Assembly (NCBI GenBank): GCA_964553825.1
Contig: CAZKLT010000004.1
Span: forward strand, 3,137-67,136
From: an uncultured Gammaproteobacteria bacterium
GTDB taxonomy: Bacteria > Patescibacteriota > Microgenomatia > UBA10105 > UBA927
Reading direction: 5' to 3'
Length of the DNA: 64,000 nt
Both the position numbers and the translations under genes were made by a program. Positions within the stretch are counted from its first letter, which is position 1, and each line of letters opens with the position of its first letter. The notes below the pieces were generated by a model, which saw only the letters and a list, made by a program, of their open reading frames with translations, searched no databases and was not told where the DNA came from. Of this stretch, positions 1 through 64,000 are shown piece after piece.

Positions 1-1091
1 CAGGTGGTGCGGCCAAAGTAAAGGAGTATCCAGAAGAAGAAAAGATACGCAAATGGTGCATATGCACCGGTAAGGGCGATCAGCGCACCCGCCAGGATCA
101 AATACGTGAGGACGGGAAGCCGTCCAAAATCAAACAGATCGCCGTTAAAGAGTCTGATAATGATTTCCTTGGCACCATAGGAATCAAATTTCCAAACAGG
201 ATCCCAGAATGAGATATTGTGGTAGTCACCATGGATAAGGATGGGCACGATCCAGTAGGCAAGGATGATCCCAACAGCCCCTAACAGAATACCAAGTCGT
301 ACGCCCATAGTTCCTAAGGGTGAAATCATACCCTTCCAATCCGAAAGCAGGATCGCGTGGAAGCAGGGTGCTATGGCAAGGGCGCCAATACTGAGAAACG
401 CCATAACGCCCAGGCCCAGGTGTCCACCCGTTGTTGCGGCAAGGAAAAAGATCGCCGGGATTGCCAGCGAGATTGGGTGTTTTTTTGTGATCGCGGAAGT
501 GAGATATCGATATGCATACGCGATGGCCAGAGGAAGCCAGATCATCGCAAACAGTTGGCTGCTGAGGCCATATCCGCGCCAGAGGAATGACGGCGGATCA
601 AGACCGTACAAGCCATCTGTTGATAGTTGGGAGGCGAGAAGTGCTCCGATACCCTGTGCCAGCGGCGAAAGTCCGATGACCCGAAGCGCAAGATAGACAG
701 AAACCGGAAACAGGCTTAAGAGAAGATAAATAATGATGTGGTAATACGAGTATAAGGAAAGTGCCGGGAGAAACACGTGTAAAAATCTCCATGTCGTCAC
801 GACGGCGATTTGCGGAATATGGGAATAGTAGTAGGGGAGATTATACCCCTCAGCCCAGTTGGGGACCCAATGGTCCACAAGGAGTGAAAGACCACAGAAT
901 GGCTTGAACGGCCATGAACAATTTTGTTGTGCATAGTCCCATATTTGGTTTGTCCGGTCAACGAGAGCGAATTGGAAGGTATTGTCATTTGGGTCTATGT
1001 GTGCCGTCGGTTCCAGACGATAGAGCCACAGGTTAAACGCTATGGAGGCGATAAGCAGTAGAAATGCCAAATAGTGATCCAATTTTCTCAT
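1..1091 (-). CDS. Polytopic membrane protein, GT-C-like (C-terminus beyond window start); start codon at 1089-1091
   Basis: Manual reverse-complement translation from 1091 downward gives an uninterrupted ORF (MRKLDHYLAFLLLIASIAFNLWLY...) with many hydrophobic helices; absent from ORF track because it runs off the window edge; same family flavour as other large membrane proteins here. Confidence 0.55.
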   Translation of the reverse strand, partial: MRKLDHYLAFLLLIASIAFNLWLYRLEPTAHIDPNDNTFQFALVDRTNQIWDYAQQNCSWPFKPFCGLSLLVDHWVPNWAEGYNLPYYYSHIPQIAVVTTWRFLHVFLPALSLYSYYHIIIYLLLSLFPVSVYLALRVIGLSPLAQGIGALLASQLSTDGLYGLDPPSFLWRGYGLSSQLFAMIWLPLAIAYAYRYLTSAITKKHPISLAIPAIFFLAATTGGHLGLGVMAFLSIGALAIAPCFHAILLSDWKGMISPLGTMGVRLGILLGAVGIILAYWIVPILIHGDYHNISFWDPVWKFDSYGAKEIIIRLFNGDLFDFGRLPVLTYLILAGALIALTGAYAPFAYLFFFWILLYFGRTT

Positions 1092-1101
1092 AGAATTTGT
1101 C

Positions 1102-1121
1102 ATTCCAGCGAACGCTGGAAT
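1102..1121. promoter_or_regulatory. Short palindrome/hairpin ATTCCAGCG-AA-CGCTGGAAT between GIY-YIG gene end and downstream membrane-protein start
   Basis: Perfect 9-nt inverted repeat read directly from sequence; no adjacent U-run so not a canonical intrinsic terminator. Confidence 0.3.
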
Positions 1122-1130
1122 CCACTACTT

Positions 1131-1442
1131 TCAAATAAGCGTTTCATACAAATCATCCCATGTAGGATTTCTCCCCACAATGAGATCTATTTTCCAATCA
1201 CGTTTCCACCATTTTAATTGTTTCTCCCTTTGAATTGCTGCAGTGACGTTTGTATAGATTTCATAATAAACGAGCCTATGAATTTTGTATTTTTTGGTGA
1301 ATCCTGACAGTAATTCATATTTATGTTGCACGAGTCTTCTTCCAAGGTTATTAGTAACACCGATGTATAACGTACCATTCCTTTTGTTTGCAAGAATATA
1401 TACAAAATAATGCTTGACCATATGACATGGATTCCGGATCAA
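1131..1442 (-). CDS. GIY-YIG nuclease family protein (small, stand-alone)
   Basis: YFVYILANKRNGTLYIGVTNNLGRRLVQH... matches GIY-YIG catalytic module (GxLYIG..T.NL.RR..EH-like); ~95 aa typical of stand-alone GIY-YIG proteins; true start probably internal Met (MVKHYFVYIL). Confidence 0.85.
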   Translation of the reverse strand: MIRNPCHMVKHYFVYILANKRNGTLYIGVTNNLGRRLVQHKYELLSGFTKKYKIHRLVYYEIYTNVTAAIQREKQLKWWKRDWKIDLIVGRNPTWDDLYETLI

Positions 1443-1460
1443 GCCCGGAATGACAGGGCA

Positions 1461-3299
1461 TTATGGATACAGATAGGTATTAAGCCAGTCTGCATGATCG
1501 TCGGTGTTCCCGTCCCCGCCATCGGTAACGACGAGTTCCAGCGTGTCCACCCCGGTAATGTCGATCTGTGCATGTCTTGGGTATTCAAATCGTTTCACCA
1601 GCGGTGACTGGAATAAGAGTTTCCCGTCGCCGTATACTTCAAACACGACGCTTCCCTGCGGGCCGCCATTGGTGTCTACCCCGTAGTCAGTTGAAAGCCG
1701 GGAGAATTTGCCGTTGATATGATACACATCCCGCGCCGGAGCATGCGTGCCGATGCCCGTGTGATAGAAGGCGTATTGGACGGAGAGGGGCGACCATTTA
1801 TCAAACCCAAATCCGGCATTGGCCGGCATATTTATCTGCCTGCTGCCGTATCCTGCCACCGCGCTCACGGGGGTGATGGTTGCCAGAGCTACCGGTTTTT
1901 TCCGGATAAGCGGCATATTGGCGCCAATGAGCGAGAGCACGAGCAGTGCAACGGTCGCCGGAAGCACCATTCCGGCAATTTTCGACGTTCGGACGAGGAA
2001 TCCAAGAAAGGTAAAGAAAAGTACGGTCAGTGCGAGCGAAGCGGTGATCGTAAGAAACGGAGTATTGAGGGCGGTAAGTATAGGAATGCCGTTTTTGGGA
2101 TAATTGACGATCAGCGCAGTGTGAAGGTTATAAAAATAGATGACGGTATAGGCGAGATAGAATGCAGAAAAGAGTTTGAGATTCCGAAGAGATTCCTGGT
2201 GGGATTTGGCAGACAGAAAAAAGCTTGCCCAAAGAAGCAGGAATATCGAGAGCGGAAACGCGTAGCGGTCATGGGATTGTGTTTGGAAAAGGAAAAAAGC
2301 GCTATTTACCACAATAAGCGATTCAAGAAACCCCTTCAGAAGGAAGGACTTGGCAGTTGTCCGTATGCCTTCCAGCCACTGTCTGACGGTCGTAAATAAG
2401 TACAATGAGCTGAAAACCCACAGGCCAACGGTTTTTGCATTTACCATGCCGATGGCCAGTACTTTATCGGATAAGCCCATACCGCGGGCGCCTGAGAATA
2501 TCCACCAGGGATTATAGGCATTGAGAGACAGCCAGGGGAAATAGTCGTAATTGCCGACAATGGAGGCCATAATGCGCCAGGATTGACGTGCAAGAATGAA
2601 TTCGAAATTGAGGCCGACAAATGCAGCAAGAGCACTTCCGACAGTTGTTACCAAGCCGGGAAGCCCATAGAGTTGCCACGCAAACAGGAAGAAGACCGGG
2701 CCATAGATCATGTTTTGGAGCTTCGTCATCATGGCTACCATATAAAATATGCCAGCCCACGCAAGCCGGCGTTCCAAAAGAAGGACGAGTGCGATAAGAA
2801 ACAGAAACACGCCGACACTGTCTATCTGTCCCCAGAGGGCGCCATCAATGAGGCTAATGGGACTCAGGAGATACACGATGCCGATAAGTTCCCAATAGGA
2901 AAGTTCCCAGAGGGTGAATGGTGCAACAGGAAAGCCAAGTCGCTTGGCGTTTTTCCCCATATAGAGGAATATTCCGAGAATCCCGAAATCTGCAGCAATC
3001 GGGAACAGCTTGGAGATGGTCAGAAAAAGGAGATTTGTATTTTTCCACATCTCATTGAAATTATGCGGGTCGGCAAACCACGTATAGATCCACACCATGA
3101 AGGCAAGGACGTAGGCAAACGGGGTAGGGTAGTTAAAGTTGGTGAGCGGGAGTCCTTCGATGACGCCATGATCGAGAACAGCCATGCCCCAGGATTTCCA
3201 GAACGATACATCCGCCTCAAAGCCGGGGTTAGGTATCAGGACAAGCCGGGCCAAAAATGCCAGACCCAGAAGAAGGTAAAAAAGAAGCGGCCGTTTCAT
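1461..3299 (-). CDS. Polytopic GT-C-like membrane protein with C-terminal NPCBM (NEW2) carbohydrate-binding domain
   Basis: N-terminal 2/3 has >10 predicted TM helices; the N-terminal loop has an acidic motif (FEADVSFWKSWG); C-terminal ~130 aa GSVVFEVYGDGKLLFQS...VDTLELVVTDGGDGNTDDHADWLN matches the conserved NPCBM signature (VFxVxGDGk...L.v.dagdg...DhadWadak). Confidence 0.7.
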   Translation of the reverse strand: MKRPLLFYLLLGLAFLARLVLIPNPGFEADVSFWKSWGMAVLDHGVIEGLPLTNFNYPTPFAYVLAFMVWIYTWFADPHNFNEMWKNTNLLFLTISKLFPIAADFGILGIFLYMGKNAKRLGFPVAPFTLWELSYWELIGIVYLLSPISLIDGALWGQIDSVGVFLFLIALVLLLERRLAWAGIFYMVAMMTKLQNMIYGPVFFLFAWQLYGLPGLVTTVGSALAAFVGLNFEFILARQSWRIMASIVGNYDYFPWLSLNAYNPWWIFSGARGMGLSDKVLAIGMVNAKTVGLWVFSSLYLFTTVRQWLEGIRTTAKSFLLKGFLESLIVVNSAFFLFQTQSHDRYAFPLSIFLLLWASFFLSAKSHQESLRNLKLFSAFYLAYTVIYFYNLHTALIVNYPKNGIPILTALNTPFLTITASLALTVLFFTFLGFLVRTSKIAGMVLPATVALLVLSLIGANMPLIRKKPVALATITPVSAVAGYGSRQINMPANAGFGFDKWSPLSVQYAFYHTGIGTHAPARDVYHINGKFSRLSTDYGVDTNGGPQGSVVFEVYGDGKLLFQSPLVKRFEYPRHAQIDITGVDTLELVVTDGGDGNTDDHADWLNTYLYP

Positions 3300-3946
3300 T
3301 GAGAATTCCAGGTAACCGAATCAACGATTGCGTCAAATGTCGCTTTGGGCAGGGGGCCATTGGCCAGATGAATCACATACTGACCGTCAGGGGACACAAT
3401 GAAGACATCATCGTTTGGTGTTTGACCTGCCGTGTTTTTGTATTTGGCTTTGTAGCCGGTCAGGCCGGCCGTGTTGGTAAATGCACTGATTTGGGAAACG
3501 CCGGTCAGGCCGCTAAACTGTTTCCACCAGGCTTCCACGTACGCGCGCTTGTTTCCCTTGAGATGTTTTTTCAATTCTTCCGTGCGGTTAAGATCGTCTA
3601 CCCCGATGAGGACATTTTGTTCCGGCGGCTGATTATTGATGGACAGTGCGTAGATATCATACGGATCATTGGGGAACGTGACGAGCTTCAGCGTGTCCGG
3701 GGCCTCAAAGGTATACGGATAGATACGTCCCTTTACCGTTACCTTTCCGTCAGACGACGGGACAATAATTGGTTGGGAGGCAGCGGGCTGCACGGTGGGT
3801 GTGACGCCCAGGTACGTCCCTCCCGCAGGAAGGACGATCGTGCCGGATTTTTGGAAGGCGAGATTGTGCTGAAAAACGACAAAAAGGATAAGACTCGCGC
3901 TTACCATGCAGGTGATAAGGAGGGTATTTTTCATGGGCCGGTTCAT
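3296..3946 (-). CDS. Hypothetical exported/membrane-anchored protein (N-terminal signal anchor)
   Basis: ORF with N-terminal hydrophobic helix (LLITCMVSASLILFVVF), ATGA stop/start overlap with upstream gene; no recognisable domain. Confidence 0.5.
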   Translation of the reverse strand: MNRPMKNTLLITCMVSASLILFVVFQHNLAFQKSGTIVLPAGGTYLGVTPTVQPAASQPIIVPSSDGKVTVKGRIYPYTFEAPDTLKLVTFPNDPYDIYALSINNQPPEQNVLIGVDDLNRTEELKKHLKGNKRAYVEAWWKQFSGLTGVSQISAFTNTAGLTGYKAKYKNTAGQTPNDDVFIVSPDGQYVIHLANGPLPKATFDAIVDSVTWNSQ

Positions 3947-4064
3947 TGTACCATAGCAAATTTTGGGCTATACTACGGGCTATTCGCTCTATGTATCCCA
4001 AAAGCGGGATGTCCAATATAGCGTTTGTAGCACATTGAAAGTATTGGGGACAAGGGGCCGGGAA

Positions 4065-4106
4065 GGCGGTGCAAAAACTATCATGCGTGATGGCTTTTGT
4101 GCCGCC
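4065..4106 (+). other. Extended RNA hairpin (12-bp stem incl. 2 GU, ~18 nt loop) in the region upstream of small membrane-protein genes
   Basis: GGCGGTGCAAAA ... TTTTGTGCCGCC inverted repeat read from sequence; weak U-rich tail (TTTA). Confidence 0.3.
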
Positions 4107-4180
4107 TTTAATGGTTCCCGTGAGACGGAGAGCGCAGACGTGTGTCGACGCTTGGCAAATACATTCGCCCGGAGGAAGCG

Positions 4181-4369
4181 ATGAAGACTGTACGGACAAG
4201 AGTGGGTAGAGTATTGGGATTCTTACTGTTTCTGGGAGGGGCAGGATCGCTGTGTTTTTCCATGGAATGGGCAACCGAGATAGGCAATGCAACGCCTATC
4301 GTCGCGAGTGTCATCATAGGACTCGTCGGTGCGTTTATGGCCATGGGCAAGCAAAAGCAGAATGTCTAA
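4181..4369 (+). CDS. Small two-TM membrane protein
   Basis: Internal Met preceded by GGAGG Shine-Dalgarno 7 nt upstream; two hydrophobic helices (VLGFLLFLGGAGSLCF; IVASVIIGLVGAFMAMG). Confidence 0.45.
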   Translation: MKTVRTRVGRVLGFLLFLGGAGSLCFSMEWATEIGNATPIVASVIIGLVGAFMAMGKQKQNV

Positions 4370-4375
4370 AACGCC

Positions 4376-4576
4376 ATGAATCGATTACGAGACGTACTGC
4401 AGGGACCACTGGCGCGAATATTTGGTTTCATCTGCTTTGTAACGAGTGCATGCGGGTGCTCGATTACGGCTGATATGACCGTGAATCACGGCGGCAGTTT
4501 CCTGCCGACACTGCTTCTGTTCATCCTTGCGATGATCAGCGGTGTTGTCATGCTGGGACCGCCACGCTCGTCATAA
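4376..4576 (+). CDS. Small two-TM membrane protein (same architecture as 4181..4369)
   Basis: Two hydrophobic helices (IFGFICFVTSACG; LLLFILAMISGVVMLG); tandem with preceding gene. Confidence 0.4.
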   Translation: MNRLRDVLQGPLARIFGFICFVTSACGCSITADMTVNHGGSFLPTLLLFILAMISGVVMLGPPRSS

Positions 4577-4714
4577 AGATAACCAAACCCACCCCAATGC
4601 AAGGCTCTAGAATACTGTAACTGGCGAGAGCCGGTGTTTTTTCCTCCCTTAAACACTCATAGCCGGTTACTTTTTTCCGTTGTCGATAACTCGCCTTCAT
4701 AGTAGACTAGACAG

Positions 4715-6394
4715 GTGAGAATTTCGAAAAAAAGCGTTGTCATTGGGCTTATTCTTTTTTTTGTCCTGTTTTCGTTTGCCCCGACGTTTTATGAGTGGCA
4801 TGCGCGCTTTCGCATTCATGACGATCGGTATTTTGAGCTGGTGCATAATTTTCCGACTGATTACAATCTCTACCTTTCCCGTATCCGGCAGGGGAAAGAG
4901 GGGGCCTGGCTGGCGACCGAAAAATATACCTCAGAACCGCATGCGGGCAGCTTGAGTCAGATTCTGTATGTAATTATCGGTAGACTTGCCCATTTTTCTC
5001 ATGTTCAGACGCCTTATGTCTGGTTTGCGTATCACGTTGCGCGTGCATTTTTTGCGGCACTGTTGCTGTTCGTCATTTGGAAGGTGTGCGAGTGGGCATT
5101 TGCCAAATCCGGTGAACCGTGGCAAATACTTGCGTTTCTATTGGTTGTGACTGCATCAACATGGCCCAAATTTGAGACGGTCGCCGGTTGGCCGCGGTTT
5201 GGAGGATATATGCCGTGGTACACCATGGCAGACAGTCTTCAGAGAACAACGTTTATGCCCCACGTGACCCTCGCCCAAGGACTTTTGGCGTTTATCATTC
5301 TGGTGTTCAGCGGCGGCGTTGTGACAAAAATTATTCCGGCCAACTGGGTGTTTCTCGGAGTTTTTGGTATTGTCCTTGGCATCGTATTTCCTCCGGGCCT
5401 CATGTTTCTGTATGGAGTTCTTGCGTTTGTGTCCGCAACTGAGCTTCTTATCGTGAAAAAGAAAAAAGGCTGGATACATGAATGGTTCGTCAGGGATTTT
5501 TACGGGAGACTCATATTTGGTATTCTGACCATCCCGACGTTTATCTATTACGCACTGCTTTTGGGGAAGTATCCGTGGAAACGACTCGTTGAATTTGACG
5601 TGCTGCACCCGACCAAATTCTCCTACATGGAATATTTTCTGGCTGTGGGCCCCGTGTTGCCGCTTGGGCTTATCGCCATCATCGTACTTCTGCTGGGGAA
5701 AAAGAAAGAGGCATGGGAACGGTTAAAATATTTCGTTATCTGGGTCGTGGCGTGGTTATTTTTTATGTTTCTGTTTAACCAGATACCCCAGCAATCACCG
5801 ACCCGGTTTACCCAGATGGCGCCGCATATTCCCTTGGGAATTCTTGCCGTGTGGCTCTTCACCCAACTGGCGGGGCGTTTCCGTCACGCGATGGTCGTGC
5901 CGATTGCCATCGTGTTTCTGGCGCTGGGAAGCATGGCATCTTCCTATATGTGGCTCAAGGATTTTGTGGATCACAAACTGCGGGCAACGCTGCCAATCGT
6001 GCCATCGGGAGCACAGGTGATGTATCCGATGCGGGAGATTATCGACGGACTAACCTGGCTTCAGATATATACGCCGAGAAAATCCGTGGTTCTCACCGCG
6101 ATGACGACCGGAAATTATGTCCCGGTCTACGCCGGCAATACGGCGTTTGTCGGTCATGCCAATACCGTGCAACTAGAAGAAAAACTCATAGCAGCCCAGC
6201 AGTTTTATGCAGGCCGTATGGGAACGCCTGAAGGTATGAAATGGCTTGCCGCCAATGGAATTTCGTATGTATTTTTCGGCTTTGAGGAGCGGGAATGGGC
6301 GCAGGGTGTTCAGGATCTTCGCAGCATCTATCCGGCCCTTGAGCTTGTGAACGAATCGCCCAATGTGAAGATATACAAAGTGCCGGGCAATTAG
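4715..6394 (+). CDS. Polytopic membrane protein (GT-C-like glycosyltransferase candidate) with C-terminal soluble domain; GTG start
   Basis: ~12 predicted TM helices followed by ~150 aa hydrophilic C-terminal region; sits in glycosyltransferase context. Confidence 0.55.
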   Translation: MRISKKSVVIGLILFFVLFSFAPTFYEWHARFRIHDDRYFELVHNFPTDYNLYLSRIRQGKEGAWLATEKYTSEPHAGSLSQILYVIIGRLAHFSHVQTPYVWFAYHVARAFFAALLLFVIWKVCEWAFAKSGEPWQILAFLLVVTASTWPKFETVAGWPRFGGYMPWYTMADSLQRTTFMPHVTLAQGLLAFIILVFSGGVVTKIIPANWVFLGVFGIVLGIVFPPGLMFLYGVLAFVSATELLIVKKKKGWIHEWFVRDFYGRLIFGILTIPTFIYYALLLGKYPWKRLVEFDVLHPTKFSYMEYFLAVGPVLPLGLIAIIVLLLGKKKEAWERLKYFVIWVVAWLFFMFLFNQIPQQSPTRFTQMAPHIPLGILAVWLFTQLAGRFRHAMVVPIAIVFLALGSMASSYMWLKDFVDHKLRATLPIVPSGAQVMYPMREIIDGLTWLQIYTPRKSVVLTAMTTGNYVPVYAGNTAFVGHANTVQLEEKLIAAQQFYAGRMGTPEGMKWLAANGISYVFFGFEEREWAQGVQDLRSIYPALELVNESPNVKIYKVPGN

Positions 6395-7095
6395 TTGGTT
6401 CTGAGGACCCGCTGTTGGATCCAGAGACGGAGCAATTCCCGAATCGTTATAAGAATCATAAGCGGATTGGCGCCCTTGGCGCGTCCGGTGGTGCGCGGGT
6501 AGTAGGGAACGGCCACTTCCGTGAATTTGTATCCGTTTTTCCAGGCTTTGTAGATGACCTCAGGTTCTATGAGCGCACTTCGGGGGACAGCCGTAATATC
6601 GATGGCGTTCAGCACCTGTCTGCGCCAGAGGATGCTTGTTGATATTTCCCGTAGTTGCACGCCGAACAATGTCCGATAGAGTGTGTGAAACACGTGGGAA
6701 TTGAGCTTGCGCATCCATGGCTCCGGATTGTTTTTGCGGTAGCCCACCACAACATCTGCATGATCGACTCTGTTGAGGAATAGTTCGCAGTCGGAAGCAT
6801 CGATTTGCCCGTCTGCGGGCAGGAGAAAAACGAGATCCTTGGAAGCCTTCGTATAGCAGGAGCGGATTGCCCCCGAAAATCCTTGGTTTTTCGGATGCCT
6901 GATAACTCTCAGTCCCTTATATTTCCTGGTTAAACCCGCCAGAATCCGCGGAGTTGCATCAGTCGATCCGTCGTCAACGACGAGTACTTCTGCGTTTGCG
7001 GCGAGCCGTTTTGCTGCGGCAAGAGCGGCCACGACGACGCGTTCGATTGAGCCCTCTTCGTTAAATGCCGGAATTGCGATGGTAAGGCTGTTCAT
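6391..7095 (-). CDS. GT2 family glycosyltransferase (polyprenyl-phosphate sugar transferase, DPM1/ArnC/GtrB-like)
   Basis: IAIPAFNEEGSIERVV...VVDDGSTD...; classic GT-A motifs incl. DDGS/DxD. Confidence 0.85.
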   Translation of the reverse strand: MNSLTIAIPAFNEEGSIERVVVAALAAAKRLAANAEVLVVDDGSTDATPRILAGLTRKYKGLRVIRHPKNQGFSGAIRSCYTKASKDLVFLLPADGQIDASDCELFLNRVDHADVVVGYRKNNPEPWMRKLNSHVFHTLYRTLFGVQLREISTSILWRRQVLNAIDITAVPRSALIEPEVIYKAWKNGYKFTEVAVPYYPRTTGRAKGANPLMILITIRELLRLWIQQRVLRTN

Positions 7096-7705
7096 GGATT
7101 TGATCGATTATAGCACGCAATTTTTGGGGAGCGGAAAGGATAATATCCGGGCAAAGCGCGCGCATGCGGGAGGCAGACAACAGCCCCCAGGATACGCCGA
7201 TGCTTGTGATGGAAAGCGCGCGGGCCGCGCCTACATCAGCGTCGGTATCTCCGACAACCGCAAGCGGCAGGGGAATAATCGTTGCAATAACCGGCGCTTT
7301 TTGGTCTCGCGGAGTCAGAACACGATGCTCGGGAAACCAGCGATCAAGACCAAGCGCCGCAAGCTGCGCCAGGAGTCTCATGCGCTGTTTGCGCAGTGTT
7401 ACCAGATAGGGCACATATTGACGAGAGATTTCCTCAATGGCGTGCACCATGCCGTCAAACGGTGTGTCAAGCGCAAGCAGTGCGGTGTCTTCAATGCGTG
7501 CACGGAAATGCGTAAGGAAGGCGTCTGATGCGGTATGCGGGATCGACCGCCCGTTTCGCCGTTTGGTCCAATACGATGTTCGGGACAGAGGGACATGTCC
7601 CATATCCGCAAGAATGGAACTATACAGTGTCCAGAAGCGACGATGAACATCCAAGATCGTTCCGTCCAGGTCAAATACTACTGCGGGGTGCGCATTTTCA
7701 GCCAT
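7061..7705 (-). CDS. HAD-superfamily hydrolase (phosphatase)
   Basis: N-terminal VVFDLDGTILD (DxDGT motif I), later VVGDTDADVGAARA (motif IV-like). Confidence 0.85.
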   Translation of the reverse strand: MAENAHPAVVFDLDGTILDVHRRFWTLYSSILADMGHVPLSRTSYWTKRRNGRSIPHTASDAFLTHFRARIEDTALLALDTPFDGMVHAIEEISRQYVPYLVTLRKQRMRLLAQLAALGLDRWFPEHRVLTPRDQKAPVIATIIPLPLAVVGDTDADVGAARALSITSIGVSWGLLSASRMRALCPDIILSAPQKLRAIIDQIHEQPYHRNSGI

Positions 7706-8544
7706 AGGATTTCTTCTTCTATGTTATCAGGGAAGATGTATCGTGGAACAAAGGAAAGTTCGCGGCGCGCGCGGGCGATTGAATACACGAGATCATGCCG
7801 CTTTATCCGGCTGGGGATGGTGTAAATCGGCAATAAAGGATTGATGCGGTCACGGATGATCCGGGCAGCTGCTCCCACGGTGATTGCATGTCCGGTGCCG
7901 ATACAAAACAGACCGTTCGCCCGTTTGTCTATGGCCAGAAGAATCGCCCGTGCCGCGTCCTCCTTATGCAGATAGTCGCGTCTATTTTCGGGATTTTTCA
8001 CTTCTATGGTTTCGCCGGCAACGGCACGCGAAATGAAATTGGGAATGGCACGCGAGATCATATCTCCCGGACCATACATGGGTGAAAATCTGAGGACTGC
8101 AGTAGGGATACCCACGGATGTTCCGGCTTTGAGTATCAGCTGTTCTGATTTGAGCTTGCTTTTGCCGTACCATGTCGTCGGATGAACCGGGGTACGCTCG
8201 GTAATTTTTTTCGTGCGGGGGATTCGTCCGTATACCTCAATCGTACTTGCATAGAGCAGACCTTTGGCGTGTTGGCCGAATACCGCGATGAGATTCTGTG
8301 TCATGCGCATATTGGCGCCGAAGAGCATTCCCGTATCTTCGACTGCCTTCCGGGGAACAACTGCGGCAAGATGTACGATATAGTCGATTGCCGGGAATGC
8401 GTTTCGTGCGCGCTTCAGGCTCGCTCGATTTAACAGATCAAACCGCGGCCGGCGAAGTTCCCATATGTGATACCCGTTCTTTTCCAAGAGGCGGGTAACC
8501 GAAGGTCCCAAAAATCCCGTGCTTCCGGTGAGAAGGATATTCAT
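7678..8544 (-). CDS. NAD-dependent sugar epimerase/dehydratase (SDR family)
   Basis: MNILLTGSTGFLGPSV Rossmann GxxGxxG; YGKSK catalytic YxxxK. Confidence 0.85.
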   Translation of the reverse strand: MNILLTGSTGFLGPSVTRLLEKNGYHIWELRRPRFDLLNRASLKRARNAFPAIDYIVHLAAVVPRKAVEDTGMLFGANMRMTQNLIAVFGQHAKGLLYASTIEVYGRIPRTKKITERTPVHPTTWYGKSKLKSEQLILKAGTSVGIPTAVLRFSPMYGPGDMISRAIPNFISRAVAGETIEVKNPENRRDYLHKEDAARAILLAIDKRANGLFCIGTGHAITVGAAARIIRDRINPLLPIYTIPSRIKRHDLVYSIARARRELSFVPRYIFPDNIEEEILWLKMRTPQ

Positions 8545-8558
8545 AACTGTTATATCGA

Positions 8559-8580
8559 TTTCTTTGATCGCGCAAAGAAA
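8559..8580. promoter_or_regulatory. Palindrome TTTCTTTG-ATCGCG-CAAAGAAA 14 nt upstream of epimerase start codon (copy 1 of recurring motif)
   Basis: Inverted repeat read from sequence; followed by GAAAGAAAGCGCGCC as in the other copies. Confidence 0.45.
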
Positions 8581-8642
8581 CGGATGAAAGAAAGCGCGCC
8601 CACAGCGAAGATGTCCCTATGGTTCATCGTTTTGGAACACCT

Positions 8643-9689
8643 TCAAGCGGGAATTTTCGCTTGTTTTATTTGTTTGCTGGTTGTCAAAATCGGAAGAAAA
8701 TCCATACCCCGAATCCATACGAGGCCCGGTGGAAGGGGATTAACGCGTCGTTTCGGAAGGTGAGGCATTTCTCCGAAAGCCAGCTTGGTGTAGATAAGCG
8801 GCATATTCAGGCCTGCGTTGGTGAAAAATTGGTGCGTCGTAAAGAAGCGGCCGATATTTATTTCCGTGGGATTGGGGACTCCCCGGGCGTCGTAGGTGAG
8901 GTCTGCGCCATACAAACCATGGGGAGCCGGATCAAGGGCAAGAATCGCTTTCCTGGCTACCTTGTCCACGGTCGCGTCGCGAATAGTGACGCCCGCGCCC
9001 GTTACTCCCGTGATTCCTGAGGGGGCTATTTTGCCCATCTCCCAATACAGCCGTTCGCGTCCCTGAGCAACGATTAATTGTCCTGAATGCCAAATAGACA
9101 TCCAGGTAACGCTTCTTTTTGAGAGGTAGGATGCCGCCGTAAAATGTCCCCAGCCCTCATGAAAGTCAATCCATGCCTTTGCCTGTTTGACGCTGGTGGC
9201 AGCAAGGGAGCCACGACCGGCGGCGCCCTGAATATCGCGTAGCCAGAGTGGAGTACCGAGTGCTTCAAACGCGCGAGTAAGATCAGCGGGCCGCCTGAGA
9301 AGCAGGGTTTGGGGAACGGTAAGACCTGCTTTTTTCCATGCGAGGTAGGATTGAAATTTATCCTGACAGGTGGAAACGACACCATCTGCGGGAAGAAAAA
9401 CCCGAGCGGCCAAATGGTTCCGCATACGACTTATCCATGCGACCTCCTCGTCGTTCTGTGCATGGATAAATGTTATCCGTTCCTTCTTGATAATCTCGTT
9501 GATGACGGCTAAAAATCGTTTATCCGTCGCTTTGGGTACCAGGTATCGTGTATCCGTTTCGGCGCGAGCCAGGTAGTAGGGGTTGGCGTCGGTGCCGACG
9601 AGGTAGAACGGTTCGCCCGCTTCCCGCAGGGATCGAACGAAGTTGGTAGAAGGAGCGCCGCCAGCTCCGGCGATAAGTATGCGTTTCAT
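8643..9689 (-). CDS. ATP-grasp domain enzyme (sugar/amino-acid ligase candidate)
   Basis: MKRILIAGAGGAPSTNFVRSL... Rossmann-like N-domain then ATP-grasp-like central region; true start taken as internal Met because the upstream extension would read through the conserved hairpin. Confidence 0.7.
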   Translation of the reverse strand: MKRILIAGAGGAPSTNFVRSLREAGEPFYLVGTDANPYYLARAETDTRYLVPKATDKRFLAVINEIIKKERITFIHAQNDEEVAWISRMRNHLAARVFLPADGVVSTCQDKFQSYLAWKKAGLTVPQTLLLRRPADLTRAFEALGTPLWLRDIQGAAGRGSLAATSVKQAKAWIDFHEGWGHFTAASYLSKRSVTWMSIWHSGQLIVAQGRERLYWEMGKIAPSGITGVTGAGVTIRDATVDKVARKAILALDPAPHGLYGADLTYDARGVPNPTEINIGRFFTTHQFFTNAGLNMPLIYTKLAFGEMPHLPKRRVNPLPPGLVWIRGMDFLPILTTSKQIKQAKIPA

Positions 9690-9698
9690 AGTATTTTT

Positions 9699-9726
9699 GC
9701 CATTTCTTTGCTCACCCAAAGAAATG
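9699..9726. promoter_or_regulatory. Palindrome CATTTCTTT-GCTCACCC-AAAGAAATG ~10 nt upstream of ATP-grasp start (copy 2)
   Basis: Perfect 9-bp inverted repeat; followed by AAAGAAAGGGTGCCGCGG. Confidence 0.5.
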
Positions 9727-9865
9727 TGCAAAAGAAAGGGTGCCGCGGTGAAGGTTTTTTTGTTTTTCTAGCCTCGCGCAGTGCGGCTGACCCTCGGTTG
9801 AGGATCAACCGTGTCCGCACGCTTGCCGCTCGGCAAGCAAAACTACAAAAACACTTCAATGCGGT
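9727..9865. repeat. Intergenic element copy A (~65-70% identical to 11052..11176), contains GACCCTC-GGTT-GAGGATC and TTGCCG-AGC-GGCAA palindromes
   Basis: Manual alignment of the two intergenic regions shows shared blocks (GAAAG.G.GGCC..GTGAA...GATCCTCGGcTGAGGATC..CCGT.TCC.CACGCT...GCAAG). Confidence 0.5.
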
Positions 9866-11010
9866 TATCTATTCAGTTTGCTCACTAGGGTTAATATGTT
9901 TTCGATAACATATTCCTGTTCTTCTTTCGTTAAGCCGTGATACATGGGGATAGTGAGCGTTTCTGCCGATGCGCGCTGGGTATGGGGGAGGGAAAGCCGC
10001 GGATATAATTTTCTGTACGGAGTTTCCAGGTGAGCTGACGGTATTCCCCGACGCGTGGCAATACCTGCATCAAGCAGTTTCTGCATGAGCCGGTCACGGA
10101 GCGGCGCCCCTGCCCGCAAACGGATCATATAGGATTGGTAGGTGTGGAAATATCCTTCAGGGACGAAGGGCGGGACGATGACGCTATGTCCGGAGAATGC
10201 CTCAGTATACCGTTTGGCGGTTTTCTGCCGTGATGCCAGAATCGTCTGGAGTTTCGTAAATTGAGATAGGCCAAGTGCCGCATGGATATCACTCATGCGT
10301 AGGTTGTAGCCGATGAGGGGATACGATTCAAAAAGAACCTTCTTGCTGGCGTCACGCTTCTTGACGTCGATGGATGCGCCATGTGCCCGCAACAGTGAAA
10401 CCGTGTGGGCAAGCGATCTGTTCGCCGTAACAAATACGCCCCCTTCAGCGGTTGTAATTGCTTTCCGTGGATGAAAAGAAAAAGCCCCCCACGTGCCCCA
10501 GTTGCCGACATGTTTGCCATTGATCGTTGACGCCAATGCGCAGGCACAATCTTCAAATAGCTGTATTTTTGCTGCCCGGGCTATCCGGAAAAGCTCCGGA
10601 AGATTTGCGGCCAGTCCTACCTGATGGACGGCAAGGATGCCACGGGTTTTTTTCGTGATTTTCCGTGCGACATCCTTCGGATCCAGATTGTAGGTGTCAG
10701 GATCTATATCCACAAAAACGGGCGTAGCGCCTGCGTGGACAATACAGTTGGCGCTGGCGATAAAAGAAAATGACGGGACGAGTACTTCATCACCCGGGCC
10801 AATGCCGCTTGCCAGCAGCCCAAGATGCATCGCAGTCGTCGCGCTTGATGTGGCCACCGCATAAGGACTTTTGACATAGGCGCCGATTCGTTTTTCAAAT
10901 GCTTCAACCTTCGTCCCTTGCAACACCCATCCGGAACGGACAACAGAGGCTACTGCCTGTTCATCTTCTTTGGTAAAAAACGGTTTGGCAACAGGAATAA
11001 GTTTTTTCAT
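9865..11010 (-). CDS. DegT/DnrJ/EryC1/StrS-family PLP-dependent sugar aminotransferase
   Basis: MKKLIPVAKPFF..EDEQAV..VVRSGW..QG..V..FE; SxxK-type lysine region; family-typical length; start at internal Met MKKLIP. Confidence 0.9.
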   Translation of the reverse strand: MKKLIPVAKPFFTKEDEQAVASVVRSGWVLQGTKVEAFEKRIGAYVKSPYAVATSSATTAMHLGLLASGIGPGDEVLVPSFSFIASANCIVHAGATPVFVDIDPDTYNLDPKDVARKITKKTRGILAVHQVGLAANLPELFRIARAAKIQLFEDCACALASTINGKHVGNWGTWGAFSFHPRKAITTAEGGVFVTANRSLAHTVSLLRAHGASIDVKKRDASKKVLFESYPLIGYNLRMSDIHAALGLSQFTKLQTILASRQKTAKRYTEAFSGHSVIVPPFVPEGYFHTYQSYMIRLRAGAPLRDRLMQKLLDAGIATRRGIPSAHLETPYRKLYPRLSLPHTQRASAETLTIPMYHGLTKEEQEYVIENILTLVSKLNR

Positions 11011-11019
11011 ATATATCTT

Positions 11020-11051
11020 GATCATTTCTTTGTTCGCTCAAAGAAATGATC
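11020..11051. promoter_or_regulatory. Palindrome GATCATTTCTTT-GTTCGCTC-AAAGAAATGATC 10 nt upstream of aminotransferase start (copy 3, 12-bp perfect stem)
   Basis: Inverted repeat read from sequence; followed by GAAAGAAAGAGCGGCC. Confidence 0.5.
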
Positions 11052-11176
11052 GAAAGAAAGAGCGGCCAGTGAAAATATTCTTATGATTCTATCTTCGCCT
11101 GATGCGGTGGATCCTCGGCTGAGGATCGGCCGTTTCCACACGCTCAGGACTCAGCAAGAATCAACACAGAATATTT
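11052..11176. repeat. Intergenic element copy B (homologous to 9727..9865), contains perfect palindrome GATCCTC-GGCT-GAGGATC at 11110..11127
   Basis: See copy A; direct sequence comparison. Confidence 0.5.
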
Positions 11177-11641
11177 TCAACGGCGTAATTTTACCTGCCT
11201 CACTTTTGTATCATGTTTTTCGAATTTACGAGTTGACCCGACGATCTTGCCTGGGACACCCATCACGAGTGAGTAGGGAGGGATGGTTGCATGTTCGGGT
11301 ATCACCGCCCCGGCGCCCACGACTGAGTGATGCCCAATCGTTACTCCCATAAGCACTACGGCGTTGGCCCCTATGAAGCAGTAGTCACCGATCGTCACAT
11401 TTCCGGTATCAATTTGATTATAGCGTCGTTCACTGATACAACGGTGTACGGTTGAGTGGCTGATAATCTGGGCGCCGGTGGCAATATTGCATCCGCGGCC
11501 GATCGTAACACGGGCGTGCTTGGCGTCGATCAGCGTGAACGCGCCGATCCATGTTTCTTCCCCAATAACGGGGCTTCCCAGAATCCATGCGTGGGGATTA
11601 TAGGGGTTGGGAGGTATGCCTTCGGTGGGCGTGCGTTTCAT
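11177..11641 (-). CDS. Hexapeptide-repeat (LbH) sugar N-acetyltransferase
   Basis: Repeated [LIV]G..x.I hexapeptides (IGDYCFIGANAVVLMGVTIGHHSVVGAGAVI); PglD/WbbJ-like. Confidence 0.85.
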   Translation of the reverse strand: MKRTPTEGIPPNPYNPHAWILGSPVIGEETWIGAFTLIDAKHARVTIGRGCNIATGAQIISHSTVHRCISERRYNQIDTGNVTIGDYCFIGANAVVLMGVTIGHHSVVGAGAVIPEHATIPPYSLVMGVPGKIVGSTRKFEKHDTKVRQVKLRR

Positions 11642-12648
11642 TACCAGTTTTTGTCGGGTACGAGTTTTAACAGTTTATTGGCGTCAGGATAGGATTGTTT
11701 CACCCAGGCGATATATTTTTTTATGCCGGTCCTGATATCAATCTGTGGAGAGTAGGAAAGGGTTTTTTGTGCCTTGCGAATATCTGCGTAATGCCGCATT
11801 ACATCATTTGGACGGGCAGGCTTCATGACGGGTGTGTCAGGCATGCCAATTTCTTCACTGATAATGCGCGCAATTTCACGGATAGTGACTTCTTTCCCGC
11901 GGGCAATATTGATTGCACTTCCCAGGAGCGCATCTGACTGTGACGCTTGTATGATTCCCGCAACGGTGTCGGTGACGTAGGTGAAGTCCCGCGTTTGGGC
12001 CCCTGTGCCAAAGATCATCGGCGCCTTTCCGTTGAGCGCACGAACCACAAAGCGGGGAATCACCTCCCCGTACACGCCTTCAAAATGACTTCTGGGTCCG
12101 TATGTGTTGAAGGGACGAACGATAAGCGTCGGGAGTCCCTGGTGATCGTGAAAATGCTTCGTGTACAGTTCGCCCATGTATTTGCTCATCCCGTACACGG
12201 TTGTCGGGTTTATGGCATGTGTTTCCGGGATTTTGGGTGTTGTGGCGCTTCCGTATACCTCAGACGATGAAATGTAAATAAACCGTTTAACGCCCGCCTT
12301 TTGGGCAGCAAGCAGGGCAGTGAGGGCGCCCGTTGCGTTCACCTCGTGGACATATTGCTCGTCTGAAAGAGACAGGCGTACGCACGCAGCGCTGAAGTGA
12401 AATACCATGTCAACGGATTTCATCGCCCGGGTAAGCGCATCGCGGTCCAAAACATTTCCGTGGATTACCTTTGTCGCACCGAAATGCTTGAGCTGATCCG
12501 GTGTGGTTACGGAAGAGAGAAATGCGTCGTAGACAGTGATATCAGCCTTATTTGCCAGTGTTTCTGTAAAATGAGAACCGATAAATCCAGCGCCTCCGGT
12601 GACGAGAATTTTACGTCCAGATAATTTCATGCCCACGCATAATACCAT
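11641..12648 (-). CDS. NAD-dependent nucleotide-sugar epimerase/dehydratase (extended SDR)
   Basis: [13 protein letters not shown]; YGMSKYMGE (YxxxK); UDP-sugar 4-epimerase/4,6-dehydratase-like. Confidence 0.85.
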   Translation of the reverse strand: MVLCVGMKLSGRKILVTGGAGFIGSHFTETLANKADITVYDAFLSSVTTPDQLKHFGATKVIHGNVLDRDALTRAMKSVDMVFHFSAACVRLSLSDEQYVHEVNATGALTALLAAQKAGVKRFIYISSSEVYGSATTPKIPETHAINPTTVYGMSKYMGELYTKHFHDHQGLPTLIVRPFNTYGPRSHFEGVYGEVIPRFVVRALNGKAPMIFGTGAQTRDFTYVTDTVAGIIQASQSDALLGSAINIARGKEVTIREIARIISEEIGMPDTPVMKPARPNDVMRHYADIRKAQKTLSYSPQIDIRTGIKKYIAWVKQSYPDANKLLKLVPDKNW

Positions 12649-12706
12649 ACGCCTGTCTGCCGGTGTATTGCGTCATGTTGGACACAATGTAACAATGTAG
12701 ATATCC

Positions 12707-13456
12707 ATGGCAGACGACAAGAAAATAGCTTCGGGGTTACACCTAGCCCAAAGTGATATCGCGCAGTATATTCTAGCGGGTGTTTTCGTGGGGCTTGTGT
12801 TAACCGGATGCTTCAAGTACACGCAATTAATCGGAGAGGCACAGGGACTCACGCTTCTGAACCGGACGATGTCTTCAGGCACAATATTCCTTCTAAGTGC
12901 CGTTCTGCTTATTGGCCCGATGAACCGGTTATTTGGCGGCATATGGCGTACGCTGTTTATCCTGCGCAAGGAAATAGGCATGTATACGTTTCTTGCGGGA
13001 TTTGTGCACGTGTATTTGTCGATGTTCCCTCTGGCGCGCAGAGGGCCGTGGGGCTTCTATGAATCGCGGCCGTGGTCTGCCTATCCGGGCCTGGCGGCTT
13101 TGCTTCTGATGGCGATTCTTTTTTTCTTTTCCTTCGTGCGGACACAGAAAATGTTACCTTCTTCGCTTTGGTGGAAGCTTCAGTATACGGGTGCGCGTAT
13201 CGCACTTTTGGGACTTGTCGTCCATACCGTTGTCCTGCGGTGGAACGCATGGGGCACATGGCTTGGGCAATGGTGGAAGGGGGAGACCATATATCCGCCG
13301 CTTGCATTTTTGGCGGTTGTATTTGCCCTGTATGTGACCAAAGTGAAACTGGCGGAACGATGGAGCGGGGTGAGCGCCAGGAATTATGTGATCGCCGCAA
13401 GTTTTTTCCTTGTTATTTTCGTGACATTTCTTTTTGTGTTTCCGTCTCTGCGCTAA
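12707..13456 (+). CDS. Membrane protein, ferric-reductase-like/MsrQ-like transmembrane domain (tentative)
   Basis: Six hydrophobic helices with conserved His in helices (FLAGFVHVYLS; LVVHTVVL), RxxxG before helix as in YedZ/MsrQ family; weak call. Confidence 0.4.
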   Translation: MADDKKIASGLHLAQSDIAQYILAGVFVGLVLTGCFKYTQLIGEAQGLTLLNRTMSSGTIFLLSAVLLIGPMNRLFGGIWRTLFILRKEIGMYTFLAGFVHVYLSMFPLARRGPWGFYESRPWSAYPGLAALLLMAILFFFSFVRTQKMLPSSLWWKLQYTGARIALLGLVVHTVVLRWNAWGTWLGQWWKGETIYPPLAFLAVVFALYVTKVKLAERWSGVSARNYVIAASFFLVIFVTFLFVFPSLR

Positions 13457-14563
13457 TCACGCCGCAAAAAAGCGTTTCATCGTCCGTACAATGAAGGAAA
13501 TTTCCCGGTCTGTCAGTTCTGCATATATGGGCAAGGTAAGCATGGTTTTTGCCCGCATTTCTGCAACGGGAAAATCGCCTGTTTTGTATCCCAGGAACCC
13601 AAGAGCCGGAGTGAGGTGGAGGGGAACGGGATAGTGGATACCCGTATGAATGCCCTGCGCATTGAGGTAGCGCGCCAGTTTGTCCCGTTTGGCTGTACGT
13701 ATCACAAACAGATGGTAGTTTTGGATTTCATCCTTTGCCGACGCGGTGGGAAGCATGATATCGCCGACTCCCGCAAGTTCGCGGAGGAAGATACGGGCGA
13801 TATCGTTTCGTTTCCGGTTCCACGCATCAAGATGTTTGAGCTTGACTGTCAGAACAGCGGCCTGGATGGTATCGAGGCGGCTGTTGACGCCCAGGCGTAC
13901 ATGGTCGTATTTTTTCTTTTGGCCGATATTGCGAAGTATGCGGATTGTCCGGGCAAACCGTTCCTTCTTTGTGACAATGGCGCCGCCGTCCCCGAAGGCT
14001 CCCAGATTTTTCCCGGGATAAAATGAGAATGCCGCGATATCGCCGAATGCTCCCGCCTTCACGCCCGCCAGCGCGGACCCGTGCGCCTGTGCGGCATCCT
14101 CCATGAGGATGAGCGAATGCCTTCGGGCGATGGTTGAAAGCGCTTTCATGGGTGCCGGGCGCCCAAACAGGTGGACGGCGAGTATTGCTTTGGTTTTTTT
14201 CGTGACTGCCCTGGCCACCGCGTCGGGATCGATCCTGCCCGTTTCGTCACAGTCAACGAATACGGGGGTAGCCCCCAGCTCAATAATGGGCAGGACGCTT
14301 GCGATAAACGTGTTGACCTGAACGATGATTTCGTCGCCCCGGGTTATGTCCGTCGCTTCAATCATGAGTTTGATGGCGTCCGTTCCGTTGGCAACGCCGA
14401 CACAATACGGCACATGAATATAGGAGGCAAATGCCTGCTCAAATTCGCGTACCGCATCGCCGAGGATAAAGTCACCCTTTTTGCATATTTCGCCAATCGC
14501 CCGGTCTGCGTCTTTCTTTATGGCCGTGTATTGTCGTGCCAGGTTGACGAGCGGAATATTCAT
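13457..14563 (-). CDS. DegT-family sugar aminotransferase (WbpE-like)
   Basis: MNIPLVNLARQY..I.K.D...I....G.FILG; DAAQAHG; family-typical. Confidence 0.9.
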   Translation of the reverse strand: MNIPLVNLARQYTAIKKDADRAIGEICKKGDFILGDAVREFEQAFASYIHVPYCVGVANGTDAIKLMIEATDITRGDEIIVQVNTFIASVLPIIELGATPVFVDCDETGRIDPDAVARAVTKKTKAILAVHLFGRPAPMKALSTIARRHSLILMEDAAQAHGSALAGVKAGAFGDIAAFSFYPGKNLGAFGDGGAIVTKKERFARTIRILRNIGQKKKYDHVRLGVNSRLDTIQAAVLTVKLKHLDAWNRKRNDIARIFLRELAGVGDIMLPTASAKDEIQNYHLFVIRTAKRDKLARYLNAQGIHTGIHYPVPLHLTPALGFLGYKTGDFPVAEMRAKTMLTLPIYAELTDREISFIVRTMKRFFAA

Positions 14564-15021
14564 CGGGAAACGGGGCGGGCAGGATTTCCAATAACGGTTG
14601 CGCCGTCCGGAACATCGCGCGTAACGACGGCACCTGCTCCCACAAGCGCGTTTTTGCCGATGGTGATACCCGGGAGTATCGTTGCTCCGGCTCCAATGGA
14701 GGCGCCGTCACCGACGTGTGTTCGGTGCATCTGCCAGTCGCAGGCTTCTTTTTTTGTGCCGTCAGGATTGGTCGCTTTAGGATACCGGTCATTGGTGAAG
14801 GTAACATTTGGTCCGATAAACACGCCATCTCCGACCGTGATTCCTTCCGGGATGTATACCATGGCCTGCAGTTTGCAGTTTTTGCCTATAACGACGCCGG
14901 TTTTGATTTCGACAAATGAACCAATAGACGTGCCTTCTCCGATCGTGCATCCGTAAAGGTTCACTTGATCGGGATGATGAATAAGCACGTTCTTGCCGAG
15001 CTTTACGTCATTTTTGATCAT
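14560..15021 (-). CDS. Hexapeptide-repeat N-acetyltransferase (WbpD/WlbB-like)
   Basis: LbH repeats (IGDGASIGAGATILPGITIGKNALVGAGAVV); ATGA overlap with downstream aminotransferase. Confidence 0.85.
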   Translation of the reverse strand: MIKNDVKLGKNVLIHHPDQVNLYGCTIGEGTSIGSFVEIKTGVVIGKNCKLQAMVYIPEGITVGDGVFIGPNVTFTNDRYPKATNPDGTKKEACDWQMHRTHVGDGASIGAGATILPGITIGKNALVGAGAVVTRDVPDGATVIGNPARPVSR

Positions 15022-16052
15022 AGTTTTTTTGATCGGTCCCTCGCAACAACAGCAACTGGCTTGCCCTCATGCCGTAACGATTTTGTGGCTGCTTCAATAC
15101 AGCGTACCACCAAGAGACCCTGATTGCCATCGGCTTGTGGACGTTTCCCGGTACGGATCGTGCGGGTAAATTCAGAAACGACACCAAAAAGCGCTTCCCC
15201 GACGCCAAGCTTCGGGACAACCGCAGTACCGCTTCTGTAGCCAACGCGTAGAGCATACGCCTCTTTGGGATCAGATGTTACGGAAACGCTTTTGTCGTAT
15301 ATTTTTATTTTTTCTGAGGGCTCCATATCGTCATAGACAACCATTTTTTTTGTGCCGACAAAAATCATCCGCCGAATCTTAATAGGGGATAACCAGCTGA
15401 CGTGACTGTGTAAAAAGAGGGACTGGTCATAGGTGGCCGTGATGTGGGCAACCGTTTCCTGGTGGAGGTCTTCCTGTGCAAGTCCTGTTGCGGAAATTTT
15501 GGTCGGCGTTTTGCCGAACAGATACTGCATGATAGAAAAATCATGAACGGCAAGATCAGCAACGACGTTGCTGTCCTTTTGGAAAAGTCCGAGGTTGGTG
15601 CGGACACTGTCGACATATATGACGCGCCCCAAAGTGCCGCGGTCAAGGATTTCCTTCAGTTTCCGTACTGCGGGCGTATAGAGAAATGTATGATCGACCA
15701 TCAGCACTTTTTTTTCACGGTCAGCAAGTGTTGTGAGTTTGAGAGCGTCCTGTGCGGATGCCGTCATCGGCTTCTCAACCAGGACATGTTTGCCTGCCAG
15801 GATAGCCTTTTGAGCCAGCGGAAAGTGGGTACTCGGTGGGGTGACAATGATCACTGCGTGCGTTTTGCTATCGGCAAGCACATCATCTATATTTTTTGTT
15901 GTCCGGACCGTGGGATACATGCGGGGAATTGCCGCAAGAACCCTCGGGTTTACATCACAAACCCACGAAACCGATACGTGGGGAAGGAGAGCGAGGTTTC
16001 GGACGATGTTCGGGCCCCAATAGCCAAATCCAATAACTGCGATACGCATCAT
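15018..16052 (-). CDS. Gfo/Idh/MocA-family NAD-dependent oxidoreductase (WbpB-like sugar 3-dehydrogenase candidate)
   Basis: MRIAVIGFGYWGPNIVRN Rossmann start; EKP motif (VLVEKPM); start set at internal Met. Confidence 0.85.
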   Translation of the reverse strand: MMRIAVIGFGYWGPNIVRNLALLPHVSVSWVCDVNPRVLAAIPRMYPTVRTTKNIDDVLADSKTHAVIIVTPPSTHFPLAQKAILAGKHVLVEKPMTASAQDALKLTTLADREKKVLMVDHTFLYTPAVRKLKEILDRGTLGRVIYVDSVRTNLGLFQKDSNVVADLAVHDFSIMQYLFGKTPTKISATGLAQEDLHQETVAHITATYDQSLFLHSHVSWLSPIKIRRMIFVGTKKMVVYDDMEPSEKIKIYDKSVSVTSDPKEAYALRVGYRSGTAVVPKLGVGEALFGVVSEFTRTIRTGKRPQADGNQGLLVVRCIEAATKSLRHEGKPVAVVARDRSKKL

Positions 16053-16166
16053 ACTGGCGCCAACAATACAGGAAGCGTGCATAATTTGCAAGGCAACTAT
16101 TGAGAAGCTTGACAGCAAACCGGAGAAAGTACATCATAAGGAAGAGTTCGTTGCCGGCACGATACT

Positions 16167-16622
16167 ATGTTTGAATCAAACAGCAGTTTACCGTTTGAAC
16201 CCCATCATGCTCCCGGTCTTGGTAAGTCTGTGCTTATTGCAGGAATGCTTATTCTTATGGTTACGCTGGGCGTTGTCGTCATGTTTTCCCAGCAGAATAC
16301 GGAACTTCGCAGTAGGGCAGCGTATCCGCCTGTCGGCGAGTTGTGTAATGGAAATCCTAAGCCGACCTGTCTGAAAAGCGGTGAAGTTGCCGAGTGTCGT
16401 GATCAAGGATGGGTTTGTAAAGTGCCAACACCCACGCTGCCGCCGCAGGTTACCCCCGCCAAGCTTAAGTCAGGCGCCGACTGTGGAAGCGATTGTTACC
16501 GGGCGTGTGAAAGCGGCGTAGGCTGGTCTGGCAAGTGCCGGACGAGACAGGCGTATTGCGAAGCGCATAAAAATCCCGTTATGCGTGCAGCCTATGGTTT
16601 GGTAACAATCGAATGCCCTTAA
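16167..16622 (+). CDS. Small membrane-anchored Cys-rich (10 Cys) exported protein
   Basis: N-terminal TM (VLIAGMLILMVTLGVVVMF) then Cys-rich domain CNGNPKPTC..ECRDQGWVC...CGSDCYRACE..C..C; no known domain recognised. Confidence 0.5.
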   Translation: MFESNSSLPFEPHHAPGLGKSVLIAGMLILMVTLGVVVMFSQQNTELRSRAAYPPVGELCNGNPKPTCLKSGEVAECRDQGWVCKVPTPTLPPQVTPAKLKSGADCGSDCYRACESGVGWSGKCRTRQAYCEAHKNPVMRAAYGLVTIECP

Positions 16623-16662
16623 GATTGAGAGCGACATCCTGTATGCGTTGACAATCCCCAGT

Positions 16663-16671
16663 TGATACAAT
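16663..16671 (+). promoter_or_regulatory. Extended -10 element TGaTACAAT ending 6 nt before ATG of 16678 gene (putative leaderless mRNA)
   Basis: TGnTACAAT read from sequence; A of ATG is 7th nt after -10. Confidence 0.3.
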
Positions 16672-16677
16672 GAGCTA

Positions 16678-18153
16678 ATGCGGCGCCTCGTTACGATTGC
16701 ACTGATCATTCTCCTTGGATATCTTCTCTGGTGGCGTTGGCAGGTGGCACAGACCCGATTTTTTGATGTCGATGAATTCAGCTATCTGCATTGGACGGCA
16801 AATATTGTCAAAGGCGAGCGCCCGTATATTGATTTTTTTCTCATTTTCACGCCGGGTTTTCTTTGGGTTTTCGCCCCTCTGGTCAAAGCGTATTGGATGA
16901 GCGCATCTGTTTTTCTGGCTGCACGCGGACTTGCGTATCTTATTTTCCTTGCACTGCTTGCTGCCGTATCATTCCTGTTTGCCAGGACAAGAAACAAGCG
17001 GTGGGTTCTTTTACCGGCAATTATTCTTGCCTTTCTTCCGATGCCCTACGACAAGTTTCTGGAGGTACGTCCCGATAATTTTGCAACATTGCTCGGTTTC
17101 GTGGCGCTCACGTTTGAATCACTGGCATTTGTGCAAAAGAAGCGTGTGTACTGGTTTCTTGCCGGAATGGTGTATACCGTTTCGGTCATTGTATTTATCA
17201 AGATGATACCGTTTCCGTTTATCGGCGTACTTGTCGCATTAGGTGCATGGATGAAGCGGGAGATTGATGCCCGTGATGTGCGCACATTTATATTGGGCAT
17301 GGTGATCCCTGGGATACTTCTCTTGGGTTGGATGGCAACCCTTGGTGATCTGGGCTACATTTTATATTCGGTCCTCAAGCTTCCGTTTGAAACAAACCGC
17401 GTGGGTCAGGTGGATATCATGGAACCGCATTTATTCTTCTTTCCCAATGCATCATTTTATGGCGGATGGGGTATGACACTTGGTCTAATCACAAATCACT
17501 TTTGGTGGGTCATGGGTCTTCTTGCCGGGGTGTACCGGTTATTCACGCCGTATATTACGGCGGCGGGGGATACGCGGAAAACTTATGTCGAATACCTCGT
17601 CGGCGGCATATTTATCGTGTCGGTTTATGGATACATCCAGTTCTTCCCTCTCAAGCACAGCCAATATCTTATACCGATTGCGGTGTTCATCGCGTATTAC
17701 AGCGCCGATTGGCTCAGCGCTCTTTTCGAATGGGTGGAACGCAGAAGTCCGTGGCTTTTTCTGTGTATATTATTGGCTGGATCTTTCGTGCTTGCACAGG
17801 CGACAATTACCGTGAACCGTATGAAACTTGTGGCCTCAAATTCTCCTCAACTTGCCCACATGGAGCAACTGTTGAAAACCGTTCCGGCAAACGCACGCGT
17901 GTTTGATCTCGAAGGAAAAATGCTGTTCTGGGAGGATGCCTACTATATCTGTTGCGTGTCGGTCGGAAGCTTTGTGCATTATATTTCCCGGCCTCCGGCG
18001 CCGCTCATTTCCGCGTTGAGTGCCGAAACGGAATATATTTTTCAGGGAGAAAGCAACCGGCTTTCGGCGCTTTCACCATCAGAGCGTCTCCATATCGCAA
18101 CTTACTACGAGCCAGTCCCAGGCTGGGGAGACATGCTTCTTGTTCGCAAATAA
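16678..18153 (+). CDS. GT-C glycosyltransferase, PMT/ArnT-like (GT39/GT83-type) membrane protein
   Basis: First periplasmic-loop motif FDVDEFSYLHW (DE..Y acidic motif typical of PMT/ArnT family); ~12 TM helices. Confidence 0.7.
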   Translation: MRRLVTIALIILLGYLLWWRWQVAQTRFFDVDEFSYLHWTANIVKGERPYIDFFLIFTPGFLWVFAPLVKAYWMSASVFLAARGLAYLIFLALLAAVSFLFARTRNKRWVLLPAIILAFLPMPYDKFLEVRPDNFATLLGFVALTFESLAFVQKKRVYWFLAGMVYTVSVIVFIKMIPFPFIGVLVALGAWMKREIDARDVRTFILGMVIPGILLLGWMATLGDLGYILYSVLKLPFETNRVGQVDIMEPHLFFFPNASFYGGWGMTLGLITNHFWWVMGLLAGVYRLFTPYITAAGDTRKTYVEYLVGGIFIVSVYGYIQFFPLKHSQYLIPIAVFIAYYSADWLSALFEWVERRSPWLFLCILLAGSFVLAQATITVNRMKLVASNSPQLAHMEQLLKTVPANARVFDLEGKMLFWEDAYYICCVSVGSFVHYISRPPAPLISALSAETEYIFQGESNRLSALSPSERLHIATYYEPVPGWGDMLLVRK

Positions 18154-18857
18154 GCGTTTTGTCTGAGTGCCCAGAGATACAGGCGAAGATACTTAGGCAT
18201 CCGCTCGAAGAACCGGAATTTCGAGTGTCCTCGGGTTCGGCCTTTCCAGAATGTCGGCATTTCGGTGATCCTGTGGCCGTGGAAATACGCCTGAAGTACC
18301 AACTCCATGGATGCTTCTACGCCGCTGTCTGACTGTATGGTGAGACTTTTTGCAATTTTTGTTTTGTACATTTTATACGCGTTACTCACATCCCAGGTTG
18401 GGATTCCCGTCAGGAGGCGCATGCTCGTGCACACAAACCGGGAAAACAACGATTGAAGCCAGGGGCCACCTGCCTTGCGGCCGCCGGACATGTACCTCGA
18501 GGCGCAGACGACGTCCCATCCTTCACGTATTTTCTTCACCATCCGGTCGATATCTTTGGGATCATCACACAGATCAGCCATAACGGGAACGACATACGGA
18601 GTTACGGTCTTTCCCAAGCCCAGTGAAAGCGCGGAGCCAAAGGTGCCCGTTTTCGATATCCGATGGAGAAGGGATATGTGCTTGTGCTTGCGCATATAGG
18701 TACGGACAATAGTTGCTGTCCTGTCCCGGGCATCCGTATCGTTTACGACGAGTATTCGGTGCGGCGTCTGAACGGATTTTCGCAACGAATCAAGAACGGC
18801 CTCAATGGTATCAGTCTCGTGTTTGGCTGGGATGAGAATGGTGAGGATGGGTTGCAT
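18105..18857 (-). CDS. GT2 family glycosyltransferase (DPM1-like)
   Basis: ILIPAKHETDTIEAVL...LVVNDTDARD...; GT-A fold motifs; 49-nt convergent overlap with 16678..18153. Confidence 0.85.
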   Translation of the reverse strand: MQPILTILIPAKHETDTIEAVLDSLRKSVQTPHRILVVNDTDARDRTATIVRTYMRKHKHISLLHRISKTGTFGSALSLGLGKTVTPYVVPVMADLCDDPKDIDRMVKKIREGWDVVCASRYMSGGRKAGGPWLQSLFSRFVCTSMRLLTGIPTWDVSNAYKMYKTKIAKSLTIQSDSGVEASMELVLQAYFHGHRITEMPTFWKGRTRGHSKFRFFERMPKYLRLYLWALRQNAYLRTRSMSPQPGTGS

Positions 18858-20212
18858 TATCGCCTGTTATACACGTATCCGATTGCCTTCGCAATCCACC
18901 AGAAGCAGAGGAAAAAAAGAAATGTTTGCGTGGTAATAATATGTCGCGCAAATTCCCATGCTCCTCCAAAAACAAGACTGGAGAAAAGCTGGTATCCCTC
19001 TATAAGAACGATGCTCAAGAGAAAGGTATGCAGGGGTGTCTGTTTTTTGAGAAAAAGCCAGACGGTAAGCGGGGCAAGAAGGAGATACATAATCGTTGAT
19101 TTCTGAATGACCTGTATCATCCCGTCCAGAACATCAAAAAACGCTCGGGTTGGGCTCCACGCGGAAGCACGGTATATGACGCCGTAGACTTCCGTATCGA
19201 AAAACGCCTTGGGAATATCCGCGACTACTGACCGCATAAATGCCCCAAACTGATCGCGTACAACGAGGGCATTGAACCTCTGCAGATCGGCAACACGGTC
19301 GTATATTTCGTTATTGTAATGGACAAAAAAGTACCACGGTATAGAAACATTCCCGCCGTTTTGTTTGTATTCCACAACCTGTGCGTGCAGCGGGAGTACC
19401 GATGCGGCCGCGTCTACCGGAATATCGTACAAGAGAATTCTGCCAAAAACGGAGAAGTCGGTGTTGTAGCTAATACCGCGGAAATTGTGAAGTATCCGAT
19501 TTGCCGTAAGGAAGGTGGCGGGAATCAAAGTATAGAGAAGAAGGCAAAAAGCAATGAGGGTAAAAACGCGTTTTGTCCGGTGCATGACCCACACTAGCGG
19601 AAGCGTGAGAAATGGGAGAAGAAGTCCAGCCGGGCGAAGCATAAATGCATACGCAGCAAGCCCGGTAAACAGGAGCGCCGACACGGTGGTGACCCGGTGA
19701 AGCAGGCGCACAAAGAGCCAAAGAAGGACGATGAGCAGCGATATATAGAGTGATTCCGTCAGAAGTGTCCGATCCCAGATAAATTGATAGAGATTCAGCC
19801 CGGTAAATGCAGTGAATGCAAGGGAATACGGAGGAGAAATATTCAGGCGGATGAGGGTGTCAAAAAGGAAAATAAGGGAGAGCACGCTTGCGATCGTTTG
19901 TATCACAATGATAATCCAGAGTCGCTGGGTGAATTCTCTCGTCCCATAGAGGGGATAGGTATCACCGGTTACAGCCATAGCAAGGGAGGTGATCATGGTA
20001 TATCCGGGGGTTCTGTTGGGATTGAAGAAATTGGTACGCACATTTTTCCCAAAAAAATTTTCTTCCACATAATACCCCTGACTATCAGGTTTCAGATCAA
20101 TGCCGCCTCCCGCGTACGATATATACCAAAGACGGACGAATGCCGACACAACGAGTATTCCCAACAAAAGCAGCCGGTAGAATGGGGGTATTTCTATTCG
20201 CGACATAGGCAA
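18857..20212 (-). CDS. Polytopic membrane protein (GT-C-like candidate)
   Basis: ~11 TM helices; no diagnostic motif recognised. Confidence 0.5.
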   Translation of the reverse strand: MPMSRIEIPPFYRLLLLGILVVSAFVRLWYISYAGGGIDLKPDSQGYYVEENFFGKNVRTNFFNPNRTPGYTMITSLAMAVTGDTYPLYGTREFTQRLWIIIVIQTIASVLSLIFLFDTLIRLNISPPYSLAFTAFTGLNLYQFIWDRTLLTESLYISLLIVLLWLFVRLLHRVTTVSALLFTGLAAYAFMLRPAGLLLPFLTLPLVWVMHRTKRVFTLIAFCLLLYTLIPATFLTANRILHNFRGISYNTDFSVFGRILLYDIPVDAAASVLPLHAQVVEYKQNGGNVSIPWYFFVHYNNEIYDRVADLQRFNALVVRDQFGAFMRSVVADIPKAFFDTEVYGVIYRASAWSPTRAFFDVLDGMIQVIQKSTIMYLLLAPLTVWLFLKKQTPLHTFLLSIVLIEGYQLFSSLVFGGAWEFARHIITTQTFLFFLCFWWIAKAIGYVYNRR

Positions 20213-20237
20213 TAGTATCAGTATATAATAGCCGCAA

Positions 20238-21158
20238 ATGAAAACGGCAGTGATTACCGGTGGCGCAGGATTTATCGGGTCTCATGTTGCTGCCAGGCTT
20301 GTCCGTGACGGATATTCGGTTGTTGTATTTGATGATTTGTCTTCAGGCAGGAAAGCCGCAATTCCAAAGAGAGCGCGTTTCGTCCGCGGAGATGTTCGTT
20401 CCCAAAAAGCCGTGATGGGCGTGGTCGCGAAGTTCCGGCCAAGCGTGGTGTGCCATATTGCCGGTCGCGCTTCGAATATCGGGTCGTACATGGACCCGTA
20501 TGGCGATATAGCGGTGAATTATATAGGGTCTGTCAATATCGCCACGGCGTGTATCCGGTATGCAGTCCCGCGGCTCATCTATGCATCCAGCATGCTTGCT
20601 CACGGCGCAGACGGTCCGTCCTCGTATTATGGCGTATCCAAATATGCCGCAGAACGCTTTCTCCATCTGACGGCACAGCGTGGTGATATTGCCTCTCCTT
20701 TTGCAGTGACATCCTTAAGAATGTTTAATGTTTTTGGTCCGGGTCAAAGTCTTACAAATCCCTATCAGGGTGTTCTGGCGATCTTTGTCGGACGCGTTCT
20801 GCGGGGGGAGGAAGTTACGATTTTTGGCACCGGAAGACAATCACGGGATTTCGTATTTATCGACGACGTGTGTGATGTGTGGAGCCGTGTCATTGAGAAC
20901 ACCAAGAGCTGGGGGAAAGTGCTTGATGTCGGCACCGGGAAGCCTACGTCGATAAAAAAACTCGCCTACGACGTTATACGGGCCGCAGGAGGGGATAGGC
21001 GGACGTACCCGATCACGTTTATGAGTCAGCGGCCGGGTGACATTGCCGGTTCGGTCGCCGATATGAAAAAGACACGCGCGGTGATAGGGAAATGGAATCC
21101 GACGGCGCTCTCCCACGGTTTGACAAAAACCATCGCCTGGGCAAGAAAGACGTTATGA
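20238..21158 (+). CDS. NAD-dependent sugar epimerase/dehydratase (SDR)
   Basis: [18 protein letters not shown]; YGVSKYAAE. Confidence 0.85.
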
Positions 21159-22205
21159 ACGGTACGCGGAGGCCAGTTGAGCAACAATTTTTTCGGTGTC
21201 GTAGGTATGTTTCCAGAACGGGTAGTGAGATTTGAATTTCGAGACGTTGGAGATATACCAGATGTGATCGCCTTTCCTCGGGGTTGTTTTGTAGGTAAGT
21301 TTTGCTTTTTTCTTCACCAGTGGCTCGATGAGTTTGATGGCTTCCAGAATCGAAACGCTGGAAAATCTGCTTCCTCCCATATTGTACACTTCCCCGGCCC
21401 TTGGATGGCGCCAGAAGTGAGAAAACGCATTCACCAAATCGTATGCGTGGATGTTATCGCGCACTTGCTTGCCTTTGTATCCGAAGATGGTATACGGCGT
21501 CTCAGTGGCGATGGCGCGGACCAGGTATGCTAAAAATCCATGCTGCGAAGCTGCAGCGTGTGCGGGCCCGGTAATGCAACCGCAGCGGAATATGCCTGTC
21601 TTCAGACCGAAATAGCGGCCATATTCCTGGACGAGGATATCGGCTGATACTTTGGAGGCGCCAAACAAACTATGGAGGGATGCATCGACACTCATGGTTT
21701 CATCAATGCCCCGATACAAGGGATGATTTGTGCGAAGTTCATAGCGCGTCTTGCTTTCGTAGACCGGAAGAAGATTTGGCCGGTCGCCGTAGACCTTGTT
21801 GGTTGAGGTAAAGATAAATACGCCTTTGGCGCTATAGCGCCGGTACGCTTCAAGCAGGGTGAGTGTTGCCGTGGCATTGATGGAAAAGTCTGTCGCTGGG
21901 TCACCTGCCGCCCAATCATGTGATGGTTGTGCGGCGGTGTGGATAACAAGGTCAAAGTGGTATTTGGCAAAGAGCTCCGTGATTTTCCTCGCATCACGGA
22001 TGTCAAAGGAAAAATGCTTGTAGGAGGGGTAGTCTTTTTGCAGTTGGCGTGCGTTTGGCTTGGTGCTTGCCTCAGGGCCGAAGAAACGGCTGCGCATATC
22101 ATTGTCGATCCCGAATACGGCACACCCCCGGTTGCTGAAAAATTCGACGGACTGGCTTCCTACCAGTCCGGACGATCCGGTGATAAGGACTTTCTTCTTC
22201 GTCAT
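21153..22205 (-). CDS. NAD-dependent epimerase, CDP-paratose 2-epimerase-like
   Basis: [12 protein letters not shown]; [13 protein letters not shown] and [12 protein letters not shown] resemble CDP-tyvelose/paratose epimerase family (SSTNKVYGD). Confidence 0.75.
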
Positions 22206-22245
22206 GACGGTATTCTAGTCGCAAGCCTGCCAACCCGCAACCGCG

Positions 22246-22254
22246 TGCTACAAT
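22246..22254 (+). promoter_or_regulatory. Extended -10 element TGcTACAAT abutting first ATG of methyltransferase ORF (second Met at 22264 probably the true, near-leaderless start)
   Basis: Read from sequence. Confidence 0.3.
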
Positions 22255-23118
22255 ATGGGGCGTATGCACTGCGTTATATGTTCATCTCAGTCGCTTAAAA
22301 CGCTGTTTGTTCACAGGGCGGGACACATGGCGCTATGTAACATGTGTGGTCTCGTGCAGCTCACCCCCATGCCGTCTTCCAGGGAAATCGGGAAGTTGTA
22401 TCACGAAGATTTCGATCACTTCGCTCCGTACATTGAGCAAATTGCCGTACATCGGATGTATTTCCGTCAGAAAATAAAAGAAATAAAACAACACATGGGG
22501 CGCTCACACGCAGGCAAAATCCAACTTCTTGATGTCGGATGCGCTCTGGGTGTTCTTCTTGAAGAAGCCGGGAAGTTGGGGATTGCGGCAACCGGTATCG
22601 ATATTTCGCACGATGCCGTTGCCTATTGCCGGTCAAAAAAATTATCGGTTCTACCAGGAACTCTACACGCTTTGAATAAAAAATTAAAATATAGGTCATT
22701 TAGTGTAGTGACCGCATTCCAGGTAATCGAGCACGAGCGGGATCCGATAAGATTTGTTCGAAGGATACATAAATTACTCAAAAATGGTGGTTTAGTCGTC
22801 ATCGCTACGCCGGACTATGGGGGCTTATGGAGGAAAATTATGGGTCGGCACTGGTTTGGATTTGCGCATCCTGAACATGTTGTTCTTTTTTCGGAAAAGA
22901 GCATGCGGACGCTTCTGGGTAACGCCGGATTCCGCGATATCCACATACGGAAAGATACACCCCGGCCCTTTCCGCTCTCGTTTGCTTTTCGCAGGGCGGC
23001 TGATTATTTCCCATGGCTTGCCGGTATCTGTGTGCCCATTGCCCGATTTTTGGACCGGTCGAAGATAAAAAATCCTATTAATCCATGGGATGACATGATA
23101 GTATTTGCTAGAAAGTAG
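22255..23118 (+). CDS. Class I SAM-dependent methyltransferase with N-terminal Cys4 zinc-ribbon
   Basis: CVIC...CNMC then LLDVGCALGVLLEEAG (motif I GxGxG-like). Confidence 0.85.
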   Translation: MGRMHCVICSSQSLKTLFVHRAGHMALCNMCGLVQLTPMPSSREIGKLYHEDFDHFAPYIEQIAVHRMYFRQKIKEIKQHMGRSHAGKIQLLDVGCALGVLLEEAGKLGIAATGIDISHDAVAYCRSKKLSVLPGTLHALNKKLKYRSFSVVTAFQVIEHERDPIRFVRRIHKLLKNGGLVVIATPDYGGLWRKIMGRHWFGFAHPEHVVLFSEKSMRTLLGNAGFRDIHIRKDTPRPFPLSFAFRRAADYFPWLAGICVPIARFLDRSKIKNPINPWDDMIVFARK

Positions 23119-23147
23119 CCGGAACCACTGCCCCCCGAAATGTACAC

Positions 23148-24197
23148 ATGAGACGCATTCTTTTGTCGGTTGTTATTCCTACCTATAACTCATGGATCAC
23201 CGTTGACCGGTTGCTTGTGTCGCTGAAAGGATCGTCTTACCGACACTTTGAGGTCCTTATCGGGGACGATGCGTCCCATACGGAAAAACCGTCGCACCTT
23301 CTGGCGCTCAAGCGACAGAAAATAGGAGTAAGAGCGCCCGTATTGGTCCGTCTTCCCGTCAATCGGGGGCCGGCAGCGGCACGGAATGCTGCCGCGAAAA
23401 AAGCAAAAGGCGCTGTTCTGGTGTTTCTCGATGCTGATGTGACCGTGTACGCAGATACGCTCGCAAAAATCGCCATAAAATTTCAGGACGATCCTGATTT
23501 GACGGCTATTACCGGCGTGTGGGATAAACATCAGAAAACCCGGGCATTTTTTCCGCAGTTTAAGGCGCTTCGCGATTGGAGTTACTGGACCAATGAGCGG
23601 GGGAGCGACGGCTATTATTACCTTTTCAGTACCCGGGTTGCCGCTATAAAAGCAGATGTATTTACCCGGCTCGGGCGGTTTAATGAATCGTTCCGGCAGA
23701 TGGAAGACGTAGAATTTACCTACCGGATAGCGCAGCGGTATGCCATTATATTTGCACCGGATGTGCGGGTGCATCATGAATTCGAGGGATTTATCCCCGT
23801 TGCCCGGAAGTATTTCTGGCGCAGCTTTTATTGGATGCGCCTGTACCGCGTGCGACGAAAATTTGACCCTGTGGCAACAACGGTTTGGGAGAGCTTGGCG
23901 GCTCTCTCAGCGGTCGGTGCCGTGTGCTTTCTTCTGTTTGGCATGCTTGTGTATTTTCTTTGGCCCGTACCGTTCGTGAAGATGATGAGTCTTTCGGGTG
24001 CGGGAGTGCTTCTTTTGGCTCACATCATTTTATTGGCGAAATTTTTGCGGTTTGTGGCCCGCGAGAAGGGCTTAGCATTCATGGGCAAGGCATTGGGGAC
24101 CGGGATTATCTTATACTGCGTCATCGCAGCGGGATCTCTTTATTCCTTCACCGCTTCGTATATATCCACGCAAACTCGGCGTCCCCGCGGGAAATAG
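23148..24197 (+). CDS. GT2 family glycosyltransferase with C-terminal TM helices
   Basis: VVIPTYNS...LIGDDAS...DAD; C-terminal hydrophobic segments. Confidence 0.85.
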   Translation: MRRILLSVVIPTYNSWITVDRLLVSLKGSSYRHFEVLIGDDASHTEKPSHLLALKRQKIGVRAPVLVRLPVNRGPAAARNAAAKKAKGAVLVFLDADVTVYADTLAKIAIKFQDDPDLTAITGVWDKHQKTRAFFPQFKALRDWSYWTNERGSDGYYYLFSTRVAAIKADVFTRLGRFNESFRQMEDVEFTYRIAQRYAIIFAPDVRVHHEFEGFIPVARKYFWRSFYWMRLYRVRRKFDPVATTVWESLAALSAVGAVCFLLFGMLVYFLWPVPFVKMMSLSGAGVLLLAHIILLAKFLRFVAREKGLAFMGKALGTGIILYCVIAAGSLYSFTASYISTQTRRPRGK

Positions 24198-25770
24198 TGT
24201 GCGTCAGCTTCCAGGCAGCAGGCAGACGACGCTCAAACTCATGCCGAAGAATGTGGGATGATTTATTCACGAGAATGATGCTGTCTGCTTCGGCGGCGTT
24301 GTAGACATATTGGTCTTCCTCCCCCAGATAATACCAGGTAAGGTGCCCTCCGATAGGTGACCAGAGTGCGATGGTGCCTTTCGTTTTGTGAAGGTAGTCG
24401 ACGGCCTCCCGCACGGAAAGCGCCTCAATGTCCCGGTCATACTGTTTGTTTGGGTTCCGAGCAAGGATGTTGAGGTATCCCGTGGAATACGGAAAATAGA
24501 GGGCATTAATAAACACCAGATGCGCCAACACACCCAATGCCAAGCCCTGACACTGCGCCAGTGGAGTGCGGTAACGCCTCTGAAGAATGGTGGTCAGATT
24601 CCAGAGTCCAATGGCTGCAAGAAGCGATGCAGCCGGCAGAATTTCCATAAAGTGCCGCATGCCGTCATAAAAGGCGGCATGAGGAAGGATGGCCCGGAGG
24701 GGAGGGACGAAAAACCACACAAGAAGCAGTATTGACCCCGAGACGCCGGGGCTTCTCCTGACGATCAAGCCAATGTTCGTTGCCAGACCAACGGCAAGCA
24801 GGAAAAGAACGGGTAGCGGCGTGGAAAGAAGAATGTTCATCCATGGGTACCACCAGAGGCTTTTGCCGGTCCCCACCTCGTAGAGCGTGCCGTTCCAGAA
24901 CAATTTATATCCTTGTCCGACGGTGGTGAAGTAGGTGATAACTTCCGCAAATCTGCCTATGGGATCAAACCAAAGATACGGCCATGCGACAACGCAGACG
25001 ACTGCCCCCAGGGTGAGGAATAGAAGGATATGGACAAATGACACCCGTCCGCGAGGCGGTTTTGCGATCATGCGGGTCGCCAGAAGCGTTGCTGTCCAAA
25101 TGACAGGCACGTAGACGGCATTGAATTTGCTGGCCACGGCAAGCCCCCAGACCGTACCGGCAGCCAAAAGATTGTTGAGTTGGCCGCGGATGGTGAACCG
25201 GAACAGTACATAGAGTGTGACCGTGAAGAGTGCTACCTGTGCCGTGTCTTTGAGATTGGATACGCCATGCCCCCAGAGGGTTGGGTTTCCGGCAGTCAGA
25301 CCGGCGGCAAATAGACTCACCCATACGGGGAGGCCGAGTTTTCGGGCAAAAAGAAATACGCAGGATACGAGAAGGGCAAAAAAGAGCAGCGTTGCCGCGT
25401 GAAATGCAAGGATGATATCCGGTCCCGTGAGCGTGCCACCAATCAGCGCAAATCCCTGGGCGATGAGTGTGCCTATCATGTTGGGGAACGGGGGATACCG
25501 TGCGATGGCGACTTCCTGGCTGAAGATGAGTTTGCCGAAAATTGATGACGACGGGTCTCTTGCAGTCAGCGTTGACGGATCAAAGCCTTGGGCAAAAAAT
25601 CGGGCATACTGTCCGCCTGAGTAGATGTTGTCCGGTTCGTCCCATGCGGTGCCGATGCGCGTGAGAAGCGGTGCGCCGATAAGGAACATGGCAGCGAACA
25701 ATACGCCGGCAATCAACAGATTAGACGGAATAAAACGTCGATTGATCACGAGTTTCATGATACTCGTCAA
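24148..25770 (-). CDS. GT-C glycosyltransferase, ArnT/PMT-like membrane protein
   Basis: Loop motif GTAWDEPDNIYSG (DE acidic motif) after first TM; ~12 TM helices. Confidence 0.65.
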   Translation of the reverse strand: MTSIMKLVINRRFIPSNLLIAGVLFAAMFLIGAPLLTRIGTAWDEPDNIYSGGQYARFFAQGFDPSTLTARDPSSSIFGKLIFSQEVAIARYPPFPNMIGTLIAQGFALIGGTLTGPDIILAFHAATLLFFALLVSCVFLFARKLGLPVWVSLFAAGLTAGNPTLWGHGVSNLKDTAQVALFTVTLYVLFRFTIRGQLNNLLAAGTVWGLAVASKFNAVYVPVIWTATLLATRMIAKPPRGRVSFVHILLFLTLGAVVCVVAWPYLWFDPIGRFAEVITYFTTVGQGYKLFWNGTLYEVGTGKSLWWYPWMNILLSTPLPVLFLLAVGLATNIGLIVRRSPGVSGSILLLVWFFVPPLRAILPHAAFYDGMRHFMEILPAASLLAAIGLWNLTTILQRRYRTPLAQCQGLALGVLAHLVFINALYFPYSTGYLNILARNPNKQYDRDIEALSVREAVDYLHKTKGTIALWSPIGGHLTWYYLGEEDQYVYNAAEADSIILVNKSSHILRHEFERRLPAAWKLTHTISRGDAEFAWIYTKR

Positions 25771-27701
25771 TTATTGGGTATTTCAAGCGGGGGCACAAAA
25801 ATCGGGGTAGGTGCGGGCGTGGAGAGCGTGGTCGGTGTTTGCGGAGTCGGGATTTCCGGAGATACCGGTCCCTGAAGTCCGTTGAGTTCGTTCGTGATGA
25901 GGGAATAGTCTTCCGATCCGGCCGGAACATACTTCTGTGCCTGTGCCCACGCTTCTTTCGTACGCTCGAGATCCCCGTTGAGTTTGTACGCGTTGCCGAG
26001 GTTATACCAGGCATTGGCATAATCCGGTTTGAGCGTGGTTGCGCGCTCAAATTGCGTTATCGCTTCGGTATAGTTTTTCATCCGGACGTACATGCCGCCT
26101 AATTCAAGCGGCAGCACGGGGTTCACGGGGTCCCGTTTTATTGCTTCTTTGAGGGTTGCCACCGCCCATCCGTCTGCACCCTGCGCTACGCCAATAAGCT
26201 GTTCATAGGTGCGCGCGAGATTTTCCCATGCGAGGATATTTACGGGATTGAGGCTTACGGCAGTTTTGGCTTCACGGATCGATTGAGAGACCAGTTGCGC
26301 CACCAAATCCCGGTCTTCCAGGGCAGCAGCGCTGCTTGCGTCCGGTTGTTCACTCAGGCTGGTAGCCAGGGAGGTGGCAAGTGCGAGATTGGTTTGACTG
26401 AAATAAATCCGCAGCCTGCTATTTTTCGGATTTGCTTGAATAGCCTTCGTTTGCAATGTATACGTCTCAGTTCCGTTGTTACTCCGTGCCGCTGCCAGTG
26501 ATCGGGCAAACAAGCGCTCAGATGCATATGCCTTTCCGGTGAAATAGAGCGATCCGGCGATAAAAAGCCCGATAAGCGTTAGGAAGAAAATCCGTTTCCC
26601 CGAAGAGAGCTTTGCGGCGGGTATGATTGTGGGCGGCGCATGCGTCTCAGAAAGCAAAAGGAGCACAAAAAGCGTCAGCACCACCGATACGCTCGGCGGA
26701 GACAGAAGTATGGCCAAGATGCCCAGGAAGAGCGCCCAGGATAAACCGGGAATTGTGTGTCCAGGTCGGTTTCGCCAGAGGGTGCGCAGCGTAAACAGAA
26801 GCGCGCCCAACCCCAGGAGCCCCCACACGGTCATGTAATGAAACAGTACGGAAGAATTTGTGAGAAACCGGACGCTCCAAAGCGGGGTAACGTTTACGCT
26901 TGCCGGTCTTGCGGCTGAGAACGCTGCAAGAAAATTTTCAGCGCCGACGCCAAACAGCGCCTGCTTCGGGCTCTTGAGGATTTCAAGCGTGATTGCCCAT
27001 CCCTGAGAAAAGGGGAGTATGGTTGCGGGAATTCTCGGAATGAGTTCCCACAGGGTTACCCCGATTCCAACCGCAATAACGATAGTCATAATAAGAAGAA
27101 GGACCATATGGGTCTCGTGGTTGCGTTTTACCGCGCGTATCGTATGACCAACCACGAGCGGGAAGCTTAGCAGGAGCATGGTGGCTGTGGCCAAGGTTGA
27201 TCCGGTCGGTGTCCAAAGGGGATCGGCAAGAAATGCTACGGAAGGAAACATAATTCTGCCCATTCCAAGGAGCTGGTAAACAGCCAGAAGCGAGAGTATT
27301 GTTGTGACCCAGAAATATGCCCAAAGCAGCCGGGTGTGCGTGTGTTCATCCCGAACCATCGGAAGGACGCAGGAAACAAGCGCAAGGCTCCCAAACAAGA
27401 CGATGCCCAGAGGGTGCATGAGCGCCTCGACTTTGTTCGTAGAGGCCATAATGAGGCTTGCCGTACCGGCAAGGGCAAGAAGTGTCAGGCTTCTCGTTGT
27501 GGTGCCGAGCGAAAGGGCAACCTGGGAATGCCGGTGAGCCAGTGTCCACGCGCTTCCGGCAAGGGTCGCGAGCGACAGGGCGATGATGAAAAAGAATTTC
27601 CCCATATCGTAGAAATCCTGTACAGCCGGAAGAAAAAAGATTGCAGCCAAAGCAAGTGCGGCGGGAAAAAGCCAGGAAACGAGCGCGGAGGTGTGCTTCA
27701 T
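25767..27701 (-). CDS. O-antigen-ligase/Wzy-like polytopic membrane protein fused to C-terminal TPR repeats
   Basis: N-terminal ~400 aa polytopic; C-terminal TPR-like helical repeats (AWYNLGNAYKLNGDLERTKEAW..). Confidence 0.6.
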   Translation of the reverse strand: MKHTSALVSWLFPAALALAAIFFLPAVQDFYDMGKFFFIIALSLATLAGSAWTLAHRHSQVALSLGTTTRSLTLLALAGTASLIMASTNKVEALMHPLGIVLFGSLALVSCVLPMVRDEHTHTRLLWAYFWVTTILSLLAVYQLLGMGRIMFPSVAFLADPLWTPTGSTLATATMLLLSFPLVVGHTIRAVKRNHETHMVLLLIMTIVIAVGIGVTLWELIPRIPATILPFSQGWAITLEILKSPKQALFGVGAENFLAAFSAARPASVNVTPLWSVRFLTNSSVLFHYMTVWGLLGLGALLFTLRTLWRNRPGHTIPGLSWALFLGILAILLSPPSVSVVLTLFVLLLLSETHAPPTIIPAAKLSSGKRIFFLTLIGLFIAGSLYFTGKAYASERLFARSLAAARSNNGTETYTLQTKAIQANPKNSRLRIYFSQTNLALATSLATSLSEQPDASSAAALEDRDLVAQLVSQSIREAKTAVSLNPVNILAWENLARTYEQLIGVAQGADGWAVATLKEAIKRDPVNPVLPLELGGMYVRMKNYTEAITQFERATTLKPDYANAWYNLGNAYKLNGDLERTKEAWAQAQKYVPAGSEDYSLITNELNGLQGPVSPEIPTPQTPTTLSTPAPTPIFVPPLEIPNN

Positions 27702-27732
27702 GAATACTGTTTATGATACGGCATCAAATCGA

Positions 27733-30459
27733 TCACTGCAATTCCATGAGCCGCTGGTCTCCCTCGGGACTGGACGGATCCAGCTGTTTGAATGTGAGGT
27801 ACGCCTTTCTCGCTTCGTCTGTTCTTCCGATTTTCGCATAGAGGTCTCCCAGGCTGATATACGCACGCGGCTTGATTTCATCGTCTGTTGTGGCTAAAAG
27901 AAGATACCGCTCCGATTCTCCGTACCGGTTTGCGTTCATATACATGCTGCCCAAAGCCAGCCAGGCCTGTGCTTTGAAGGGGGTCTCAAGACACCGCTTG
28001 AATGTTTCCTCTGCAAGGTCGTAATTTCCCTGCTGAAGGTATACATTGCCCAGGCCTATATAGCCGTTTCCCTGCGGGTTGATAGCTATTGCCTTTTGAA
28101 GCGGAATTATAGCATCGTCAAGTCGTCCCATCTGCAGGTAGAGATTTCCAAGTCCTTGAAATCGATCTGCCTTCGGATTTATTGCGATTGCCTTGTGTAT
28201 CGTTTCCTCAGCGAGGGAAAATTGCCGGGTTTGCACATAGAGTTCTGCCAAGCCGGTATACAGATCCGTATTGGGATCCACCTCAAGCGCTTTTGTGTAG
28301 TAGCGTTCGGACTCCTCGTACCGGCGCATGCGAAGGTAGAGGTCGCCGAGGGCAGCGTATAGTCCTGCGTATGTTGGGTCTATGGCAAGCCCCTGTCGCA
28401 GTACTTGTTCGGCAGAATCGAACTGACGGTATTGCATATAGAGATATGAGATCCCAAACAGCATGCCGGTATCCCGCGGGTTAATCTGAAGGGCACGCGT
28501 AAATGCTTGCTGCGAGTCGTCATGACGGCGAAGGACGCGGTACAGTTTGCCCAGATCGAAATACGCGCCGGTGTCGTGAGGGTTCAGTCTGATGGCGGTA
28601 AGAAAAAACCGTTCAGCTTGCGCATATTCACCACGCGTATATGAGACGCGTCCAAGTCCTGTGTATGCACCGCTATTTTCGGGATTATGTGCCAGGGACC
28701 TGGTGAATGCTTCCTGTGCCTGAGTAAGCTGGTTAAGCTTGATATGGGCATTGCCAAGTCCGTTTAACAACTCGGTTGCCATGGGATCATCCATGACACC
28801 GCTTGCATAGGCGTCAGCAGCTTTTTGAAATTGTTGTTGCGCGAAATATTCGTTGCCCAAAACGAGGAAGCGGTGTGCGGTTTCATCCCGAACAAAAAGA
28901 ATGATCGGATAGGTCATGTGTGTGGAGATACTGCGCAAGGGCACATACGGCATGCGTTCCATAATGTACGGTGCACAGGCCGACCGGGCTTGTTGCTGAT
29001 CCTCGCGAGATAATCCCACACAAGATACGAATAAGTAGTCGGTTTTTTCTGGAAGGATAAGCAATCCTTTATAGATATCCGTAGAAACCAGTTTTGATCC
29101 GGTTTTCTCTTCCAGCAGATGCCAGAAAAAGTATCCATAGTTAAGGCTGTATTCCTGCAAGGCGGCGACCTGTTGGACTTTGAAAGTATACACGGCATAG
29201 GTAGGCTTCGAATCGCCACGTTTCGGCAGCAGCGCAATCTCCCGGCGTACTAATTCTGCTGCCTGCTGTGCGGCAGGGTAGGGACGCTTCTTTTCCCACC
29301 GGAATCCGTCAGACTGCGAAAAGAGCATGAAGCCGGCAAGCGCGGCAGCAGCGATACGCAGCAGCGGATGGTGAGCCGAAAGCATATCCGACAGCACCAG
29401 CGCAGTTACAATACTGCCGAAGCCGAGGGCAAGATGCAGATAGTGTTCGGACGGCGCCAGGGAGAAGATCGGCATGATTAGAAGAGGAATAAGCGACAAT
29501 GCGAGCACGGCGAGGATGCTATTTCTTTCCCGCGCTGCTTTCCCGCGAAGGATCACAAACGCACTGAAAAAGTATAAAAGTCCCATCATCAGCTGGGATA
29601 GCGAAATAGATCCGATAGTCCCGGGATAAGGGAAAAGGAACATGCCGTACAGACGTGCGTATGTCTGGAGTCCCTGCAAATACTGTGGAAGCGTAGGGGT
29701 CAGAAGTTCTGAAAATTGATTCAAAGTAAATGAGCGATGAAACGCAAGTGACCAGGCGACACTGCCAAACGCAAGGCTGATACAGCACGCAGCAACTGCA
29801 GCTGTTTTTCGGTACGCATTGGCATGTGCAGGAAGGCGGCGAAGCACAATGAGGACGCCAATGATGTACACGGGGATATATGCGACCGATGAAAGGTATA
29901 GTCCCGTTGCAGCGACGAAGGCGGCAACGCTCCCAAGAAGAAAACCAAGTTTTCGCGATAGCCATGCCTGAACAAGCAGCGCGATGCTCACCATAAAAAG
30001 GGGCTGCATCACATACGGTTGGAAGAAAAACCTGGATGACCGCATGCCCCACGCGGAAAGGCTGATGAAAAGTACGCTAAGGAATGCCGCACGTATACCC
30101 AATACGCGTCTGACTATTTCCCAGATCGTAAAAGCCATCAGTCCCTGCATGGCTATATTCAAGGCGTTTAGGGTGAAAATACTGTTCCAGAGCATGAGGG
30201 GTACAGCCAGAAAATAGTAGTACAGTGGGCTGTTTATGGGTGCTTTTCCCTCAAAGGCTGTGGTGCCCACCAACGGGAATTCACCGTGCTTTATGATATG
30301 GGAAGCCACGAGATACTCCAGTGACGGATCTACCGTGTTGGGGTCAGGATAATTGAATAGGTACAGGTATGAGCGCAGGATGAGAGTGCCTGCGAGAAGT
30401 GTAATTAGTGCTTTGGTTGACAGTGTCATAGGGATGGTGTCATCATTTCTGAAATGCAC
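27733..30459 (-). CDS. Large GT-C-like membrane protein fused to ~11 C-terminal TPR repeats
   Basis: N-terminal ~520 aa polytopic; C-terminal tandem 34-aa TPR units (..GLGNAHIKLNQLTQAQEAFTRSLAHNPEN.. repeated). Confidence 0.7.
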   Translation of the reverse strand: MHFRNDDTIPMTLSTKALITLLAGTLILRSYLYLFNYPDPNTVDPSLEYLVASHIIKHGEFPLVGTTAFEGKAPINSPLYYYFLAVPLMLWNSIFTLNALNIAMQGLMAFTIWEIVRRVLGIRAAFLSVLFISLSAWGMRSSRFFFQPYVMQPLFMVSIALLVQAWLSRKLGFLLGSVAAFVAATGLYLSSVAYIPVYIIGVLIVLRRLPAHANAYRKTAAVAACCISLAFGSVAWSLAFHRSFTLNQFSELLTPTLPQYLQGLQTYARLYGMFLFPYPGTIGSISLSQLMMGLLYFFSAFVILRGKAARERNSILAVLALSLIPLLIMPIFSLAPSEHYLHLALGFGSIVTALVLSDMLSAHHPLLRIAAAALAGFMLFSQSDGFRWEKKRPYPAAQQAAELVRREIALLPKRGDSKPTYAVYTFKVQQVAALQEYSLNYGYFFWHLLEEKTGSKLVSTDIYKGLLILPEKTDYLFVSCVGLSREDQQQARSACAPYIMERMPYVPLRSISTHMTYPIILFVRDETAHRFLVLGNEYFAQQQFQKAADAYASGVMDDPMATELLNGLGNAHIKLNQLTQAQEAFTRSLAHNPENSGAYTGLGRVSYTRGEYAQAERFFLTAIRLNPHDTGAYFDLGKLYRVLRRHDDSQQAFTRALQINPRDTGMLFGISYLYMQYRQFDSAEQVLRQGLAIDPTYAGLYAALGDLYLRMRRYEESERYYTKALEVDPNTDLYTGLAELYVQTRQFSLAEETIHKAIAINPKADRFQGLGNLYLQMGRLDDAIIPLQKAIAINPQGNGYIGLGNVYLQQGNYDLAEETFKRCLETPFKAQAWLALGSMYMNANRYGESERYLLLATTDDEIKPRAYISLGDLYAKIGRTDEARKAYLTFKQLDPSSPEGDQRLMELQ

Positions 30460-30474
30460 TCATGATAATACGTT

Positions 30475-32073
30475 ATGAAGCGATTGCCTATACACGGACT
30501 GTTGGTTTTTTTCCTGATTATTTTTGGCATTGTGAACCGTGCCGGCCGTTTGGATATCGCGTTTGATCCAGAGGATACGCATCTTGATTATCTTGCGGCA
30601 CATCAGATGGTACGCTATGGACAGATTCCGCTGTCGGGATCAGGGAATCCTGTACTTATCGATAGCCCTTTATATTATTACATTACTGCAGCGTTTGTTA
30701 CGCTGAACGATAGCCTCCTGTTTCTGTCCATCGTGAACTTTGTCGTTATCCAGCCGATTCTGTTTGTGCTTTTTTACGCTTTGGCAAGCGCGCTGTTTGG
30801 CAAGTGGGTCGGCGTGTTTGCCGTAGCTCTTGCGGTTACCAGCTTTGAGTACGTTGCGATGGGTAGTTACTTTTTCCAAACGAACGTCATGCAGGTTTTC
30901 GCCAACGCGTCGTTTCTGTGTCTTGCCCTTGCATGGCGGCACAAACGCAAGGCACTGCTCGCCGCCAGCGTTGTGTTGTTGGCTATAGCGCTGACGATCC
31001 ATCACTCGGTGCTGGCGTTGTTGCCGCTTTTCGGGTTGCTCACTTTCAGGCTTATACCGCGCGCTCAGCGGGCTGCTGAATCGGTCCGGCTGGGGGCGCT
31101 CTGGCTGGGTTTTGTTTCCCTTTTCCATATCCCGGTGCTGATGCTGTTTCAAGCCGAGCCCGCATCCCTGGAGCGCGTGGCTGGCAGCGTATCGGCAGGG
31201 TACATAGGCTCCCCGGATGAATACGTAGGAAAATTTTTTGCCAATCTCCTGCAGTTTGTGTACGCGTTCTCGCTTCGATGGGTTGACAACGCACAAGTCG
31301 TAAATGGTGCATTACTGCTTCTTCTTGTCCTCGGTGGCGTTCAGTTCTTCAGACGGTCTTCTGCACCGCAACGGATGATTCTGGGTATTATGATTGCAGG
31401 AATCCTGCAGCTTGTGCTGCTTGCATCGCTGCTTCGTGTGGGAGTCTGGAATTTCACGTTTACGTCGTTGGCAGGCATCTATCTGATAACAGTTAGTGCC
31501 GTTGTGTTGCGGTGGTTTTCCGGCGGACTGCTGTCAAAAGCTATAGGCATCGCCTCTGTCGTCGCGGTGATGTATGCCTTTTCCAATGCCGGATACCTTA
31601 TGGGCGCTCCGGTATATCCACGGCTGTGGAGGTGGCAGCTGACCCAGGAATCTCTTGCCGCCATTTCGCTCACCGTTGAAAATATCCGCCAAGCGGAAAA
31701 TCGGCACGACGTGTCTTTTTTCCAGATTGAACGAGTCCATCGCAAGCCCTCGGGCGGACTGTTTGTGGATGTGTATTCGCCGGCGGGAATTCAGATTATT
31801 GCCGATTTGCTTTACTGGCCAGCCTTGCAGCAGCGGTTCGAACAGCCATTTGTCCGCATGGAGAAAGACGGATATTTCCCGACAATCCTCAATACGGATG
31901 ATTATGTTTTTGTCATTTGTGATTCAACCAGGGCGACATTTTTGGGGAGCGAGGATTGTCTCGTCCGGTATCTGTCCGATCGACCGAGCCGTACCTTCGT
32001 GCGTCATGTGTATGCATCAGAACTTATCACCGTGGAGCTTGTACGAAGAAGTGATGTCGCCAGGAGATTCTGA
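30475..32073 (+). CDS. Polytopic membrane protein, divergent paralog of N-domain of 27733..30459
   Basis: Shared N-terminal pattern (DPEDTHLDYLAAHQMVRYGQIPLSG..SPLYYY vs DPSLEYLVASHIIKHGEFPLVG..SPLYYY). Confidence 0.6.
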   Translation: MKRLPIHGLLVFFLIIFGIVNRAGRLDIAFDPEDTHLDYLAAHQMVRYGQIPLSGSGNPVLIDSPLYYYITAAFVTLNDSLLFLSIVNFVVIQPILFVLFYALASALFGKWVGVFAVALAVTSFEYVAMGSYFFQTNVMQVFANASFLCLALAWRHKRKALLAASVVLLAIALTIHHSVLALLPLFGLLTFRLIPRAQRAAESVRLGALWLGFVSLFHIPVLMLFQAEPASLERVAGSVSAGYIGSPDEYVGKFFANLLQFVYAFSLRWVDNAQVVNGALLLLLVLGGVQFFRRSSAPQRMILGIMIAGILQLVLLASLLRVGVWNFTFTSLAGIYLITVSAVVLRWFSGGLLSKAIGIASVVAVMYAFSNAGYLMGAPVYPRLWRWQLTQESLAAISLTVENIRQAENRHDVSFFQIERVHRKPSGGLFVDVYSPAGIQIIADLLYWPALQQRFEQPFVRMEKDGYFPTILNTDDYVFVICDSTRATFLGSEDCLVRYLSDRPSRTFVRHVYASELITVELVRRSDVARRF

Positions 32074-32093
32074 TGCGGCTCGGTACAATTTAA

Positions 32094-33620
32094 TTATTTT
32101 TCTAAGGCATAGAATGATGCCGTAAGGTGTTCGACAGGGGCGAAGTCATCCGTTAACAGCAATTCTCGGGATGGTGCGACAGGTCCATCGTACCGGTGCA
32201 ACAGATAGCCGGCCAATTCCTGATTATCCGTTGTCCACGATGGGGCTATCGACGATGACTGTGCAATAAGGACGATATTCTGGATGATGTCCGTTCGGGT
32301 CGGATCCAACACAGGGAACGCAAATACCTGCGGGAATATATGGGCATAGGTTGCCCGTTGCGCCCGGAAAAATGCACTATGCACGCCCTGTGGCGCCGAA
32401 ATCATGTTAACGACGATGACGCCGCCGGGATTGAGAATATTCCGCAGGGCTCGTGCCCACTCTATAGTTGTCAGGTGAAAGGGGATGGAATACTGCGGGT
32501 CAAACGCGTCAATAAATACCGCATCGTATCGGTGTGGCGTGGAATGGACGAACAAACGTGCATCCGTCGCATACGTGGCAATCGCAGGATATTCGTTCAG
32601 GTGAAAGTATGATCTGGCGATATCAACAAGCTGTCCGTCTATCTCCACGACATCGAGTCGTTTTTCCGGATTGCGCCGGATGAAATCCTTCGGAAATGAA
32701 TATCCTCCCGCCCCGATAACCAGTGCCCGCTGGATTGCGGGATTGAAATGGAAGGCCAATCGGAAAAACTTGAGATACGGGGCAACAAGGTCAGTATCCG
32801 CATCCAGAAACATGCTGGATTGGGATCCGTATGGGCTGGTTTGAAGGTAGCGTACCGGTTTGCCGGTTTGCCGGTCGGTCTGGTCTCGGATAAGGTATCG
32901 CCCATAGCGTGTGTCTATATCTGCGATAGCCCCGGGCCAGCTGGTGAGCGCGGGCGTTTTCCACGCGGCGAACATGGCGGCTACCCCCGCCCATAGAAAC
33001 GAAACAATGACGATTTTGGAAAGACGGTTTGGAGCCCACGCAAGGGCGAGTGCGCAGAGGATGACCGCCAACAGAAGAAGCGTTTTAGCATTCCCCAGGG
33101 CGGCAATCAGATAAAAACCCGCAAGAAACGTCCCGGCAATGCTGCCTACGGTGGAGCTGGCGTACATACGGGCAACGGTAACTCCGGCATTCGTCAGCGA
33201 ATGGAGGGCAAGACGCGTGGTATACGGCAGCACTATACCCAGGGCAACGGTGGGCAAGCCAAAGAGGAGAAGCGTGGCCAGTATCGAGCGCACCCGGATA
33301 TCGCCGATACTGCTGTTTATCGCCAGAAGCAGTCCGGGGGCGAGAAACGCACTCAGCGTGAGGCTAATGGACGCTCCAAGCAGGATCCACTGGAGAATGT
33401 CCGTTTTTCGCCGGTCAGCAAGTCTGCCGCCGAGTTCGTATCCGACTGCCAGCGTAGCCATGATTGTGCCGATAATGGCTGTCCACGCGACCAGGGAGGA
33501 GCCTATGGCCGGAGCCAGCACCCGGCTTGCGGTAAGCTCAAGCATCATCACGACGGCACCTGTCGTGCCTGCTGTAGCTTCAAGCTTGATACCTGAAGGA
33601 GGCGTCATAGTCTGTATCAT
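32094..33620 (-). CDS. Membrane protein fused to spermidine-synthase-like (polyamine aminopropyltransferase fold) domain
   Basis: N-terminal ~200 aa multi-TM; C-terminal ALVIGAGGYSFPKDF...VVEIDGQLVDIARSYF...DAVFIDAFDP matches spermine/spermidine synthase class-I MTase-like fold. Confidence 0.7.
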   Translation of the reverse strand: MIQTMTPPSGIKLEATAGTTGAVVMMLELTASRVLAPAIGSSLVAWTAIIGTIMATLAVGYELGGRLADRRKTDILQWILLGASISLTLSAFLAPGLLLAINSSIGDIRVRSILATLLLFGLPTVALGIVLPYTTRLALHSLTNAGVTVARMYASSTVGSIAGTFLAGFYLIAALGNAKTLLLLAVILCALALAWAPNRLSKIVIVSFLWAGVAAMFAAWKTPALTSWPGAIADIDTRYGRYLIRDQTDRQTGKPVRYLQTSPYGSQSSMFLDADTDLVAPYLKFFRLAFHFNPAIQRALVIGAGGYSFPKDFIRRNPEKRLDVVEIDGQLVDIARSYFHLNEYPAIATYATDARLFVHSTPHRYDAVFIDAFDPQYSIPFHLTTIEWARALRNILNPGGVIVVNMISAPQGVHSAFFRAQRATYAHIFPQVFAFPVLDPTRTDIIQNIVLIAQSSSIAPSWTTDNQELAGYLLHRYDGPVAPSRELLLTDDFAPVEHLTASFYALEK

Positions 33621-33662
33621 AGCACGCGGGGCGCGTCCCGAAGCGAAATAAGCCTATAGCAT

Positions 33663-33691
33663 TTGACGTGCATTGTGGCATAGGGTACAAT
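33663..33691 (+). promoter_or_regulatory. Sigma70-like promoter TTGACG-N17-TACAAT
   Basis: Exact hexamers and 17-nt spacer read from sequence in a 360-bp divergent intergenic region. Confidence 0.45.
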
Positions 33692-33752
33692 AGGGTAGTC
33701 GATCGCACATTGACATGTTGCACGACAGGCGGAACGCCACAGGCGTGAAATA

Positions 33753-33778
33753 CCCCGTGAGGCACGGGGATTTTTTTT
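33753..33778 (+). terminator. Rho-independent terminator CCCCGTG-AGG-CACGGGG followed by T8
   Basis: 7-bp GC-rich perfect stem, 3-nt loop, immediately followed by 8 T. Confidence 0.6.
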
Positions 33779-33983
33779 GCGTGTTTGGCTATACGCCTAT
33801 CGGTTTATCACGAAGTAAGAAAAGGGCGGCAGTAAGTCTTGGATGTGATCCAGGATTTTCCGCCGCTCTTTGAGAGGGTGGTCATCGCGAGTTTAAAGGA
33901 GCAAAAACGGGGGAGAGTAACGGAAGAAAAAAGAGTAAAAAGCGATTCCGGACGGACGTCCGGAGAAGGAAAAAGAGGTAAGA

Positions 33984-34982
33984 ATGGCTACAGTAAAGAA
34001 AGGCCACCCAAGTAATTTCCAGTTCGTATGGCGCGTGGGGTTAGTTTTGACGGCTATCCTGTTTGTTGTGCCCGTGCTTTTCCTGGCGGTCAACGCGCAG
34101 GAGCCTCCTGTCCCATACAACCCACCCGTGATTTTAGAGGCGACTGACACGGCTACGACGATGCCTGTGGCGACTGACACGGTTGAGCCCACCAACACGG
34201 TGCCGGCGGTAACGCCCACCTCAACCCGCATCCCGTGTCCACCTGTCGGCGAGCCTGCAGTTTACGGGGAAATCCGGGTTGTGTACCACGAGAGCGTGGG
34301 GGTGGATGCGTGTAATCTCATCCAGCGGTATGTTTCTCTAACCAATGAGAAGTTTTCTGCCATGGGATACGAGACTGGACCAATAGAGGTGGCAGTATTC
34401 ACCACTGTTGACGCCGTCACGGATTATACGTATGAAAAAGCCCGTTTGGCTGGGTGCAATCCTGACAGCAAGGACATCATCAGGTCCCAATGGACTCGTG
34501 GCGGCGCCATGAGTACGCACGGTGTCGCGTTGTTCATGACCACCGGATGGTGGAATGAAAATCCCTTGAACGAGCGGATTGTGGCTGTCGTCCATGAAAC
34601 AACACACGTGGTTCAGGGTAACTATGCCGGAAGCTGTGCGCGTAGCTGGCAAGTGCCAGATTGGTATTCCGAGGGACAGGCGCAGTATTTTGGCCGGCTT
34701 TTTGAATCCCAGTGGGGAATTATGCCGGCGGATATACGCTCGAATCTCTTGGGGTGCCGCGGACAGTTATCCAATCTATCCGGTGATTGCCTATACATGC
34801 AGGGGGAGCAAGCATTTGTTCTCCTTGCTCACCTTTATGGTGAGAAAAGCATGGATGTCTGGGTAAAGTTCGCCGAGGGAAAGTCGTTCAACACGGCTTT
34901 CTACGAAACATACGGCACAAGCGTCTCCCAGTTTTCAAGTGACTTTGATGCTTATGTCAAGGGAGGCTACCGTTTGCCGTAA
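33984..34982 (+). CDS. Secreted/membrane-anchored putative zinc metallopeptidase (HExxH) with Thr/Pro-rich linker
   Basis: N-terminal TM, T/P-rich low-complexity linker, VVHETTHVVQG (HExxH) with downstream E (EGQAQYFG); SD-like AGGAAAAAGAGG upstream. Confidence 0.5.
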   Translation: MATVKKGHPSNFQFVWRVGLVLTAILFVVPVLFLAVNAQEPPVPYNPPVILEATDTATTMPVATDTVEPTNTVPAVTPTSTRIPCPPVGEPAVYGEIRVVYHESVGVDACNLIQRYVSLTNEKFSAMGYETGPIEVAVFTTVDAVTDYTYEKARLAGCNPDSKDIIRSQWTRGGAMSTHGVALFMTTGWWNENPLNERIVAVVHETTHVVQGNYAGSCARSWQVPDWYSEGQAQYFGRLFESQWGIMPADIRSNLLGCRGQLSNLSGDCLYMQGEQAFVLLAHLYGEKSMDVWVKFAEGKSFNTAFYETYGTSVSQFSSDFDAYVKGGYRLP

Positions 34983-35002
34983 ATCGTGATGACCGATACC
35001 AA

Positions 35003-35055
35003 AACCCGGGGAGCGAGTTTGCTCCAACTTGTTCCCTGGGTTCGTATCATTTTTT
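35003..35055 (+). terminator. Possible terminator (compound hairpin AACCCGGG...CCCTGGGTT then T5)
   Basis: Imperfect stem, 8-nt gap before T-run; weak. Confidence 0.3.
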
Positions 35056-35079
35056 CGTATTTGTGATACGATAAATATT

Positions 35080-35637
35080 ATGGATGTGCAACAGTCGCAA
35101 TCACCACCAGGTGTACCACAACAACCAATACAGCCAATACAAGCACCGCCTCCTCCCGTCCCTGTCCAACCGCAGGCACCGCCTCCCACAACCGTGCAGG
35201 AGCAGCCGGTGAATGTTCACAAACGTTCCTCCCTGGGTATGTGGCTTTCTATCGCTTTTTTTATTCTTCTGGTTATCGCCGGGAATGTGTATATATTTCT
35301 TCCAAGAAGTGAGATTGATGTAGCAAATCCGGCACCCGGACGGACAATTCATGTGAACAAATTGTTTCTAACCAAGCCGGGCTGGCTGATCATCAGCCAT
35401 GTTTCAGTCGTGGAAGGAGTTACCGAGATTGCCGTTACTGCGCTCTTGGGACCGGAAGATTATCGTGATTTTGACCTGCCGCTTATGAGCGACGCGCTGG
35501 ATTTGGCGTCAGGGGATTTACTCTACGCAACACTGTATGAGGATACGAATGGCAATGAGGGATATGACTCGCGTATTGATAAGCCCATGCGAGATGCGTT
35601 ATTTCGCCCCATTCGCGTCAGCGTACGGGTTCAGTGA
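35080..35637 (+). CDS. Small membrane-anchored exported protein, family A (Pro/Gln-rich N-terminus)
   Basis: PGRTIHV..L.L.KPGWLIIS...LYEDTNGN...PIRV shared with 35710..36171. Confidence 0.55.
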   Translation: MDVQQSQSPPGVPQQPIQPIQAPPPPVPVQPQAPPPTTVQEQPVNVHKRSSLGMWLSIAFFILLVIAGNVYIFLPRSEIDVANPAPGRTIHVNKLFLTKPGWLIISHVSVVEGVTEIAVTALLGPEDYRDFDLPLMSDALDLASGDLLYATLYEDTNGNEGYDSRIDKPMRDALFRPIRVSVRVQ

Positions 35638-35709
35638 TTGTCCGTACAGGTATGCAGGGTGGGGGTGATTGTGTGTGAAGTATCGTAATACCAAAACATC
35701 CTGAGTGTT

Positions 35710-36171
35710 TTGGGCGCACCGTCAGCTCTTACTATGCAGGCGTCACGACCGATTGCGCAAAAAACTACCTGGTTTATCCCCATTGGGATAGCCAGCGTTT
35801 TCCTCGTATTGCTGGCTGGCTGGTTTATGGCCACTGCGCGAAGTTCCGTGCGGATTCAGGATCAAAAACCCGGACGAACCATCCGGGTGGCCGAACTTTC
35901 CCTTGCGCGTCCCGGCTGGCTGGTGGTCAACCGTGTGAATTTGACAGGCGGCGACGATGAAATTGCTGCTACACCTCGCTTAACGCCCGAGCAGTATAGA
36001 GAGTTTGATATTTCCCTGAAGGATGGGATGCCAGATCTTGCAACGGGGGATTTTTTGTTTGCTGTATTATATGAAGATCGCGATGGAAATAAACTGCTTG
36101 ATACTCTGGTTGATCGACCTATGAACAACCGCTGGGGCAGGCCGATACGTATCTTATTGCGCGTCAAATAA
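35710..36171 (+). CDS. Small membrane-anchored exported protein, family A
   Basis: PGRTIRVAELSLARPGWLVVN...LYEDRDGN...PIRILLRVK paralog of previous. Confidence 0.55.
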   Translation: MGAPSALTMQASRPIAQKTTWFIPIGIASVFLVLLAGWFMATARSSVRIQDQKPGRTIRVAELSLARPGWLVVNRVNLTGGDDEIAATPRLTPEQYREFDISLKDGMPDLATGDFLFAVLYEDRDGNKLLDTLVDRPMNNRWGRPIRILLRVK

Positions 36172-36173
36172 TG

Positions 36174-36875
36174 TTAGAAGATAGTCGTGTTTGGAAGCAT
36201 TTCCTGGAGAGTAGTGTAGGTTGCGGCGTCGATAGCATTTCCTCCCAGATACAGGTAGCGCAGGTTTGTGAGGCGAGACAATTCCTCAGGGAGCGTGGTG
36301 AGTCTGTTGCTACGCAGATCCAACGACGTTAATGCTGCCAGATCGCCGATCGTAGCCGGGAGATGGGTAATTGCGTTGTTGTTCAGTCGAAGCGTAACGA
36401 GTGCAGTCAGTTTCCCGATTTCGGGGGGGAGTTCTGTAAGCTTGTTGAACGGTAGTTCTAACGCGGTCAAACCGACGAGGTCACCGATTTGCGCAGGCAT
36501 CTGCGCCATCTGCGTATTGCTGACGCGAAGAAACGTGAGCGATGAGAGAAGTCCAATTTCCTGAGGGAGGTGCCGGAAAGAGGCGCTTTCTATGGTTAGC
36601 CGCTCAAGGGCAATGAGCGTGGCGATTTCTGCTGGAAGCATCTCTACAGTATCTTGCGGTGAAATATTGAGATCCTTCAGGTGCGGATTTTCGGCGATGA
36701 TCGCAGCGAGGCGCGCAGTGTCTGTCGGCTGCTGTAGTTGCCCCTGCGAGATGGTGGTGCCGCCAAAATGTGCAAACCGTGCGGCAAGATGCGGCGTAAG
36801 CTGCACCAGGCTGATAATCGCAGCTGCAAGCGATATGATGATGACCAGGGCACTGAGTGTGCGGCGTGCTGTCAT
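36174..36875 (-). CDS. Leucine-rich repeat protein, N-terminal membrane anchor
   Basis: Seven+ 23-aa LRR units (L..LP..IG.L..L..L.L..N.L..LP). Confidence 0.85.
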   Translation of the reverse strand: MTARRTLSALVIIISLAAAIISLVQLTPHLAARFAHFGGTTISQGQLQQPTDTARLAAIIAENPHLKDLNISPQDTVEMLPAEIATLIALERLTIESASFRHLPQEIGLLSSLTFLRVSNTQMAQMPAQIGDLVGLTALELPFNKLTELPPEIGKLTALVTLRLNNNAITHLPATIGDLAALTSLDLRSNRLTTLPEELSRLTNLRYLYLGGNAIDAATYTTLQEMLPNTTIF

Positions 36876-36912
36876 TGACAGTATTTAGTATAGCATGTAA
36901 GACTAAGACTGC

Positions 36913-37344
36913 ATGATGCGGTGGATTGTCATTGGTTTTTGCTGGCTTGTTGCGCTTGCAGCACAGGGCGCGCGTTGGAGCCTGCAGCAGTCTGCCATAG
37001 CTGTCCATGACCAGCCCATCGGGGATACGGTTGTTGTGGATCGCGCGCGTACACCTGAACCAGGTGTTTTGGCTGTTGTAAACTCCCTTTACGGCAAGCC
37101 CTATTTTGAGCATATCCTTGATCAGGTAGACCTTCCCCGCGCGGGGACATATACACAGGTACAGATGTCAATCGCACAATATTCGCTCGGTTCTTCCCAG
37201 GCGCCCGAAGGCACAGAGGGGATATTGTCTCCAGGAAGCCTTGTCTATGCCGTGCTTATGGTTCCTAAGGCGCCGGGAGAAACACCGGAGCCGATGCGTG
37301 ATATTACCGGAAAACCGCTTGCCCACCCATTTCGATTACAGTAG
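36913..37344 (+). CDS. Small exported protein, family A (divergent)
   Basis: Signal anchor then V.DQPIGDTVVVDRA..PG.LAVV pattern shared with 38610..39014. Confidence 0.5.
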   Translation: MMRWIVIGFCWLVALAAQGARWSLQQSAIAVHDQPIGDTVVVDRARTPEPGVLAVVNSLYGKPYFEHILDQVDLPRAGTYTQVQMSIAQYSLGSSQAPEGTEGILSPGSLVYAVLMVPKAPGETPEPMRDITGKPLAHPFRLQ

Positions 37345-38070
37345 CTAGAAGTGTATATCGACATCCGGAAGTATGGCGCGGATGCGTGCCTTTTCTGTCT
37401 CAGAAATAAGATTTCCTCCCACATACAGTCGTTTTAGTGTACCGTTAAGTTTTGTCATGGAGTCAGGCAGCGTCCTGAGCCTATTGGACCGGGCATCCAG
37501 GACGGTCAGCGCCGTAAGATTGCCGATCGAATCGGGAAGCGTGGTGAGGCGATTGTCATAGATGTGCAGCGTGGTGAGGCGCGTAAGCGCTCCGATGGAA
37601 TCCGGAAGGGTCTCAAGCGCGTTTCCGCCCAGCTTCAGTGTCTCCAGCCGTGTAAGATTGCCAATCGTATCCGGAAGGTGCATTATGCGCTGGTCCTGTA
37701 TTTGCAGTCGGGTGAGCGAGGTAAGCGACCCGAGAGAAGCAGGAACGACGCGTACGTTTCCCCGGACAACTCCATAGCGGGCGAGCTGTTTCATGGGCAG
37801 AAGGGTGTCGATGTGAAGCGCGTTGATGTTGCATACCGGCGAATAGTCCAGCGTCGTTACCCGGGGCAATTTTTCCCAGACAGCGCGCAGTGACCTGCCG
37901 GCATCCCGGTCATACGTGCCCAGCGTCTCACAGTATTCCACCGGATCGTACGCCAGTTGTCTTGCAACGGGTTGAACCAGGAGTGTCGCGCCGGATACCC
38001 ATCCGGCAAAAAGGGACACACCCCACAGAAGAAGGGAAAAAGCCGGTGTGTGTCGTGCCTGCATGCGCAT
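37345..38070 (-). CDS. Leucine-rich repeat protein, N-terminal membrane anchor
   Basis: LPDTIGNLTRLETLKLGGNALETLPDSIGALTRLTTLHIYDNRLTTLPDSIGNLTALTVLDARSNRLRTLPDS. Confidence 0.85.
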   Translation of the reverse strand: MRMQARHTPAFSLLLWGVSLFAGWVSGATLLVQPVARQLAYDPVEYCETLGTYDRDAGRSLRAVWEKLPRVTTLDYSPVCNINALHIDTLLPMKQLARYGVVRGNVRVVPASLGSLTSLTRLQIQDQRIMHLPDTIGNLTRLETLKLGGNALETLPDSIGALTRLTTLHIYDNRLTTLPDSIGNLTALTVLDARSNRLRTLPDSMTKLNGTLKRLYVGGNLISETEKARIRAILPDVDIHF

Positions 38071-38106
38071 AGAATTCGTATACCTGCTATCATTATAGCA
38101 ACGATT

Positions 38107-38613
38107 ATGACAGCGGCGAAACAGGCTCTCTCCTACGAAACGTGGGGCATCTTGGTTGTTTTCTTTCTTCTTGCGGCTGTGGCGTATTTTATCCGTTTCG
38201 TCGATACGCCGTCGCGGAAAATTTTTGGTGCGCAGATGTTTAACCAGGTTACGAACCGTGCGGACATGCCGATATGGGAGAACCCCGATTTCCCGCGTCA
38301 GGCAGGTTTACTTGAGATTTTTTCCATAAATGGCATGCTTGTGTTTGATGGTCACTTTGAACGACCTCTTCCCAAGACATCACTTGTCGTGTGGGTGCAT
38401 GTGGGAAGCTGTCGGCACATGGGAGAGAGGCGCTACGTACTGCCGCCGACATCAGCAGAAGCATCGGTCTGGTGGACGAGTTTGTATGCGTTCCCCTGGG
38501 AGCGGCTTTCGGGTGAGCTTCCGCTTGCGGTTTCGTTTCGCGATCCGGACGGTGAGCATGCGATATATTATTGCGCTGATATTCTGATGGAACAGGAAGG
38601 AGAGGCACCATGA
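38107..38613 (+). CDS. Hypothetical membrane-anchored protein
   Basis: Start set at internal Met to avoid overlap with LRR gene; one N-terminal TM. Confidence 0.4.
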   Translation: MTAAKQALSYETWGILVVFFLLAAVAYFIRFVDTPSRKIFGAQMFNQVTNRADMPIWENPDFPRQAGLLEIFSINGMLVFDGHFERPLPKTSLVVWVHVGSCRHMGERRYVLPPTSAEASVWWTSLYAFPWERLSGELPLAVSFRDPDGEHAIYYCADILMEQEGEAP

Positions 38614-39014
38614 GTGCATGGATACTCGCGGCACTTGTGTTTTGTCTAAGCGCGGTGGTTTCGGCGTACGTATCGCTTGCGCGCACAGCGTATGATCTGG
38701 TCGTGAACGATCAACCGGTCGGGACATCGATTGTGGTTGAGCGGCTGGTGCTTGAAAAAGGAGGCTATCTTGCCATCACACCGCTTTCCGGTCCAAACAC
38801 GCAGCAGTCAGTTTCCGACTATATGCCTGCAGGCGTATTTACTGATTTCAATGTGGATATCTATTGGGGAGACGAGCTTGATCTTCCGGCGCAGACGCCG
38901 GTAGTTGTACGGATCCTCGTGGATAACGGGGATGTGTACTTTGACTCGGAATTTGATGTACCTGCCCGAAACGCGCAGGGGCAGATGTATGAAAAAACGA
39001 TTGTCCTTCGGTAG
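38610..39014 (+). CDS. Small exported protein, family A (divergent)
   Basis: ATGA overlap with previous; VVNDQPVGTSIVVERLVLEKGGYLAI. Confidence 0.5.
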   Translation: MSAWILAALVFCLSAVVSAYVSLARTAYDLVVNDQPVGTSIVVERLVLEKGGYLAITPLSGPNTQQSVSDYMPAGVFTDFNVDIYWGDELDLPAQTPVVVRILVDNGDVYFDSEFDVPARNAQGQMYEKTIVLR

Positions 39015-40128
39015 ACTGGCCGTTGTTGTCGCGCTTGCTGTCCTGTGCGGCTTGGCGGCAGGTGCTTTGTTTAGAGGAATCAGAGGGGAGACGCTGAGGG
39101 AGCATGTCGCCTCCGCGTTTACATCCTGCGCAGAACCCACGAAGGAATTCGACTACAACTGTCTGCGAACGGTCATGACGCCGCTTGTGCGTGAGGATAC
39201 GCTTACACCCGTAATGGAGCACCTGCACGATATTTTTTCGTCGCCTGATGTTTCGCTTCAGACGCATGGTGCGCTGACGTGTCATCCGTCCGGCCATGTG
39301 GCAGGAGAGATAGCCGCAGAGAAACACATAGCGTTTTCCCGTATTACGCAGTTGTGCGGCGCGTCGTGCGATTACGGATGCACACATGGGGCATTTGTGG
39401 TAACGCTGCGGCGTGATCCTGGCTTTCTGGACAGAGTGGGTACCCTGTGCGATGAACTTTCTTCTTCCGGTATACGGCGGCAAATGTCTTCGTGTGGGCA
39501 TGTCGTCGGCCATGGGTTGGCCGAGGTATTTGCCAGCAACACTGACAAGGCTCTCGGGTATTGCGATGCGATTGATGATGCGTCCGCGCGTCATGCCTGT
39601 GGGCAGGGGGTTATGATGGAACAGCTTATTGGACTGCCAGACCGGCCAAAGAATATACCGTTGTCGTTGGAAAGCGTGCTGGTATTTTGCGACAGCCTTC
39701 CGGGTGTCTATAGGAAAGAGTGTTTCGATAACGTAGGAACGTATGCCGGACGGATTACGCAAACGGTACAGGAGGCGAAAGATGTCTGCACGCATGTTCC
39801 TGCTGAGTCAGCCGTGGCGTGTGTACAATCTCTTGGCGGCGTGGCGTACTATCATTTCCGGCATGAACCGGAGCAAATGAGCGCATACTGTCGCTCGATG
39901 GACAGTGCAGTGCAGGCGCCGTGCGTTCGGGGCGTTCTGGAGACCAGCGTCGGCGAAAAAGACCGCTTATGGTATGGCAATGCCCTCTGCAGGACATTTG
40001 CGCAATCCGCCCGCAGGGATTGTTTCGCATACTTCGGTATCCAGGTGGGCATGGCCTGGGGAGACCAGGTACGGGCAGATACGTGCAGTGCGCTGGAGAA
40101 AGAGGATATGCAGGCGTGTCAATTATGA
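38989..40128 (+). CDS. Cys/His-rich membrane-anchored paralog 1 (subtype D)
   Basis: N-terminal TM; CHPSGHVAGE..CGASCDYGCTHGAF..CGHVVGHG..CGQGV; start at internal Met MKKRLSF. Confidence 0.65.
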   Translation: MKKRLSFGRLAVVVALAVLCGLAAGALFRGIRGETLREHVASAFTSCAEPTKEFDYNCLRTVMTPLVREDTLTPVMEHLHDIFSSPDVSLQTHGALTCHPSGHVAGEIAAEKHIAFSRITQLCGASCDYGCTHGAFVVTLRRDPGFLDRVGTLCDELSSSGIRRQMSSCGHVVGHGLAEVFASNTDKALGYCDAIDDASARHACGQGVMMEQLIGLPDRPKNIPLSLESVLVFCDSLPGVYRKECFDNVGTYAGRITQTVQEAKDVCTHVPAESAVACVQSLGGVAYYHFRHEPEQMSAYCRSMDSAVQAPCVRGVLETSVGEKDRLWYGNALCRTFAQSARRDCFAYFGIQVGMAWGDQVRADTCSALEKEDMQACQL

Positions 40129-41066
40129 ATATCCGCACCATTTTTTCCCGCCTTCCGGTGCCCATGAGGTGGGTCATCCTGCTTGGGGCAATCGGGATAG
40201 CGCTTTTTGCCGTTACCAAGACAGGATATACCGACCGCCGGCATCCAGCGCTTCTGAGTGGCAGGGAAGTCGTACGGGTGCGTGGACAGATTACGCGTGT
40301 CATGCGGACGAAAGGGCCGCGGGTAGCGTATGCATACGCCAAGACATTGTTTCCGTACGACACATCGGGTGTTTCCCAGCACTTGACGATGCATATCTTT
40401 GCGGAAGTGGCGTACGGCCGGTACGGCGCCACCGCCATGGCGTATTGTGATCGGGAGTTTTCATATGGGTGCTATCATGGCTTTTTGGGGCAGAATATTG
40501 CCCGTGAGGGTCTGGACGCGGCGCGAGATCTTTTTCTGGCATGTAAGGATGAACCGAATGTCATCGCATGCCAGCATGGGATCGGGCATGGCATTATGCA
40601 ATATATGGGCCACAGACGTTTGAAGGATGCTCTTGATGCTTGTGTGCAGATCGGCGCACCCGTCGCCGCGACCGGATGCTTCGGTGGTGCGTATATGGAG
40701 TATCACTTTCCCGCGTTGTCAGCCGGCGGGGCACAGACGGCGATGCGGTTTGATCCAGAGAATCCGTATGACGTCTGTCCTGAGCTCCCGACTGCGTACC
40801 AGTCGTCGTGTTACTTCCGTCTGGCCGAGTGGTGGGAGCAGATTCTTAGCCGTAACTACCGCCTGATGGGCGGACTGTGTGCCAGGATAGGGGAGAGCGG
40901 GATGCGTGAGCAGTGCTTTACCGCCATCGGGGCAACGAGTTTTACCACCGGGGGACATATCCGGCAGGGGGTTATCGATGCCTGCAATCAGGCGACAGGC
41001 AGCCCGGGATACGAGCGGTACCGGGATATCTGTTTGCGGGGATTTGATACACAGAGTCAACGTTGA
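40125..41066 (+). CDS. Cys/His-rich membrane-anchored paralog 2 (subtype D)
   Basis: ATGA overlap with paralog 1; MHIFAEVAYG..CDREFSYGCYHGF..CQHGIGHG..CFGGAY. Confidence 0.7.
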   Translation: MNIRTIFSRLPVPMRWVILLGAIGIALFAVTKTGYTDRRHPALLSGREVVRVRGQITRVMRTKGPRVAYAYAKTLFPYDTSGVSQHLTMHIFAEVAYGRYGATAMAYCDREFSYGCYHGFLGQNIAREGLDAARDLFLACKDEPNVIACQHGIGHGIMQYMGHRRLKDALDACVQIGAPVAATGCFGGAYMEYHFPALSAGGAQTAMRFDPENPYDVCPELPTAYQSSCYFRLAEWWEQILSRNYRLMGGLCARIGESGMREQCFTAIGATSFTTGGHIRQGVIDACNQATGSPGYERYRDICLRGFDTQSQR

Positions 41067-41072
41067 TCAGGC

Positions 41073-42161
41073 TTAGTTCTTCCAGACGTTGTGGACCAGG
41101 ATGCCCTCCGTGAAGTAATTGTGCTGTTCTCCCGGAAGGCTGAGGTTGTAGACGGGCGGATTTTCGTCTACTGCTGTAATGCTGCCCACGAGTAGCTGGT
41201 TTCCCTGGGGGTCAAGGAGCATATCGTTCACGCGAATAGCGTCGGCTCTGAGCCACGCCTTCCTGTTTTCCACCCAGATATTGTGACCTTTCGTGACACG
41301 CAGTGTCCCGTTGATCACCAGATACCCTGCTTCCTGCGACTCCGGATCTTCCGAGGGACTTGTATGAACCAGAAGCGCGGCTACAGGATTGGGTACCAGA
41401 GTTTCTGTCGTTAGGTCGTAGGAGAGTACAACGTCGCCCGGTCTGATATCCTGTATTTCCTTCAGGGTGCCGTCTGCCATAAGTACCTTGGTGCCAGCCA
41501 GGAAACATCCGCCATAGCTGCCATATGATGATTGCCCGTACCCATAATAGCTTGCTTGTCCATAGCCATAGCTGTAAGAATAGTAGCTGCTTTGGCTATA
41601 GGCATAGTAGTTGGATTGGCTATAGGCATAGTAGTTTGCCTGGCCGTAATTATAGTAGGTGGATTCGGAGTAGGAATAGCAATTATTGGTGTACTGCCCA
41701 TTACCGTCGTCGCAATCTGCACTGAGGGACTTCATGAGGCCAATTCTTCTTCTTCCGGGTGCAGACGCATCATAGTATTGGGCAGTGGGACTAAACCACC
41801 CGTCTGCATCCGCGTCATCAATCCAAAGACCGTTGCCTACCAGAAGCTGGCCGCTGCCGATTGCAATACCACCCGCGCCGTTGATGATAAATTGTCCGGC
41901 AATGATTTTCTGGCTTGACGAGAGGGTCAGATTGTAATCTCCCAGAGTGATGGTAGCGGAATTTGTCGTGGATGATTCGCTGTTTTGCGGGTTGTCTACC
42001 CCGTCAATCGTATATGAGTATGTACAGGAAGCCGTGAGGACGACGTTGCCGTATGTTGTCGCAGGACGGGCACAATCAGCTAACACCGTGTGTTTCGGCG
42101 CGAGAAGGAGCAAGAATACGAGTGCGCAAAGTAATGCAAGGGGTGTGAAAAGTCTTTTCAT
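41073..42161 (-). CDS. Secreted protein with C-terminal Hint (bacterial intein-like, BIL) domain and Tyr/Ser/Gly-rich linker
   Basis: Signal peptide; ...YYAYSQSNYYAYSQSSYYSYSYGYG... then CFLAGTKVLMADG (Hint block A), TKGHNIW (block B TxxH), VYNLSLPGEQHNYFTEGILVHN (blocks F/G) ending 4 aa before stop with Val at +1. Confidence 0.85.
   Translation of the reverse strand: MKRLFTPLALLCALVFLLLLAPKHTVLADCARPATTYGNVVLTASCTYSYTIDGVDNPQNSESSTTNSATITLGDYNLTLSSSQKIIAGQFIINGAGGIAIGSGQLLVGNGLWIDDADADGWFSPTAQYYDASAPGRRRIGLMKSLSADCDDGNGQYTNNCYSYSESTYYNYGQANYYAYSQSNYYAYSQSSYYSYSYGYGQASYYGYGQSSYGSYGGCFLAGTKVLMADGTLKEIQDIRPGDVVLSYDLTTETLVPNPVAALLVHTSPSEDPESQEAGYLVINGTLRVTKGHNIWVENRKAWLRADAIRVNDMLLDPQGNQLLVGSITAVDENPPVYNLSLPGEQHNYFTEGILVHNVWKN
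41560..41660. repeat. Tandem ~24-bp DNA repeats (TTGGCTATAGGCATAGTAGTT..) encoding the NYYAYSQS repeats of the Hint protein
   Basis: Direct repeats read from sequence inside CDS 41073..42161. Confidence 0.6.
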
Positions 42162-42164
42162 ATG

Positions 42165-42740
42165 TTAGCGAAACGCAAAGCCGCCTGTATAGGTTTCATC
42201 TGTGCCGACCAGGGTGAAGTCGAGATAGTATATTTCGTTGTAGGTGTCGTCAGAAATGCGAGTCGCTTGCCACGTGCCGTTGGTGTCGGTACCCGCGATA
42301 CGCGTAAATGTGAGTGGTGTTTTCTTCGTATCGGTGTCGAGCCGCGCCGTGACCGACGTGATGGGGGATGTATGGGTGGCCTTTACGGTGATCGTCTGAG
42401 TGACACCGGGTTTCACGCCAAGCGGATCAAGGCTGAATTCGTAGATTTTGGGGCCCTTGGCTTTTGGACCCGGAGCATATTGGAATGTTTCTTTCCCGGG
42501 ATTAAGAAGTCGGGGAGACGGCTTGGGTCGCATGCTGGCGGTAGGAGTAGCGCCGCCCGATTCTTCTGCGGGCACACCGCTTAACCAAGAAACCATCTCA
42601 CCCTTTTGCGTAAAAATGTAGAATGCCAATAGAAGTACAATAGCACCAATGCCTATAAAAAGAGGGGTATTGGAGATGCCGTTGGACCTTACCTTATTCA
42701 CGATATGATTTCTTTTAGACTTTGCCTTATGTAATTTCAT
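42165..42740 (-). CDS. Hypothetical membrane-anchored protein (beta-rich ectodomain), operonic with Hint protein
   Basis: N-terminal TM (LFIGIGAIVLLLAFYIF); 4-nt gap to downstream Hint gene. Confidence 0.5.
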   Translation of the reverse strand: MKLHKAKSKRNHIVNKVRSNGISNTPLFIGIGAIVLLLAFYIFTQKGEMVSWLSGVPAEESGGATPTASMRPKPSPRLLNPGKETFQYAPGPKAKGPKIYEFSLDPLGVKPGVTQTITVKATHTSPITSVTARLDTDTKKTPLTFTRIAGTDTNGTWQATRISDDTYNEIYYLDFTLVGTDETYTGGFAFR

Positions 42741-42865
42741 GACAATGTCCTTATCTTCATCCTAGGAATACGCACATCTCTTGTCAAGGGGTAAACGTGA
42801 TATACGTTACTGACCGTTTACTATATAGTTGATACAACGATGTAAGATAGATTACTTGAGACTGA

Positions 42866-44047
42866 ATGAAAAAGGTGATATTTATCGGTGTTCTCGTGTT
42901 CCTTTTTGTTGCGTGGGCTTTCCGCGCCAAACCCCAGGTCAAATCGTACCCTGAAGTGTCCTATCTTGCAGCGCAGACTATGGACTTCGGACAGTTAAGT
43001 ACGTTTTTCACCAGGCTTGCGCAAACCAAGGGAGCCGCCTATGCGTTTGAGGTTCTCGGACAGGCGTCACTCCCGCCAAATACGGATATGCACCTGCTTG
43101 GTCATGTCGTGGGAGATGAATTATATAAAGAAAAAGGAATTGACGGGATGCGTATTTGTACGCAGGATTTTCGGAATGCCTGCTCTCATTCCATTGTTGT
43201 GGGATATTTTCTTGCCCATGGAGAAGAGGGATTGGGGGCGATAGCCGAAGCATGCAGAACTGCTCCGGGAGGAAGTGGCGCGTATACCATGTGTTTCCAC
43301 GGCCTTGGTCACGGTATTCTGGCAGCTGTTGACTACGATCTTCCCCGGGCTGTTGCCCTGTGCCAGAAAACGGGAACACTTCCGTACGGATACCGTGAGG
43401 CTTCCGAGTGTTCCAGCGGGGCCGTCATGGAGATTATATCCGGAGGGTTTCATAATAAGACACTTTGGGAAAAGGCCTCAAAACGCTATCTGTCCTTGAC
43501 CCAGCCGCTTCTTCCCTGTGTCGCTGACTATATGCCGGCAGTCGCGCGGCCGTCCTGTTTTGAATATCTCACTGGACACCTGGTTACGGCTGCGGGCGGC
43601 TCACTGGATACGGGTGTGCCGACGGATGAGGTCATTGTGCGCGCTATGCAAATGTGCACTCAGGTGGTTGACGCAGCTCCTCGGGATGCGTGTTACAAAG
43701 GATTTGGAAAAGAATTTATCGTCCTTGTGCACAATCGCGATACGCGGACATTGACGGATATGAACGATGAAGAAATGAACGAAACATACCGCCTGTGTGG
43801 CCTTGCTCGCGATACGCGCGGGGAACAGATGTGCCTGACGCATGCGCTTGATTCTCTCTACTGGGGAGGCGAAAACGATATCCGCGGGGCAGTACGGTTC
43901 TGTGCGCTGATGTCATCTCCGGTTATGAAGGAGACTTGTTTTGCGCACTTAACGGGTGCTATACAATTCTTTGCGAAGACCCCGAGGGAGAAAAACGAAG
44001 ACTGTGGAGCGCTTCCCGAAGCGTACAGAAGCAGGTGTTATGAATAA
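42866..44047 (+). CDS. Cys/His-rich paralog 3 (subtype D)
   Basis: DMHLLGHVVGDELY..CTQDFRNACSHSIVVG..CFHGLGHGI..CSSGAVME. Confidence 0.7.
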   Translation: MKKVIFIGVLVFLFVAWAFRAKPQVKSYPEVSYLAAQTMDFGQLSTFFTRLAQTKGAAYAFEVLGQASLPPNTDMHLLGHVVGDELYKEKGIDGMRICTQDFRNACSHSIVVGYFLAHGEEGLGAIAEACRTAPGGSGAYTMCFHGLGHGILAAVDYDLPRAVALCQKTGTLPYGYREASECSSGAVMEIISGGFHNKTLWEKASKRYLSLTQPLLPCVADYMPAVARPSCFEYLTGHLVTAAGGSLDTGVPTDEVIVRAMQMCTQVVDAAPRDACYKGFGKEFIVLVHNRDTRTLTDMNDEEMNETYRLCGLARDTRGEQMCLTHALDSLYWGGENDIRGAVRFCALMSSPVMKETCFAHLTGAIQFFAKTPREKNEDCGALPEAYRSRCYE

Positions 44048-45524
44048 CAGAAAGGCGATAACAGGAGGGACGATTGCCGTTTTTGCCGCATGCGTGTGGG
44101 TGTTTTGGGCAAAGGCGTTCGTCGTGGGAGACGGCAGGAGTATAACGTTCCGTCAGGACGGTTACCGGCCCACGCGATTAACCGTGCGCGTCGGGGATTC
44201 CGTGACGTTCAGAAACAATTCGGGCAAGCCATTCTGGCCAGCCAGCAATAACCACCCAATCCATGAACTGTATCCCGAATTCGATCCGCGTAAGCCGATT
44301 GCTCCCGGTGAGTCATGGCAGTTTACGTTTACCCAAGAAGGAAAATGGCGTTTTCATGATCATATATATCCGGAATTTCGCGGCACGATCATGGTGCTCC
44401 CTCCGGGGAAAACCACCCTTCCGCCGCTTGACTGCAGTGCGTCTGCTGATGCCCAAACAAAAGGTCGCTGCTGGGAGGAAACCCTCAGTGATGCCCTGGA
44501 AACACGCGGCATTGCGGGCGCGTTCAAGGAATTTTCCCGATTGTATAAAACGGACACCGACTTCATACGCAGCGGGTGTCATGTGCACGCCCATAGGATC
44601 GGGGATGAATTTTTCCAGGCATATGCATCCAAGCTGCGGAAGCTGGAGGGCATAGAATTGCCCGTGGAAACTATGAGCTGTGGATACGGGTTTTTCCACG
44701 GATTGTTTGAACATTTTTTCCGGAAGTATCCGGATGTAGAATTGGCGCGGGCGATTTGTGACGACTTGGATTCGCGCTACAGCAAGACAATTCCGCTTAT
44801 CCGTATCAACTGTTTCCATGGCGCCGGTCACGGACTGATTGCGGATCCTCCCGATCCTTCATCCTGGGGAAACCCAAAGTCGCTTGTGGCTGGGCCGCTT
44901 GCGCTGTGTGCGCAAATTTCCCATATACCCGATGAATCGCATGCCTGCATTGACGGGATATTCAATGTCGTATCCAGTTGGATGGGGGACGCCAAGTACG
45001 GTATGAGCATAGACGCGGCAGATCCGTTCTGGCTTTGTGAATCAGTCCCCGACGTGGCAAAGGAATCCTGTTATTATGAACAAATTATGGTAATGAGCGA
45101 GATGGAGAATAGGGATCTGCTTGCAATTACGCGGAAATACGTGGCACCGATTGCGGATCCGCAGATCGCAAGGCTTGTTATGTTCTCGCTTGCGGCATCG
45201 TTCATGCAAAAAGACGTCGCACTTGCCGATCACGCGCATATGCTCGTGAATTGTAGAAATGTGCCCGCCGGTCTGAAAGAACGTTGTTTAGAAGGCGTGT
45301 TAAACGGTTTTAAGGGACATGGCGAACCGGGAAATGAATACAACAAAGCGCTGGCATTCTGTGCGCTTCCCCAGATGACGCGGGAGGAACAGCAGGTCTG
45401 TTATCCGTATCTGGTAAGGATTCTTTGGGAGTTATATCCGGCCCAAAAAGTGTTGTCTCTTTGTTCAATGATTCCCAGTGAATACAGAAATGCCTGCGAA
45501 ACACGGATGATTCAGCAAAACTAA
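44040..45524 (+). CDS. Cys/His-rich paralog 4 with N-terminal cupredoxin-like domain (subtype C)
   Basis: TM, then ITFRQDGYRPTRLTVRVGDSVTFRNNSGKPFWPASNNHPIH...WQFTFTQEGKWRFHDHIYPEFRGTIMVL, then CHVHAHRIGDEFF..CGYGFFHGLFE..CFHGAGHG; 8-nt overlap with paralog 3. Confidence 0.7.
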   Translation: MNNRKAITGGTIAVFAACVWVFWAKAFVVGDGRSITFRQDGYRPTRLTVRVGDSVTFRNNSGKPFWPASNNHPIHELYPEFDPRKPIAPGESWQFTFTQEGKWRFHDHIYPEFRGTIMVLPPGKTTLPPLDCSASADAQTKGRCWEETLSDALETRGIAGAFKEFSRLYKTDTDFIRSGCHVHAHRIGDEFFQAYASKLRKLEGIELPVETMSCGYGFFHGLFEHFFRKYPDVELARAICDDLDSRYSKTIPLIRINCFHGAGHGLIADPPDPSSWGNPKSLVAGPLALCAQISHIPDESHACIDGIFNVVSSWMGDAKYGMSIDAADPFWLCESVPDVAKESCYYEQIMVMSEMENRDLLAITRKYVAPIADPQIARLVMFSLAASFMQKDVALADHAHMLVNCRNVPAGLKERCLEGVLNGFKGHGEPGNEYNKALAFCALPQMTREEQQVCYPYLVRILWELYPAQKVLSLCSMIPSEYRNACETRMIQQN

Positions 45525-45526
45525 CG

Positions 45527-46696
45527 ATGAAAACTGTCATATCGCACCGTTTCCCTTTCGTCATAGGTTTTGTTCTCGTGTTGGCTATCGGCGCAGGTCT
45601 CTTTGCGGGGAGTGGACAATTTGGCCGGCCTACCTGTGATCAGAAAGATGCGGAAGCACTGAAAAAATGTTGGGAAGCGGTGGTGTCAGTGTCTATGAAG
45701 AAGGGAGATATCGCAGGCGCATTTGATTCGCTGGCTGACCTCTATGGTGCCGCACCTAATCTGGGAGAAACGTGTCATAGTCTTACTCATGAGATAGGCC
45801 GAACGGCGTATCGGTTGTTTGCGCGCGATGTTGACTTTGGCATTACGCCGAAAACCGCATACTGTTCCTATGGCTTTTACCATGGGTTTATGGAAGAGCT
45901 GGTTTTGGCAAAAGGCGACATGAAGCTTGCGCGGGAATTTTGCAGTTATGTGGATCAGCAGCTTGTAAAGGTGAGTCCGGACGTGACGCTTCAGTGTTAT
46001 CACGGTATCGGGCACGGAACCGTCAATAATCATGATCCAAGAACATGGGGAGATCCGCAGAAGCTTATCGACCCGGCCATTGCGCTGTGTGAGGAAGTGG
46101 CGACGAATGACAGCGAAGTAAACCGATGTGCAACCGGGGTCTATAACGGACTTGCCGTTTTTTACAGCAACGGCGAATACAAATTAACGCTTGACCGAAA
46201 TGATCCGGTCGGCATTTGCAGAAGGCAGCCAGAGAAGTACCAGGATGCCTGTTATGTCAGTTTCAATACGCTTCTTTTGGGGTTGACGGGATATGATTTG
46301 GCAAAGGCTGCGACGTACCTTGCCCATATTCCCCAGGATGTGATTGCACAGCATGCCATGATTAACCTGGCATCTCCCGTCGGCACCAAACATATCACGG
46401 AAACAGACCATGCTCCAACGATTTCTGTCTGCCGGTCGCTGCCCGCGCGTATTCGGCTTGCGTGCATTCAGGGATATGCGTTTGGTTTTTTGGAACACGG
46501 TGAACCGACGAAAGAATACATAAAACCTCTTCAATTTTGCGAATCAAATCAGCTTACTACAGAAGAGCAAAATGCATGCTTTGAGTACATTTTAGGGTAT
46601 CTTCCCAGATGGTATGCCAAAGAGAAAGTTTTGATGATTTGTTCGGATCTTAATCCGAAATGGAAGGAATATTGTGAGAAGCAAACTATTCAATAG
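45527..46696 (+). CDS. Cys/His-rich paralog 5 (subtype B)
   Basis: KCWEAV..CHSLTHEIGRTAY..CSYGFYHGFMEEL..CYHGIGHG..CATGVYNGL. Confidence 0.7.
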   Translation: MKTVISHRFPFVIGFVLVLAIGAGLFAGSGQFGRPTCDQKDAEALKKCWEAVVSVSMKKGDIAGAFDSLADLYGAAPNLGETCHSLTHEIGRTAYRLFARDVDFGITPKTAYCSYGFYHGFMEELVLAKGDMKLAREFCSYVDQQLVKVSPDVTLQCYHGIGHGTVNNHDPRTWGDPQKLIDPAIALCEEVATNDSEVNRCATGVYNGLAVFYSNGEYKLTLDRNDPVGICRRQPEKYQDACYVSFNTLLLGLTGYDLAKAATYLAHIPQDVIAQHAMINLASPVGTKHITETDHAPTISVCRSLPARIRLACIQGYAFGFLEHGEPTKEYIKPLQFCESNQLTTEEQNACFEYILGYLPRWYAKEKVLMICSDLNPKWKEYCEKQTIQ

Positions 46697-48101
46697 AGCG
46701 CATGCATTTTTTCTGTTTACGGCATCAGGAATTTTGGGCCTCATTGCTTTTGTTGCTGTCGGCACCTGGTTTTCCAATACCGTTATTACCTTGACGGATG
46801 ACGGATTTTCTCCGAGGGTGGTAGTAGTGAGGAAAGGGGCGACAGTTCGCTTCAGTTCAAATCGTGGGCGATATTTCTGGCCCGCATCCGATCCGCACCC
46901 CATCCATACGAAGGAGCTGAGTTTTGATCCGAAGCGTGCCATTGCCCCGCAGGGTCAGTGGGAGTTTGTTCCCATGTCAGCAGGAATTTGGACATACCAT
47001 GATCACACCGCTCCGCAGTTTCGCGGGACGGTTATTGTACTTGCGGGCGACAGCAGCGTTTTGTCGTATGTGTGGGGACGTATTGGTCAGTGGGCTCGCA
47101 TCGTTTTGCTGAACACGCAGCGGCAAAGCGATGCATATTTCCGCGACTGCGGCCCTCTGGGTAAGGACTGTTGGGACAGAGCGTTTCTCGAAGTGGTCAA
47201 CCGCGAGGGGTCGCGGGAGGCATTAAGAATGGTGGATTATCTGCGGCGGACGTATCCTGAGTTTGCCAATTATTGCCACCAGTATGCCGATTTTATTGGT
47301 GACATTTCTTATTGGAATATACCTGCGGCGCGCAGAGTTCTTGATTTTGACATCTCGCTTGCCGGGCAGTGCTCAAGCGGCTACATGCACGGATATATGG
47401 GAGAGTTTATGTCACACGGTATTTTCGCGCAGGGTGTGGCATTTTGCGATCAGATTAGAGCCAAATACCCGGGAACAGAAGCGGCATTGGAGTGTTACCG
47501 GGGGATCGGCAATGGGCTTACCTTTCAAAACGGTTTTCTCTATTGGAATGATGAAACAGCGATCGTCGATCACGCTCTTGCCGGTTGCAGCGGGTTGGCA
47601 GAAGAAGATGCCTGTCGAAGTGGGGTATTTGTGGGGATAGATCACATGCATTTTGGCGTACACGGTTTTGAGTTACGACGTGATCCGAATGATCCGTTTG
47701 CGCTTTGCCGTGGCCGGGATACCGTTACCGAGGCTGCCTGTTATGATGCGACGATCTCATCCTTTTTTGCGGCGGTTGGTTATGATTTGTCCGAAGCGGC
47801 GAAGCATCTGCGCATACTACCCCTTATTCATGCCAAGCGCGTGGTGGAGCAAGTCGTGAAAATTCCTTACGAGCTGGAAGATTTTGAACGGAAAGGCGGA
47901 AATATGACCATTATTGCCTGGTGCCGATCAATCGGCGGTGCCTTACATCCTGCATGTTTTCGGGGATTTGTCCTGAAGTTATACACGATCGATGTTGAGT
48001 ATAATGGACAAAGTAGTCTTGCCCGCGAATTCTGTGGGAATTCATTTCTGAATCAGTCAGAGAAAGACATGTGTCAGCAGATATTCAATGAAGCCATATA
48101 A
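46674..48101 (+). CDS. Cys/His-rich paralog 6 with cupredoxin-like N-domain (subtype C); GTG start
   Basis: ITLTDDGFSPRVVVVRKGATVRFSSNRGRYFWPASDPHPIH...WEFVPMSAGIWTYHDHTAPQFRGTVIVL; 23-nt overlap with paralog 5. Confidence 0.65.
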   Translation: MRSKLFNRAHAFFLFTASGILGLIAFVAVGTWFSNTVITLTDDGFSPRVVVVRKGATVRFSSNRGRYFWPASDPHPIHTKELSFDPKRAIAPQGQWEFVPMSAGIWTYHDHTAPQFRGTVIVLAGDSSVLSYVWGRIGQWARIVLLNTQRQSDAYFRDCGPLGKDCWDRAFLEVVNREGSREALRMVDYLRRTYPEFANYCHQYADFIGDISYWNIPAARRVLDFDISLAGQCSSGYMHGYMGEFMSHGIFAQGVAFCDQIRAKYPGTEAALECYRGIGNGLTFQNGFLYWNDETAIVDHALAGCSGLAEEDACRSGVFVGIDHMHFGVHGFELRRDPNDPFALCRGRDTVTEAACYDATISSFFAAVGYDLSEAAKHLRILPLIHAKRVVEQVVKIPYELEDFERKGGNMTIIAWCRSIGGALHPACFRGFVLKLYTIDVEYNGQSSLAREFCGNSFLNQSEKDMCQQIFNEAI

Positions 48102-49269
48102 ACTCATTATTCCAATTTCATTATTTTTTCTGGTTACCGCTTCCTATGTGGGCCTGTATCGCGGAGCGGGATCGACGCCCCAACATGCAGCGCAGCGTGT
48201 CATCAGTCGGTGTCAGAACGAAGCCCACCGACCTGCCTGTTATGAGCGGGAGATTCCGAAACTCATGAACACGCTCTCCATGGAAGATGCCTTTGCCGTC
48301 ACCCGTCTGGTGCAGGACGCTGATCCAGCGTTTGCATACTGTCATGTGGTAGCGCATAAATTAACCGCGATAGAAACAAAAAAGAATCCTCTGAGGTGGA
48401 AAGACGTCATGCTCAGGTGTCCGCAATCGGCGTGTAATTACGGCTGCCTCCACGGATCGCTTATCGAACGGTTCCGCGGAGAAACACTCAGCGATACGCA
48501 GATCGCTCAAACCGAACTCAGCATAAAAGATCTCTGTGAGCCGCGCCCGGGATTTGCTCCAACGGAAATTGAGCGCACGATGTGTTATCACGGCATAGGA
48601 CATCTTGCGATGTATATGACCGGAGGAGATCCTGCGCGCAGTATTCCGGTATGTGAGCGGCTTGCGAAGCGGGACGATGGCCGGGAGTATATAAAAACGT
48701 GTGTTGAAGGCGTATTTATGACTGTTTTTCAGAGTATCGATCCTGAAGATCTCGCCCTCGTTATCGACATTAGGCCCAACAAGCAGGATGTTGGCGCTTT
48801 CTGTGAGCAGTACGGTGTATACGTGGCCAACTGCCGACGTGAATCTTACGCGATGTTCGCAGACGAAACCCAAACCGCCGAAGGACTCCGCTCTTTCTGT
48901 TCCTATGCCCGCGGAGAAGAGGAAAAGCGGGATTGTTATTGGGCGGTGATTAACGCCAAAACGACGATATTCTTTGAACAGTCCGATTCGGTTTCCCGGA
49001 TTGGAGCATACTGTCGATCGTTTCCGGCAGACACTCGCAGCTGGTGCTGGCGGGGAGCGGCTATGCGGTTAGTACAAATAGATCCGTTGAGGAATGTCCG
49101 TGCGGCTGATTCCGTCTGCGCTATGGGGTCGACACAAACAGAAATCCAATCCTGTTATCAGGATTTGCTTTATTATGCTGAATTCTCGTTTGAAAAAAAC
49201 AGCCAACCATATAAAGAGTATTGCGGCGGCCTTGCCGAATCCTGGAGACAGCAATGCGTCAGTCAATAA
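48088..49269 (+). CDS. Cys/His-rich paralog 7 (subtype A)
   Basis: RCQNEAHRPACYEREIPKLM..YCHVVAHKL..CNYGCLHGS..CYHGIGHLAMYMTGGD. Confidence 0.7.
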   Translation: MKPYKLIIPISLFFLVTASYVGLYRGAGSTPQHAAQRVISRCQNEAHRPACYEREIPKLMNTLSMEDAFAVTRLVQDADPAFAYCHVVAHKLTAIETKKNPLRWKDVMLRCPQSACNYGCLHGSLIERFRGETLSDTQIAQTELSIKDLCEPRPGFAPTEIERTMCYHGIGHLAMYMTGGDPARSIPVCERLAKRDDGREYIKTCVEGVFMTVFQSIDPEDLALVIDIRPNKQDVGAFCEQYGVYVANCRRESYAMFADETQTAEGLRSFCSYARGEEEKRDCYWAVINAKTTIFFEQSDSVSRIGAYCRSFPADTRSWCWRGAAMRLVQIDPLRNVRAADSVCAMGSTQTEIQSCYQDLLYYAEFSFEKNSQPYKEYCGGLAESWRQQCVSQ

Positions 49270-50450
49270 AAAGGAAACCATTGATCGTGGGAACACTTAT
49301 AGCAGCGTGCGTGGGCTTGCTTGCCGTTGGCGTCTGGTATGTGTCGCGGGGAGCGAGCGTATCGTCAAAAATGGTGGCAGCCTTGGCCTCAAGCTGCGCT
49401 CAGTCAACGGAAACTGCCAAAACGCAGTGTTGGGAAGATCTCGTGCGTAAGGTTATCCGGGAGCATGGCGTACGGGCGGCGTTTGACGTTATATCCGCTC
49501 TGCATGATGCAGATGCGCAATTTGCACAAACCTGTCACGCCATGGTGCATATTGTGGGACAACAGGCATACGGAGAATTTCATACGACCGGACGGGTTGA
49601 TTTGTCAGCGAAGGCAGCGTCCTGCGCATTTGGGTTCTATCATGGATTTATGGAGATGTTGGTAGCGCGCAAAGGGACGATTGCCCAGGCGCAGCAATTT
49701 TGTGATTATGTCGATCGGATACTCGGAAATGAGACACCGAATGCGATATATAGCTGCACTCACGGGATTGGACACGGATCTACCGATATTCATAATCCTC
49801 AGTATTATGGGAATGAGCGGGCGGTCATAGCGCCTGCGATTGCAAATTGTGAGGCATTTGCCCGGGACGATCATGAGCTGACGCTCTGCGCGACGGGCAT
49901 ATTTGATTCGATTGCGCTTGCATACTACAACAACGGAGAAAATGGGTTTGTGATGAAAAAAGAGGACCCGCTCTGGCTCTGCCACGAGCAACCCTTAAAG
50001 TATAAGGAGGCGTGCTATCGTGATATGATGCCAGCCGTGATTTGGATGGGGGAGCACGACCTGACCCTTGCCGCCCCGATCGTTTTCACGCACGCAGAGG
50101 ACGACTACAAGGCGTTTGCCCTTGAAGCCCTTGCGGAAAACAGCGTTCGGTTCATTGTGAACAAAAAACCAACCACCGTATATCTGCCATATTGTCGCTC
50201 CCTTACGGGAAGTCTCTCTGATGCCTGTGTACGCGGATTGGCGGCAGGAGCGATGCAATTTGGCAGACCTGATCGTGAATATGAAGACGCGTTGGTATTC
50301 TGTAAAGACGACCTGCTCACTGCCGGAGAGAAGGATATCTGCATGAAGCGGATTTTGGATTATGCACGCGGGCGGTATTCGCAAAAGCGGGTTTCTGATA
50401 TCTGCAGGGAAACAGAAGAAATCTGGCGACCGTACTGCACACAACTATGA
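49254..50450 (+). CDS. Cys/His-rich paralog 8 (subtype B)
   Basis: QCWEDLV..CHAMVHIVGQQAY..CAFGFYHGFMEML..CTHGIGHG..CATGIFDSI; start at ATG 49254 (16-nt overlap). Confidence 0.7.
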   Translation: MRQSIKRKPLIVGTLIAACVGLLAVGVWYVSRGASVSSKMVAALASSCAQSTETAKTQCWEDLVRKVIREHGVRAAFDVISALHDADAQFAQTCHAMVHIVGQQAYGEFHTTGRVDLSAKAASCAFGFYHGFMEMLVARKGTIAQAQQFCDYVDRILGNETPNAIYSCTHGIGHGSTDIHNPQYYGNERAVIAPAIANCEAFARDDHELTLCATGIFDSIALAYYNNGENGFVMKKEDPLWLCHEQPLKYKEACYRDMMPAVIWMGEHDLTLAAPIVFTHAEDDYKAFALEALAENSVRFIVNKKPTTVYLPYCRSLTGSLSDACVRGLAAGAMQFGRPDREYEDALVFCKDDLLTAGEKDICMKRILDYARGRYSQKRVSDICRETEEIWRPYCTQL

Positions 50451-51676
50451 AACTGAGCGGTGGGAAAAAGCTATTGTTGGCGGGACTGTTGGTGCTTCTT
50501 GTGGCGGAAATTGCATATCTTATCGTCCCAACGCTCAATCGTTCGAAAGACGATCTTCTGACGCTTGCGTCCCAGTCGATTCTGCGTGCATGCGAAAACA
50601 ACCAGCACCGGCCGACCTGCTATGACCGGGAGATTCCCAAGCTTATGAACCGATTTACCCTTGAGGATGTTTTTGCGGTTACCAAGCGTATACAGTCTCA
50701 GGATCAGTCCTATGCGTATTGCCACGTGTTGGGACACGCAGTCTCTGCCGCCGAAACGAAAAAAGACCCGTCTCTTTGGCGTGAAGTCATAACACGATGT
50801 CCCAGCGGCGTGTGCTCAAACGGGTGTGTCCATGGGGCCTTTCAGGAGCGATTCCGCACCGACGTTCTTCCGGATCATGAAATTGAGGTGATAAAGCCCG
50901 ACTTGCTCACGGTGTGTGAGCCACGGGATTCATGGAAACCCACAAGTCTTGAGCAGGCAACGTGCTACCACGCACTTGGGCACCTGCTCATGTATATTAC
51001 GGGTGCGGATCTGACGAAATCCGTGGGACTGTGCGATCAGCTGGCCGGGGTAAAAGACGGGAGCCAGTTTGATTTCCGTCATATCTGCTACGATGGCGCG
51101 TTTATGCAGATATTTCAGCCGCTTGAGCCGGAAGACCGGGCGCTGGTTGCCGGAAAACAGCCGGCCAAAGCAGATGTGTCGGCCTATTGCAGCGTTTGGG
51201 AGGGGCAGCGGCAGGTTTCATGCATCAGTGAGTCGTGGCCGCTTTTCCTGAACGAACTACAGGATCCTTCTTATCTCTCGACGTTTTGCGGGCAGCTTCC
51301 CTCCGATTTCTCACCGCGGTGTTATACCGGTATGTTTTATATACTCGTCGTACAGTTTCGGTTTGACCTCTCGCGGATGAAAGTCTATTGCGACGGGCTA
51401 CCCCAGAATTTGAGCGGGGCATGCTACGCCAATACGGCATCCCGTCTTATTGAGACTGACTGGGGAAATGTGTATAAGGCAGCCGCATGGTGCAAGGACG
51501 CCGGGAGTGTCACCGCGCAGCAGGACTGCTATCAGGAGCTTGCGTTTTATGCGTCATATAATTTCCATATGGGGTCGCCGGAATTCTATTCCCTGTGTGA
51601 GGCCCTGCCTGAGCCCTGGAAAGACGCCTGTCTGAAAGGTTCGACGGAAGGAAATCTGAAGCCAGTGAATCAATAG
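50447..51676 (+). CDS. Cys/His-rich paralog 9 (subtype A)
   Basis: ATGA overlap; RACENNQHRPTCYDREIPKLM..YCHVLGHAV..CSNGCVHGAF..CYHALGHLLMYITGAD; five C-x9-11-C[YL] units in C-half. Confidence 0.7.
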   Translation: MKLSGGKKLLLAGLLVLLVAEIAYLIVPTLNRSKDDLLTLASQSILRACENNQHRPTCYDREIPKLMNRFTLEDVFAVTKRIQSQDQSYAYCHVLGHAVSAAETKKDPSLWREVITRCPSGVCSNGCVHGAFQERFRTDVLPDHEIEVIKPDLLTVCEPRDSWKPTSLEQATCYHALGHLLMYITGADLTKSVGLCDQLAGVKDGSQFDFRHICYDGAFMQIFQPLEPEDRALVAGKQPAKADVSAYCSVWEGQRQVSCISESWPLFLNELQDPSYLSTFCGQLPSDFSPRCYTGMFYILVVQFRFDLSRMKVYCDGLPQNLSGACYANTASRLIETDWGNVYKAAAWCKDAGSVTAQQDCYQELAFYASYNFHMGSPEFYSLCEALPEPWKDACLKGSTEGNLKPVNQ

Positions 51677-51677
51677 T

Positions 51678-52667
51678 ATGCGTATGCAACAAATATCATC
51701 GCCAATATGGTGGGCGTTTTGCGCGCTGGGCGTGACGGTTGCCGTTATCAGTGCCGCTGCGGGCATGATGGCGCCGCCGGAGCCGAGCGCCCCTGTCACC
51801 GATTCAGCGGGTGCCGTGCGGCAACTGTCGGGTATTATCCGCGCGCGCGGAGTAGATGCTGCGCAGGCGTTTTTTCTTAAACACTTCTTCTCGTACTCTG
51901 ACAACCACAGGCACTATCTGGGCCATCTAATCGGTGAGCACATATATAAGACATATGGTATGGACGGCATTAGCAGGTGTTATTCCAGTATGGAGTTTGG
52001 CTGTATCCACGGGTTTCTGCTGACTGGCTATATGGATCGGGGCGATCCGTTTCTTGACGCGGTCATTTCACGTTGCAGTCAGGATTTGCCGGAGGGGTGC
52101 ATGCATGGGCTCGGTCATGCGTTTTTGCTTATACGGGGATACGATATTGCCGATGTACGGTCCAGTATTGACGCCTGTCTTGCCCTGAGCACGCAGTTGC
52201 CGTACCGGCAGCAGTGTATTCAGGGGGTATATATGGAATACAATGACCGGTTTCTGGTTGACGGATCGCTGAGCGCAAATTCGTTTAAACCAAGAGCATA
52301 CGATCCAGACAATCCATATGCTCCGTGTGACACCGAGCCGGCACAGCTTCAGCCGATTTGTTATCGGGAACTCGTGTTGTACTGGTCGAATATTTCTACA
52401 CTGAACCCAGAGCTCATGGCTGATCTGTGCAACGGATTGTCCGGCGAAAACCGCTATGAGTGTTATTGGAGCTTGGGCGGTCTCGTAGCCGGTGACAGTA
52501 AAGAAATAGAGTCTCCGCTTGTCGAATGCTTACAGTTTGCACCGAAAGATTTGTCCGCATGTCTGAAAGGCGCAGTCCTATCAGTGGCATTTCAGAGCCA
52601 AAGGCCCCGTTCTGAATTCTGTGCACCACTACCTGCTGCTGTAGCTAAGGAGTGCCGCACATGGTAA
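51678..52667 (+). CDS. Cys/His-rich paralog 10 (subtype D)
   Basis: HYLGHLIGEHIY..CYSSMEFGCIHGF..CMHGLGHAF..CIQGVYMEY. Confidence 0.7.
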   Translation: MRMQQISSPIWWAFCALGVTVAVISAAAGMMAPPEPSAPVTDSAGAVRQLSGIIRARGVDAAQAFFLKHFFSYSDNHRHYLGHLIGEHIYKTYGMDGISRCYSSMEFGCIHGFLLTGYMDRGDPFLDAVISRCSQDLPEGCMHGLGHAFLLIRGYDIADVRSSIDACLALSTQLPYRQQCIQGVYMEYNDRFLVDGSLSANSFKPRAYDPDNPYAPCDTEPAQLQPICYRELVLYWSNISTLNPELMADLCNGLSGENRYECYWSLGGLVAGDSKEIESPLVECLQFAPKDLSACLKGAVLSVAFQSQRPRSEFCAPLPAAVAKECRTW

Positions 52668-53677
52668 AGATAAAGCATATTATCGGCATCGGCCTTCTTG
52701 TAATTGCAGTAGTTTTCGGTGCGCTGTACGCAGCCTCATCCCGCAGCGACAGCCTTTCGCGCGTTTTTGCCGGCGGTGACTTGTCGCCGGGGAAGCTGCG
52801 GGGTGCCTTCATGGCGACCATCCAGCGTGACGGTCCGGCCGAAACGTACACCAGGCTCAAGGTGCTGCTTGCCGGTATCGACGCTCCTCAGCAACACAGC
52901 ATCGCTCATATATTCGGGAATGTACTTTATAAAACAAACGGACTGTCGGGCCTGACGGTCTGCGATGCCAGCTTCGGATTTGGGTGTTACCATAGCTTTT
53001 TTGGCGCTGCCATCAGCGAAAAGGGGGAGAGCATTGTCACAGAGCTTGATCGTATTTGTGTTTCGGCGTATGGACCGATGGGACTTGGGTGTCCCCATGG
53101 GATAGGGCATGGCCTTGGAGCGTATTTCGGGCCGGACAGGATCGACGAGCAGCTTGCCCTGTGCAGTACCCTCAGCTGGAAAGGGAAGTATCTCGGGTGT
53201 CAGGGTGGCGTTTTTATGGAATATAATACGCCCACAGAAAGCCAGAGTGATACAGCCACAACTTCCGTGCGGCCCTTTGATCCCGATCGGCCGTACGGTA
53301 TCTGTCAGCAGATTGACGACACATTTCAGCCGGCCTGTTTCCTGGAGTTGTCGGGCTGGTGGGAACAGGCTATGGGTAGGGACTACGCGAGAATAGGGGC
53401 GTTATGCCGGCACGTGCAAGGCAGGAACAATCGGGACAGTTGTTTTCTGGGTATCGGATATGCGGTAGCACAGTCTACCTGGTATGATCTGCAGCAGACG
53501 CGCGATGCATGTGCAGCCGCAGGGGATGCCGATGAAGAAATGCTGTGTACCGCAGGCGCCGCGTGGAGCTTTTTTGCCAATCCGGCGGTGCGGGGGCAGG
53601 CCGCGGACGTGTGTCAGCGTCTGGCGAACGATATGCGGGCAGATTGTGTTAAGCGATCCGACCTACTTTCCCTATAG
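52661..53677 (+). CDS. Cys/His-rich paralog 11 (subtype D)
   Basis: HSIAHIFGNVLY..CDASFGFGCYHSF..CPHGIGHGL..CQGGVFMEY. Confidence 0.7.
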   Translation: MVKIKHIIGIGLLVIAVVFGALYAASSRSDSLSRVFAGGDLSPGKLRGAFMATIQRDGPAETYTRLKVLLAGIDAPQQHSIAHIFGNVLYKTNGLSGLTVCDASFGFGCYHSFFGAAISEKGESIVTELDRICVSAYGPMGLGCPHGIGHGLGAYFGPDRIDEQLALCSTLSWKGKYLGCQGGVFMEYNTPTESQSDTATTSVRPFDPDRPYGICQQIDDTFQPACFLELSGWWEQAMGRDYARIGALCRHVQGRNNRDSCFLGIGYAVAQSTWYDLQQTRDACAAAGDADEEMLCTAGAAWSFFANPAVRGQAADVCQRLANDMRADCVKRSDLLSL

Positions 53678-53680
53678 GAT

Positions 53681-55159
53681 ATGAGAAAGTTTCGTGCATT
53701 TTTACTGCTGCGATACCGAATTGTGATCCTTATTTTGGCTATTTTTCTTGCCTGCGCAGGCGCCATCTGGTTTTGGGTTCCCCAACCGCGTACGGTGGCT
53801 TTGGGTGAAAAAGGATTTGAACCCGCTGAACTTCGTGTGCCGGTCGGTACGGTGATCACCTTCGAAAATCACACACAAAAAACCTTTTGGCCGGCCAGCA
53901 ACTTCCACCCGTCGCACAAGATATATCCAGAGTTTGACTCGAAGAAGCCCATACCGGCGGGTGATTCCTGGAGTTTCCGTTTTTCGGTTGCCGGAGTATG
54001 GCGTTACCATGACCATCTCAACAGCCGCCACACCGGAACAATAATCGTGTATGCATCACCGTTTGTCCGGGCACAACAACTGTGCGACGGCGACATTGAT
54101 GTCCTGCCGACGAAGACGCAGGAGCGCTGTTGGATACAGGATATAGAAAAGACGCTCGTGACAAAGGGGATTGACGCGGCGTTTGAGCAGTTCGGCCGCC
54201 TGTACGAGACGAAAAATGCATTCTCCGCCGACTGTCATGATGTTACTCATTTGCTGGGTGAGGCGGCGTATAGGGATTATGTGCGCCACGGAACAGTCAT
54301 AGAGTCGACAAAAACAGCCTACTGCGGGTACGGATTCTATCATGGATTCATCGAGGCGCTCTTGTTTACCACCGGGGATTTTCAGCAGGCAAAGTCCTAC
54401 TGTCATGCCGTACAAGAGAAGCTGGAAGAGAAGATTGTCTCACCCAATGCCATTTATTCATGCTATCACGGGCTTGGTCACGGAACATTTGATACGCAGG
54501 CGTACTCAGAGTGGGGCGACGACGAACAGATGCTTGCATCTGCGCTGGATACCTGCGACCGGGTAACCCGGGGCGAGGAGCAGGAATTGGTGAAACAGTG
54601 TGCAACCGGCGTGTTTAATGCCCTGGCCAATGCGTACAACAACAATACGTATAATCTTTCGTTCGACCGGCAGGCGCCGTGGGGCGTGTGCGATAATCAG
54701 AAGAACGATGAGCACAAGAAGGCATGTTTCCGTGAAGTTACCGCATCATATATAAAGGGGACCGTGAAGGATACGAAGGAGGGCCTTACGAAACTCTCGC
54801 AGATCGTAGATCCCGTAGGAGCGGGGGCTGCCATGTTTGCGTATATGAGTGAGGAGGCGCGATTGGGAATGGACGTGATTGCCGCAAGTGAATTCGTCCG
54901 TCTTTGCAACACGCTTCAATCTTCTCTGCTGCGCGCGGCGTGTGCGCAGGGAGTGGGGGCTGGTTTATTTCTGTGGGGCAAACCGGGACACGAACATGAG
55001 AAGGCGATTGCATTCTGTATGACCCAGGGACTGGGAGTCGAAAGTCGGGATGCGTGCATGACCTATATTGTGCCCCGTATACGCACTGTGTATAACCGGG
55101 ATAGAGTTTCGGCCGTCTGCCGCGCGATTGATCCGGCATATCAGCATTTATGTCAATGA
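53681..55159 (+). CDS. Cys/His-rich paralog 12 with cupredoxin-like N-domain (subtype C)
   Basis: VALGEKGFEPAELRVPVGTVITFENHTQKTFWPASNFHPSH...WSFRFSVAGVWRYHDHLNSRHTGTIIVY; CHDVTHLLGEAAY..CGYGFYHGFIEAL..CYHGLGHG..CATGVFNAL. Confidence 0.7.
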   Translation: MRKFRAFLLLRYRIVILILAIFLACAGAIWFWVPQPRTVALGEKGFEPAELRVPVGTVITFENHTQKTFWPASNFHPSHKIYPEFDSKKPIPAGDSWSFRFSVAGVWRYHDHLNSRHTGTIIVYASPFVRAQQLCDGDIDVLPTKTQERCWIQDIEKTLVTKGIDAAFEQFGRLYETKNAFSADCHDVTHLLGEAAYRDYVRHGTVIESTKTAYCGYGFYHGFIEALLFTTGDFQQAKSYCHAVQEKLEEKIVSPNAIYSCYHGLGHGTFDTQAYSEWGDDEQMLASALDTCDRVTRGEEQELVKQCATGVFNALANAYNNNTYNLSFDRQAPWGVCDNQKNDEHKKACFREVTASYIKGTVKDTKEGLTKLSQIVDPVGAGAAMFAYMSEEARLGMDVIAASEFVRLCNTLQSSLLRAACAQGVGAGLFLWGKPGHEHEKAIAFCMTQGLGVESRDACMTYIVPRIRTVYNRDRVSAVCRAIDPAYQHLCQ

Positions 55160-56697
55160 AACTGATTTTTCTATTCGTATGCTTCTGTATGGCCGTGGCT
55201 TTCCGGACAGGTGTTGCGCTGGCGGCGCCGGCGACTTCGGGAGCCCATATTGTTCTGACGAATGACGGATTTCAGCCGAAAGTACTTCAGATCCCCGTGG
55301 GCAGCAGCGTTACGTTTACCACAACGCGGGGACGGTATTTTTGGCCCGCATCAGATGAGCATCCGTCGCATAGTATATATCCGGAATTTGACCCCCGCGC
55401 ACCCATTTCACCGGAGGATTCGTGGTCCCATACCTTCGAGAGACCTGGCGTGTGGAAGTTTCATGACCATGTATCGCCGTCGTATACAGGAGAAATACGA
55501 GTGATGGAAACGGGTGACCGGGTGGTTCCGATAGAAAATAAGGAAAACGTAATTGTAAAACAATCCATACTATTAAAATTGAATAATTGGATTGTTCAGA
55601 ATGTTCTCCCTCTTAATTATCGTCGGTGTATGGATGAGGAGCTGAATCACGGATCCAGAATCCAGTGCTGGGAGCATGTAGTGGTGAAAATAACCCAGCG
55701 CAAAGGACTCATCACGGCACTTAACTTCGTGCATCGGCAGAGAAGCCGCGATACTGCCTTTGCATCCGACTGTCACGTCTATGTGCATCGCATCGGGGAG
55801 GAGTATTACTGGAAGTTTTTCAATGATCGGAAAATTGAAGTATCGGATAAGTTTGGCCTGTGTGATCAGGGATTTTTTCATGGGTTTATGCAGGAATTTA
55901 CGAGTCATGGGACAAATATGGTACAGGCGAAACGGTATTGCGACACGCTTCTGTCAAGAATGAAGCAAGATGAGCACGGAGAAATGCTGATTCAACAATG
56001 CTACCATGGAATCGGCCACGGAGCCGCATTTCTGTATGCCGCATCATTGTGGGGTAATACCGATGAAATTATACGACGATCGATTGCCGACTGTCGGTCA
56101 CTTATCGATGGAAATCCGCGTATGTGCATCAGCGGAGTCTTTGGCGGAATTGCGGCGATGCATTGGGGTCTTCACGGGTTTACGCTCGAAATGGACCCTT
56201 CTAATCCTTGGGAGCTCTGTAAAAACCAGGTGAAACCCGAGAACTTGGAATGCTATGATCAGCTTGTCCCCGTGCTTTTCAGCAAGGTTGATCTGGATTT
56301 AGAAGCCGCGGGTCGGTTGGTCGCTCAAATATCGGATGCGGAAATTCAACGTGTTGCCATGATACATTTAGGGAGCATGCCTTCGTATACGATTGTGTCC
56401 AAGACGGAGGATTACTCACAGATTGTTCAATCGTGCCGACGTTTTGCCTCCCCGCTTGATCGCGACTGCCTGTATGGATTTTCCGGTGCAATTACCCGTA
56501 TTGGCGCATTGCCCGAAGCGCAGGCGCGGTCTATCCGGTTTTGTGAGTCGTCATATCTGACTGAGGCCGAACGAGCAGTCTGTTATGATAGTGTCCGTCA
56601 GCAGATATCCATACATTATTCCGAGCGGGAAGCTGTACGGTTCTGTGAACGGATATCGGCTCGGTACCAGCATTCGTACTGCAGTAATCAGCCATGA
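55150..56697 (+). CDS. Cys/His-rich paralog 13 with cupredoxin-like N-domain (subtype C)
   Basis: IVLTNDGFQPKVLQIPVGSSVTFTTTRGRYFWPASDEHPSH...WSHTFERPGVWKFHDHVSPSYTGEIRVM; CHVYVHRIGEEYY..CDQGFFHGFMQEF..CYHGIGHG. Confidence 0.7.
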   Translation: MSMKLIFLFVCFCMAVAFRTGVALAAPATSGAHIVLTNDGFQPKVLQIPVGSSVTFTTTRGRYFWPASDEHPSHSIYPEFDPRAPISPEDSWSHTFERPGVWKFHDHVSPSYTGEIRVMETGDRVVPIENKENVIVKQSILLKLNNWIVQNVLPLNYRRCMDEELNHGSRIQCWEHVVVKITQRKGLITALNFVHRQRSRDTAFASDCHVYVHRIGEEYYWKFFNDRKIEVSDKFGLCDQGFFHGFMQEFTSHGTNMVQAKRYCDTLLSRMKQDEHGEMLIQQCYHGIGHGAAFLYAASLWGNTDEIIRRSIADCRSLIDGNPRMCISGVFGGIAAMHWGLHGFTLEMDPSNPWELCKNQVKPENLECYDQLVPVLFSKVDLDLEAAGRLVAQISDAEIQRVAMIHLGSMPSYTIVSKTEDYSQIVQSCRRFASPLDRDCLYGFSGAITRIGALPEAQARSIRFCESSYLTEAERAVCYDSVRQQISIHYSEREAVRFCERISARYQHSYCSNQP

Positions 56698-57908
56698 AAA
56701 CATATCTTGCTACAAGAGGAACAGGGATTTCTGTGATCTGGCTTTTGGTGGTTCTGTTCGGTGTGGGGACGGCGCTTGCGACCCGCGTGTATTATCCGGC
56801 CAAAAAGTCGCTTTCAGCCTACGCAGACGATGTGTATGAAAAATGTGCTCCGGCGCCGCATGCCCCATCCTGTTATGACGAGGAAATTCCGAGACTCATG
56901 GACCGCATATCTATGGAAGAGGCGTTCGAGGTGACCCGGTTTGTCCAGCAAAAAGACCCGCGATACCTGTACTGCCATGTACTTGGGCACAACATAAGCT
57001 ACCGTGAGGCGGATCGCGATGTATCGAAGTGGAAAGATGTGGTCGCCCGGTGTCCCACGACGTTTTGCAATAACGGGTGTCAGCACGGTGCGCTTATGCG
57101 CAGATTTAACGCGGAGAGTCTCACCGATGCGCAAATTCAACAGGTGAAGCCGGATCTGCAGGATGTTTGTGAGCCGAGAGGGAACTGGAATCCCCGCGAA
57201 GTAGAGCGCTCCATGTGCTATCACGCCTTGGGGCACCTTCATATGTTTATGACCAATGCGGATATTAATAAATCCGTGAACTTATGTCAGGATGTGGCGA
57301 CGAAACCTGATGGACGTAACTATGTGCAGACGTGCACGCAGGGCGTCCTTATGTCTGTCTATCAACCGCTTGAACCTGAGGATTTTGCGCTTGTGCGCGG
57401 ATTGACCCCGACGAAGGAAACAGTGAACGCATTTTGCGATCAGTTTACGGGTGAAGCCTGGTTTGCCTGTCATAGTGAATCATGGCCCTTGTTTCTGCAG
57501 GACATGAAAGAACCTGCCGGTCTCATGCGGTTTTGCAGTTATACGGATGAACCGTACCACAAAAAGAATTGTATAGGCACGGGCATGAGCATTCTCACTG
57601 TCTTGATGGTCGTGGAGCAGGGAGGCAGGCTTGATACACTTACGGCGTATTGCGATCAGTTGTCGGGTATCCACAAGGGGGATTGTTACGCGCATGCCGC
57701 GTTTCGGCTTGTGCAGATAGATCCTCGATATACCGCCCTGGCCAAGTCCGTGTGTGATGCCGCTTCCCAGTCCGGTGTTGGCGATGCGTGTTTCTCGTAT
57801 CTGCTTCAGCATGTCGACCAAAGCTTCGCTCCCGGACAAGAGGCAGATGCGTTTTGTTCCGCATTTGAGGAACCGTGGCAGACAAAATGCTCGACGCGGA
57901 CCTATTGA
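56694..57908 (+). CDS. Cys/His-rich paralog 14 (subtype A)
   Basis: ATGA overlap; KCAPAPHAPSCYDEEIPRLM..YCHVLGHNI..CNNGCQHGAL..CYHALGHLHMFMTNAD. Confidence 0.7.
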   Translation: MKTYLATRGTGISVIWLLVVLFGVGTALATRVYYPAKKSLSAYADDVYEKCAPAPHAPSCYDEEIPRLMDRISMEEAFEVTRFVQQKDPRYLYCHVLGHNISYREADRDVSKWKDVVARCPTTFCNNGCQHGALMRRFNAESLTDAQIQQVKPDLQDVCEPRGNWNPREVERSMCYHALGHLHMFMTNADINKSVNLCQDVATKPDGRNYVQTCTQGVLMSVYQPLEPEDFALVRGLTPTKETVNAFCDQFTGEAWFACHSESWPLFLQDMKEPAGLMRFCSYTDEPYHKKNCIGTGMSILTVLMVVEQGGRLDTLTAYCDQLSGIHKGDCYAHAAFRLVQIDPRYTALAKSVCDAASQSGVGDACFSYLLQHVDQSFAPGQEADAFCSAFEEPWQTKCSTRTY

Positions 57909-57987
57909 TATGCTAATTGATCCTTAAAAGATACTTCGATTGGTTAATCTATAGTAAAAGACTCTCTGATATAGAAATAGAAAATGA

Positions 57988-59223
57988 CTATATCAAAGTA
58001 TGGTATTTCATGTGTTTCCGATGCGCCTTTTCTATTATGGAGCATATGAATGCGATATCTTTATGCATGAGCGTAGTGGAAGAAGGAAGATAGAGTCCAT
58101 GCCGCCCCAAATGCTCAGCAACGGGGAACCGTGACGGCGCAAATTGCTTCCAGTACGCGGGTTGGAAATGAATGGGAACAAAGAAGGAGCGCGTTTCGAC
58201 TCCCTGATGCGCAAGGAGTCTGCGAAGGCGGTTGCGATCCATACCAAAACGATCCGGATCTACAAGCACGCCGTACATCCAATAGGCGTGTTGCGTCTGT
58301 GGGGCCTGGTGGGGTGTCGTGATACCGGGGATGGGGGAAAGGAGCTTGGTATAGAGCGCGGCATTTGCGCGTTTCCTAGCCAGAAGCTTGGTAAATCGTT
58401 CCGTTTGACCCAGGCCGATGGCCCCCTGGATATTGGTCATGCGGTAGCCAAAGCCGACAATCGGGTGCCAGAAGTGTCGGTCAGCCGAAAACGCATGGTT
58501 GCGCAAAAGATCAATCCGGCCTGCAAGGGCGCGATTGTTGGTTGTAACCATGCCGCCCTCGCCAGTCGTGATTACTTTGTTGGCGTAAAGGGAAAATGCC
58601 GCAACGTCGCCAATCGATCCCACGTGTTTGCCTTTGTATCTAGCGCCGTGCGCCTCGGCCGCATCCTCTATGACATGTATTCTGTGCTTGCGGGCAATCC
58701 GAAGAACGGGATCCATGTCTGCCGGTGCCCCGTATGTGTGCACGACAATCATGGCTTTTGTTTTGCGGGTGATGGCATGGGAGAGCTTCGTGGTGTTTAT
58801 ATTCCACGTGATCGGATCGCTGTCCACGAGAACCGGGGTGGCGCCGCAATAAGAGACGGCATTGACGGTCGCAATCATGGTAAACGCCGGAAGGATGATT
58901 TCGTCGCCCGGGCCGATGCCAAGGGCCACAAGCGCGATATGAAGGGCAGTTGTGCCGCTGTTGACCGCCAATGCATAGCGTGTATGTGAAACGGTTTTGG
59001 CAAATGCCCGCTCAAAGCGTTGTACAAATTCGCCGGACGATGAGAGCCACGATGAGTCAAAAGCGCTTAGGAGATACGCTTTCTCTTTTGAAGATAGGTT
59101 TGGCTCACACACCGGTATGATGCCGGAGCCTCTGAGTTCCGGCTCCGGACCGGGCAAAAAATCGGATATACGGTTCAGATCATTTTTGGGAATAAATGAA
59201 AGTGGGGGAATACCGGTCTTCAT
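57988..59223 (-). CDS. DegT-family PLP-dependent sugar aminotransferase (third copy)
   Basis: FVQRFERAFA...ALAVNSGTTALHIAL...DAAEAHG..SLYANKVITTGEGG. Confidence 0.9.
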   Translation of the reverse strand: MKTGIPPLSFIPKNDLNRISDFLPGPEPELRGSGIIPVCEPNLSSKEKAYLLSAFDSSWLSSSGEFVQRFERAFAKTVSHTRYALAVNSGTTALHIALVALGIGPGDEIILPAFTMIATVNAVSYCGATPVLVDSDPITWNINTTKLSHAITRKTKAMIVVHTYGAPADMDPVLRIARKHRIHVIEDAAEAHGARYKGKHVGSIGDVAAFSLYANKVITTGEGGMVTTNNRALAGRIDLLRNHAFSADRHFWHPIVGFGYRMTNIQGAIGLGQTERFTKLLARKRANAALYTKLLSPIPGITTPHQAPQTQHAYWMYGVLVDPDRFGMDRNRLRRLLAHQGVETRSFFVPIHFQPAYWKQFAPSRFPVAEHLGRHGLYLPSSTTLMHKDIAFICSIIEKAHRKHMKYHTLI

Positions 59224-59273
59224 GTCTCATTTGGGCAAACGGGTATCATACTATACTGCCGGCTCACTCTGCG

Positions 59274-59975
59274 TCAATTCCTCGATCGCCATAGGGCAAT
59301 AGCCGCGGCCGAATATGAGATGAGCATATGAACGAGACGTGACTTGCTCGTCCCCCCCAGGCGAGCGCCGTAGTACACCGGGATTTCGTCAATGTGCAGG
59401 TTGGCTTTCCGCGCGAACCATACCAGTCGCAGGTGATACTCACCATATCCGTAATAGATGCGGCCAAGTGGTAATTTCTGAAGCGCCTTTTTTCGAATTG
59501 CATAAAAACCGCTTGTACTGTCAGTAACCGGAAAACCAAGGATATATCTGATGGCTGTGTTAAACACCCGACTTGCATGGTATCGTAAGCCGCTTTGCAT
59601 TCCTCCGCCGGGGAGGAAGCGGGAAGCGACCACTATGTCTGCATGCGTGAGGTTTTCAAGGAGTGTCGGGATGACCGCAGGATCGTGATTGCCGTCAGCA
59701 TCCATCCCTATGCATATCCGGCCTGAAGCTCTTTTGAGGCCGTATAAAATAGAGCCGCCTAAATCCCGGGGTCCGGGATGAGAAAAACATTTCAACCATG
59801 GGGCTTTCCGGATCGACTGTCCGATATGGGTAAGTGTACCGTCAGGACTTTGATCGTCAACAACGATGATTTCGTGCGATATGTTCTTGCATACTTTGTG
59901 TATATTTTTTATCAATTTACTTATTGTTTGAGACTCATTGTACGTCGGGAGGATGAGAGAGAGGATTGGTGTCAT
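59274..59975 (-). CDS. GT2 family glycosyltransferase (DPM1-like)
   Basis: LSLILPTYNESQTISKLI...IIVVDDQSPDGT; start at internal Met. Confidence 0.85.
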   Translation of the reverse strand: MTPILSLILPTYNESQTISKLIKNIHKVCKNISHEIIVVDDQSPDGTLTHIGQSIRKAPWLKCFSHPGPRDLGGSILYGLKRASGRICIGMDADGNHDPAVIPTLLENLTHADIVVASRFLPGGGMQSGLRYHASRVFNTAIRYILGFPVTDSTSGFYAIRKKALQKLPLGRIYYGYGEYHLRLVWFARKANLHIDEIPVYYGARLGGTSKSRLVHMLISYSAAAIALWRSRN

Positions 59976-60673
59976 GGTTTGTGGGCAAGGATGAGAAGAG
60001 AGGATCCCCAGGGGCGGGGAATCCACGCAGGGAGTCGTGCTTCCGCCGTTAGGAGGATGGTGAGCATTCTGTTTATACCAGGAGCTACGGGAGTGCTCCA
60101 GCCGGCGTTTCCGATGCGCCGTGAGAGGACAACCAGAGGAAAGATACTGCTAAAAATGTACATACAGCGGTCAACGGAAAATCCCGCGCCCTGTATCAGA
60201 GCAAGAAGGCGGGACTTCGTATACCGGTATTTGGCGTTCCACGCTTCATCGTGCTTGCTCCAGAGCCATGGGTGGGCGCAGTCCGTGACAAGCAGTGAGC
60301 CGCCCGGGGCAAGGACGCGGTATGCCTGTGCAAGCGCGCTGGCCTCATTGACGTTGCTGTGATACAGAACATCGCACAGGGTTACGAGATCGAATGAGCT
60401 AGGCGGGAAGAGGAGTTTGTTTGCTGAGCCGTTTTTCACGATGAGCCCCCGGGTTCGGGCAAAATTCGCTGCGACGCGATTGATTTCCATCCCCAGAACA
60501 GGGCCAAATGCGGCAAGAGCGCGGGTGGTGCCACCGGTTCCGCATCCAACATCAAGAATACGGCCGTGTATCCCCGCGTCGGACAAAGCTGCAGTAATAA
60601 AGGCGCGTTTCCCTGCGAACCAGAAGTGCGTATCCTCAAGGGTAAACATCGCACGGATGTTGGCGTCCTTCAT
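59972..60673 (-). CDS. Class I SAM-dependent methyltransferase
   Basis: ILDVGCGTGGTTRALA (motif I), LAPGGSLLV (motif post-II); start at internal Met to abut next gene. Confidence 0.8.
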   Translation of the reverse strand: MKDANIRAMFTLEDTHFWFAGKRAFITAALSDAGIHGRILDVGCGTGGTTRALAAFGPVLGMEINRVAANFARTRGLIVKNGSANKLLFPPSSFDLVTLCDVLYHSNVNEASALAQAYRVLAPGGSLLVTDCAHPWLWSKHDEAWNAKYRYTKSRLLALIQGAGFSVDRCMYIFSSIFPLVVLSRRIGNAGWSTPVAPGINRMLTILLTAEARLPAWIPRPWGSSLLILAHKP

Positions 60674-60677
60674 GGGT

Positions 60678-61370
60678 CTATATGCAAAGAGCGGTAGTAT
60701 AGGCCGGTGTCCCATCCTTGGGCACGAAGCATGCAGAAACAACCGTAACGTCCGGTTGCGTCAGGCCTGGTTGCGGCGTTATGTCTGGAGGGAGTGGTAG
60801 CGTAATAGGTGTTCGGACAGTAACACCAAGCAAATTGCCGTTGGTGTCTGATTTCATCGCGCCGCATTCCGTGATGGTTTTTTGTTCCTGGGTTACAATC
60901 TGAGTGCAGGAGGAGACCGATCGATCTTTGAGGAAGCCTTCATCAAGTATGTCTGAAAGGAGCACTTGCGCTTTTTCTTTATTTACTTCTGATGCAAGCG
61001 GCATGTGCCAAACGCGTATATAGTTGATCGCCTCGTTATTGGATGTTAGACCAACTAATACGCTCATAAATTTCCCGTCGTGGTTCCAGTTGCCCATGAA
61101 TACATCGCCGCGAGGTCCTTCGGCTTTTTCAGAAACGCGCAGCACTAATTCTGAGGGAATGAGGCTTTTTTTCGTTGCGGTCTGCAAGAAGGAAGCGACC
61201 TGTTGTGCAAGCGGTGAGGCGAGTGATGTTTTCAGCGTAAGATCGCCATAGACAAGCGTCTGCTGCGGTGCCCCTGATTTATCCATAAATCCCGCAACGC
61301 GAGGCCATAGGATAAATCCGGCGAGAAACGCCACGATCACTGAAAGAACAACAATACCTTTAGTAAGCAT
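60678..61370 (-). CDS. Hypothetical membrane-anchored exported protein
   Basis: N-terminal TM (IVVLSVIVAFLAGFILW), no recognisable domain. Confidence 0.45.
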   Translation of the reverse strand: MLTKGIVVLSVIVAFLAGFILWPRVAGFMDKSGAPQQTLVYGDLTLKTSLASPLAQQVASFLQTATKKSLIPSELVLRVSEKAEGPRGDVFMGNWNHDGKFMSVLVGLTSNNEAINYIRVWHMPLASEVNKEKAQVLLSDILDEGFLKDRSVSSCTQIVTQEQKTITECGAMKSDTNGNLLGVTVRTPITLPLPPDITPQPGLTQPDVTVVSACFVPKDGTPAYTTALCI

Positions 61371-61447
61371 TATGGTTATTGTAGTTATCCGAATTTTTCT
61401 GTCAAGATGATGTTGCTTTTTACTAAGTGTGTTGCCATACTGAACGT

Positions 61448-62128
61448 ATGAAACGCGACCCCTGGCGTGATGGGTTTACTTTGGCGGAAATCCTCATCGT
61501 TGTTGTTATTCTCGTGATCTTACTTATGGTGGTGCTTCTCAGTCTTCGCACGCAAGTGTTGCGAGCTCGTGACGCGCGAAGAAAAGCGGATATTAACAGG
61601 ATTCAAAAAGCGTACGAGGAGTATTTTAATGATAAACAGTGTTACCCCTATGAAACGGCACTGGAAAATTGCGGGAGTTCTGATCTGGCGCCATATTTGA
61701 GAAAAATTCCCTGCGATCCGAAAAACAATGAACCGTATCTGTATGTACCAGGGTCACCTTCGTTGTGTAGCGGGTACCGGGTGTGCGCCAAGCTTGAAGA
61801 TCTGAATGATGCCGACATCGCGCGCATCGGCTGTCATCCGACCGAGGGATGCGGCTGGTCTCCCGGGTTCAATTATTGCGTCTCAGTCGGCATGGCTGCA
61901 GCAGCGCCTGGCGCAGCGCAAGGAAGCGGTGAGGAGGAGGGTGATGAAACCGTTACGCCGACACCTTCCTTGCCGCCTGAACCAGGAGAATGGGCGTGTA
62001 CGCCGGGAGGCGCCTGCAACATTTATGTTGATCCTGTCGGCGCGGGTTGCCCGGTAACGTATGCAACGGTTTGTACGTATAACGGAGTATGGCAATGTGA
62101 TAATCCCGCTAATCGGTGTACAGACTAA
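61448..62128 (+). CDS. Type IV pilin/pseudopilin-like protein (prepilin N-terminal methylation motif)
   Basis: GFTLAEILIVVVILVILL = class III signal peptide G|FTLxE + hydrophobic helix; start at internal Met. Confidence 0.8.
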   Translation: MKRDPWRDGFTLAEILIVVVILVILLMVVLLSLRTQVLRARDARRKADINRIQKAYEEYFNDKQCYPYETALENCGSSDLAPYLRKIPCDPKNNEPYLYVPGSPSLCSGYRVCAKLEDLNDADIARIGCHPTEGCGWSPGFNYCVSVGMAAAAPGAAQGSGEEEGDETVTPTPSLPPEPGEWACTPGGACNIYVDPVGAGCPVTYATVCTYNGVWQCDNPANRCTD

Positions 62129-62151
62129 ACGGAATGCGGTACAGTAAAATC

Positions 62152-62694
62152 ATGAACAGAAAATCAGGATTTACCCTTATTGAGCTTCTTGTGGTCATCA
62201 TTATCTTGGGAGTCCTTATCACCGTTGCTCTCGTGAGCTTCCTTTCTTCGCAAAAGAAATCGCGTGATGTGAAGCGAAAAAATGATCTACGGCAGGTATC
62301 GATCGCACTGGAGGCCTACTACAACGATCGGGGTCGGTATCCGGCGGGCGACAGCCTGGGTCGCATTGAGGGATGTGCACCGGACGGACAGACCGCATGT
62401 GAGTGGGGCGAAGCCTTTGAAGATGAAAACGGGACCGTATACATGGTAAATTTGCCGACGGAGCCCACCAGCGAGCAGGTATATTTTTATATGGCAAATG
62501 CTGCAGGAAGTCAGTATCAGCTCTATGCGCGGCTGGAAAATACGCTCGATAGTGAAATTCCTCAAAGTGCAGACGCCAGTCGGGCGTTTGCCGATACCGC
62601 GTGTGAATCCGGAGTAGGAACGCTCTATTGCAATTACGGGGTGTCGAGTGCCAATATACAGGTGGAAGAAGGAAGGACGGTGGTCTATGAATAA
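62152..62694 (+). CDS. Type IV pilin/pseudopilin-like protein
   Basis: KSGFTLIELLVVIIILGVLITVAL; conserved following RKNDLRQ..LE.YYND as in copy 3. Confidence 0.8.
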   Translation: MNRKSGFTLIELLVVIIILGVLITVALVSFLSSQKKSRDVKRKNDLRQVSIALEAYYNDRGRYPAGDSLGRIEGCAPDGQTACEWGEAFEDENGTVYMVNLPTEPTSEQVYFYMANAAGSQYQLYARLENTLDSEIPQSADASRAFADTACESGVGTLYCNYGVSSANIQVEEGRTVVYE

Positions 62695-63214
62695 ACTATT
62701 CGAGCGAATGAAACATAACGACGGATTTACCCTCATTGAACTTCTTGTCGTAATAGCTATCATTGCCGTGATTGTCGCTTTTGCCGTGGCTAATTTTGTG
62801 GGAGCCCGGTCCCGCGCGAAGGATTTGAAAAAGAAAAGTGAACTGCAGCAGTTTAAGAGTGCGCTGCGGCTCTACTACAACGACTTTAATCAGTATCCGC
62901 TTCCGGCGTCAGCTGTGGACAACGACATAGAAGGGTGCGGCAACGCGACTCCGCCTGTCGCCAGCTGCGGCGCTGTTTGCGGCGGTCAGTTTGCCGCCGG
63001 TCCGACACAGTGTGATTCGGTATACATGAAACTATTGCCTGAGGCGACTGATTATGTCTGGACGTACCAACAAATGTCAGGGGGAGATGATTTTTGTCTG
63101 TGGACGACGCTTGATAATGCTTCTGATGCTGAAATTGCTCGGTCTCAAACCCGCTGTTCCGGCCTCTGCGGAGCTGCAGTTCCGCCGACAGATTACGTTT
63201 TGTGTGCCGATTAG
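62687..63214 (+). CDS. Type IV pilin/pseudopilin-like protein
   Basis: NDGFTLIELLVVIAIIAVIVAFAV; ...KKKSELQQFKSALRLYYND. Confidence 0.75.
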   Translation: MNKLFERMKHNDGFTLIELLVVIAIIAVIVAFAVANFVGARSRAKDLKKKSELQQFKSALRLYYNDFNQYPLPASAVDNDIEGCGNATPPVASCGAVCGGQFAAGPTQCDSVYMKLLPEATDYVWTYQQMSGGDDFCLWTTLDNASDAEIARSQTRCSGLCGAAVPPTDYVLCAD

Positions 63215-63408
63215 GCAGCCTCAAAAATATCATTGTTTCCGTGGTTGACGAATCTCATGAGCATGGGTAGGAGAGACACCGTAGTCTTTTGTGTGTTGGT
63301 GGCCTTAGTTGACGGGTTTGCCTCTTGTCGAAGAGAGGTTATAGGCGAATACTCCGGAGTAAACATGCCACGCTGTTCTGTGCGTCCGTTTGCATATCGG
63401 TACATCGG

Positions 63409-64000
63409 TTAGTTAACAATCCACCAGTTGAATTCGATATCCTGCAGTATAGCTGTGTCCAGCGCGACCGTGAAGCCTTCGCCCGGTATAGTATCCATGA
63501 CGTAGAGCGCCTGATTTCCCGTTGAAGAGAGGGGCGTAAGGTAGATAAGGGTGTCAGAGGAAACTCGTGTGTTAGCAATAAAGATAGCTCGATTGCCAGC
63601 AGTCAGTGTACTTCTTCCGACAGAGGCACCGAGGATTCCTGAATCTGAGGCTGAATCCGTGAATCTCAGTTCGCTTATGGTCAGGGCACCGCTTACGGTG
63701 GCTGTTTGCGCAAACAGGGTTCCGGAAATTGAGGCATCTCTTGCAGCAAGCGAGCCGGAGAAGGTAGCGTTCCCTGCCTGATCGAGCGAAGCGACCATAG
63801 TTCCAAATGAATCTTTAATCGACAGGTTGCCACGCAGGTCCAAATTTCCGTTGATCATCACATCGCCCGTGGTGGTAACGACGATTGTGCCGCCCATAAT
63901 GTCAAGAGCAGCGAGGCGATTTTTTTGAATATACAGGGTGTCTGAAACCGTCTCGAGCGTATTGTTTTGGATGTGTACGGATCCGTCTACAACCATGCCG
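63409..64000 (-). CDS. Partial (N-terminus beyond window) repetitive beta-helix-like surface protein
   Basis: Gly/Asn/Ser/Thr-rich degenerate repeats (GNLDLRGNLSIKDSFG..GNATFSGSLAARDASISGTLFAQTATVSGALTIS); frame stays open to the window end. Confidence 0.45.
   Translation of the reverse strand, partial: GMVVDGSVHIQNNTLETVSDTLYIQKNRLAALDIMGGTIVVTTTGDVMINGNLDLRGNLSIKDSFGTMVASLDQAGNATFSGSLAARDASISGTLFAQTATVSGALTISELRFTDSASDSGILGASVGRSTLTAGNRAIFIANTRVSSDTLIYLTPLSSTGNQALYVMDTIPGEGFTVALDTAILQDIEFNWWIVN

Follow-up and report, generated by a model that had tools for sequence, protein, structure and literature searches.

A putative triple-helix pseudoknot inserted between the genes of a sugar-modification operon and present in many bacterial phyla

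Three intercistronic segments of a tightly coupled sugar-modification operon, located in the 64-kb window analysed here (the whole stretch of DNA under study), carried diverged copies of one short element. Comparison with copies from other genomes and from metagenomes shows that each is, as predicted from sequence, an RNA module in the sense of the operon, folding as an H-type pseudoknot. A pyrimidine-rich loop of this pseudoknot would lie in the major groove of its longer stem as a triple helix. On balance, we judge it probable that this triplex pseudoknot was inserted between the cistrons and serves there as a very stable module, protecting or insulating them and leaving the start region open.

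Results

Copies in the window and their architecture

The palindrome TTTCTTTG-N6-CAAAGAAA occurred exactly at 8559-8580, 9703-9724 and 11025-11046 (minus-strand sense), three copies in total for the window, against 0.00 expected from 100 shuffles; the recurring palindrome that a sequence-only reading of this DNA had placed before three start codons is therefore present. These sites held six of the eight TTTCTTTG words of the 64 kb, and tolerating three mismatches added only one, chance-like match. The minus-strand ATGs of the epimerase (8544), the PylC-like ATP-grasp (9689) and the DegT (11010) genes followed CAAAGAAA at 14, 13 and 14 nt respectively. Measured from the end of the stem, the distance to the AUG was 9 nt in all three copies and in a decayed remnant from one relative (L129), and all four were oriented in the mRNA sense. 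Successive copies were 1.1-1.3 kb apart, with biosynthetic genes between them. The perfect stems measured 8, 10 and 13 bp; the first agrees with the lengths given earlier (8, 9 and 12 bp), and the other two are corrected. Long N-terminal extensions of the open reading frames (MIKIYMKK.., and a TTG start at 9731) had rightly been attributed to read-through of the element, and are artefacts.

The palindrome, together with an upstream CTTTCTTTY block and the flanks, forms an element with the layout X-T1-Y-W-X'-nn-R-Y'. Stem S2 consists of W and R (UUUCUUUG / CAAAGAAA), lengthened by 5-6 covarying Y:Y' pairs; stem S1 pairs X, the 3-4 nt before CUUUCUUUY, with X', at the start of the hairpin loop; and the CUUUCUUUY block itself (T1) is loop L1. 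The GAAAGAAAG(N)GCGSCC block noticed earlier on the plus strand is real, being the reverse complement of the third, CTTTCTTTY block and of a short GC segment, though both roles had been missed: the former would supply the third strand, and the GC block would pair with the hairpin loop.

All parts of the inserts lie on the minus strand. The insert preceding DegT (IG3) begins with a long hairpin (11070..11180, starting with UUGAAAAUAUUCU and ending with AGAAUAUUUUCA), delimited by folding and by alignment with the second insert; the stop TGA of the hexapeptide-transferase gene (11179-11177) falls in its first bases. X (CGCU, 11061..11064), the 5' strand of S1, pairs with AGCG at 11035-11038, an assignment based on the sequence and on X:X' covariation in the family. 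T1 (CUUUCUUUC, 11052..11060), the proposed Hoogsteen third strand and loop L1, was assigned from the sequence and from the mirror relation of T1 and W across the family. Stem S2 with its loop (11020..11051; sequence, fold and covariation) corresponds to the palindrome of the earlier reading: its 5' arm comprises a G plus Y (GAUCA) and W (UUUCUUUG, 11039-11046), its loop AGCGAA comprises X' (11035-11038) plus 2 nt, and its 3' arm comprises R (CAAAGAAA, 11025-11032) and Y' (UGAUC, 11020-11024). A 9-nt AU-rich spacer (AAGAUAUAU) without a Shine-Dalgarno sequence and the DegT start codon follow (11008..11019). The predicted RNA fold of 11007-11182 had an energy of -68.8 kcal/mol (z = -7.5).

In the second insert (IG2), a long hairpin (UUGAAGUGUUUUUGUAG ... 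CUAGAAAAACAAAAAAACCUUCAC, 9748..9859), defined by fold and alignment, precedes the pseudoknot (9698..9742), which lies before the ATP-grasp ATG. The pseudoknot comprises X (CACC, 9739-9742), T1 (CUUUCUUUU, 9730-9738), Y (GCACA, 9725-9729), W (9717-9724), the loop GGUGAG with X' (GGUG, 9713-9716), R (9703-9710) and Y' (9698-9702). The fold of 9686-9862 reached -76.5 kcal/mol (z = -6.4), and the IG2 and IG3 hairpins align, their outer stem showing compensatory changes. The first insert (IG1) has a short hairpin (UUGAAGGUGUUCC ... GGGACAUCUUC, 8607..8646, z = -3.1) that contains the ATP-grasp stop TGA (8645-8643), and a pseudoknot (8554..8598) before the epimerase ATG, formed by X (CGCG, 8595-8598), T1 (CUUUCUUUC, 8586-8594), Y (AUCCG, 8581-8585), W (8573-8580), the loop CGCGAU with X' (CGCG, 8569-8572), R (8559-8566) and Y' (UCGAU, 8554-8558).

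The hairpins upstream of the window copies, 45-125 nt in length, were absent from the earlier description. A conserved UGUYUGAG-C(GNA)G-CGAGUU hairpin stood upstream of 47 of 255 copies elsewhere; the long hairpins of the window showed no convincing homology to it.

Insertion into an overlapping operon

In relatives L128 and L134-136 the four operon genes overlap, leaving no spacer; in L129 the IG2 copy is missing and the IG1 copy has decayed; and L127 and L130 carry a different repeat at the same junctions. Presence of the element thus differs among relatives of the operon, and the window copies are read as insertions because the same genes overlap in relatives. At the level of sequence comparison, this pattern of absence and presence shows that three diverged copies, each with its preceding long hairpin, were inserted between these genes. 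The hexapeptide-transferase reading frame extends 14 codons past the stop of its relatives (11181..11222, minus strand), as seen from a C-terminal comparison with five relatives and from the junction sequences. This extension includes a possible ATGA remnant of the ancestral overlapping stop/start, found at IG3 only, and is probably the left-hand portion of what was inserted at IG3. The window copies showed neither clear terminal inverted repeats nor clear target duplications. The three copies have kept the fold although their X, Y and hairpin sequences diverged, which speaks for selection on structure once they had inserted.

Covariation of the two stems

Since X' sits within the hairpin loop, so that the 3' strand of S1 lies in the loop of S2, the two stems would make an H-type pseudoknot. 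Both Y:Y' and X:X' covaried in two independent alignments, one of 118 distinct genome copies (A2) and one of 74 metagenome copies retrieved with a search pattern that left X unspecified. In A2, 96% of the cells were paired (45-56% with slid partners), and the covariation score was 0.40 (vs. 0.05-0.09), a value reached by none of 500 shuffles; two-sided changes were seen at all four S1 pairs and at six S2 pairs. The metagenome copies gave comparable figures (93.6% paired; covariation 0.36 vs. 0.08 or less). Distinct complementary combinations in the genome and metagenome alignments numbered 20 and 14 for X/X', and 26 and 21 for Y/Y'. G.U outnumbered A.C by 59 to 17 and 36 to 13, and a single A2 column held 40 U.G pairs. 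The core sequences were set by the search patterns, so that core diversity is under-sampled, many copies came from related genomes, and counting core variants with a sliding 8-mer gave highly redundant results.

The earlier proposal of a hairpin in the mRNA sense 5' of the start codons was thus right about the strand that folds; the hairpin alone gives way to a pseudoknot with a likely triplex. The folded strand may instead be single-stranded DNA.

Triple-helix signature

T1 mirrors W and runs parallel to R, a pattern characteristic of a major-groove triplex with 7-9 U.A-U / C+.G-C triples; as predicted from the sequences, the L1 pyrimidines match the purine strand of S2 in parallel, with U over A-U and C over G-C. 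A metagenome scan that left T1 unspecified was informative where R was the asymmetric purine strand AAAGAAAA: T1 was UUUCUUUU in 50 of 55 copies and UUUUCUUU in none. UUUCUUUU reads as W mirrored and runs parallel to R; a direct repeat of W was never seen as T1. With five A's in R, T1 was UUUCUUUUU in all three copies. The lengths of the A-run in R and the U-run in T1 were (3,3) in 117 cases, (4,4) in 60 and (5,5) in 3, with 5 off the diagonal, the asymmetric-core test covering essentially a single kind of change, in which the A-run is lengthened at one end. We infer that T1 occupies the major groove of S2 as a triple helix, in which it would lie parallel to the purine strand and form seven U.A-U / C+.G-C triples, or eight or nine in the variants. 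In the symmetric form T1 can also form Watson-Crick pairs with R, as ViennaRNA predicts for IG1.

Distribution across bacteria

The motif was found at more than 240 loci in many phyla. Some Paraburkholderia records had it in at least 39-40 places, Caballeronia and Burkholderia replicons in 6-23, and the records listed in the Ralstonia search in 2-13 each; one copy lies at 757165-757377 of the megaplasmid of Ralstonia pseudosolanacearum GMI1000. In Paraburkholderia, Caballeronia and Burkholderia all the copies were in unannotated intergenic DNA, as in an interspersed repeat with many intergenic copies per genome, the window itself having 3 in 64 kb. In Burkholderiaceae the motif was located near both ends of ~640-bp palindromic units, with no clear duplication, and identical X and Y variants were shared by phyla as distant as those of Bacteroidales and Desulfurivibrio. 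Clustering of the open reading frames within 3 kb of 120 loci revealed no recurrent partner protein (transposase, TnpB/IscB, reverse transcriptase or toxin). Only four viral contigs had the motif, annotated phages were not matched, and for plasmid records with the motif the annotation look-up returned no features.

Rfam searches at the gathering score (window and 18 loci) and at a permissive E <= 10 (region and 5 loci) found no family for the motif; the sole match was to the candidate sRNA Bp1_684, located directly downstream of a copy in Caballeronia. Nor was it described in the searchable literature, in which a 2026 coevolutionary-mining preprint was checked by title phrase and triplex terms only.

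Discussion

Proposed function and alternative explanations

In the window, the element is most likely, judging from its predicted fold, a very stable intercistronic RNA module. Our best functional guess, as in the earlier reading, is a stabiliser or processing site between cistrons, predicted from position, stability and the lost overlap; in relatives the genes overlap without a spacer. Such a module would block exonucleases, or shield the 5' end created when the neighbouring long hairpin is cut, and would prevent base pairing between the inserted RNA and the start region. The AU-rich 9-nt spacer and the start codon would stay open, so that initiation could take place without a Shine-Dalgarno sequence, translational coupling being lost; the organism has no Shine-Dalgarno sequences. 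The calculated openness of the start regions was 0.55-0.73 (controls 0.48 +/- 0.11), a modest gain. Most of the ~280 copies are distant from start codons or face a gene on the opposite strand, with no consistent gene association, and the general role is for this reason not translation; its proposed role in the window could be incidental. Nor is a regulon marker tied to start codons, as had been suggested, supported: the window has its three copies only, and elsewhere the motif is usually not beside a start codon.

More tentatively, it is quite possible that the element is an uncatalogued cross-phylum module, an H-type pseudoknot with a 7-9-triple pyrimidine-motif helix that would exceed in length every natural RNA triplex solved except MALAT1, carried both on free-standing small RNAs and on interspersed repeats, which would offer portable protection or insulation and uncouple overlapping genes with their expression kept.

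The best of the competing explanations, which we nevertheless regard as rather unlikely, is a selfish MITE- or REP-like interspersed repeat, the pseudoknot serving its own spread or persistence as a folded single-stranded DNA or RNA intermediate that the host merely tolerates. The copy numbers in Paraburkholderia, Caballeronia, Burkholderia and Ralstonia, the ~640-bp palindromic units, the variable presence among operon relatives, the other repeat at the same junctions in L127 and L130, and the X/Y variants shared between distant phyla all fit this explanation. Weighing against it are the lack of a transposase or other recurrent protein nearby and of clear terminal inverted repeats or target duplications at the window copies, the conservation of the fold among three copies diverged in X, Y and hairpin, and the uniform mRNA sense of these copies and the L129 remnant.

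An mRNA cis-regulatory operator, as put forward in the earlier reading, is improbable; the pseudoknot would here be recognised by a protein, small RNA or ligand, placing translation of the epimerase, ATP-grasp and DegT genes under joint control. Such an operator would account for the constant 9 nt from stem to AUG, the invariant core and a fold like the SAM-II and preQ1-II riboswitch architecture, but not for the lack of gene association among the ~280 copies; conserved unpaired nucleotides that might line a ligand pocket are few outside the triplex, no Rfam riboswitch matched, and relatives run the same pathway without any spacer.

A DNA-level element is very improbable, whether as a palindromic operator, with a third half-site, that binds a dimeric regulator or as an H-DNA mirror repeat (T1-spacer-W) acting on duplex DNA: three 8-bp blocks do stand at fixed spacing, and T1 and W do form a homopyrimidine mirror repeat of the H-DNA-capable kind, but neither protein binding nor H-DNA needs the strong covariation of X:X' and Y:Y', the G.U excess falls on one strand, the R block is superfluous for H-DNA, and no regulator gene recurs nearby. 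The DNA operator for a common regulator suggested earlier is likewise not supported, since the flanks covary as base pairs, G.U pairs included, and the motif is cross-phylum with no protein recurring beside it.

An internal promoter or intrinsic terminator between cistrons can hardly be maintained, since, despite TATAAC / TATATA-like AT-rich hexamers between stem and ATG (similar boxes stand beside the ATG of many window genes), a consensus scan of the minus strand of the elements found neither a sigma-70 promoter (-35/-10 at 16-18 bp spacing, a consensus that may not be the host's) nor a terminator, in which a U tract comes after a GC-rich hairpin, the sequence that follows the stem being AU-rich with no U run, and the pairs covary as in a folded strand. 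Judged by eye, the spacings of the T-rich blocks fit neither a sigma-54 nor a Bacteroidetes-type promoter.

Long RNA triple helices are mainly eukaryotic or viral (MALAT1, PAN, transposon ENEs, telomerase), and to our knowledge bacterial RNA triple helices occur only as short ligand-binding cores. If the favoured reading of a protective triplex pseudoknot is true, bacteria would have a triplex pseudoknot that is abundant, simple in sequence and spread across phyla, giving a new and easily testable model for RNA protection and organisation and, for engineered operons, a small building block with which to stabilise or insulate cistrons. It could account for an unannotated repeat family in Ralstonia, Burkholderia-group and other genomes. 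The operon of the window would have taken three insertions with reading frames and start codons intact in all genes.

Comparison with known systems

The two-stem H-type topology of the element is that of the telomerase RNA pseudoknots (human and K. lactis) and of the SAM-II / SAM-V and preQ1-II riboswitches. In these a U-rich loop lies in the S2 major groove parallel to the purine strand, a signature that the element matches, and K. lactis telomerase combines U.A-U triples with C+.G-C, as proposed here. The element differs in being multi-copy and interspersed, in an extra 5-6 bp Y:Y' helix below the triplex, and in the length of its proposed triplex, which would have 7-9 contiguous triples; solved natural triplexes have six or fewer according to a review (PMC7102945). 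Membership in the SAM-II, SAM-V or preQ1-II classes was rejected: neither the gathering-score nor the E <= 10 Rfam search matched them, and the genes neighbouring the motif are variable and unrelated to methionine/SAM or queuosine.

In ENE / MALAT1 elements an A-rich strand is clamped by two U-rich strands with a single C+.G-C among U.A-U triples, as would be the case here, and their role as RNA stabilisers is, by analogy, the one proposed for the element; the ENE form occurs in transposable-element RNAs too (PMC13541005). The U-rich strands of an ENE, however, are the internal loop of one hairpin, its A tract being a 3' tail or poly(A), whereas the element is bacterial, internal to transcripts and folded as a pseudoknot, with the A strand as 3' arm of the same hairpin and the third strand 5' of it, and so it falls outside that class.

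ToxI-like type III antitoxin RNAs are also small bacterial pseudoknots with base triples, but ToxI is a tandem 36-nt array beside a toxin gene; the element occurs as single copies with no adjacent toxin, those of the window being separated by biosynthetic genes, and was not assigned to this class.

As repeats, REP/BIME, ERIC, Correia elements and MITEs such as Chunjie resemble the element in being intergenic, multi-copy in some genomes and strongly self-folding; like it, they insert into operons that survive the insertion, and may stabilise or process mRNA. The element has no GTAG head, and no RAYT or transposase partner was found for it; its conserved part, rather than a simple palindrome, is a predicted pseudoknot with a triplex signature, and its core is shared across phyla.

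Palindromes and spacers in the operon

The exact pattern TTTCTTTG-N6-CAAAGAAA occurred three times in the 64-kb window (8559-8580, 9703-9724 and 11025-11046, exact pattern matching; none expected in shuffled sequence), and six of the eight TTTCTTTG words of the window fell within these sites. No further copies, exact or degenerate, were found in the window. The palindromes lay within a minus-strand operon encoding, in order, a GFO/IDH/MocA oxidoreductase, a hexapeptide transferase, a DegT aminotransferase, an epimerase/dehydratase, a second hexapeptide transferase (11177-11641), DegT (9865-11010), a PylC-like ATP-grasp ligase (8643-9689), an epimerase (7678-8544), a HAD hydrolase and a family-2 glycosyltransferase. 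In mRNA sense, each ended 13-14 nt before the ATG of the second DegT, the ATP-grasp ligase or the epimerase of the eighth gene; these distances and the exact matches confirmed the sequence-only reading, which had placed a palindrome before three start codons. The plus-strand block GAAAGAAAG-GC that it described was also present, and the perfect palindrome stems, which it gave as 8, 9 and 12 bp, were corrected to 8, 10 and 13 bp.

The three spacers, IG1, IG2 and IG3 (before the epimerase, ATP-grasp and DegT starts, respectively), shared one plan when aligned in mRNA sense: a hairpin opening with UUGAA, a short GC segment, CUUUCUUUY, five or six bases, the palindrome, a 9-nt AU-rich spacer and the AUG, with exactly 9 nt between stem end and AUG in each copy. 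The UUGAA hairpin, about 110 nt in IG2 and IG3 and about 40 nt in IG1, showed compensating changes between copies. Spacer RNA folds were far more stable than shuffled controls (z = -7.5, -6.4 and -3.1), and no Rfam family matched the window spacers. Judged from sequence, each palindrome is part of a larger module.

A pseudoknot supported by covariation

The motif can be written X - T1 (CUUUCUUUG) - Y - W (UUUCUUUG) - X' - nn - R (CAAAGAAA) - Y', in which X:X' forms stem 1, Y:Y' and W:R form stem 2, and T1 is loop L1. Genomes (one per species) were scanned for CTTTCTTT-N6-TTTCTTTG-N6-CAAAGAAA, which matched at least 120 loci; 118 distinct genome copies, the three window copies among them, were aligned (A2). 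Y:Y' prolonged the hairpin with many compensating changes, and the four bases 5' of T1 paired with the first four loop bases (innermost X:X' pair GC in 53 copies, CG in 51, UA in 5 and AU in 3). Paired cells reached 96%, vs. 45-56% with partners slid by 1-3 columns, and the covariation score was 0.40 (vs. 0.05-0.09), a value reached by no shuffle. In 74 metagenome copies (A3), retrieved with a pattern lacking X and T1, 93.6% of cells were paired and the score was 0.36 (vs. at most 0.08). Complementary X/X' combinations numbered 20 in A2 and 14 in A3, and Y/Y' combinations 26 and 21, so the covariation did not come from one lineage. The window copies all fitted the scheme, with X/X' of CGCU/AGCG (IG3), CACC/GGUG (IG2) and CGCG/CGCG (IG1).

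G.U pairs exceeded A.C pairs by about 3 to 1 and one A2 column held 40 U.G pairs; the folding strand is therefore the pyrimidine-rich one, which is the mRNA strand in the window. The observed pattern is genuine and far more elaborate than a palindrome, and we are fairly confident that the motif would fold as a pseudoknot.

A putative third strand

In H-type pseudoknots, L1 descends the major groove of stem 2 from the helix junction, parallel to the 3' strand, as established from telomerase and SAM-II structures; this is the geometry of a pyrimidine-motif triplex. Here L1 is T1, and the 3' strand of stem 2 is the purine strand R. The symmetric core AAAGAAA cannot separate a parallel match to R from a direct repeat of W, so metagenomes were scanned for the hairpin alone with the asymmetric core present at some loci (R = CAAAGAAAA, W = UUUUCUUUG; 120 loci), and the upstream sequence was then inspected. 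T1 was UUU-C-UUUU in 50 of the 55 copies that also showed X:X' and Y:Y' pairing, and in no case UUUU-C-UUU, as a direct repeat of W would require. The three copies with five A's in R carried five U's on the same side of T1, and in the full set the 3' U-run of T1 agreed with the A-run of R in 180 of 185 copies. T1 is thus the mirror of W, matched in parallel to R, a pattern that neither an antiparallel Watson-Crick partner nor a protein-binding direct repeat would give. With moderate to fair confidence, T1-R-W is predicted to form a U.A-U / C+.G-C triplex of 7-9 triples.

The length of Y:Y' was fixed at 5-6 bp. According to Pleij's pseudoknot rule, one nucleotide bridges the A-form major groove across about six base pairs; across such a distance the third strand would be able to connect at its 3' end with the 5' end of stem 2, so that the fixed length makes geometric sense.

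Distribution in other genomes

Beta- and Gammaproteobacteria made up the majority of scan matches (genera including Caballeronia, Paraburkholderia, Ralstonia, Undibacterium, Variovorax, Neisseria, Xanthomonas and Lysobacter); the motif also occurred in Desulfurivibrio, Chitinophaga, a Bacteroidales MAG, a Selenomonadaceae MAG, two CPR/Patescibacteria MAGs and four viral contigs. Copy number was high in replicons of a plasmid collection: at least 39-40 places in several Paraburkholderia records, 6-23 in Caballeronia and Burkholderia replicons and, among the matches listed, 2-13 per record with a Ralstonia query. Almost none of the matches listed from this collection overlapped an annotated feature. 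Copies at lower-GC loci were almost always intergenic (35 of 37), positions beside a start codon were uncommon in other genomes, and the next gene was more often on the opposite strand. No recurrent protein family adjoined the motif (ORFs within 3 kb, 120 loci).

In Burkholderiaceae, palindromic units of about 640 bp (loci L030, 808-1456 and 6808-7450, and L002, 6110-6790) carried the motif close to either end, with outward-facing arms of about 190-210 nt; one copy was closely followed by a match to the Rfam candidate sRNA Bp1_684 (L002, 6713-6820). About a fifth of copies (47 of 255; e.g. L029, L124, L122 and L015) had a long hairpin upstream whose apex, 70-100 nt 5' of the pseudoknot, was a second conserved motif, UGUYUGAG-C(GNA)G-CGAGUU; the antisense control never contained this motif. 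The arrangement points to an RNA of roughly 150-250 nt in total, with the pseudoknot as a putative 3' module. In many loci (e.g. L105, L034, L212), the pseudoknot usually had on its 3' side a short GC hairpin with AAA after it (e.g. CGCCC-NNNN-GGGCG-AAA), which in some Oxalobacteraceae copies could form a second small pseudoknot (AGCCGCCGGGCUACCCCCGGC); a GGGG run was often found 5' of X. The window copies had neither this hairpin-AAA nor a G-rich run before X.

Insertion into an overlapping operon

Syntenic contigs were found via homologues of the window ATP-grasp protein. In L128 (72% amino acid identity) and L134-136 (74%), the hexapeptide transferase, DegT, ATP-grasp and epimerase genes all overlapped, with no spacer. 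The window hexapeptide-transferase ORF ran 14 codons (11181-11222, minus strand) past the stop point of all five relatives, and this extension held a remnant ATGA, the old overlapping stop/start. The ancestral genes were therefore overlapping and translationally coupled, and the window lineage gained three insertions; from these comparisons we are confident that the window copies represent insertions. In L129 (82%), the DegT/ATP-grasp gap was 10 nt, without the element, and the 60-nt ATP-grasp/epimerase gap held a decayed copy (CUUUUCUUUU..UUUCUGAG..CAAAGAAA, then 14 nt, then ATG), which places the IG1 insertion, by sequence comparison, before the split from L129.

X, Y and the hairpin sequence had diverged among the window copies while the fold was kept, which suggests selection on structure. 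About 20 nt 5' of UUGAA in IG3 resembled the 3'-terminal part of the ATP-grasp gene that precedes IG1 (AAAAUU.C.GC..UUGAA), and copies may have spread inside the operon by copying flanks too, as the sequence hints. In L127 and L130, some of these junctions were occupied by another, different structured repeat (UUUUGAAGACAACUGCGC...GCGCACUUAGC...GAGAACCAUCAGAUGAGCGGGUCU..., opening with UUGAAG; L127, 7800-8000 and 9090-9273; L130, 588-808). Structured inserts seem to favour these operon junctions as hot spots.

Possible role

Since copies are mostly intergenic, away from start codons and often followed by a gene on the opposite strand, controlling the translation of particular genes is not the general role. 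All contexts, namely free-standing RNAs, repeat ends and operon spacers, would be compatible with a structural module that is portable and very stable. Within the window it might keep exonucleases off the flanking cistrons, perhaps once the neighbouring long hairpin has been cut, and stop the inserted RNA from base-pairing to the start region, which, if open, would then permit independent initiation once coupling was lost. Start regions were AU-rich and somewhat more open than those of 30 control genes (0.55-0.73 vs. 0.48 +/- 0.11). Shine-Dalgarno sequences were essentially absent from this organism, and start-site sequences suggest that its mRNAs may be leaderless or have very short leaders. 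Many window genes had a TAnAAT-like box about 5-15 nt from the start codon (e.g. 7095, 20212, 20238 and 23118-side genes).

Confidence in this stabiliser/insulator role in the window is only moderate. The main rival is a purely selfish repeat, kept for its own spread. Less likely are an operator controlled by a ligand or protein, an operator or H-DNA acting at the DNA level, and a promoter or terminator, the elements containing neither consensus.

Other features of the window

Four tandem 69-nt repeats (37508-37747) lay inside a minus-strand ORF (37345-38070), and a Hint/pretoxin-HINT domain protein was encoded at 41073-42161 (minus strand). About ten same-strand ORFs of some 330-520 aa occupied 42866-57908; several shared repeated DNA segments (families D1, D2 and D8) and were paralogue-like, and the three scanned gave no Pfam match. 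Two neighbouring genes encoded prepilin-type N-termini (GFTLIELLVV; 62167-62228 and 62723-62784).

Comparison with known systems

No description of the motif was found in the searchable literature, which does not in itself prove novelty. Bacterial examples in a 2026 review of RNA triple helices include riboswitches (SAM-II, preQ1-II) and a group II intron. Like REP, ERIC, Correia and MITE repeats, the motif is interspersed and tolerated inside operons, but it lacks their defining ends and partner proteins. Its predicted fold falls in the same class as the H-type pseudoknots with a major-groove triplex (telomerase RNA, SAM-II/V, preQ1-II), although it is not a member of these families, having no covariance-model match and no gene association. 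As in ENE/MALAT1, an A-rich strand would be clamped between two U-rich strands with one C+.G-C triple, but in a different topology.

Follow-up and report, generated by a model that had tools for sequence, protein, structure and literature searches.

Three copies of a small structured repeat each occupy one cistron junction of a sugar/polysaccharide-biosynthesis operon, together spanning 2.6 kb of the window, as we call the whole 64-kb stretch of DNA analyzed here. There is little doubt that they represent an inserted, structured repeat family. Each long copy is a covarying long hairpin, the 5' rod, followed by a 50-nt module, and the substitutions among copies of this module suggest that a triple-helix pseudoknot is probably its selected fold. 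The defining module is overlooked in the original prediction, which described a duplicated intergenic element with a conserved palindrome.

Copies in the window

All genes at this locus are encoded on the minus strand, as are the three copies, designated A, B, and C, which range in size from 99 to 168 nt. Their ends, as given below, are the putative limits of the element, and the folds are predicted.

11020..11185, minus strand: copy B, whole element (RNA fold -68.8 kcal/mol, z = -6.7; 53.2 bits), with the hexapeptide acetyltransferase gene (11641..11180) upstream and the DegT aminotransferase gene (ATG at 11010) downstream
11065..11185, minus strand: copy B 5' rod, a long imperfect hairpin with helices P0 to P5
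11110-11127: copy B rod tip palindrome GATCCTC-loop-GAGGATC, GATCCTCGGCTGAGGATC
11019..11064, minus strand: copy B triplex-pseudoknot module, with S1a CGCT 11064-11061, third strand CTTTCTTT 11060-11053, S2 5' arm 11052-11039, loop AGCGAA 11038-11033 (nucleotides 11038-11035 pairing with S1a), and S2 3' arm 11032-11019
9697..9864, minus strand: copy A, whole element (RNA fold -81.6 kcal/mol, z = -7.8; 47 bits), with the DegT aminotransferase gene (11010..9868; TAA stop 9867-9865) upstream and the ATP-grasp ligase gene (ATG 9689) downstream
9697..9742, minus strand: copy A module, with S1a CACC 9742-9739, third strand 9738-9731, S2 5' arm 9730-9717, loop GGTGAG 9716-9711 (GGTG:CACC pairing), and S2 3' arm 9710-9697
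9789-9806: copy A rod tip palindrome GACCCTCGGTTGAGGATC
8553..8651, minus strand: copy C, short variant (fold z = -3.8; 50 bits), with the ATP-grasp ligase gene (TGA stop 8645-8643, within the stem) upstream and the NAD-epimerase gene (ATG 8544) downstream
Within copy C, minus strand: module with S1a CGCG 8598-8595, third strand 8594-8587, S2 5' arm 8586-8573, loop CGCGAT 8572-8567, and S2 3' arm 8566-8553

The start of copy B was set at 11020 because 11019 is the mismatched C:A end position of S2. The acetyltransferase TGA stop (11179-11177) falls within the outer stem of this copy, and copy C carries a 12-bp outer stem and a 16-nt loop in place of the rod. In all three copies, which are in sense orientation, 8 to 10 nt separate the end of the knot from the next ATG. 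A covariance model run with filters off over the whole 64-kb window recovered only copies A, B, and C (47, 53, and 50 bits, respectively), all on the minus strand, the next-best match reaching 15.8 bits.

Aligned in full, copies A and B are identical at 117 of 168 positions (70%; z = 11.8 versus shuffles). The original prediction had placed two intergenic segments with roughly 65 to 70% identity after the aminotransferase and acetyltransferase genes, and both are present at the stated positions, following the DegT and hexapeptide acetyltransferase genes when read along the minus strand. Over these segments as first delimited, 91 of 139 positions agree (65%), which is not attributable to chance (z = 8.6, with 0 of 300 dinucleotide shuffles equal), and homologues occur in other metagenomes. 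The duplication is real, but the unit is longer than the two-copy element of about 130 bp first proposed and has a third copy in the window. The palindrome, put forward as the key feature, is indeed present but corresponds to the apical hairpin at the tip of the rod, which varies between copies and is less conserved than any other part. The most conserved part, CTTTCTTT-N6-TTTCTTTG-N6-CAAAGAAA (minus strand), falls on the low-coordinate border of the ranges first delimited or outside it.

Covariation of the module and the rod

The 50-nt module is laid out as 4 nt, CUUUCUUU, and then a hairpin of the form xxxxxUUUCUUUG-N6-CAAAGAAAxxxxx. Its covariation was evaluated in about 100 distinct copies drawn from more than 240 loci, in which the hairpin loop pairs, through its first four nucleotides, with the 4 nt preceding the third strand, giving an H-type pseudoknot. 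This pseudoknot stem is 90% paired, and double changes are found in all four of its pairs. The hairpin extension is 96 to 99% paired at five of its six pairs and 80% paired at the outermost one (8:41), with C-G and G-C near parity. Since 24 core nucleotides were set by the search patterns, their invariance is uninformative.

The relation of the third strand to the hairpin can be read from the 42 hairpins whose purine tracts are asymmetric, 22 with an exact third-strand match and 20 without a full-length exact match. Among the exact matches, 21 fit the mirror reading only, one fits both readings, and none fits a direct repeat only, and these cases span five core types (AAAGAAAA, AAGAAAA, AAAAGAAA, AAGAGAAA, and AGAAGAA). 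Nine of the 20 inexact cases belong to a sister family (core AAAAGAA, third strand TTTTCTT), which, read by eye, also fits the mirror rule. The third strand CUUUCUUU thus tracks the asymmetric purine tract in the mirror, Hoogsteen-parallel register, which implies a triple helix of U.A-U and C+.G-C triples. In addition, wobbles on the motif strand are mostly G.T (182, versus 40 A.C).

According to the proposed fold, the strand carrying CTTTCTTT, which is mRNA-sense here, would form an H-type pseudoknot on a 13- to 14-bp hairpin, with CUUUCUUU sitting in the hairpin major groove parallel to the purine arm CAAAGAAA. The predicted triples are three U.A-U, one C+.G-C, and three U.A-U, the central one requiring a protonated cytosine. 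ITxF criteria describe intrastrand triplexes as three blocks of 6 to 15 nt joined by loops of 1 to 6 nt. The Hoogsteen pyrimidine, Watson-Crick pyrimidine, and purine blocks found here, separated by 6-nt loops, have the correct polarity. On sequence grounds, the module is a class IV pyrimidine-motif intrastrand triplex in the Hoyne/Maher classification.

Other readings of the same substitutions were rejected. A simple direct repeat does not account for the third strand, because the exact asymmetric variants mirror the tract. Likewise, the third strand does not act as an alternative Watson-Crick partner in a two-state switch, since the mirror register puts a mismatch in the alternative hairpin. 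Protein coding was also discarded, as the variation obeys base-pairing and wobble rules rather than codons; in some copies, the pyrimidine and purine tracts translate as hydrophobic-then-basic peptides.

Covariation extends to the rod, whose helices 1 to 6 are 82 to 93% paired, with compensatory changes in 26 of 41 pairs. In an alignment of nine whole elements (copies A and B of the window and seven metagenomic copies), the 58 pairs are 91% paired, versus 76% in shuffled alignments, and 33 of them show double changes. The covariation score was 0.489, compared with 0.196 in shuffled alignments (0 of 500 equal) and at most 0.114 when the alignment was slid. Among the copies compared, 5' domains vary among lineages; by this comparison, the rod-like hairpin is particular to the present lineage, and the 3' module is common across phyla.

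Spread of the family and insertion into a compact operon

The further copies expected of a mobile repeat were found not only in the window but also elsewhere, the exact 24-nt core being found in genomes and in metagenomes at more than 120 loci each. One copy in an unrelated metagenome is 80% identical to copy B (L246). The hosts include Beta- and Gammaproteobacteria, Desulfobulbales, and genome bins labeled as Patescibacteria, Bacteroidota, or Selenomonadaceae. Ralstonia megaplasmids harbor 2 to 20 copies each, none of them annotated, and in Caballeronia the motif forms head-to-head palindromic pairs. A Burkholderia sister element lies in the pdhB-lpdA spacer, adjoining an RT-PCR-validated sRNA candidate.

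Relative to flanking genes, as crudely called, the element is opposite to both in 19 cases, in the same direction as both in 13, between convergent genes in 14, and between divergent genes in 4; among close relatives of the window-type element, about half are antisense. This mixed orientation argues against a general cis-acting role in mRNA across the family. The motif strand is the C-rich strand in 52 of the 74 loci with |skew| > 0.03. A link to downstream start codons was not significant after GTG artifacts were discounted (metagenomes, 18 versus 11). When open reading frames within 2.5 to 3 kb of about 270 copies were clustered, no recurrent neighboring or co-oriented upstream protein emerged; two large clusters were translations of the repeat itself. 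On two divergent metagenome contigs (L161 and L177; GC 36 to 39%), the element is antisense at an apparently orthologous site, as judged by eye from N-terminal protein similarity. If orthologous, this site may reflect a selected function rather than selfish spread. Hexamers resembling a -10 box were also seen by eye directly upstream of some copies.

Comparison with relatives indicates that the operon junctions gained the elements. In two syntenic operons (L122 and L127), 4-nt start/stop overlaps and no element are found at the same junctions, so that the window copies represent insertions. In the closest relative (L123), junction A is empty and just 10 nt long, whereas a decayed module is present at junction C, and some relatives hold unrelated or different elements at these junctions. 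Since the only three copies in 64 kb lie within 2.6 kb, copies A and B may have arisen by local duplication or gene conversion.

The MITE-like element envisaged in the original prediction holds as regards an inserted repeat family, which is small, non-coding, and multi-copy, with filled and empty junctions among relatives, as in classical MITEs. It does not hold as regards the ends: the sequence at the left (GCC/CCGC then TTGAAG...) is not the reverse complement of that at the right (...CAAAGAAATGATC), and the internal hairpin is not terminal. Target-site duplications, which that prediction also proposed to look for, were found neither at the three window junctions compared by eye with empty sites, where nothing consistent was seen and a doubtful ATGA-type echo appeared at junction B alone, nor in 23 sister-family copies, where the longest shared flank word averaged 3.0 versus 3.19 in controls. 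No mobility gene, including transposase, integrase, TnpB, or TnpA, was present among the 47 largest open reading frames of the window. The window also lacks Shine-Dalgarno sequences.

Related systems, proposed mechanism and significance

Several groups of MITE-like repeats, namely ERIC/IRU, Correia/NEMIS, RUP/BOX, and Rickettsia RPE, are co-transcribed in operons, and some supply stop codons or change mRNA stability. The present element resembles them in its length of 100 to 200 nt, its position in transcribed intergenic regions, its long imperfect mRNA hairpins, and its variable presence between relatives. However, those repeats have terminal inverted repeats and usually a TA or short target duplication, and each is confined to one genus or family. 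Our element, in contrast, shows asymmetric ends, no detectable duplication, compensatory stem covariation, and a predicted cross-phylum 3' triplex knot. REP, BIME, and REPIN sequences are mobilized by RAYT transposases, with the single-strand fold as the recognized unit. They share with our element an extragenic, multi-copy, hairpin-forming nature, the absence of an adjacent transposase, and head-to-head doublets, as in Caballeronia. Nevertheless, REPs are 20 to 40 nt long with a conserved GTAG-type head, whereas our unit has no such head, measures 100 to 200 nt, and carries the predicted triplex.

Triple helices are a feature of the SAM-II, SAM-V, and preQ1-II riboswitches, telomerase RNA, the ENE of PAN, MALAT1, and transposon RNAs, and MALAT1 includes a C+.G-C triple among U.A-U triples. 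The predicted topology of the module is similar, with a pyrimidine-rich loop 1 parallel to the purine strand of stem 2, but, unlike these riboswitches and ENEs, the module is multi-copy and mobile and lacks a poly(A) tail that the helix could clamp. Its copies are not associated with any single class of gene, which makes a riboswitch unlikely. H-type pseudoknots with a major-groove U.A-U triple helix are a known class (e.g., PMC6061858). Rfam gave no match at the gathering threshold over the whole window (SAM-II, SAM-V, preQ1-II, HEARO, and JUMPstart included), and at E <= 10 Rfam 15 returned from positions 8000-12000 only a chance CRISPR-DR8 match elsewhere in the region. At 14 family loci, the only Rfam match was Bp1_684, beside the module in L002.

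The BoxC, or TMECO, repeats of Escherichia coli are potential intrastrand triplex (PIT) repeats (Hoyne et al. 2000; Holder et al. 2015, PMC4666352), proposed to be polymerase stalling and recombination hot spots and reported to have no promoter or terminator activity and no orientation rule (PMC4666352). As in our module, they are interspersed, multi-copy repeats with three consecutive homopurine/homopyrimidine blocks, short loops, and one-strand triplex potential. TMECO is G/C-rich (CCCTCNCCC...GGGNGAGGG...GGGNGAGGG) and has been investigated as a DNA triplex of the purine motif, whereas our module is a T/A-rich pyrimidine motif of class IV, which is reported to make up about 4% of motifs. 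The consensus CCCTCNCCC-N3-6-GGGNGAGGG-N3-GGGNGAGGG is not matched by our A/T-rich core, the sequences being unrelated, and the module sequence is absent from the main text of PMC4666352 and from the part of its supplements consulted. In addition, our module differs from TMECO in its covarying pseudoknot stem, 6-bp helix extension, large structured 5' domain, and occurrence in several phyla. The motif sequence had no verbatim match in the open literature searched.

We propose that three insertions of a small, non-coding, non-autonomous element took place between cistrons of a nucleotide-sugar/polysaccharide operon whose ancestral form would have been compact, with ATGA start/stop overlaps. The family may spread in the form of a folded single strand of RNA or DNA, with the triplex knot, located at the 3' boundary, serving as a handle recognized or protected by a trans-acting enzyme encoded elsewhere. 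Transcribed together with the operon genes, the three copies would form highly stable RNA structures between cistrons; these would replace translational coupling and could block 3' exonucleases or serve as processing sites; the A/U-rich tail of 8 to 10 nt ahead of each ATG would then be the initiation region in a genome without Shine-Dalgarno sequences. We lean toward this account as a whole, that is, a non-autonomous interspersed element with a triplex-knot module, single-strand spread, and an operon role. The proposed route of spread and the proposed function as RNA in the operon, taken as claims of their own, are offered only tentatively.

The chief alternative in terms of function is a host-selected cis-acting intercistronic RNA, in which the rod would be an RNase III/RNase E site and the knot would block 3'-to-5' exonucleases, stabilizing the upstream cistron and allowing differential expression. 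REP, ERIC, and Correia elements have reported mRNA-stabilizing or -processing roles of this kind, and such a role is compatible with a mobile origin. The window copies would suit it: they are all sense, with the knot 8 to 10 nt ahead of the next ATG, their RNA folds are predicted to be highly stable, two of the upstream genes have their stop codon within the outer stem, read-through is expected given that the elements contain no terminator-like T-run, and the Burkholderia sister element adjoins a validated sRNA candidate. Nevertheless, this explanation is unlikely, as the orientation of the family to genes is near random and, at the same junctions, relatives have either no element or one that is unrelated. 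An independently transcribed small RNA family, trans-acting or protein-binding, with the knot stabilizing the RNA 3' end, is improbable. The complex covarying multi-helix structure, the apparent antisense retention in L161 and L177, and the -10-like hexamers would agree with it, but the window copies are inside an operon with no promoter-like site, replicons carry 2 to 20 copies, junction occupancy is polymorphic, and the 5' domains depend on lineage.

The absence of terminal inverted repeats and target duplications also recalls IS200/IS605-type transposons, which have asymmetric ends and no target duplication, and the ISDra2 TnpB reRNA has a "triplex" plus a pseudoknot, its scaffold ending at the transposon right boundary, as our knot lies at the 3' boundary of the element. 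An orphan guide-RNA scaffold or a palindrome-associated (PATE) derivative of such a transposon would also agree with the C-rich strand bias of the motif. There is only a small chance of this origin: neither tnpB, tnpA, nor any other recurrent protein gene occurs near about 270 copies or in the window, and the pseudoknot is connected differently from that of TnpB reRNA/omega-RNA, the loop pairing with 4 nt located 5' of the third strand and not with 5 nt beside the guide. No conserved target-adjacent motif was seen, and the Caballeronia head-to-head pairs are unlike IS605 architecture. The "recombinogenic" property raised in the original prediction would correspond to an intrastrand triplex or H-DNA in single-stranded or supercoiled DNA, causing polymerase stalling and recombination hot spots. 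The motif fits the formal intrastrand triplex definition, the same junctions carry different elements in different relatives, and the mirror symmetry also fits a purine-motif triplex on the complementary DNA strand. However, the excess of G.T over A.C wobbles (182:40) favors the pyrimidine-motif strand, and of the triplex types only the pyrimidine motif can form in RNA as well; moreover, a pseudoknot stem and a covarying 120-nt rod would be superfluous for H-DNA, and gene order around the elements is conserved, leaving this reading a slight probability. The probability is close to nil for integron attC sites between cassettes or for a promoter/terminator module. Imperfect palindromes downstream of unrelated genes, with structure kept more than sequence, resemble attC sites, but these were rejected: no RYYYAAC...GTTRRRY core sites exist on either strand, no integrase was found in the 47 open reading frames scanned, and relatives keep the same gene order without the elements, which also counts against the shuffled cassette suggested earlier. 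As for the promoter or terminator suggested alongside it, consensus scans of the minus strand within the elements found neither a sigma-70-like promoter nor an intrinsic terminator.

Bacteria are already known to contain interspersed structured repeats as well as "potential intrastrand triplex" motifs. What appears undescribed until now is a predicted pseudoknot-locked pyrimidine-motif triple helix that is near base-for-base conserved across phyla and displays triple covariation. A broader view, which we consider doubtful rather than likely, is that the CUUUCUUU/UUUCUUUG/CAAAGAAA knot constitutes a previously undescribed multi-phylum module class, a natural bacterial major-groove triple-helix pseudoknot acting as the common 3' handle of lineage-specific elements of 100 to 200 nt, either read by some machinery (a transposase, reverse transcriptase, or RNA-guided protein) or shielding RNA 3' ends from exonucleases. 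Such a knot would be a bacterial analog of the eukaryotic and viral triple helices found in ENE and telomerase RNAs. Should the fold form in vivo, it would provide a small, naturally occurring model for triple helices of bacterial RNA or DNA, and it raises the question of which protein recognizes or mobilizes the module. For annotation, the element accounts for large "spacers" that interrupt otherwise overlapping operon genes, and such operon junctions are recurrent landing sites of structured elements.

The duplicated element and its operon

The genes around the element copies form one nucleotide-sugar/polysaccharide operon, lying entirely on the minus strand.

Genes of the operon, with positions in the window
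12648..11644, minus strand, NAD-epimerase/dehydratase
11641..11180, minus strand, hexapeptide acetyltransferase
11010..9868, minus strand, DegT aminotransferase
9689..8646, minus strand, ATP-grasp (PylC-like) ligase
8544..7681, minus strand, NAD-epimerase
7705..7064, minus strand, HAD hydrolase
7095..6394, minus strand, GT2 glycosyltransferase

The two similar intergenic segments of the original prediction are present where it had placed them, in the spacers 3' of the acetyltransferase (copy B) and of the aminotransferase (copy A), and are 65% identical (91/139; z = 8.6 against dinucleotide shuffles). However, the unit runs past their low-coordinate edge into its best-conserved block, which reads CTTTCTTT-N6-TTTCTTTG-N6-CAAAGAAA on the minus strand; the full units A (9697-9864) and B (11020-11185) are 70% identical (z = 11.8 against dinucleotide shuffles). 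A search for further copies extended the duplication to a third, shorter copy (C, 8553-8651), with the same block in the next spacer, and to homologues in metagenome and genome loci. Shuffles predict 0.00-0.01 block matches, and a covariance model of the block, applied to the whole window with filters off, recovered no copies other than A, B and C (53, 50 and 47 bits; next-best match, 15.8 bits).

On the minus strand, each copy consists of a 5' rod, a 3' module of approximately 46 nt and an A/U-rich tail of 8 to 10 nt that reaches the ATG of the next gene. The rod begins on the preceding gene's stop codon or just 3' of it; in copies B and C that codon, a TGA, is part of the conserved TTGAA in the outer stem. 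Copies A and B have a long imperfect hairpin of approximately 120 nt as their rod, and copy C a 12-bp stem closed by a 16-nt loop. The palindrome that had been considered conserved (11110-11127 and 9789-9806) is present but is merely the rod tip, a hairpin whose sequence differs in every family member. As RNA, the spacers holding A, B and C have predicted folding energies of -81.6, -68.8 and -35.5 kcal/mol, respectively, all far more stable than shuffles (z-scores of -7.8, -6.7 and -3.8). In copy A, an ATG in the 3' arm of the module (9710-9687) opens a 5-codon mini-ORF ending in a TGA that overlaps the start of the ATP-grasp gene (ATGA), and in copy B (11025-11008) the ATG of this arm shares its frame with the DegT start; in copy C the arm lacks an ATG, and the mini-ORF pattern is therefore inconsistent among copies. 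None of 37 start codons inspected in the window was preceded by a Shine-Dalgarno sequence, and the upstream regions were A/U-rich.

Syntenic operons outside the window were located through homologues of the ATP-grasp protein. At loci L122 (72% identity) and L127/L128 (74%), all junctions are 4-nt ATGA-type overlaps. In the closest relative, L123 (82%), the junction occupied by copy A in the window measures 10 nt, and at that of copy C there is a decayed module of 60 nt that lacks a rod (22 bits by the covariance model). Alignment of protein ends indicated that the window acetyltransferase has gained 12 codons reaching into the element. Judged from these comparisons, the window copies are insertions. 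The target-site duplication looked for as a mark of mobility was not consistently visible at the window junctions, nor was one detectable in 23 Desulfurivibrio-type copies, a family in which the knot hairpin ends at the right boundary of the element. In L121 and L124, some of the corresponding operon junctions are occupied by another structured element of approximately 190 to 220 nt (L121:5801-6040, L121:7090-7273 and L124:588-808; TTGAAGACAACTGCGCNTTTGC ... GCAAANGCGCACTTAGC ...), the L124 copy of which has a CGAGGAGCAC block in common with Desulfurivibrio-type elements. The cistron junctions of this operon appear to be recurrent landing sites.

Upstream of the 9865-11641 acetyltransferase-aminotransferase pair, a second such pair, with a GFO/IDH/MocA oxidoreductase ahead of it, is found at 13457-16118; its genes overlap without an inserted element, an arrangement found likewise in L121 and L122. 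Elsewhere in the window, approximately 10 tandem paralogous ORFs of 390 to 520 aa occupy 42866-57908 on the plus strand and have common blocks (repeat families D1, D2 and D8), such as ...CYEREIPKLMN...; at E <= 1e-5 they had no Pfam match save one borderline Cupredoxin_1 (43956-45521, E = 3.7e-06). Two leucine-rich-repeat proteins and a PT-HINT (pretoxin Hint) protein are encoded at 36174-38070 and 41076-42161, one of the former with a 69-bp periodic repeat at 37508-37747.

Predicted fold of the rod and the module

A metagenome scan for the window subtype of the block gave at least 120 loci, and window-type rod homology was plain upstream in seven of those listed (L246, L168, L177, L129, L191, L161 and L220). 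Copy B resembles L246 (80% identity over 169 nt) more closely than it resembles copy A. In L161 (4597-4774) and L177 (1924-2101), divergent low-GC (36 to 39%) contigs of orthologous appearance whose protein N termini are approximately 55 to 60% identical by eye, the element lies antisense, adjoining a YbaK-like/TrpB-like gene pair; this shared site suggests retention under selection or repeated insertion at one site. The covariance analysis undertaken for a structured RNA revealed covarying rod helices, hairpin extension and pseudoknot stem. From the nine aligned sequences (window A and B and the seven loci), RNAalifold gave a six-helix rod and a 3' hairpin. With the pseudoknot included, 58 pairs were 91% paired, versus 76% when shuffled, with double-sided changes in 33 of them; the covariation score was 0.489, versus 0.196 shuffled (0/500) and at most 0.114 in slid registers, for a structure that came from the same alignment. 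Among the single-stranded or irregular parts, CUUACCGAG, GUGNGGAAAC, GAGGAUCC and CGAGGUUAGA are conserved.

In the module, numbered from the first C of CTTTCTTT as position 0, six covarying pairs (13:36 to 8:41) prolong the hairpin outside the fixed core. Five are 96 to 99% paired and the outermost, 8:41, 80%; pair 9:40 is near parity between C-G (59) and G-C (50). Unexpectedly, the 4 nt upstream of position 0 form base pairs with the first 4 nt of the loop (-1:22, 97%; -2:23, 96%; -3:24, 88%; -4:25, 78%), versus at most 55% in shifted registers. In a set of 98 distinct sequences, double changes occurred at each of the four pairs, and the module structure scored 0.419, versus 0.111 shuffled (0/500) and at most 0.096 slid. 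The window copies follow the rule with CGCT/AGCG in B, CACC/GGTG in A and CGCG/CGCG in C. The module is therefore predicted to be an H-type pseudoknot, with a 4-bp stem 1, loop 1 CUUUCUUU, a stem 2 of 13 to 14 bp, no loop 2 and a 2-nt loop 3.

In H-type knots, the major groove of stem 2 accommodates loop 1, which runs parallel to the 3' strand of that stem. As seen by setting CUUUCUUU against CAAAGAAA, the two are in exact register for three U.A-U, one C+.G-C and three more U.A-U triples. Nevertheless, AAAGAAA is its own mirror image, and the common form therefore cannot distinguish a third strand from a direct repeat of the 5' arm. The purine tract was asymmetric in 42 hairpins, of which 22 had an exact third-strand match: 21 by the mirror reading only, one by both readings and none by the direct repeat only. 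In every asymmetric core type, the 5' arm remained Watson-Crick complementary.

Asymmetric cores and their third strands
AAAGAAAA, third strand TTTCTTTT
AAGAAAA, third strand TTCTTTT
AAAAGAAA, third strand TTTTCTTT
AAGAGAAA, third strand TTCTCTTT
AGAAGAA

The remaining 20 gave no match that was exact over the full length, in most cases because the purines run on into the stem extension. Nine of the 20 are a separate element family in Desulfobulbales-type loci, where the loop pairs with 5 nt upstream (GTGCC/GGCAC) and TTTTCTT mirrors AAAAGAA (read by eye). This second, independent triplex-knot family, GTGCC-ATTTTCTTG-TTTCTTCTTTTG-GGCACG-CAAAAGAAGAAA, occurs in L131, L137, L166, L187, L197, L218, L239 and L244, approximately 200 to 400 nt upstream of the main motif. 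A strand in the deep groove of a pseudoknot crosses a set number of base pairs without a linker, to which the invariant 6-bp extension below the triplex would correspond.

Taken alone, the mirror rule would also suit a triplex of the purine motif formed by the complementary DNA strand. At non-Watson-Crick helix positions on the motif strand, however, G.T outnumbers A.C (182 versus 40), and selection therefore acts on the pyrimidine-motif strand. In the Hoyne/Maher scheme, the predicted triplex is of class IV, whose polarity is that of the only intrastrand triplex type also formed in RNA. Overall, the comparative data show selection of the 3' module for a predicted pseudoknotted Y.R-Y triple helix.

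Spread of the module and explanations for it

The exact 24-nt core, whose nucleotides are invariant by design of the search patterns, occurred in at least 120 loci of a one-genome-per-species collection. Most of the matches listed belong to Burkholderiaceae (Caballeronia, Paraburkholderia and Ralstonia), Oxalobacteraceae, Comamonadaceae, Neisseriales and Xanthomonadales; others lie in Desulfurivibrionaceae, a Bacteroidales genome bin, Chitinophaga, a Selenomonadaceae bin, Candidatus Chisholmbacteria and a Patescibacteria bin. The 5' domain is lineage specific, and the module behind each is alike. The Ralstonia version has 2 to 20 copies per megaplasmid, annotated in none. In Caballeronia and Paraburkholderia, two modules stand head-to-head in palindromic units of approximately 500 to 700 bp (L002:6085-6790, with similar pairs in L004, L005, L006, L011, L027, L030 and others), resembling REPIN doublets.

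Orientation relative to genes is mixed. Among 74 loci showing clear GC skew, the motif strand was the C-rich one in 52, the window included; replication or the direction of the genes could account for this modest bias. No Rfam family matches the element. The element has no core sites of an integron attC site; a coding signal is also absent, as are promoter and terminator consensus sites, contrary to the promoter/terminator module originally proposed.

Taken together, the alignments show a structured, strand-specific, insertion-polymorphic repeat. Most likely, it is non-autonomous and would propagate as a folded single strand, the knot being a recognized or protected 3' handle. A host-selected intercistronic regulator is a possible though rather unlikely account, and one compatible with such propagation. 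An orphan TnpB-type scaffold seems improbable, although a triplex and a pseudoknot have been reported for the ISDra2 reRNA: no TnpB, transposase, integrase or reverse transcriptase domain was found in the 47 largest window ORFs, nor any recurrent neighboring protein around approximately 270 copies. We also doubt that the copies are an sRNA gene family. The sole Rfam entry adjoining the module was in L002, where Bp1_684 (RF02421), a Burkholderia sRNA candidate that was RT-PCR positive in the pdhB-lpdA spacer of B. pseudomallei, abuts the module and starts at its 3' arm. It is very improbable that the copies are hot spots formed by a triplex in DNA, the role proposed for BoxC/TMECO (PMC4666352).

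In the window operon, the copies would be cotranscribed with the genes. Instead of being coupled, translation would start de novo on the A/U-rich tail, the genome having no Shine-Dalgarno sequences, and the element may act in this operon as an exonuclease barrier or a processing site.

Follow-up and report, generated by a model that had tools for sequence, protein, structure and literature searches.

Is the short transcription unit directly 5' of an HExxH gene an independent small RNA (sRNA) gene, or is it the beginning of that gene's own leader? The question was raised by a sequence-only reading of the window, by which we mean the whole 64-kb stretch of DNA analysed here. That reading had named two candidates, an sRNA and a ~285-nt leader of the HExxH gene. 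Herein, we describe the signals, the conservation and the predicted pairings of this locus. We consider it moderately probable that the unit is a ~286-nt cis-acting, attenuating and translation-occluding 5' leader of the HExxH-DUF7282 operon, with an ~80-nt RNA as a by-product of early termination.

Promoter and terminator signals and their conservation

The locus belongs to a cell-envelope glycan cluster, as identified by Pfam and NCBIfam scans of the window ORFs. The DUF7282 gene (ATG at 35081) is the next gene downstream of the HExxH gene, and the divergent upstream gene is SpeE-like. The most likely start of this divergent gene, at 33608, puts the length of the intergenic region at about 375 bp, and not at the 360 bp originally given. 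The HExxH protein has eight homologues among 5.8 billion proteins; no significant sequence match was found among solved structures, and a protein-level search of GTDB genomes gave no close relatives. The search for tRNA and tmRNA genes found none. The features of the locus are listed in the table.

Features of the HExxH locus, with positions in the window
Feature	Position	Strand	Characteristics
UP-element-like block or regulator site	33646..33662	+	A/T-rich, plus CCTATAGCA, just 5' of the -35 element
Sigma-70-type promoter	33663..33691	+	TTGACG-17-TACAAT; consensus scan
Predicted 5' end and stem-loop P1	33698..33726	+	Outer GUCG/CGAC, inner GCACA/UGUUGC
A box, CGACAGGCG	33723..33731	+	Invariant; complement YGCCUAUCG (33794..33802) just 3' of the terminator
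Small variable hairpin P2	33734..33746	+	ACGCC-ACA-GGCGU; alternative GGCG-GAA-CGCC shares the middle strand
Intrinsic terminator	33753..33778	+	7-bp G+C stem, 3-nt loop, A, U8
B1 box, (C)GCCUAUCGGUUUAUCACGA	33794..33813	+	5' part complements the A box; UAUCGGU..AUCACGA complements the I box
Long two-tier hairpin P4	33821..33871	+	Folding and covariation
B2 box, GAGGGUGGUCAUCGCGA	33874..33890	+	5' half GGGUGGUC complements the T box; 3' half GGUCAUCRC complements the I box
Purine-rich spacer, largely unstructured	33891..33946	+	Conserved GGGGGA; AAGGAGC (missing in L017)
P5 hairpin	33947..33964	+	Perfect 8-nt arms, directly 5' of the ribosome-binding site
Purine-rich Shine-Dalgarno region and ATG (33984) of the HExxH gene	33965..33986	+	
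HExxH membrane-anchored Peptidase_MA_2-like gene	33984..34982	+	Pfam PF13485, E = 1e-5, under the gathering score
T box, GGCCACCC	34002..34009	+	Within the first codons; complements GGGUGGUC of B2
I box, UCGUGAUGACCGAUA	34984..34998	+	1 base past the stop codon; complements B1 and B2
Hairpins H1 (35003..35042) and H2 (35043..35070)	35003..35070	+	Between the HExxH stop codon and the DUF7282 ATG (35081)

The promoter and the terminator are located exactly where the sequence-only reading had placed them, and both recur in all orthologous loci. The -35 element TTGACG (33663..33668) and the -10 element TACAAT (33686..33691) are separated by 17 nt and match the consensus at 10/12 positions. The terminator hairpin, CCCCGTG/AGG/CACGGGG (33753..33769), has seven pairs, six of them G-C, and is followed by an A and by eight T residues (33771..33778). 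In consensus scans alone neither signal is significant, since 1 promoter-like site was found while 0.9 were expected, and 2 terminator-like sites were found while 1.8 were expected. Under strict criteria (a perfect stem, at least 5 G-C pairs and at least 6 T in 8), this terminator is the only clean intergenic match in the 64-kb window.

Five distinct orthologous sequences were available: the window, L001 (identical to L002), L003 (identical to L004), L020, and L017 (identical to L018 and L019). They represent three to four independent lineages. A single promoter, a body of ~80 nt and the terminator are kept in all five loci. TTGAC and TACAAT are invariant, with spacers of 17–18 nt (TTGACT-17/18-TACAAT in L017, L020 and L001), and the terminator stem is likewise invariant, being one pair longer in L001, L003 and L020. 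L017, L020 and L001 each have exactly one promoter-like and one forward-strand terminator-like site, and promoter and terminator occupy homologous positions in every orthologous locus. The block AAATA(A)..CCTATAGCA(T/C) upstream of the promoter is invariant in 5/5 lineages, including L017, which has a different upstream neighbour gene.

The conservation check that had been proposed found the interval strongly conserved in the five orthologous loci. Fourfold degenerate sites in both flanking genes are only 25–35% identical among the window, the L001 group and L017, which amounts to saturation, and the proteins of the flanking genes are 45–60% identical. Coding DNA is merely 64–69% identical, where BLAST aligns any, while the short-RNA region retains 70–78% pairwise identity and more than 55 invariant columns. 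In L017, L018 and L019 the SpeE-like gene has been relocated, but the unit is still found in full, AAATA block through ATG, directly 5' of the HExxH homologue. There is one copy per locus, always directly 5' of the HExxH gene. The HExxH homologues P0002, P0003, P0004, P0007 and P0008 are found in other gene contexts, with short upstream spacers that are missing the motif.

The element is uncatalogued, narrowly distributed and of a familiar regulatory kind, confined to a few uncultured bacteria. A covariance model of the short RNA found no extra copies in the window or in 185 kb of loci, and its reverse-strand matches were the terminator palindrome only. Two exact IUPAC patterns did not find the element in GTDB species representatives, save for one orthologous metagenome-assembled genome, or in JGI metagenomes. 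The scan of genome contigs with these patterns returned the L001 genome and two chance matches within coding sequences; the scan of metagenome contigs returned a single match, by chance, in a coding region of high G+C content. The proposed Rfam check likewise identified no described family, riboswitch aptamers included: cmscan with 4227 families gave no match at the gathering score over the whole window. At E values up to 10, the window, L017 and L001 gave only miRNA and lncRNA noise on the hairpins P4 and P5. An inverted repeat flanking the unit (33648..33660 / 33788..33800) was considered as a pair of terminal repeats and rejected, as it is not conserved in the orthologues.

The 5' domain and its terminator

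Judging from the position of the -10 element, transcription probably starts at ~33697/33698, and an RNA of 81 nt is predicted, with a folding energy of -28.5 kcal/mol (z = -3.2). P1 is present in the minimum free energy (MFE) folds of 4/5 orthologues, while L017 folds differently. Because all nine pairs of P1 are invariant, no covariation test of this stem is possible. P2 is the only variable helix of the short RNA; one of its pairs has a two-sided change (A-U to G-C) and another a one-sided change. Over the short-RNA helices as a whole, 16/20 pairs never vary and 1/20 changed on both sides, in only five sequences. Since the helices are invariant, covariation neither supports nor tests them, and the invariance of both stem strands could also reflect DNA operator sites or sequence-specific pairing in trans. 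The predicted duplex between the A box and B1 has an energy of -11 to -12 kcal/mol in 5/5 lineages, and a C/U change opposite the last G keeps the pairing. The segment UGUUGC..ACAGGCGGAAC, which may resemble RAT or ops elements, was rejected as such; it does not overlap the terminator, and its GGCGG part is unconserved in the orthologues.

Hfq-type trans-acting sRNAs of about 80 nt have their own near-consensus promoter, a 5' stem-loop and a conserved linker, and they end in a terminator hairpin followed by a long run of U. The ~80-nt RNA shares this size and architecture, with an invariant linker and a U8 tail. It might therefore be the product of a stand-alone trans-acting sRNA gene that pairs through its invariant segments, in which case a second promoter, not recognised here, would drive the HExxH gene from a point downstream of the terminator. 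In favour of such an sRNA gene, the invariant stem sequences are in keeping with selection that acts on sequence and not solely on pairing; no antiterminator was found; and a conserved 9-nt stretch of the adjoining leader is complementary to the A box and could serve as its target in trans or in cis. However, a consensus scan covering sigma-70-type promoters, with an alternative-sigma promoter in 33779..33820 beyond its reach, found no second promoter between the terminator and the ATG in any orthologue. Unlike Hfq-type sRNAs, the short RNA occurs strictly with a single gene and runs on into a conserved, structured leader, and no independent copies or targets are known. Its unit never occurs apart from the HExxH gene, is present once per locus and co-migrates with that gene in L017, while HExxH homologues outside the clade are without it. 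B1, right after the terminator, is invariant as well, and its predicted pairing partner lies at the distal end of the HExxH ORF. The unit thus has its own promoter and its own terminator but lacks genomic independence from the neighbouring gene, and a stand-alone sRNA gene appears unlikely. A functional ~80-nt RNA and a leader are not mutually exclusive.

We then asked what the terminator implies for a leader. Regulation by termination and antitermination, as originally suggested, is unsupported in that form. When each orthologue was folded without the 3' arm of the terminator, no antiterminator helix competing with the terminator was found: nothing sequesters a terminator arm, and the 5' arm showed no conserved pairing, the best case being 4 bp in the window only. 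If nothing relieved so strong a terminator, the gene would be silent, and with no antiterminator there is no visible means of controlling read-through at the RNA level. Because no conserved antiterminator helix was found, we infer regulated read-through rather than observe it, and the read-through may simply be leaky.

Relief could instead come from a trans-acting factor. The 5' domain (P1, A box and P2) would then be either a ligand-binding riboswitch aptamer or the binding site of an RNA-binding or processive antitermination protein, and read-through would depend on a signal. An invariant domain of 55 nt lies directly 5' of a strong terminator that is itself invariant, and expression of the gene needs read-through. 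The locus also lies in a cell-envelope glycan cluster, a setting in which RfaH/LoaP-type processive antitermination is common. Against this possibility, no NusG-like, ANTAR or PRD regulator was found by Pfam or NCBIfam among the ~37 window ORFs scanned (~27 of at least 200 aa), and there is no Rfam family match. In the five sequences available, the stems lack covariation while the loops vary, the opposite of the usual riboswitch pattern. In addition, mutually exclusive terminator and antiterminator folds define riboswitch and attenuator riboregulators and are the feature by which they are recognised (the PASIFIC concept, PMC5314783). The leader resembles such elements in having a conserved structured domain directly 5' of a terminator within the leader of the gene to be regulated, but differs from them in that no antiterminator alternative was found and in its stems being invariant instead of covarying. 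Control of the terminator by a trans factor is therefore improbable in our view.

The terminator could also be overridden by translation. In a pyrBI-like attenuation, a short ORF starting from an AUG or UUG in the P1 loop (MLHDRR...) would run into or through the terminator, and a ribosome following the polymerase would block the hairpin. An ORF from (A/U)UG does reach at least the 5' arm of the terminator in 5/5 lineages, and its tandem Arg codons are invariant. Nevertheless, it has no Shine-Dalgarno sequence, the ATG is replaced by CTTG in L001 and L003, and a 13-codon open frame is expected by chance about half of the time. Three reading frames cross the terminator, with stops that differ (14 to ~60 codons). 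This explanation is thus highly improbable. The largest ORFs across the signals are a 52-aa ORF (33715..33873) and a 26-aa ORF, so that the figure of 15 aa first reported for the largest ORF was wrong. The accompanying claim that no meaningful protein is encoded between the signals holds, and the term 'non-coding' still stands, because the frames and stops of these ORFs are unconserved among the orthologues. Leader peptides and upstream ORFs were rejected in general (the 52-aa ORF, a 58-aa ORF and a 407-aa gene call in L001), as no frame is conserved, the start codon is unconserved and no Shine-Dalgarno sequence precedes it.

Structure and pairing downstream of the terminator

Downstream of the terminator, the pattern of variation is that of RNA structure. 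P4 folds at -30 to -36 kcal/mol in every lineage, with z values of -4.8 to -8.1. Half of its pairs (11/22) changed on both sides, a level of covariation reached in 0/500 shuffles, and about 13 G.U cells are compatible with the + strand only. The hairpins previously placed at 33857..33895 are in fact this one long hairpin. P5 holds its position in all lineages while its sequence differs (CCGGAC/GUCCGG, CGGGAC/GUCCCG, CUCCGG/CCGGAG). It is the palindrome of the sequence-only reading, which does exist, at 33947..33964 and not at 33934..33951. CsrA-type GGA loops were considered for P5 and rejected as unconserved. The spacer between B2 and P5 has a GC skew of 0.38 and an AT skew of 0.32, and no conserved start codon or ORF was found in it. 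The start of the HExxH gene, ATGGC(T/C)AC, is conserved in all orthologues. Beyond the stop codon, the region of H1 and H2 has 82% column identity, and covariation is seen in H1; L020 has the compensatory change CCCAAGG/CCUUGGG, and three pairs are changed on both sides.

The boxes between these hairpins are complementary to sequences at both ends of the ORF. Both GCCTATCGGT of B1 and GAGGGTGGT of B2 are invariant. The predicted helix between B2 and the T box, at -14 to -17 kcal/mol, is part of both the MFE and the centroid fold in the window, L020 and L017. The CCACCC of the T box is found at +20/+23 in four lineages, where it encodes G-H-P or S-H-P, and at +4 in L017, with different codons (A-T-L). 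The I box is invariant in five lineages and lies ~1.2 kb from B1. Its pairing with B1 comprises 16 contiguous bp in L001 and L020, a run reached in 0/2000 shuffles, and 15–16 bp with one bulge in the other three lineages. The energy of this pairing, -20 to -24.5 kcal/mol, is not extreme by itself compared with a shuffled minimum of -24 to -27; the B1:I cells are 95% paired, while slid-partner controls are 22–43% paired. B2 pairs with the I box over 10–12 contiguous bp. As the I box never varies, the long-range helices draw their support from one-sided changes and from complementarity statistics.

The boxes also raise the question of whether they act as DNA, either as operator sites for a regulator or, in the case of B1 and I, as the inverted repeats of an invertible or mobile segment of 1.2 kb carrying the HExxH gene. 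The ORF is flanked by a sequence of 16–17 nt that reads the same in B1 and in I when I is reverse-complemented, five copies of a GT(C/A)ATCAC-like box are present, in both orientations, and P1 is an imperfect DNA palindrome just 3' of the promoter. However, where the reverse-complemented I departs from B1 or B2, 6/6 base differences yield G.U pairs in the RNA of the + strand and A·C mismatches in that of the other strand. This G.U bias favours a + strand RNA duplex over a DNA-level repeat. The inverted repeats are imperfect, no recombinase gene is present in or adjoining the segment, the segment has one orientation in 9/9 independent contigs, and no plasmid or phage similarity was found. A DNA-level element is accordingly very doubtful.

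These results favour the cis-regulatory leader for four reasons. Each orthologue has a single sigma-70-like promoter, on the same strand as the gene, with none between the terminator and the ATG. The downstream RNA structure has compensatory changes and G.U pairs on the + strand only. The downstream sequence pairs with the start region and with the post-stop box of the same gene. Finally, relocation of the other neighbour leaves the unit beside the HExxH gene. Thus, of the two candidates in the sequence-only reading, the leader is the one that these data favour, and the stand-alone sRNA is less so.

A model for the proposed leader and its known counterparts

In the attenuating leader that we propose, one strong sigma-70-type promoter would start transcription near 33698. 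RNA polymerase would first make the nearly invariant 5' domain and, after ~55 nt, meet the canonical intrinsic terminator. Transcripts that terminate there would be the ~80-nt RNA, while read-through transcripts would carry B1, P4, B2, the purine-rich spacer, P5, the ribosome-binding site and the ORF. On such a transcript, GGGUGGUC of B2 may close a helix with GGCCACCC in the first codons, and this helix would enclose the ribosome-binding site and the AUG, so that translation is held down. The I box could pair either with B1, over 15–16 bp and with the whole ORF looped out, or with the 3' half of B2, in competition with the helix of the start region; B1 would also be contested by the A box of the 5' domain. 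Early termination and an occluded start region would thus set two separate limits on expression, and the alternative long-range helices would decide the fate of the full-length RNA.

A more elaborate possibility, which we regard as quite unlikely, is that the leader works together with the ORF and the post-stop spacer as a single RNA device with several states. The I box would then be a cis 'completion' signal that competes with the start region for B2 and with the A box for B1, translation of the membrane protease or its balance with the DUF7282 protein would be licensed only on full-length transcripts, and early termination would yield an abundant ~80-nt RNA whose A box could titrate B1 in trans. 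If true, attenuation, start-site occlusion and ORF-spanning 5'-3' pairing would be combined in one element, which has not been described before.

Several known systems resemble parts of this leader. In rRNA processing stalks, flanking complementary sequences form a helix that is cut by RNase III. Here too, complementary sequences on either side of a unit of ~1.2 kb could loop the unit out, but B1:I spans a protein-coding ORF and its predicted helix has only 15–16 bp. Mapping of 3' ends in E. coli has shown that promoter-proximal premature termination in 5' UTRs releases short RNAs (PMC7815308). As in those cases, the leader is a long 5' UTR with an intrinsic terminator some tens of nucleotides from its start and is predicted to yield a short terminated RNA and a read-through mRNA from one promoter; unlike them, its host is uncultured, its transcript ends are predicted, and no effector or competing structure is known.

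The icaR mRNA of Staphylococcus aureus provides a parallel to the long-range pairing discussed here in that its 5' UTR and 3' UTR base pair, the 3' UTR binding the Shine-Dalgarno region (PMC3868564). In both, long-range complementarity joins the leader and the post-stop sequence of the same ORF, conserved here as the B1:I pairing of 15–16 bp in five lineages, and the predicted effect is on translation and/or RNase III processing. Unlike in icaR, the I box lies in an intercistronic spacer and not in a terminal 3' UTR, and its partner is B1 or B2 instead of the Shine-Dalgarno region, the remaining half of B2 being complementary to the first codons.

The reach of these findings is limited to five related lineages, to predictions made from sequence and to a protease without known function. 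Within these bounds, the locus supplies a regulatory RNA that is uncatalogued and under strong constraint, from uncultured bacteria that have been little studied. It offers an example that can be tested by mutation, with three predicted layers of control around one small operon, namely an early terminator, start-region occlusion and leader/post-stop pairing. ORF-spanning 5'-3' pairing has been documented in very few bacterial mRNAs, which makes a conserved case with one-sided compensatory changes useful.

Promoter, terminator and reading frames of the interval

The sequence-only reading had placed a near-consensus promoter (TTGACG-17-TACAAT) and a strong terminator (CCCCGTG-AGG-CACGGGG + T8) in the intergenic region. 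Sequence scans found both where it had put them, with the terminator hairpin about 60 nt downstream of the promoter. By themselves, consensus scans yield promoter and terminator counts at chance level for the region. When the whole 64 kb was scanned for a perfect stem with at least five G-C pairs and at least six T in eight, the hairpin at 33753 was the sole clean intergenic match; the few others lay within ORFs and depended on G.U pairs. Gene ends in the window (1..64000) almost lack canonical hairpin-plus-T-run terminators, the only perfect one being that at 33753. Thus, the host organism appears to rely little on canonical terminators.

Features of the element (window coordinates)
Feature	Position	Strand	Sequence or description	Basis
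Promoter, sigma-70-like	33663..33668; 33686..33691	+	TTGACG, 17-nt spacer, TACAAT	sequence scan
P1			outer GUCG/CGAC, inner GCACA/UGUUGC	MFE folds
Invariant segment of short RNA	between P1 and P2		ACGACAGGCG	
A box	33723..33731		CGACAGGCG	
P2	before terminator		small variable hairpin	MFE folds
Intrinsic terminator	33753..33769, tail to 33778	+	CCCCGTG-AGG-CACGGGG, then A and eight T	sequence scan
B1, I-complementary part	33798..33813	+	UAUCGGUUUAUCACGA, invariant, right after terminator	
P4	33821..33871	+	20-plus-bp hairpin in every lineage; -30 to -36 kcal/mol, z down to -8	
B2, T-complementary part	33876..33883		GGGUGGUC	
P5	33947..33964	+	just 5' of ribosome-binding site; rebuilt with different sequence per lineage	
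T box	34002..34009		GGCCACCC	
I box	34984..34998	+	UCGUGAUGACCGAUA, first 15 nt of spacer, invariant	

The largest ORF had been put at 15 aa; ORFs of 52 and 26 aa in fact overlap the interval, though neither is conserved. Ribosome-mediated attenuation through the MLHDRR... ORF is very improbable, as neither the start nor the frame of this ORF is conserved. Control of the terminator by a trans factor or ligand is somewhat less remote but still unlikely, given that an antiterminator and an Rfam match are both absent. The Rfam search proposed by the sequence-only reading was run on the window and two orthologues and matched no family. The window ORFs scanned included no recognisable RNA-binding regulator, and no tRNA or tmRNA was found.

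Conservation of the element and its linkage to the HExxH gene

Syntenic loci were recovered through the HExxH protein, which has only eight relatives in 5.8 billion proteins, and the spermidine-synthase-like protein. They hold five distinct intergenic versions: the window; L001 = L002; L003 = L004; L020; and L017 = L018 = L019. When the window, the L001 group and L017 are compared, 4-fold degenerate sites in both flanking genes are saturated (25–35% identity); protein identity is 45–60%, and coding DNA identity is 64–69% where alignment is possible at all. Comparative conservation, which had been proposed as a check, was pronounced: across orthologous loci there is hardly any change in the promoter hexamers, a 17-nt block 5' of the -35, the short-RNA body or the terminator stem, and the short-RNA region has more than 55 invariant columns and 70–78% pairwise identity. 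A single sigma-70-like promoter and a single forward-strand terminator occur at homologous positions in every orthologue, and nothing else promoter-like precedes the ATG. Searched with a covariance model of the short RNA, each locus gave one copy, and the rest of the window gave none.

The element sits between the minus-strand membrane spermidine-synthase-like gene and the HExxH gene (33984..34982), whose product is membrane-anchored with a weak Peptidase_MA_2 match. In L017, L018 and L019 the spermidine-synthase-like gene has been relocated, and the intergenic region follows a PMT_2 stop codon, which the leader abuts. The whole unit (AAATA..CCTATAGCA block, promoter, short RNA, terminator and downstream hairpins) nevertheless stays directly 5' of the HExxH homologue. 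Therefore, the element belongs to the HExxH gene and not to the divergent gene. A free-standing sRNA, with the HExxH gene served by an unseen downstream promoter, is improbable in view of this strict linkage and the single promoter.

The L017 rearrangement (7899..11518; likewise in L018 and L019) is a natural one that splits the element's two neighbours apart, the spermidine-synthase-like gene now lying past the DUF7282 gene. In the window, the probable start of the spermidine-synthase-like gene is ATG 33608 rather than 33620, and the gene has its own -10 element, TGcTATGAT (33624..33616, minus strand). The upstream ATG (33620) falls inside this conserved extended -10, which ends 6–7 nt before the second ATG in the window and L001, suggesting a leaderless or near-leaderless mRNA. 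A short direct repeat, GCCTAT(A/C)G, occurs in all lineages just 5' of the -35 (33652..33659) and in B1 (33796..33803); the two copies may be half-sites for a binding protein, or the repetition may be coincidental. The window itself is a cell-envelope and glycan cluster encoding sugar aminotransferases, dehydratases, PMT_2/TPR glycosyltransferases, LRR and DUF7282 proteins.

Folds and complementary boxes

The predicted transcript, 81 nt long, has a folding energy of -28.5 kcal/mol (z = -3.2). The MFE architecture is the same in four of five orthologues; the L017 MFE fold lacks P1. Since 16 of 20 pairs never vary and only one changed on both sides, covariation neither supports nor contradicts the short-RNA fold. 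With the terminator's 3' arm left out, folding gave no conserved alternative sequestering the 5' arm, and by the usual riboregulator criterion (PMC5314783) the element does not count as a classical riboswitch or attenuator.

The conserved element extends well beyond the terminator. The hairpins previously placed at 33857..33895 and the palindrome at 33934..33951 correspond to P4 and P5, whose actual positions differ (see table). In P4, 11 of 22 pairs changed on both sides, a level attained in 0/500 shuffles, and 92% of alignment cells are paired (39–49% in slid controls). Its many G.U pairs would become A.C on the other strand, which points to RNA made from the + strand. The stretch between B2 and P5 (33890..33946) is strongly purine-rich and apparently unstructured (GC skew 0.38, AT skew 0.32), with GGGGGA invariant and AAGGAGC shared by four of the five lineages; having no conserved start codon, it may act in ribosome standby or protein binding.

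Mutual complementarity links the invariant blocks in three sets. B2 pairs with T in the MFE and centroid folds of the window, L020 and L017, in a predicted helix enclosing P5, the Shine-Dalgarno region and the AUG. The L017 CCACCC lies at +4 within different codons (A-T-L vs G-H-P), and the predicted helix takes in the AUG itself. The I box is complementary to B1, ~1.19–1.21 kb upstream, with 16 contiguous pairs in L001 and L020 (0/2000 shuffles) and 15–16 pairs plus one bulge in the remaining lineages (-20 to -24.5 kcal/mol). B1 is the best I partner across the entire upstream transcript in four of five lineages, 95% of box alignment cells pair (22–43% in slid controls), and all three variable positions retain pairing. 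The I box is likewise complementary to the 3' half of B2 (GGUCAUCRC, 10–12 bp). Finally, the A box of the short RNA is complementary to YGCCUAUCG (33794..33802), overlapping B1. A:B1 and B1:I are mutually exclusive, as are B2:T and B2:I.

Six bases differ between B1 or B2 and the reverse complement of I, and every one of these differences yields G.U in + strand RNA. Such a G.U-only pattern speaks against DNA-level operators or a segment invertible between B1 and I; the latter also lacks a recombinase and has a single orientation in nine contigs, and we consider either highly unlikely.

A second conserved structured block is the 98-nt spacer that separates the HExxH stop from the DUF7282 start (34983..35080). 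Its conservation equals that of the leader (82% column identity, five lineages), and it has nested hairpins, H1 and H2, with a compensatory change in L020. This implies that the two genes would be co-transcribed, the second under RNA-level control.

A probable single transcription unit and the element's distribution

One transcription unit from the promoter to the DUF7282 gene is the simplest account; it fits the single promoter, the + strand covariation 3' of the terminator, the leader's pairing with both ORF ends, and the linkage. The strong promoter would start the unit, and the early terminator would release the ~80-nt RNA. In the read-through leader, the B2 strand would occlude the start region. 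The HExxH ORF would be followed by the structured spacer, whose I box could reach back to the leader, and the DUF7282 gene would close the unit. Between the small RNA and the antiterminated leader first proposed, the leader is favoured, without a conserved antiterminator fold.

Promoter-proximal terminators in E. coli 5' UTRs release short RNAs (PMC7815308), much as the early terminator here is predicted to do. In S. aureus icaR mRNA, 5'/3' UTR pairing controls translation and RNase III cleavage (PMC3868564); the leader-spacer pairing here, predicted from sequence complementarity, is similar. We conclude that the RNA element is real and under functional constraint, and that its family is unlisted. 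Its kind, a structured attenuating leader, is already known, with the sRNA possibly a by-product; the conserved ORF-spanning pairing appears to be its unusual feature. Its distribution is narrow and its regulatory role predicted.

Other HExxH homologues have a different gene context without the element, and searching GTDB species genomes and JGI metagenomes for exact patterns returned the L001 genome only, plus chance coding-region matches. Hence the element is restricted to a small uncultured bacterial clade. The only named homologues of two neighbouring genes are from Patescibacteria/CPR MAGs and, for the spermidine-synthase-like gene, additionally Bdellovibrionales and Desulfobacterota MAGs (38–59% identity). 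The public call for the HExxH homologue in L001 (6001..7224, 407 aa) begins ~75 codons too far upstream, crossing P4, B2 and P5 of the leader; the conserved start, ATGGCTAC, shows it to be an over-extension.
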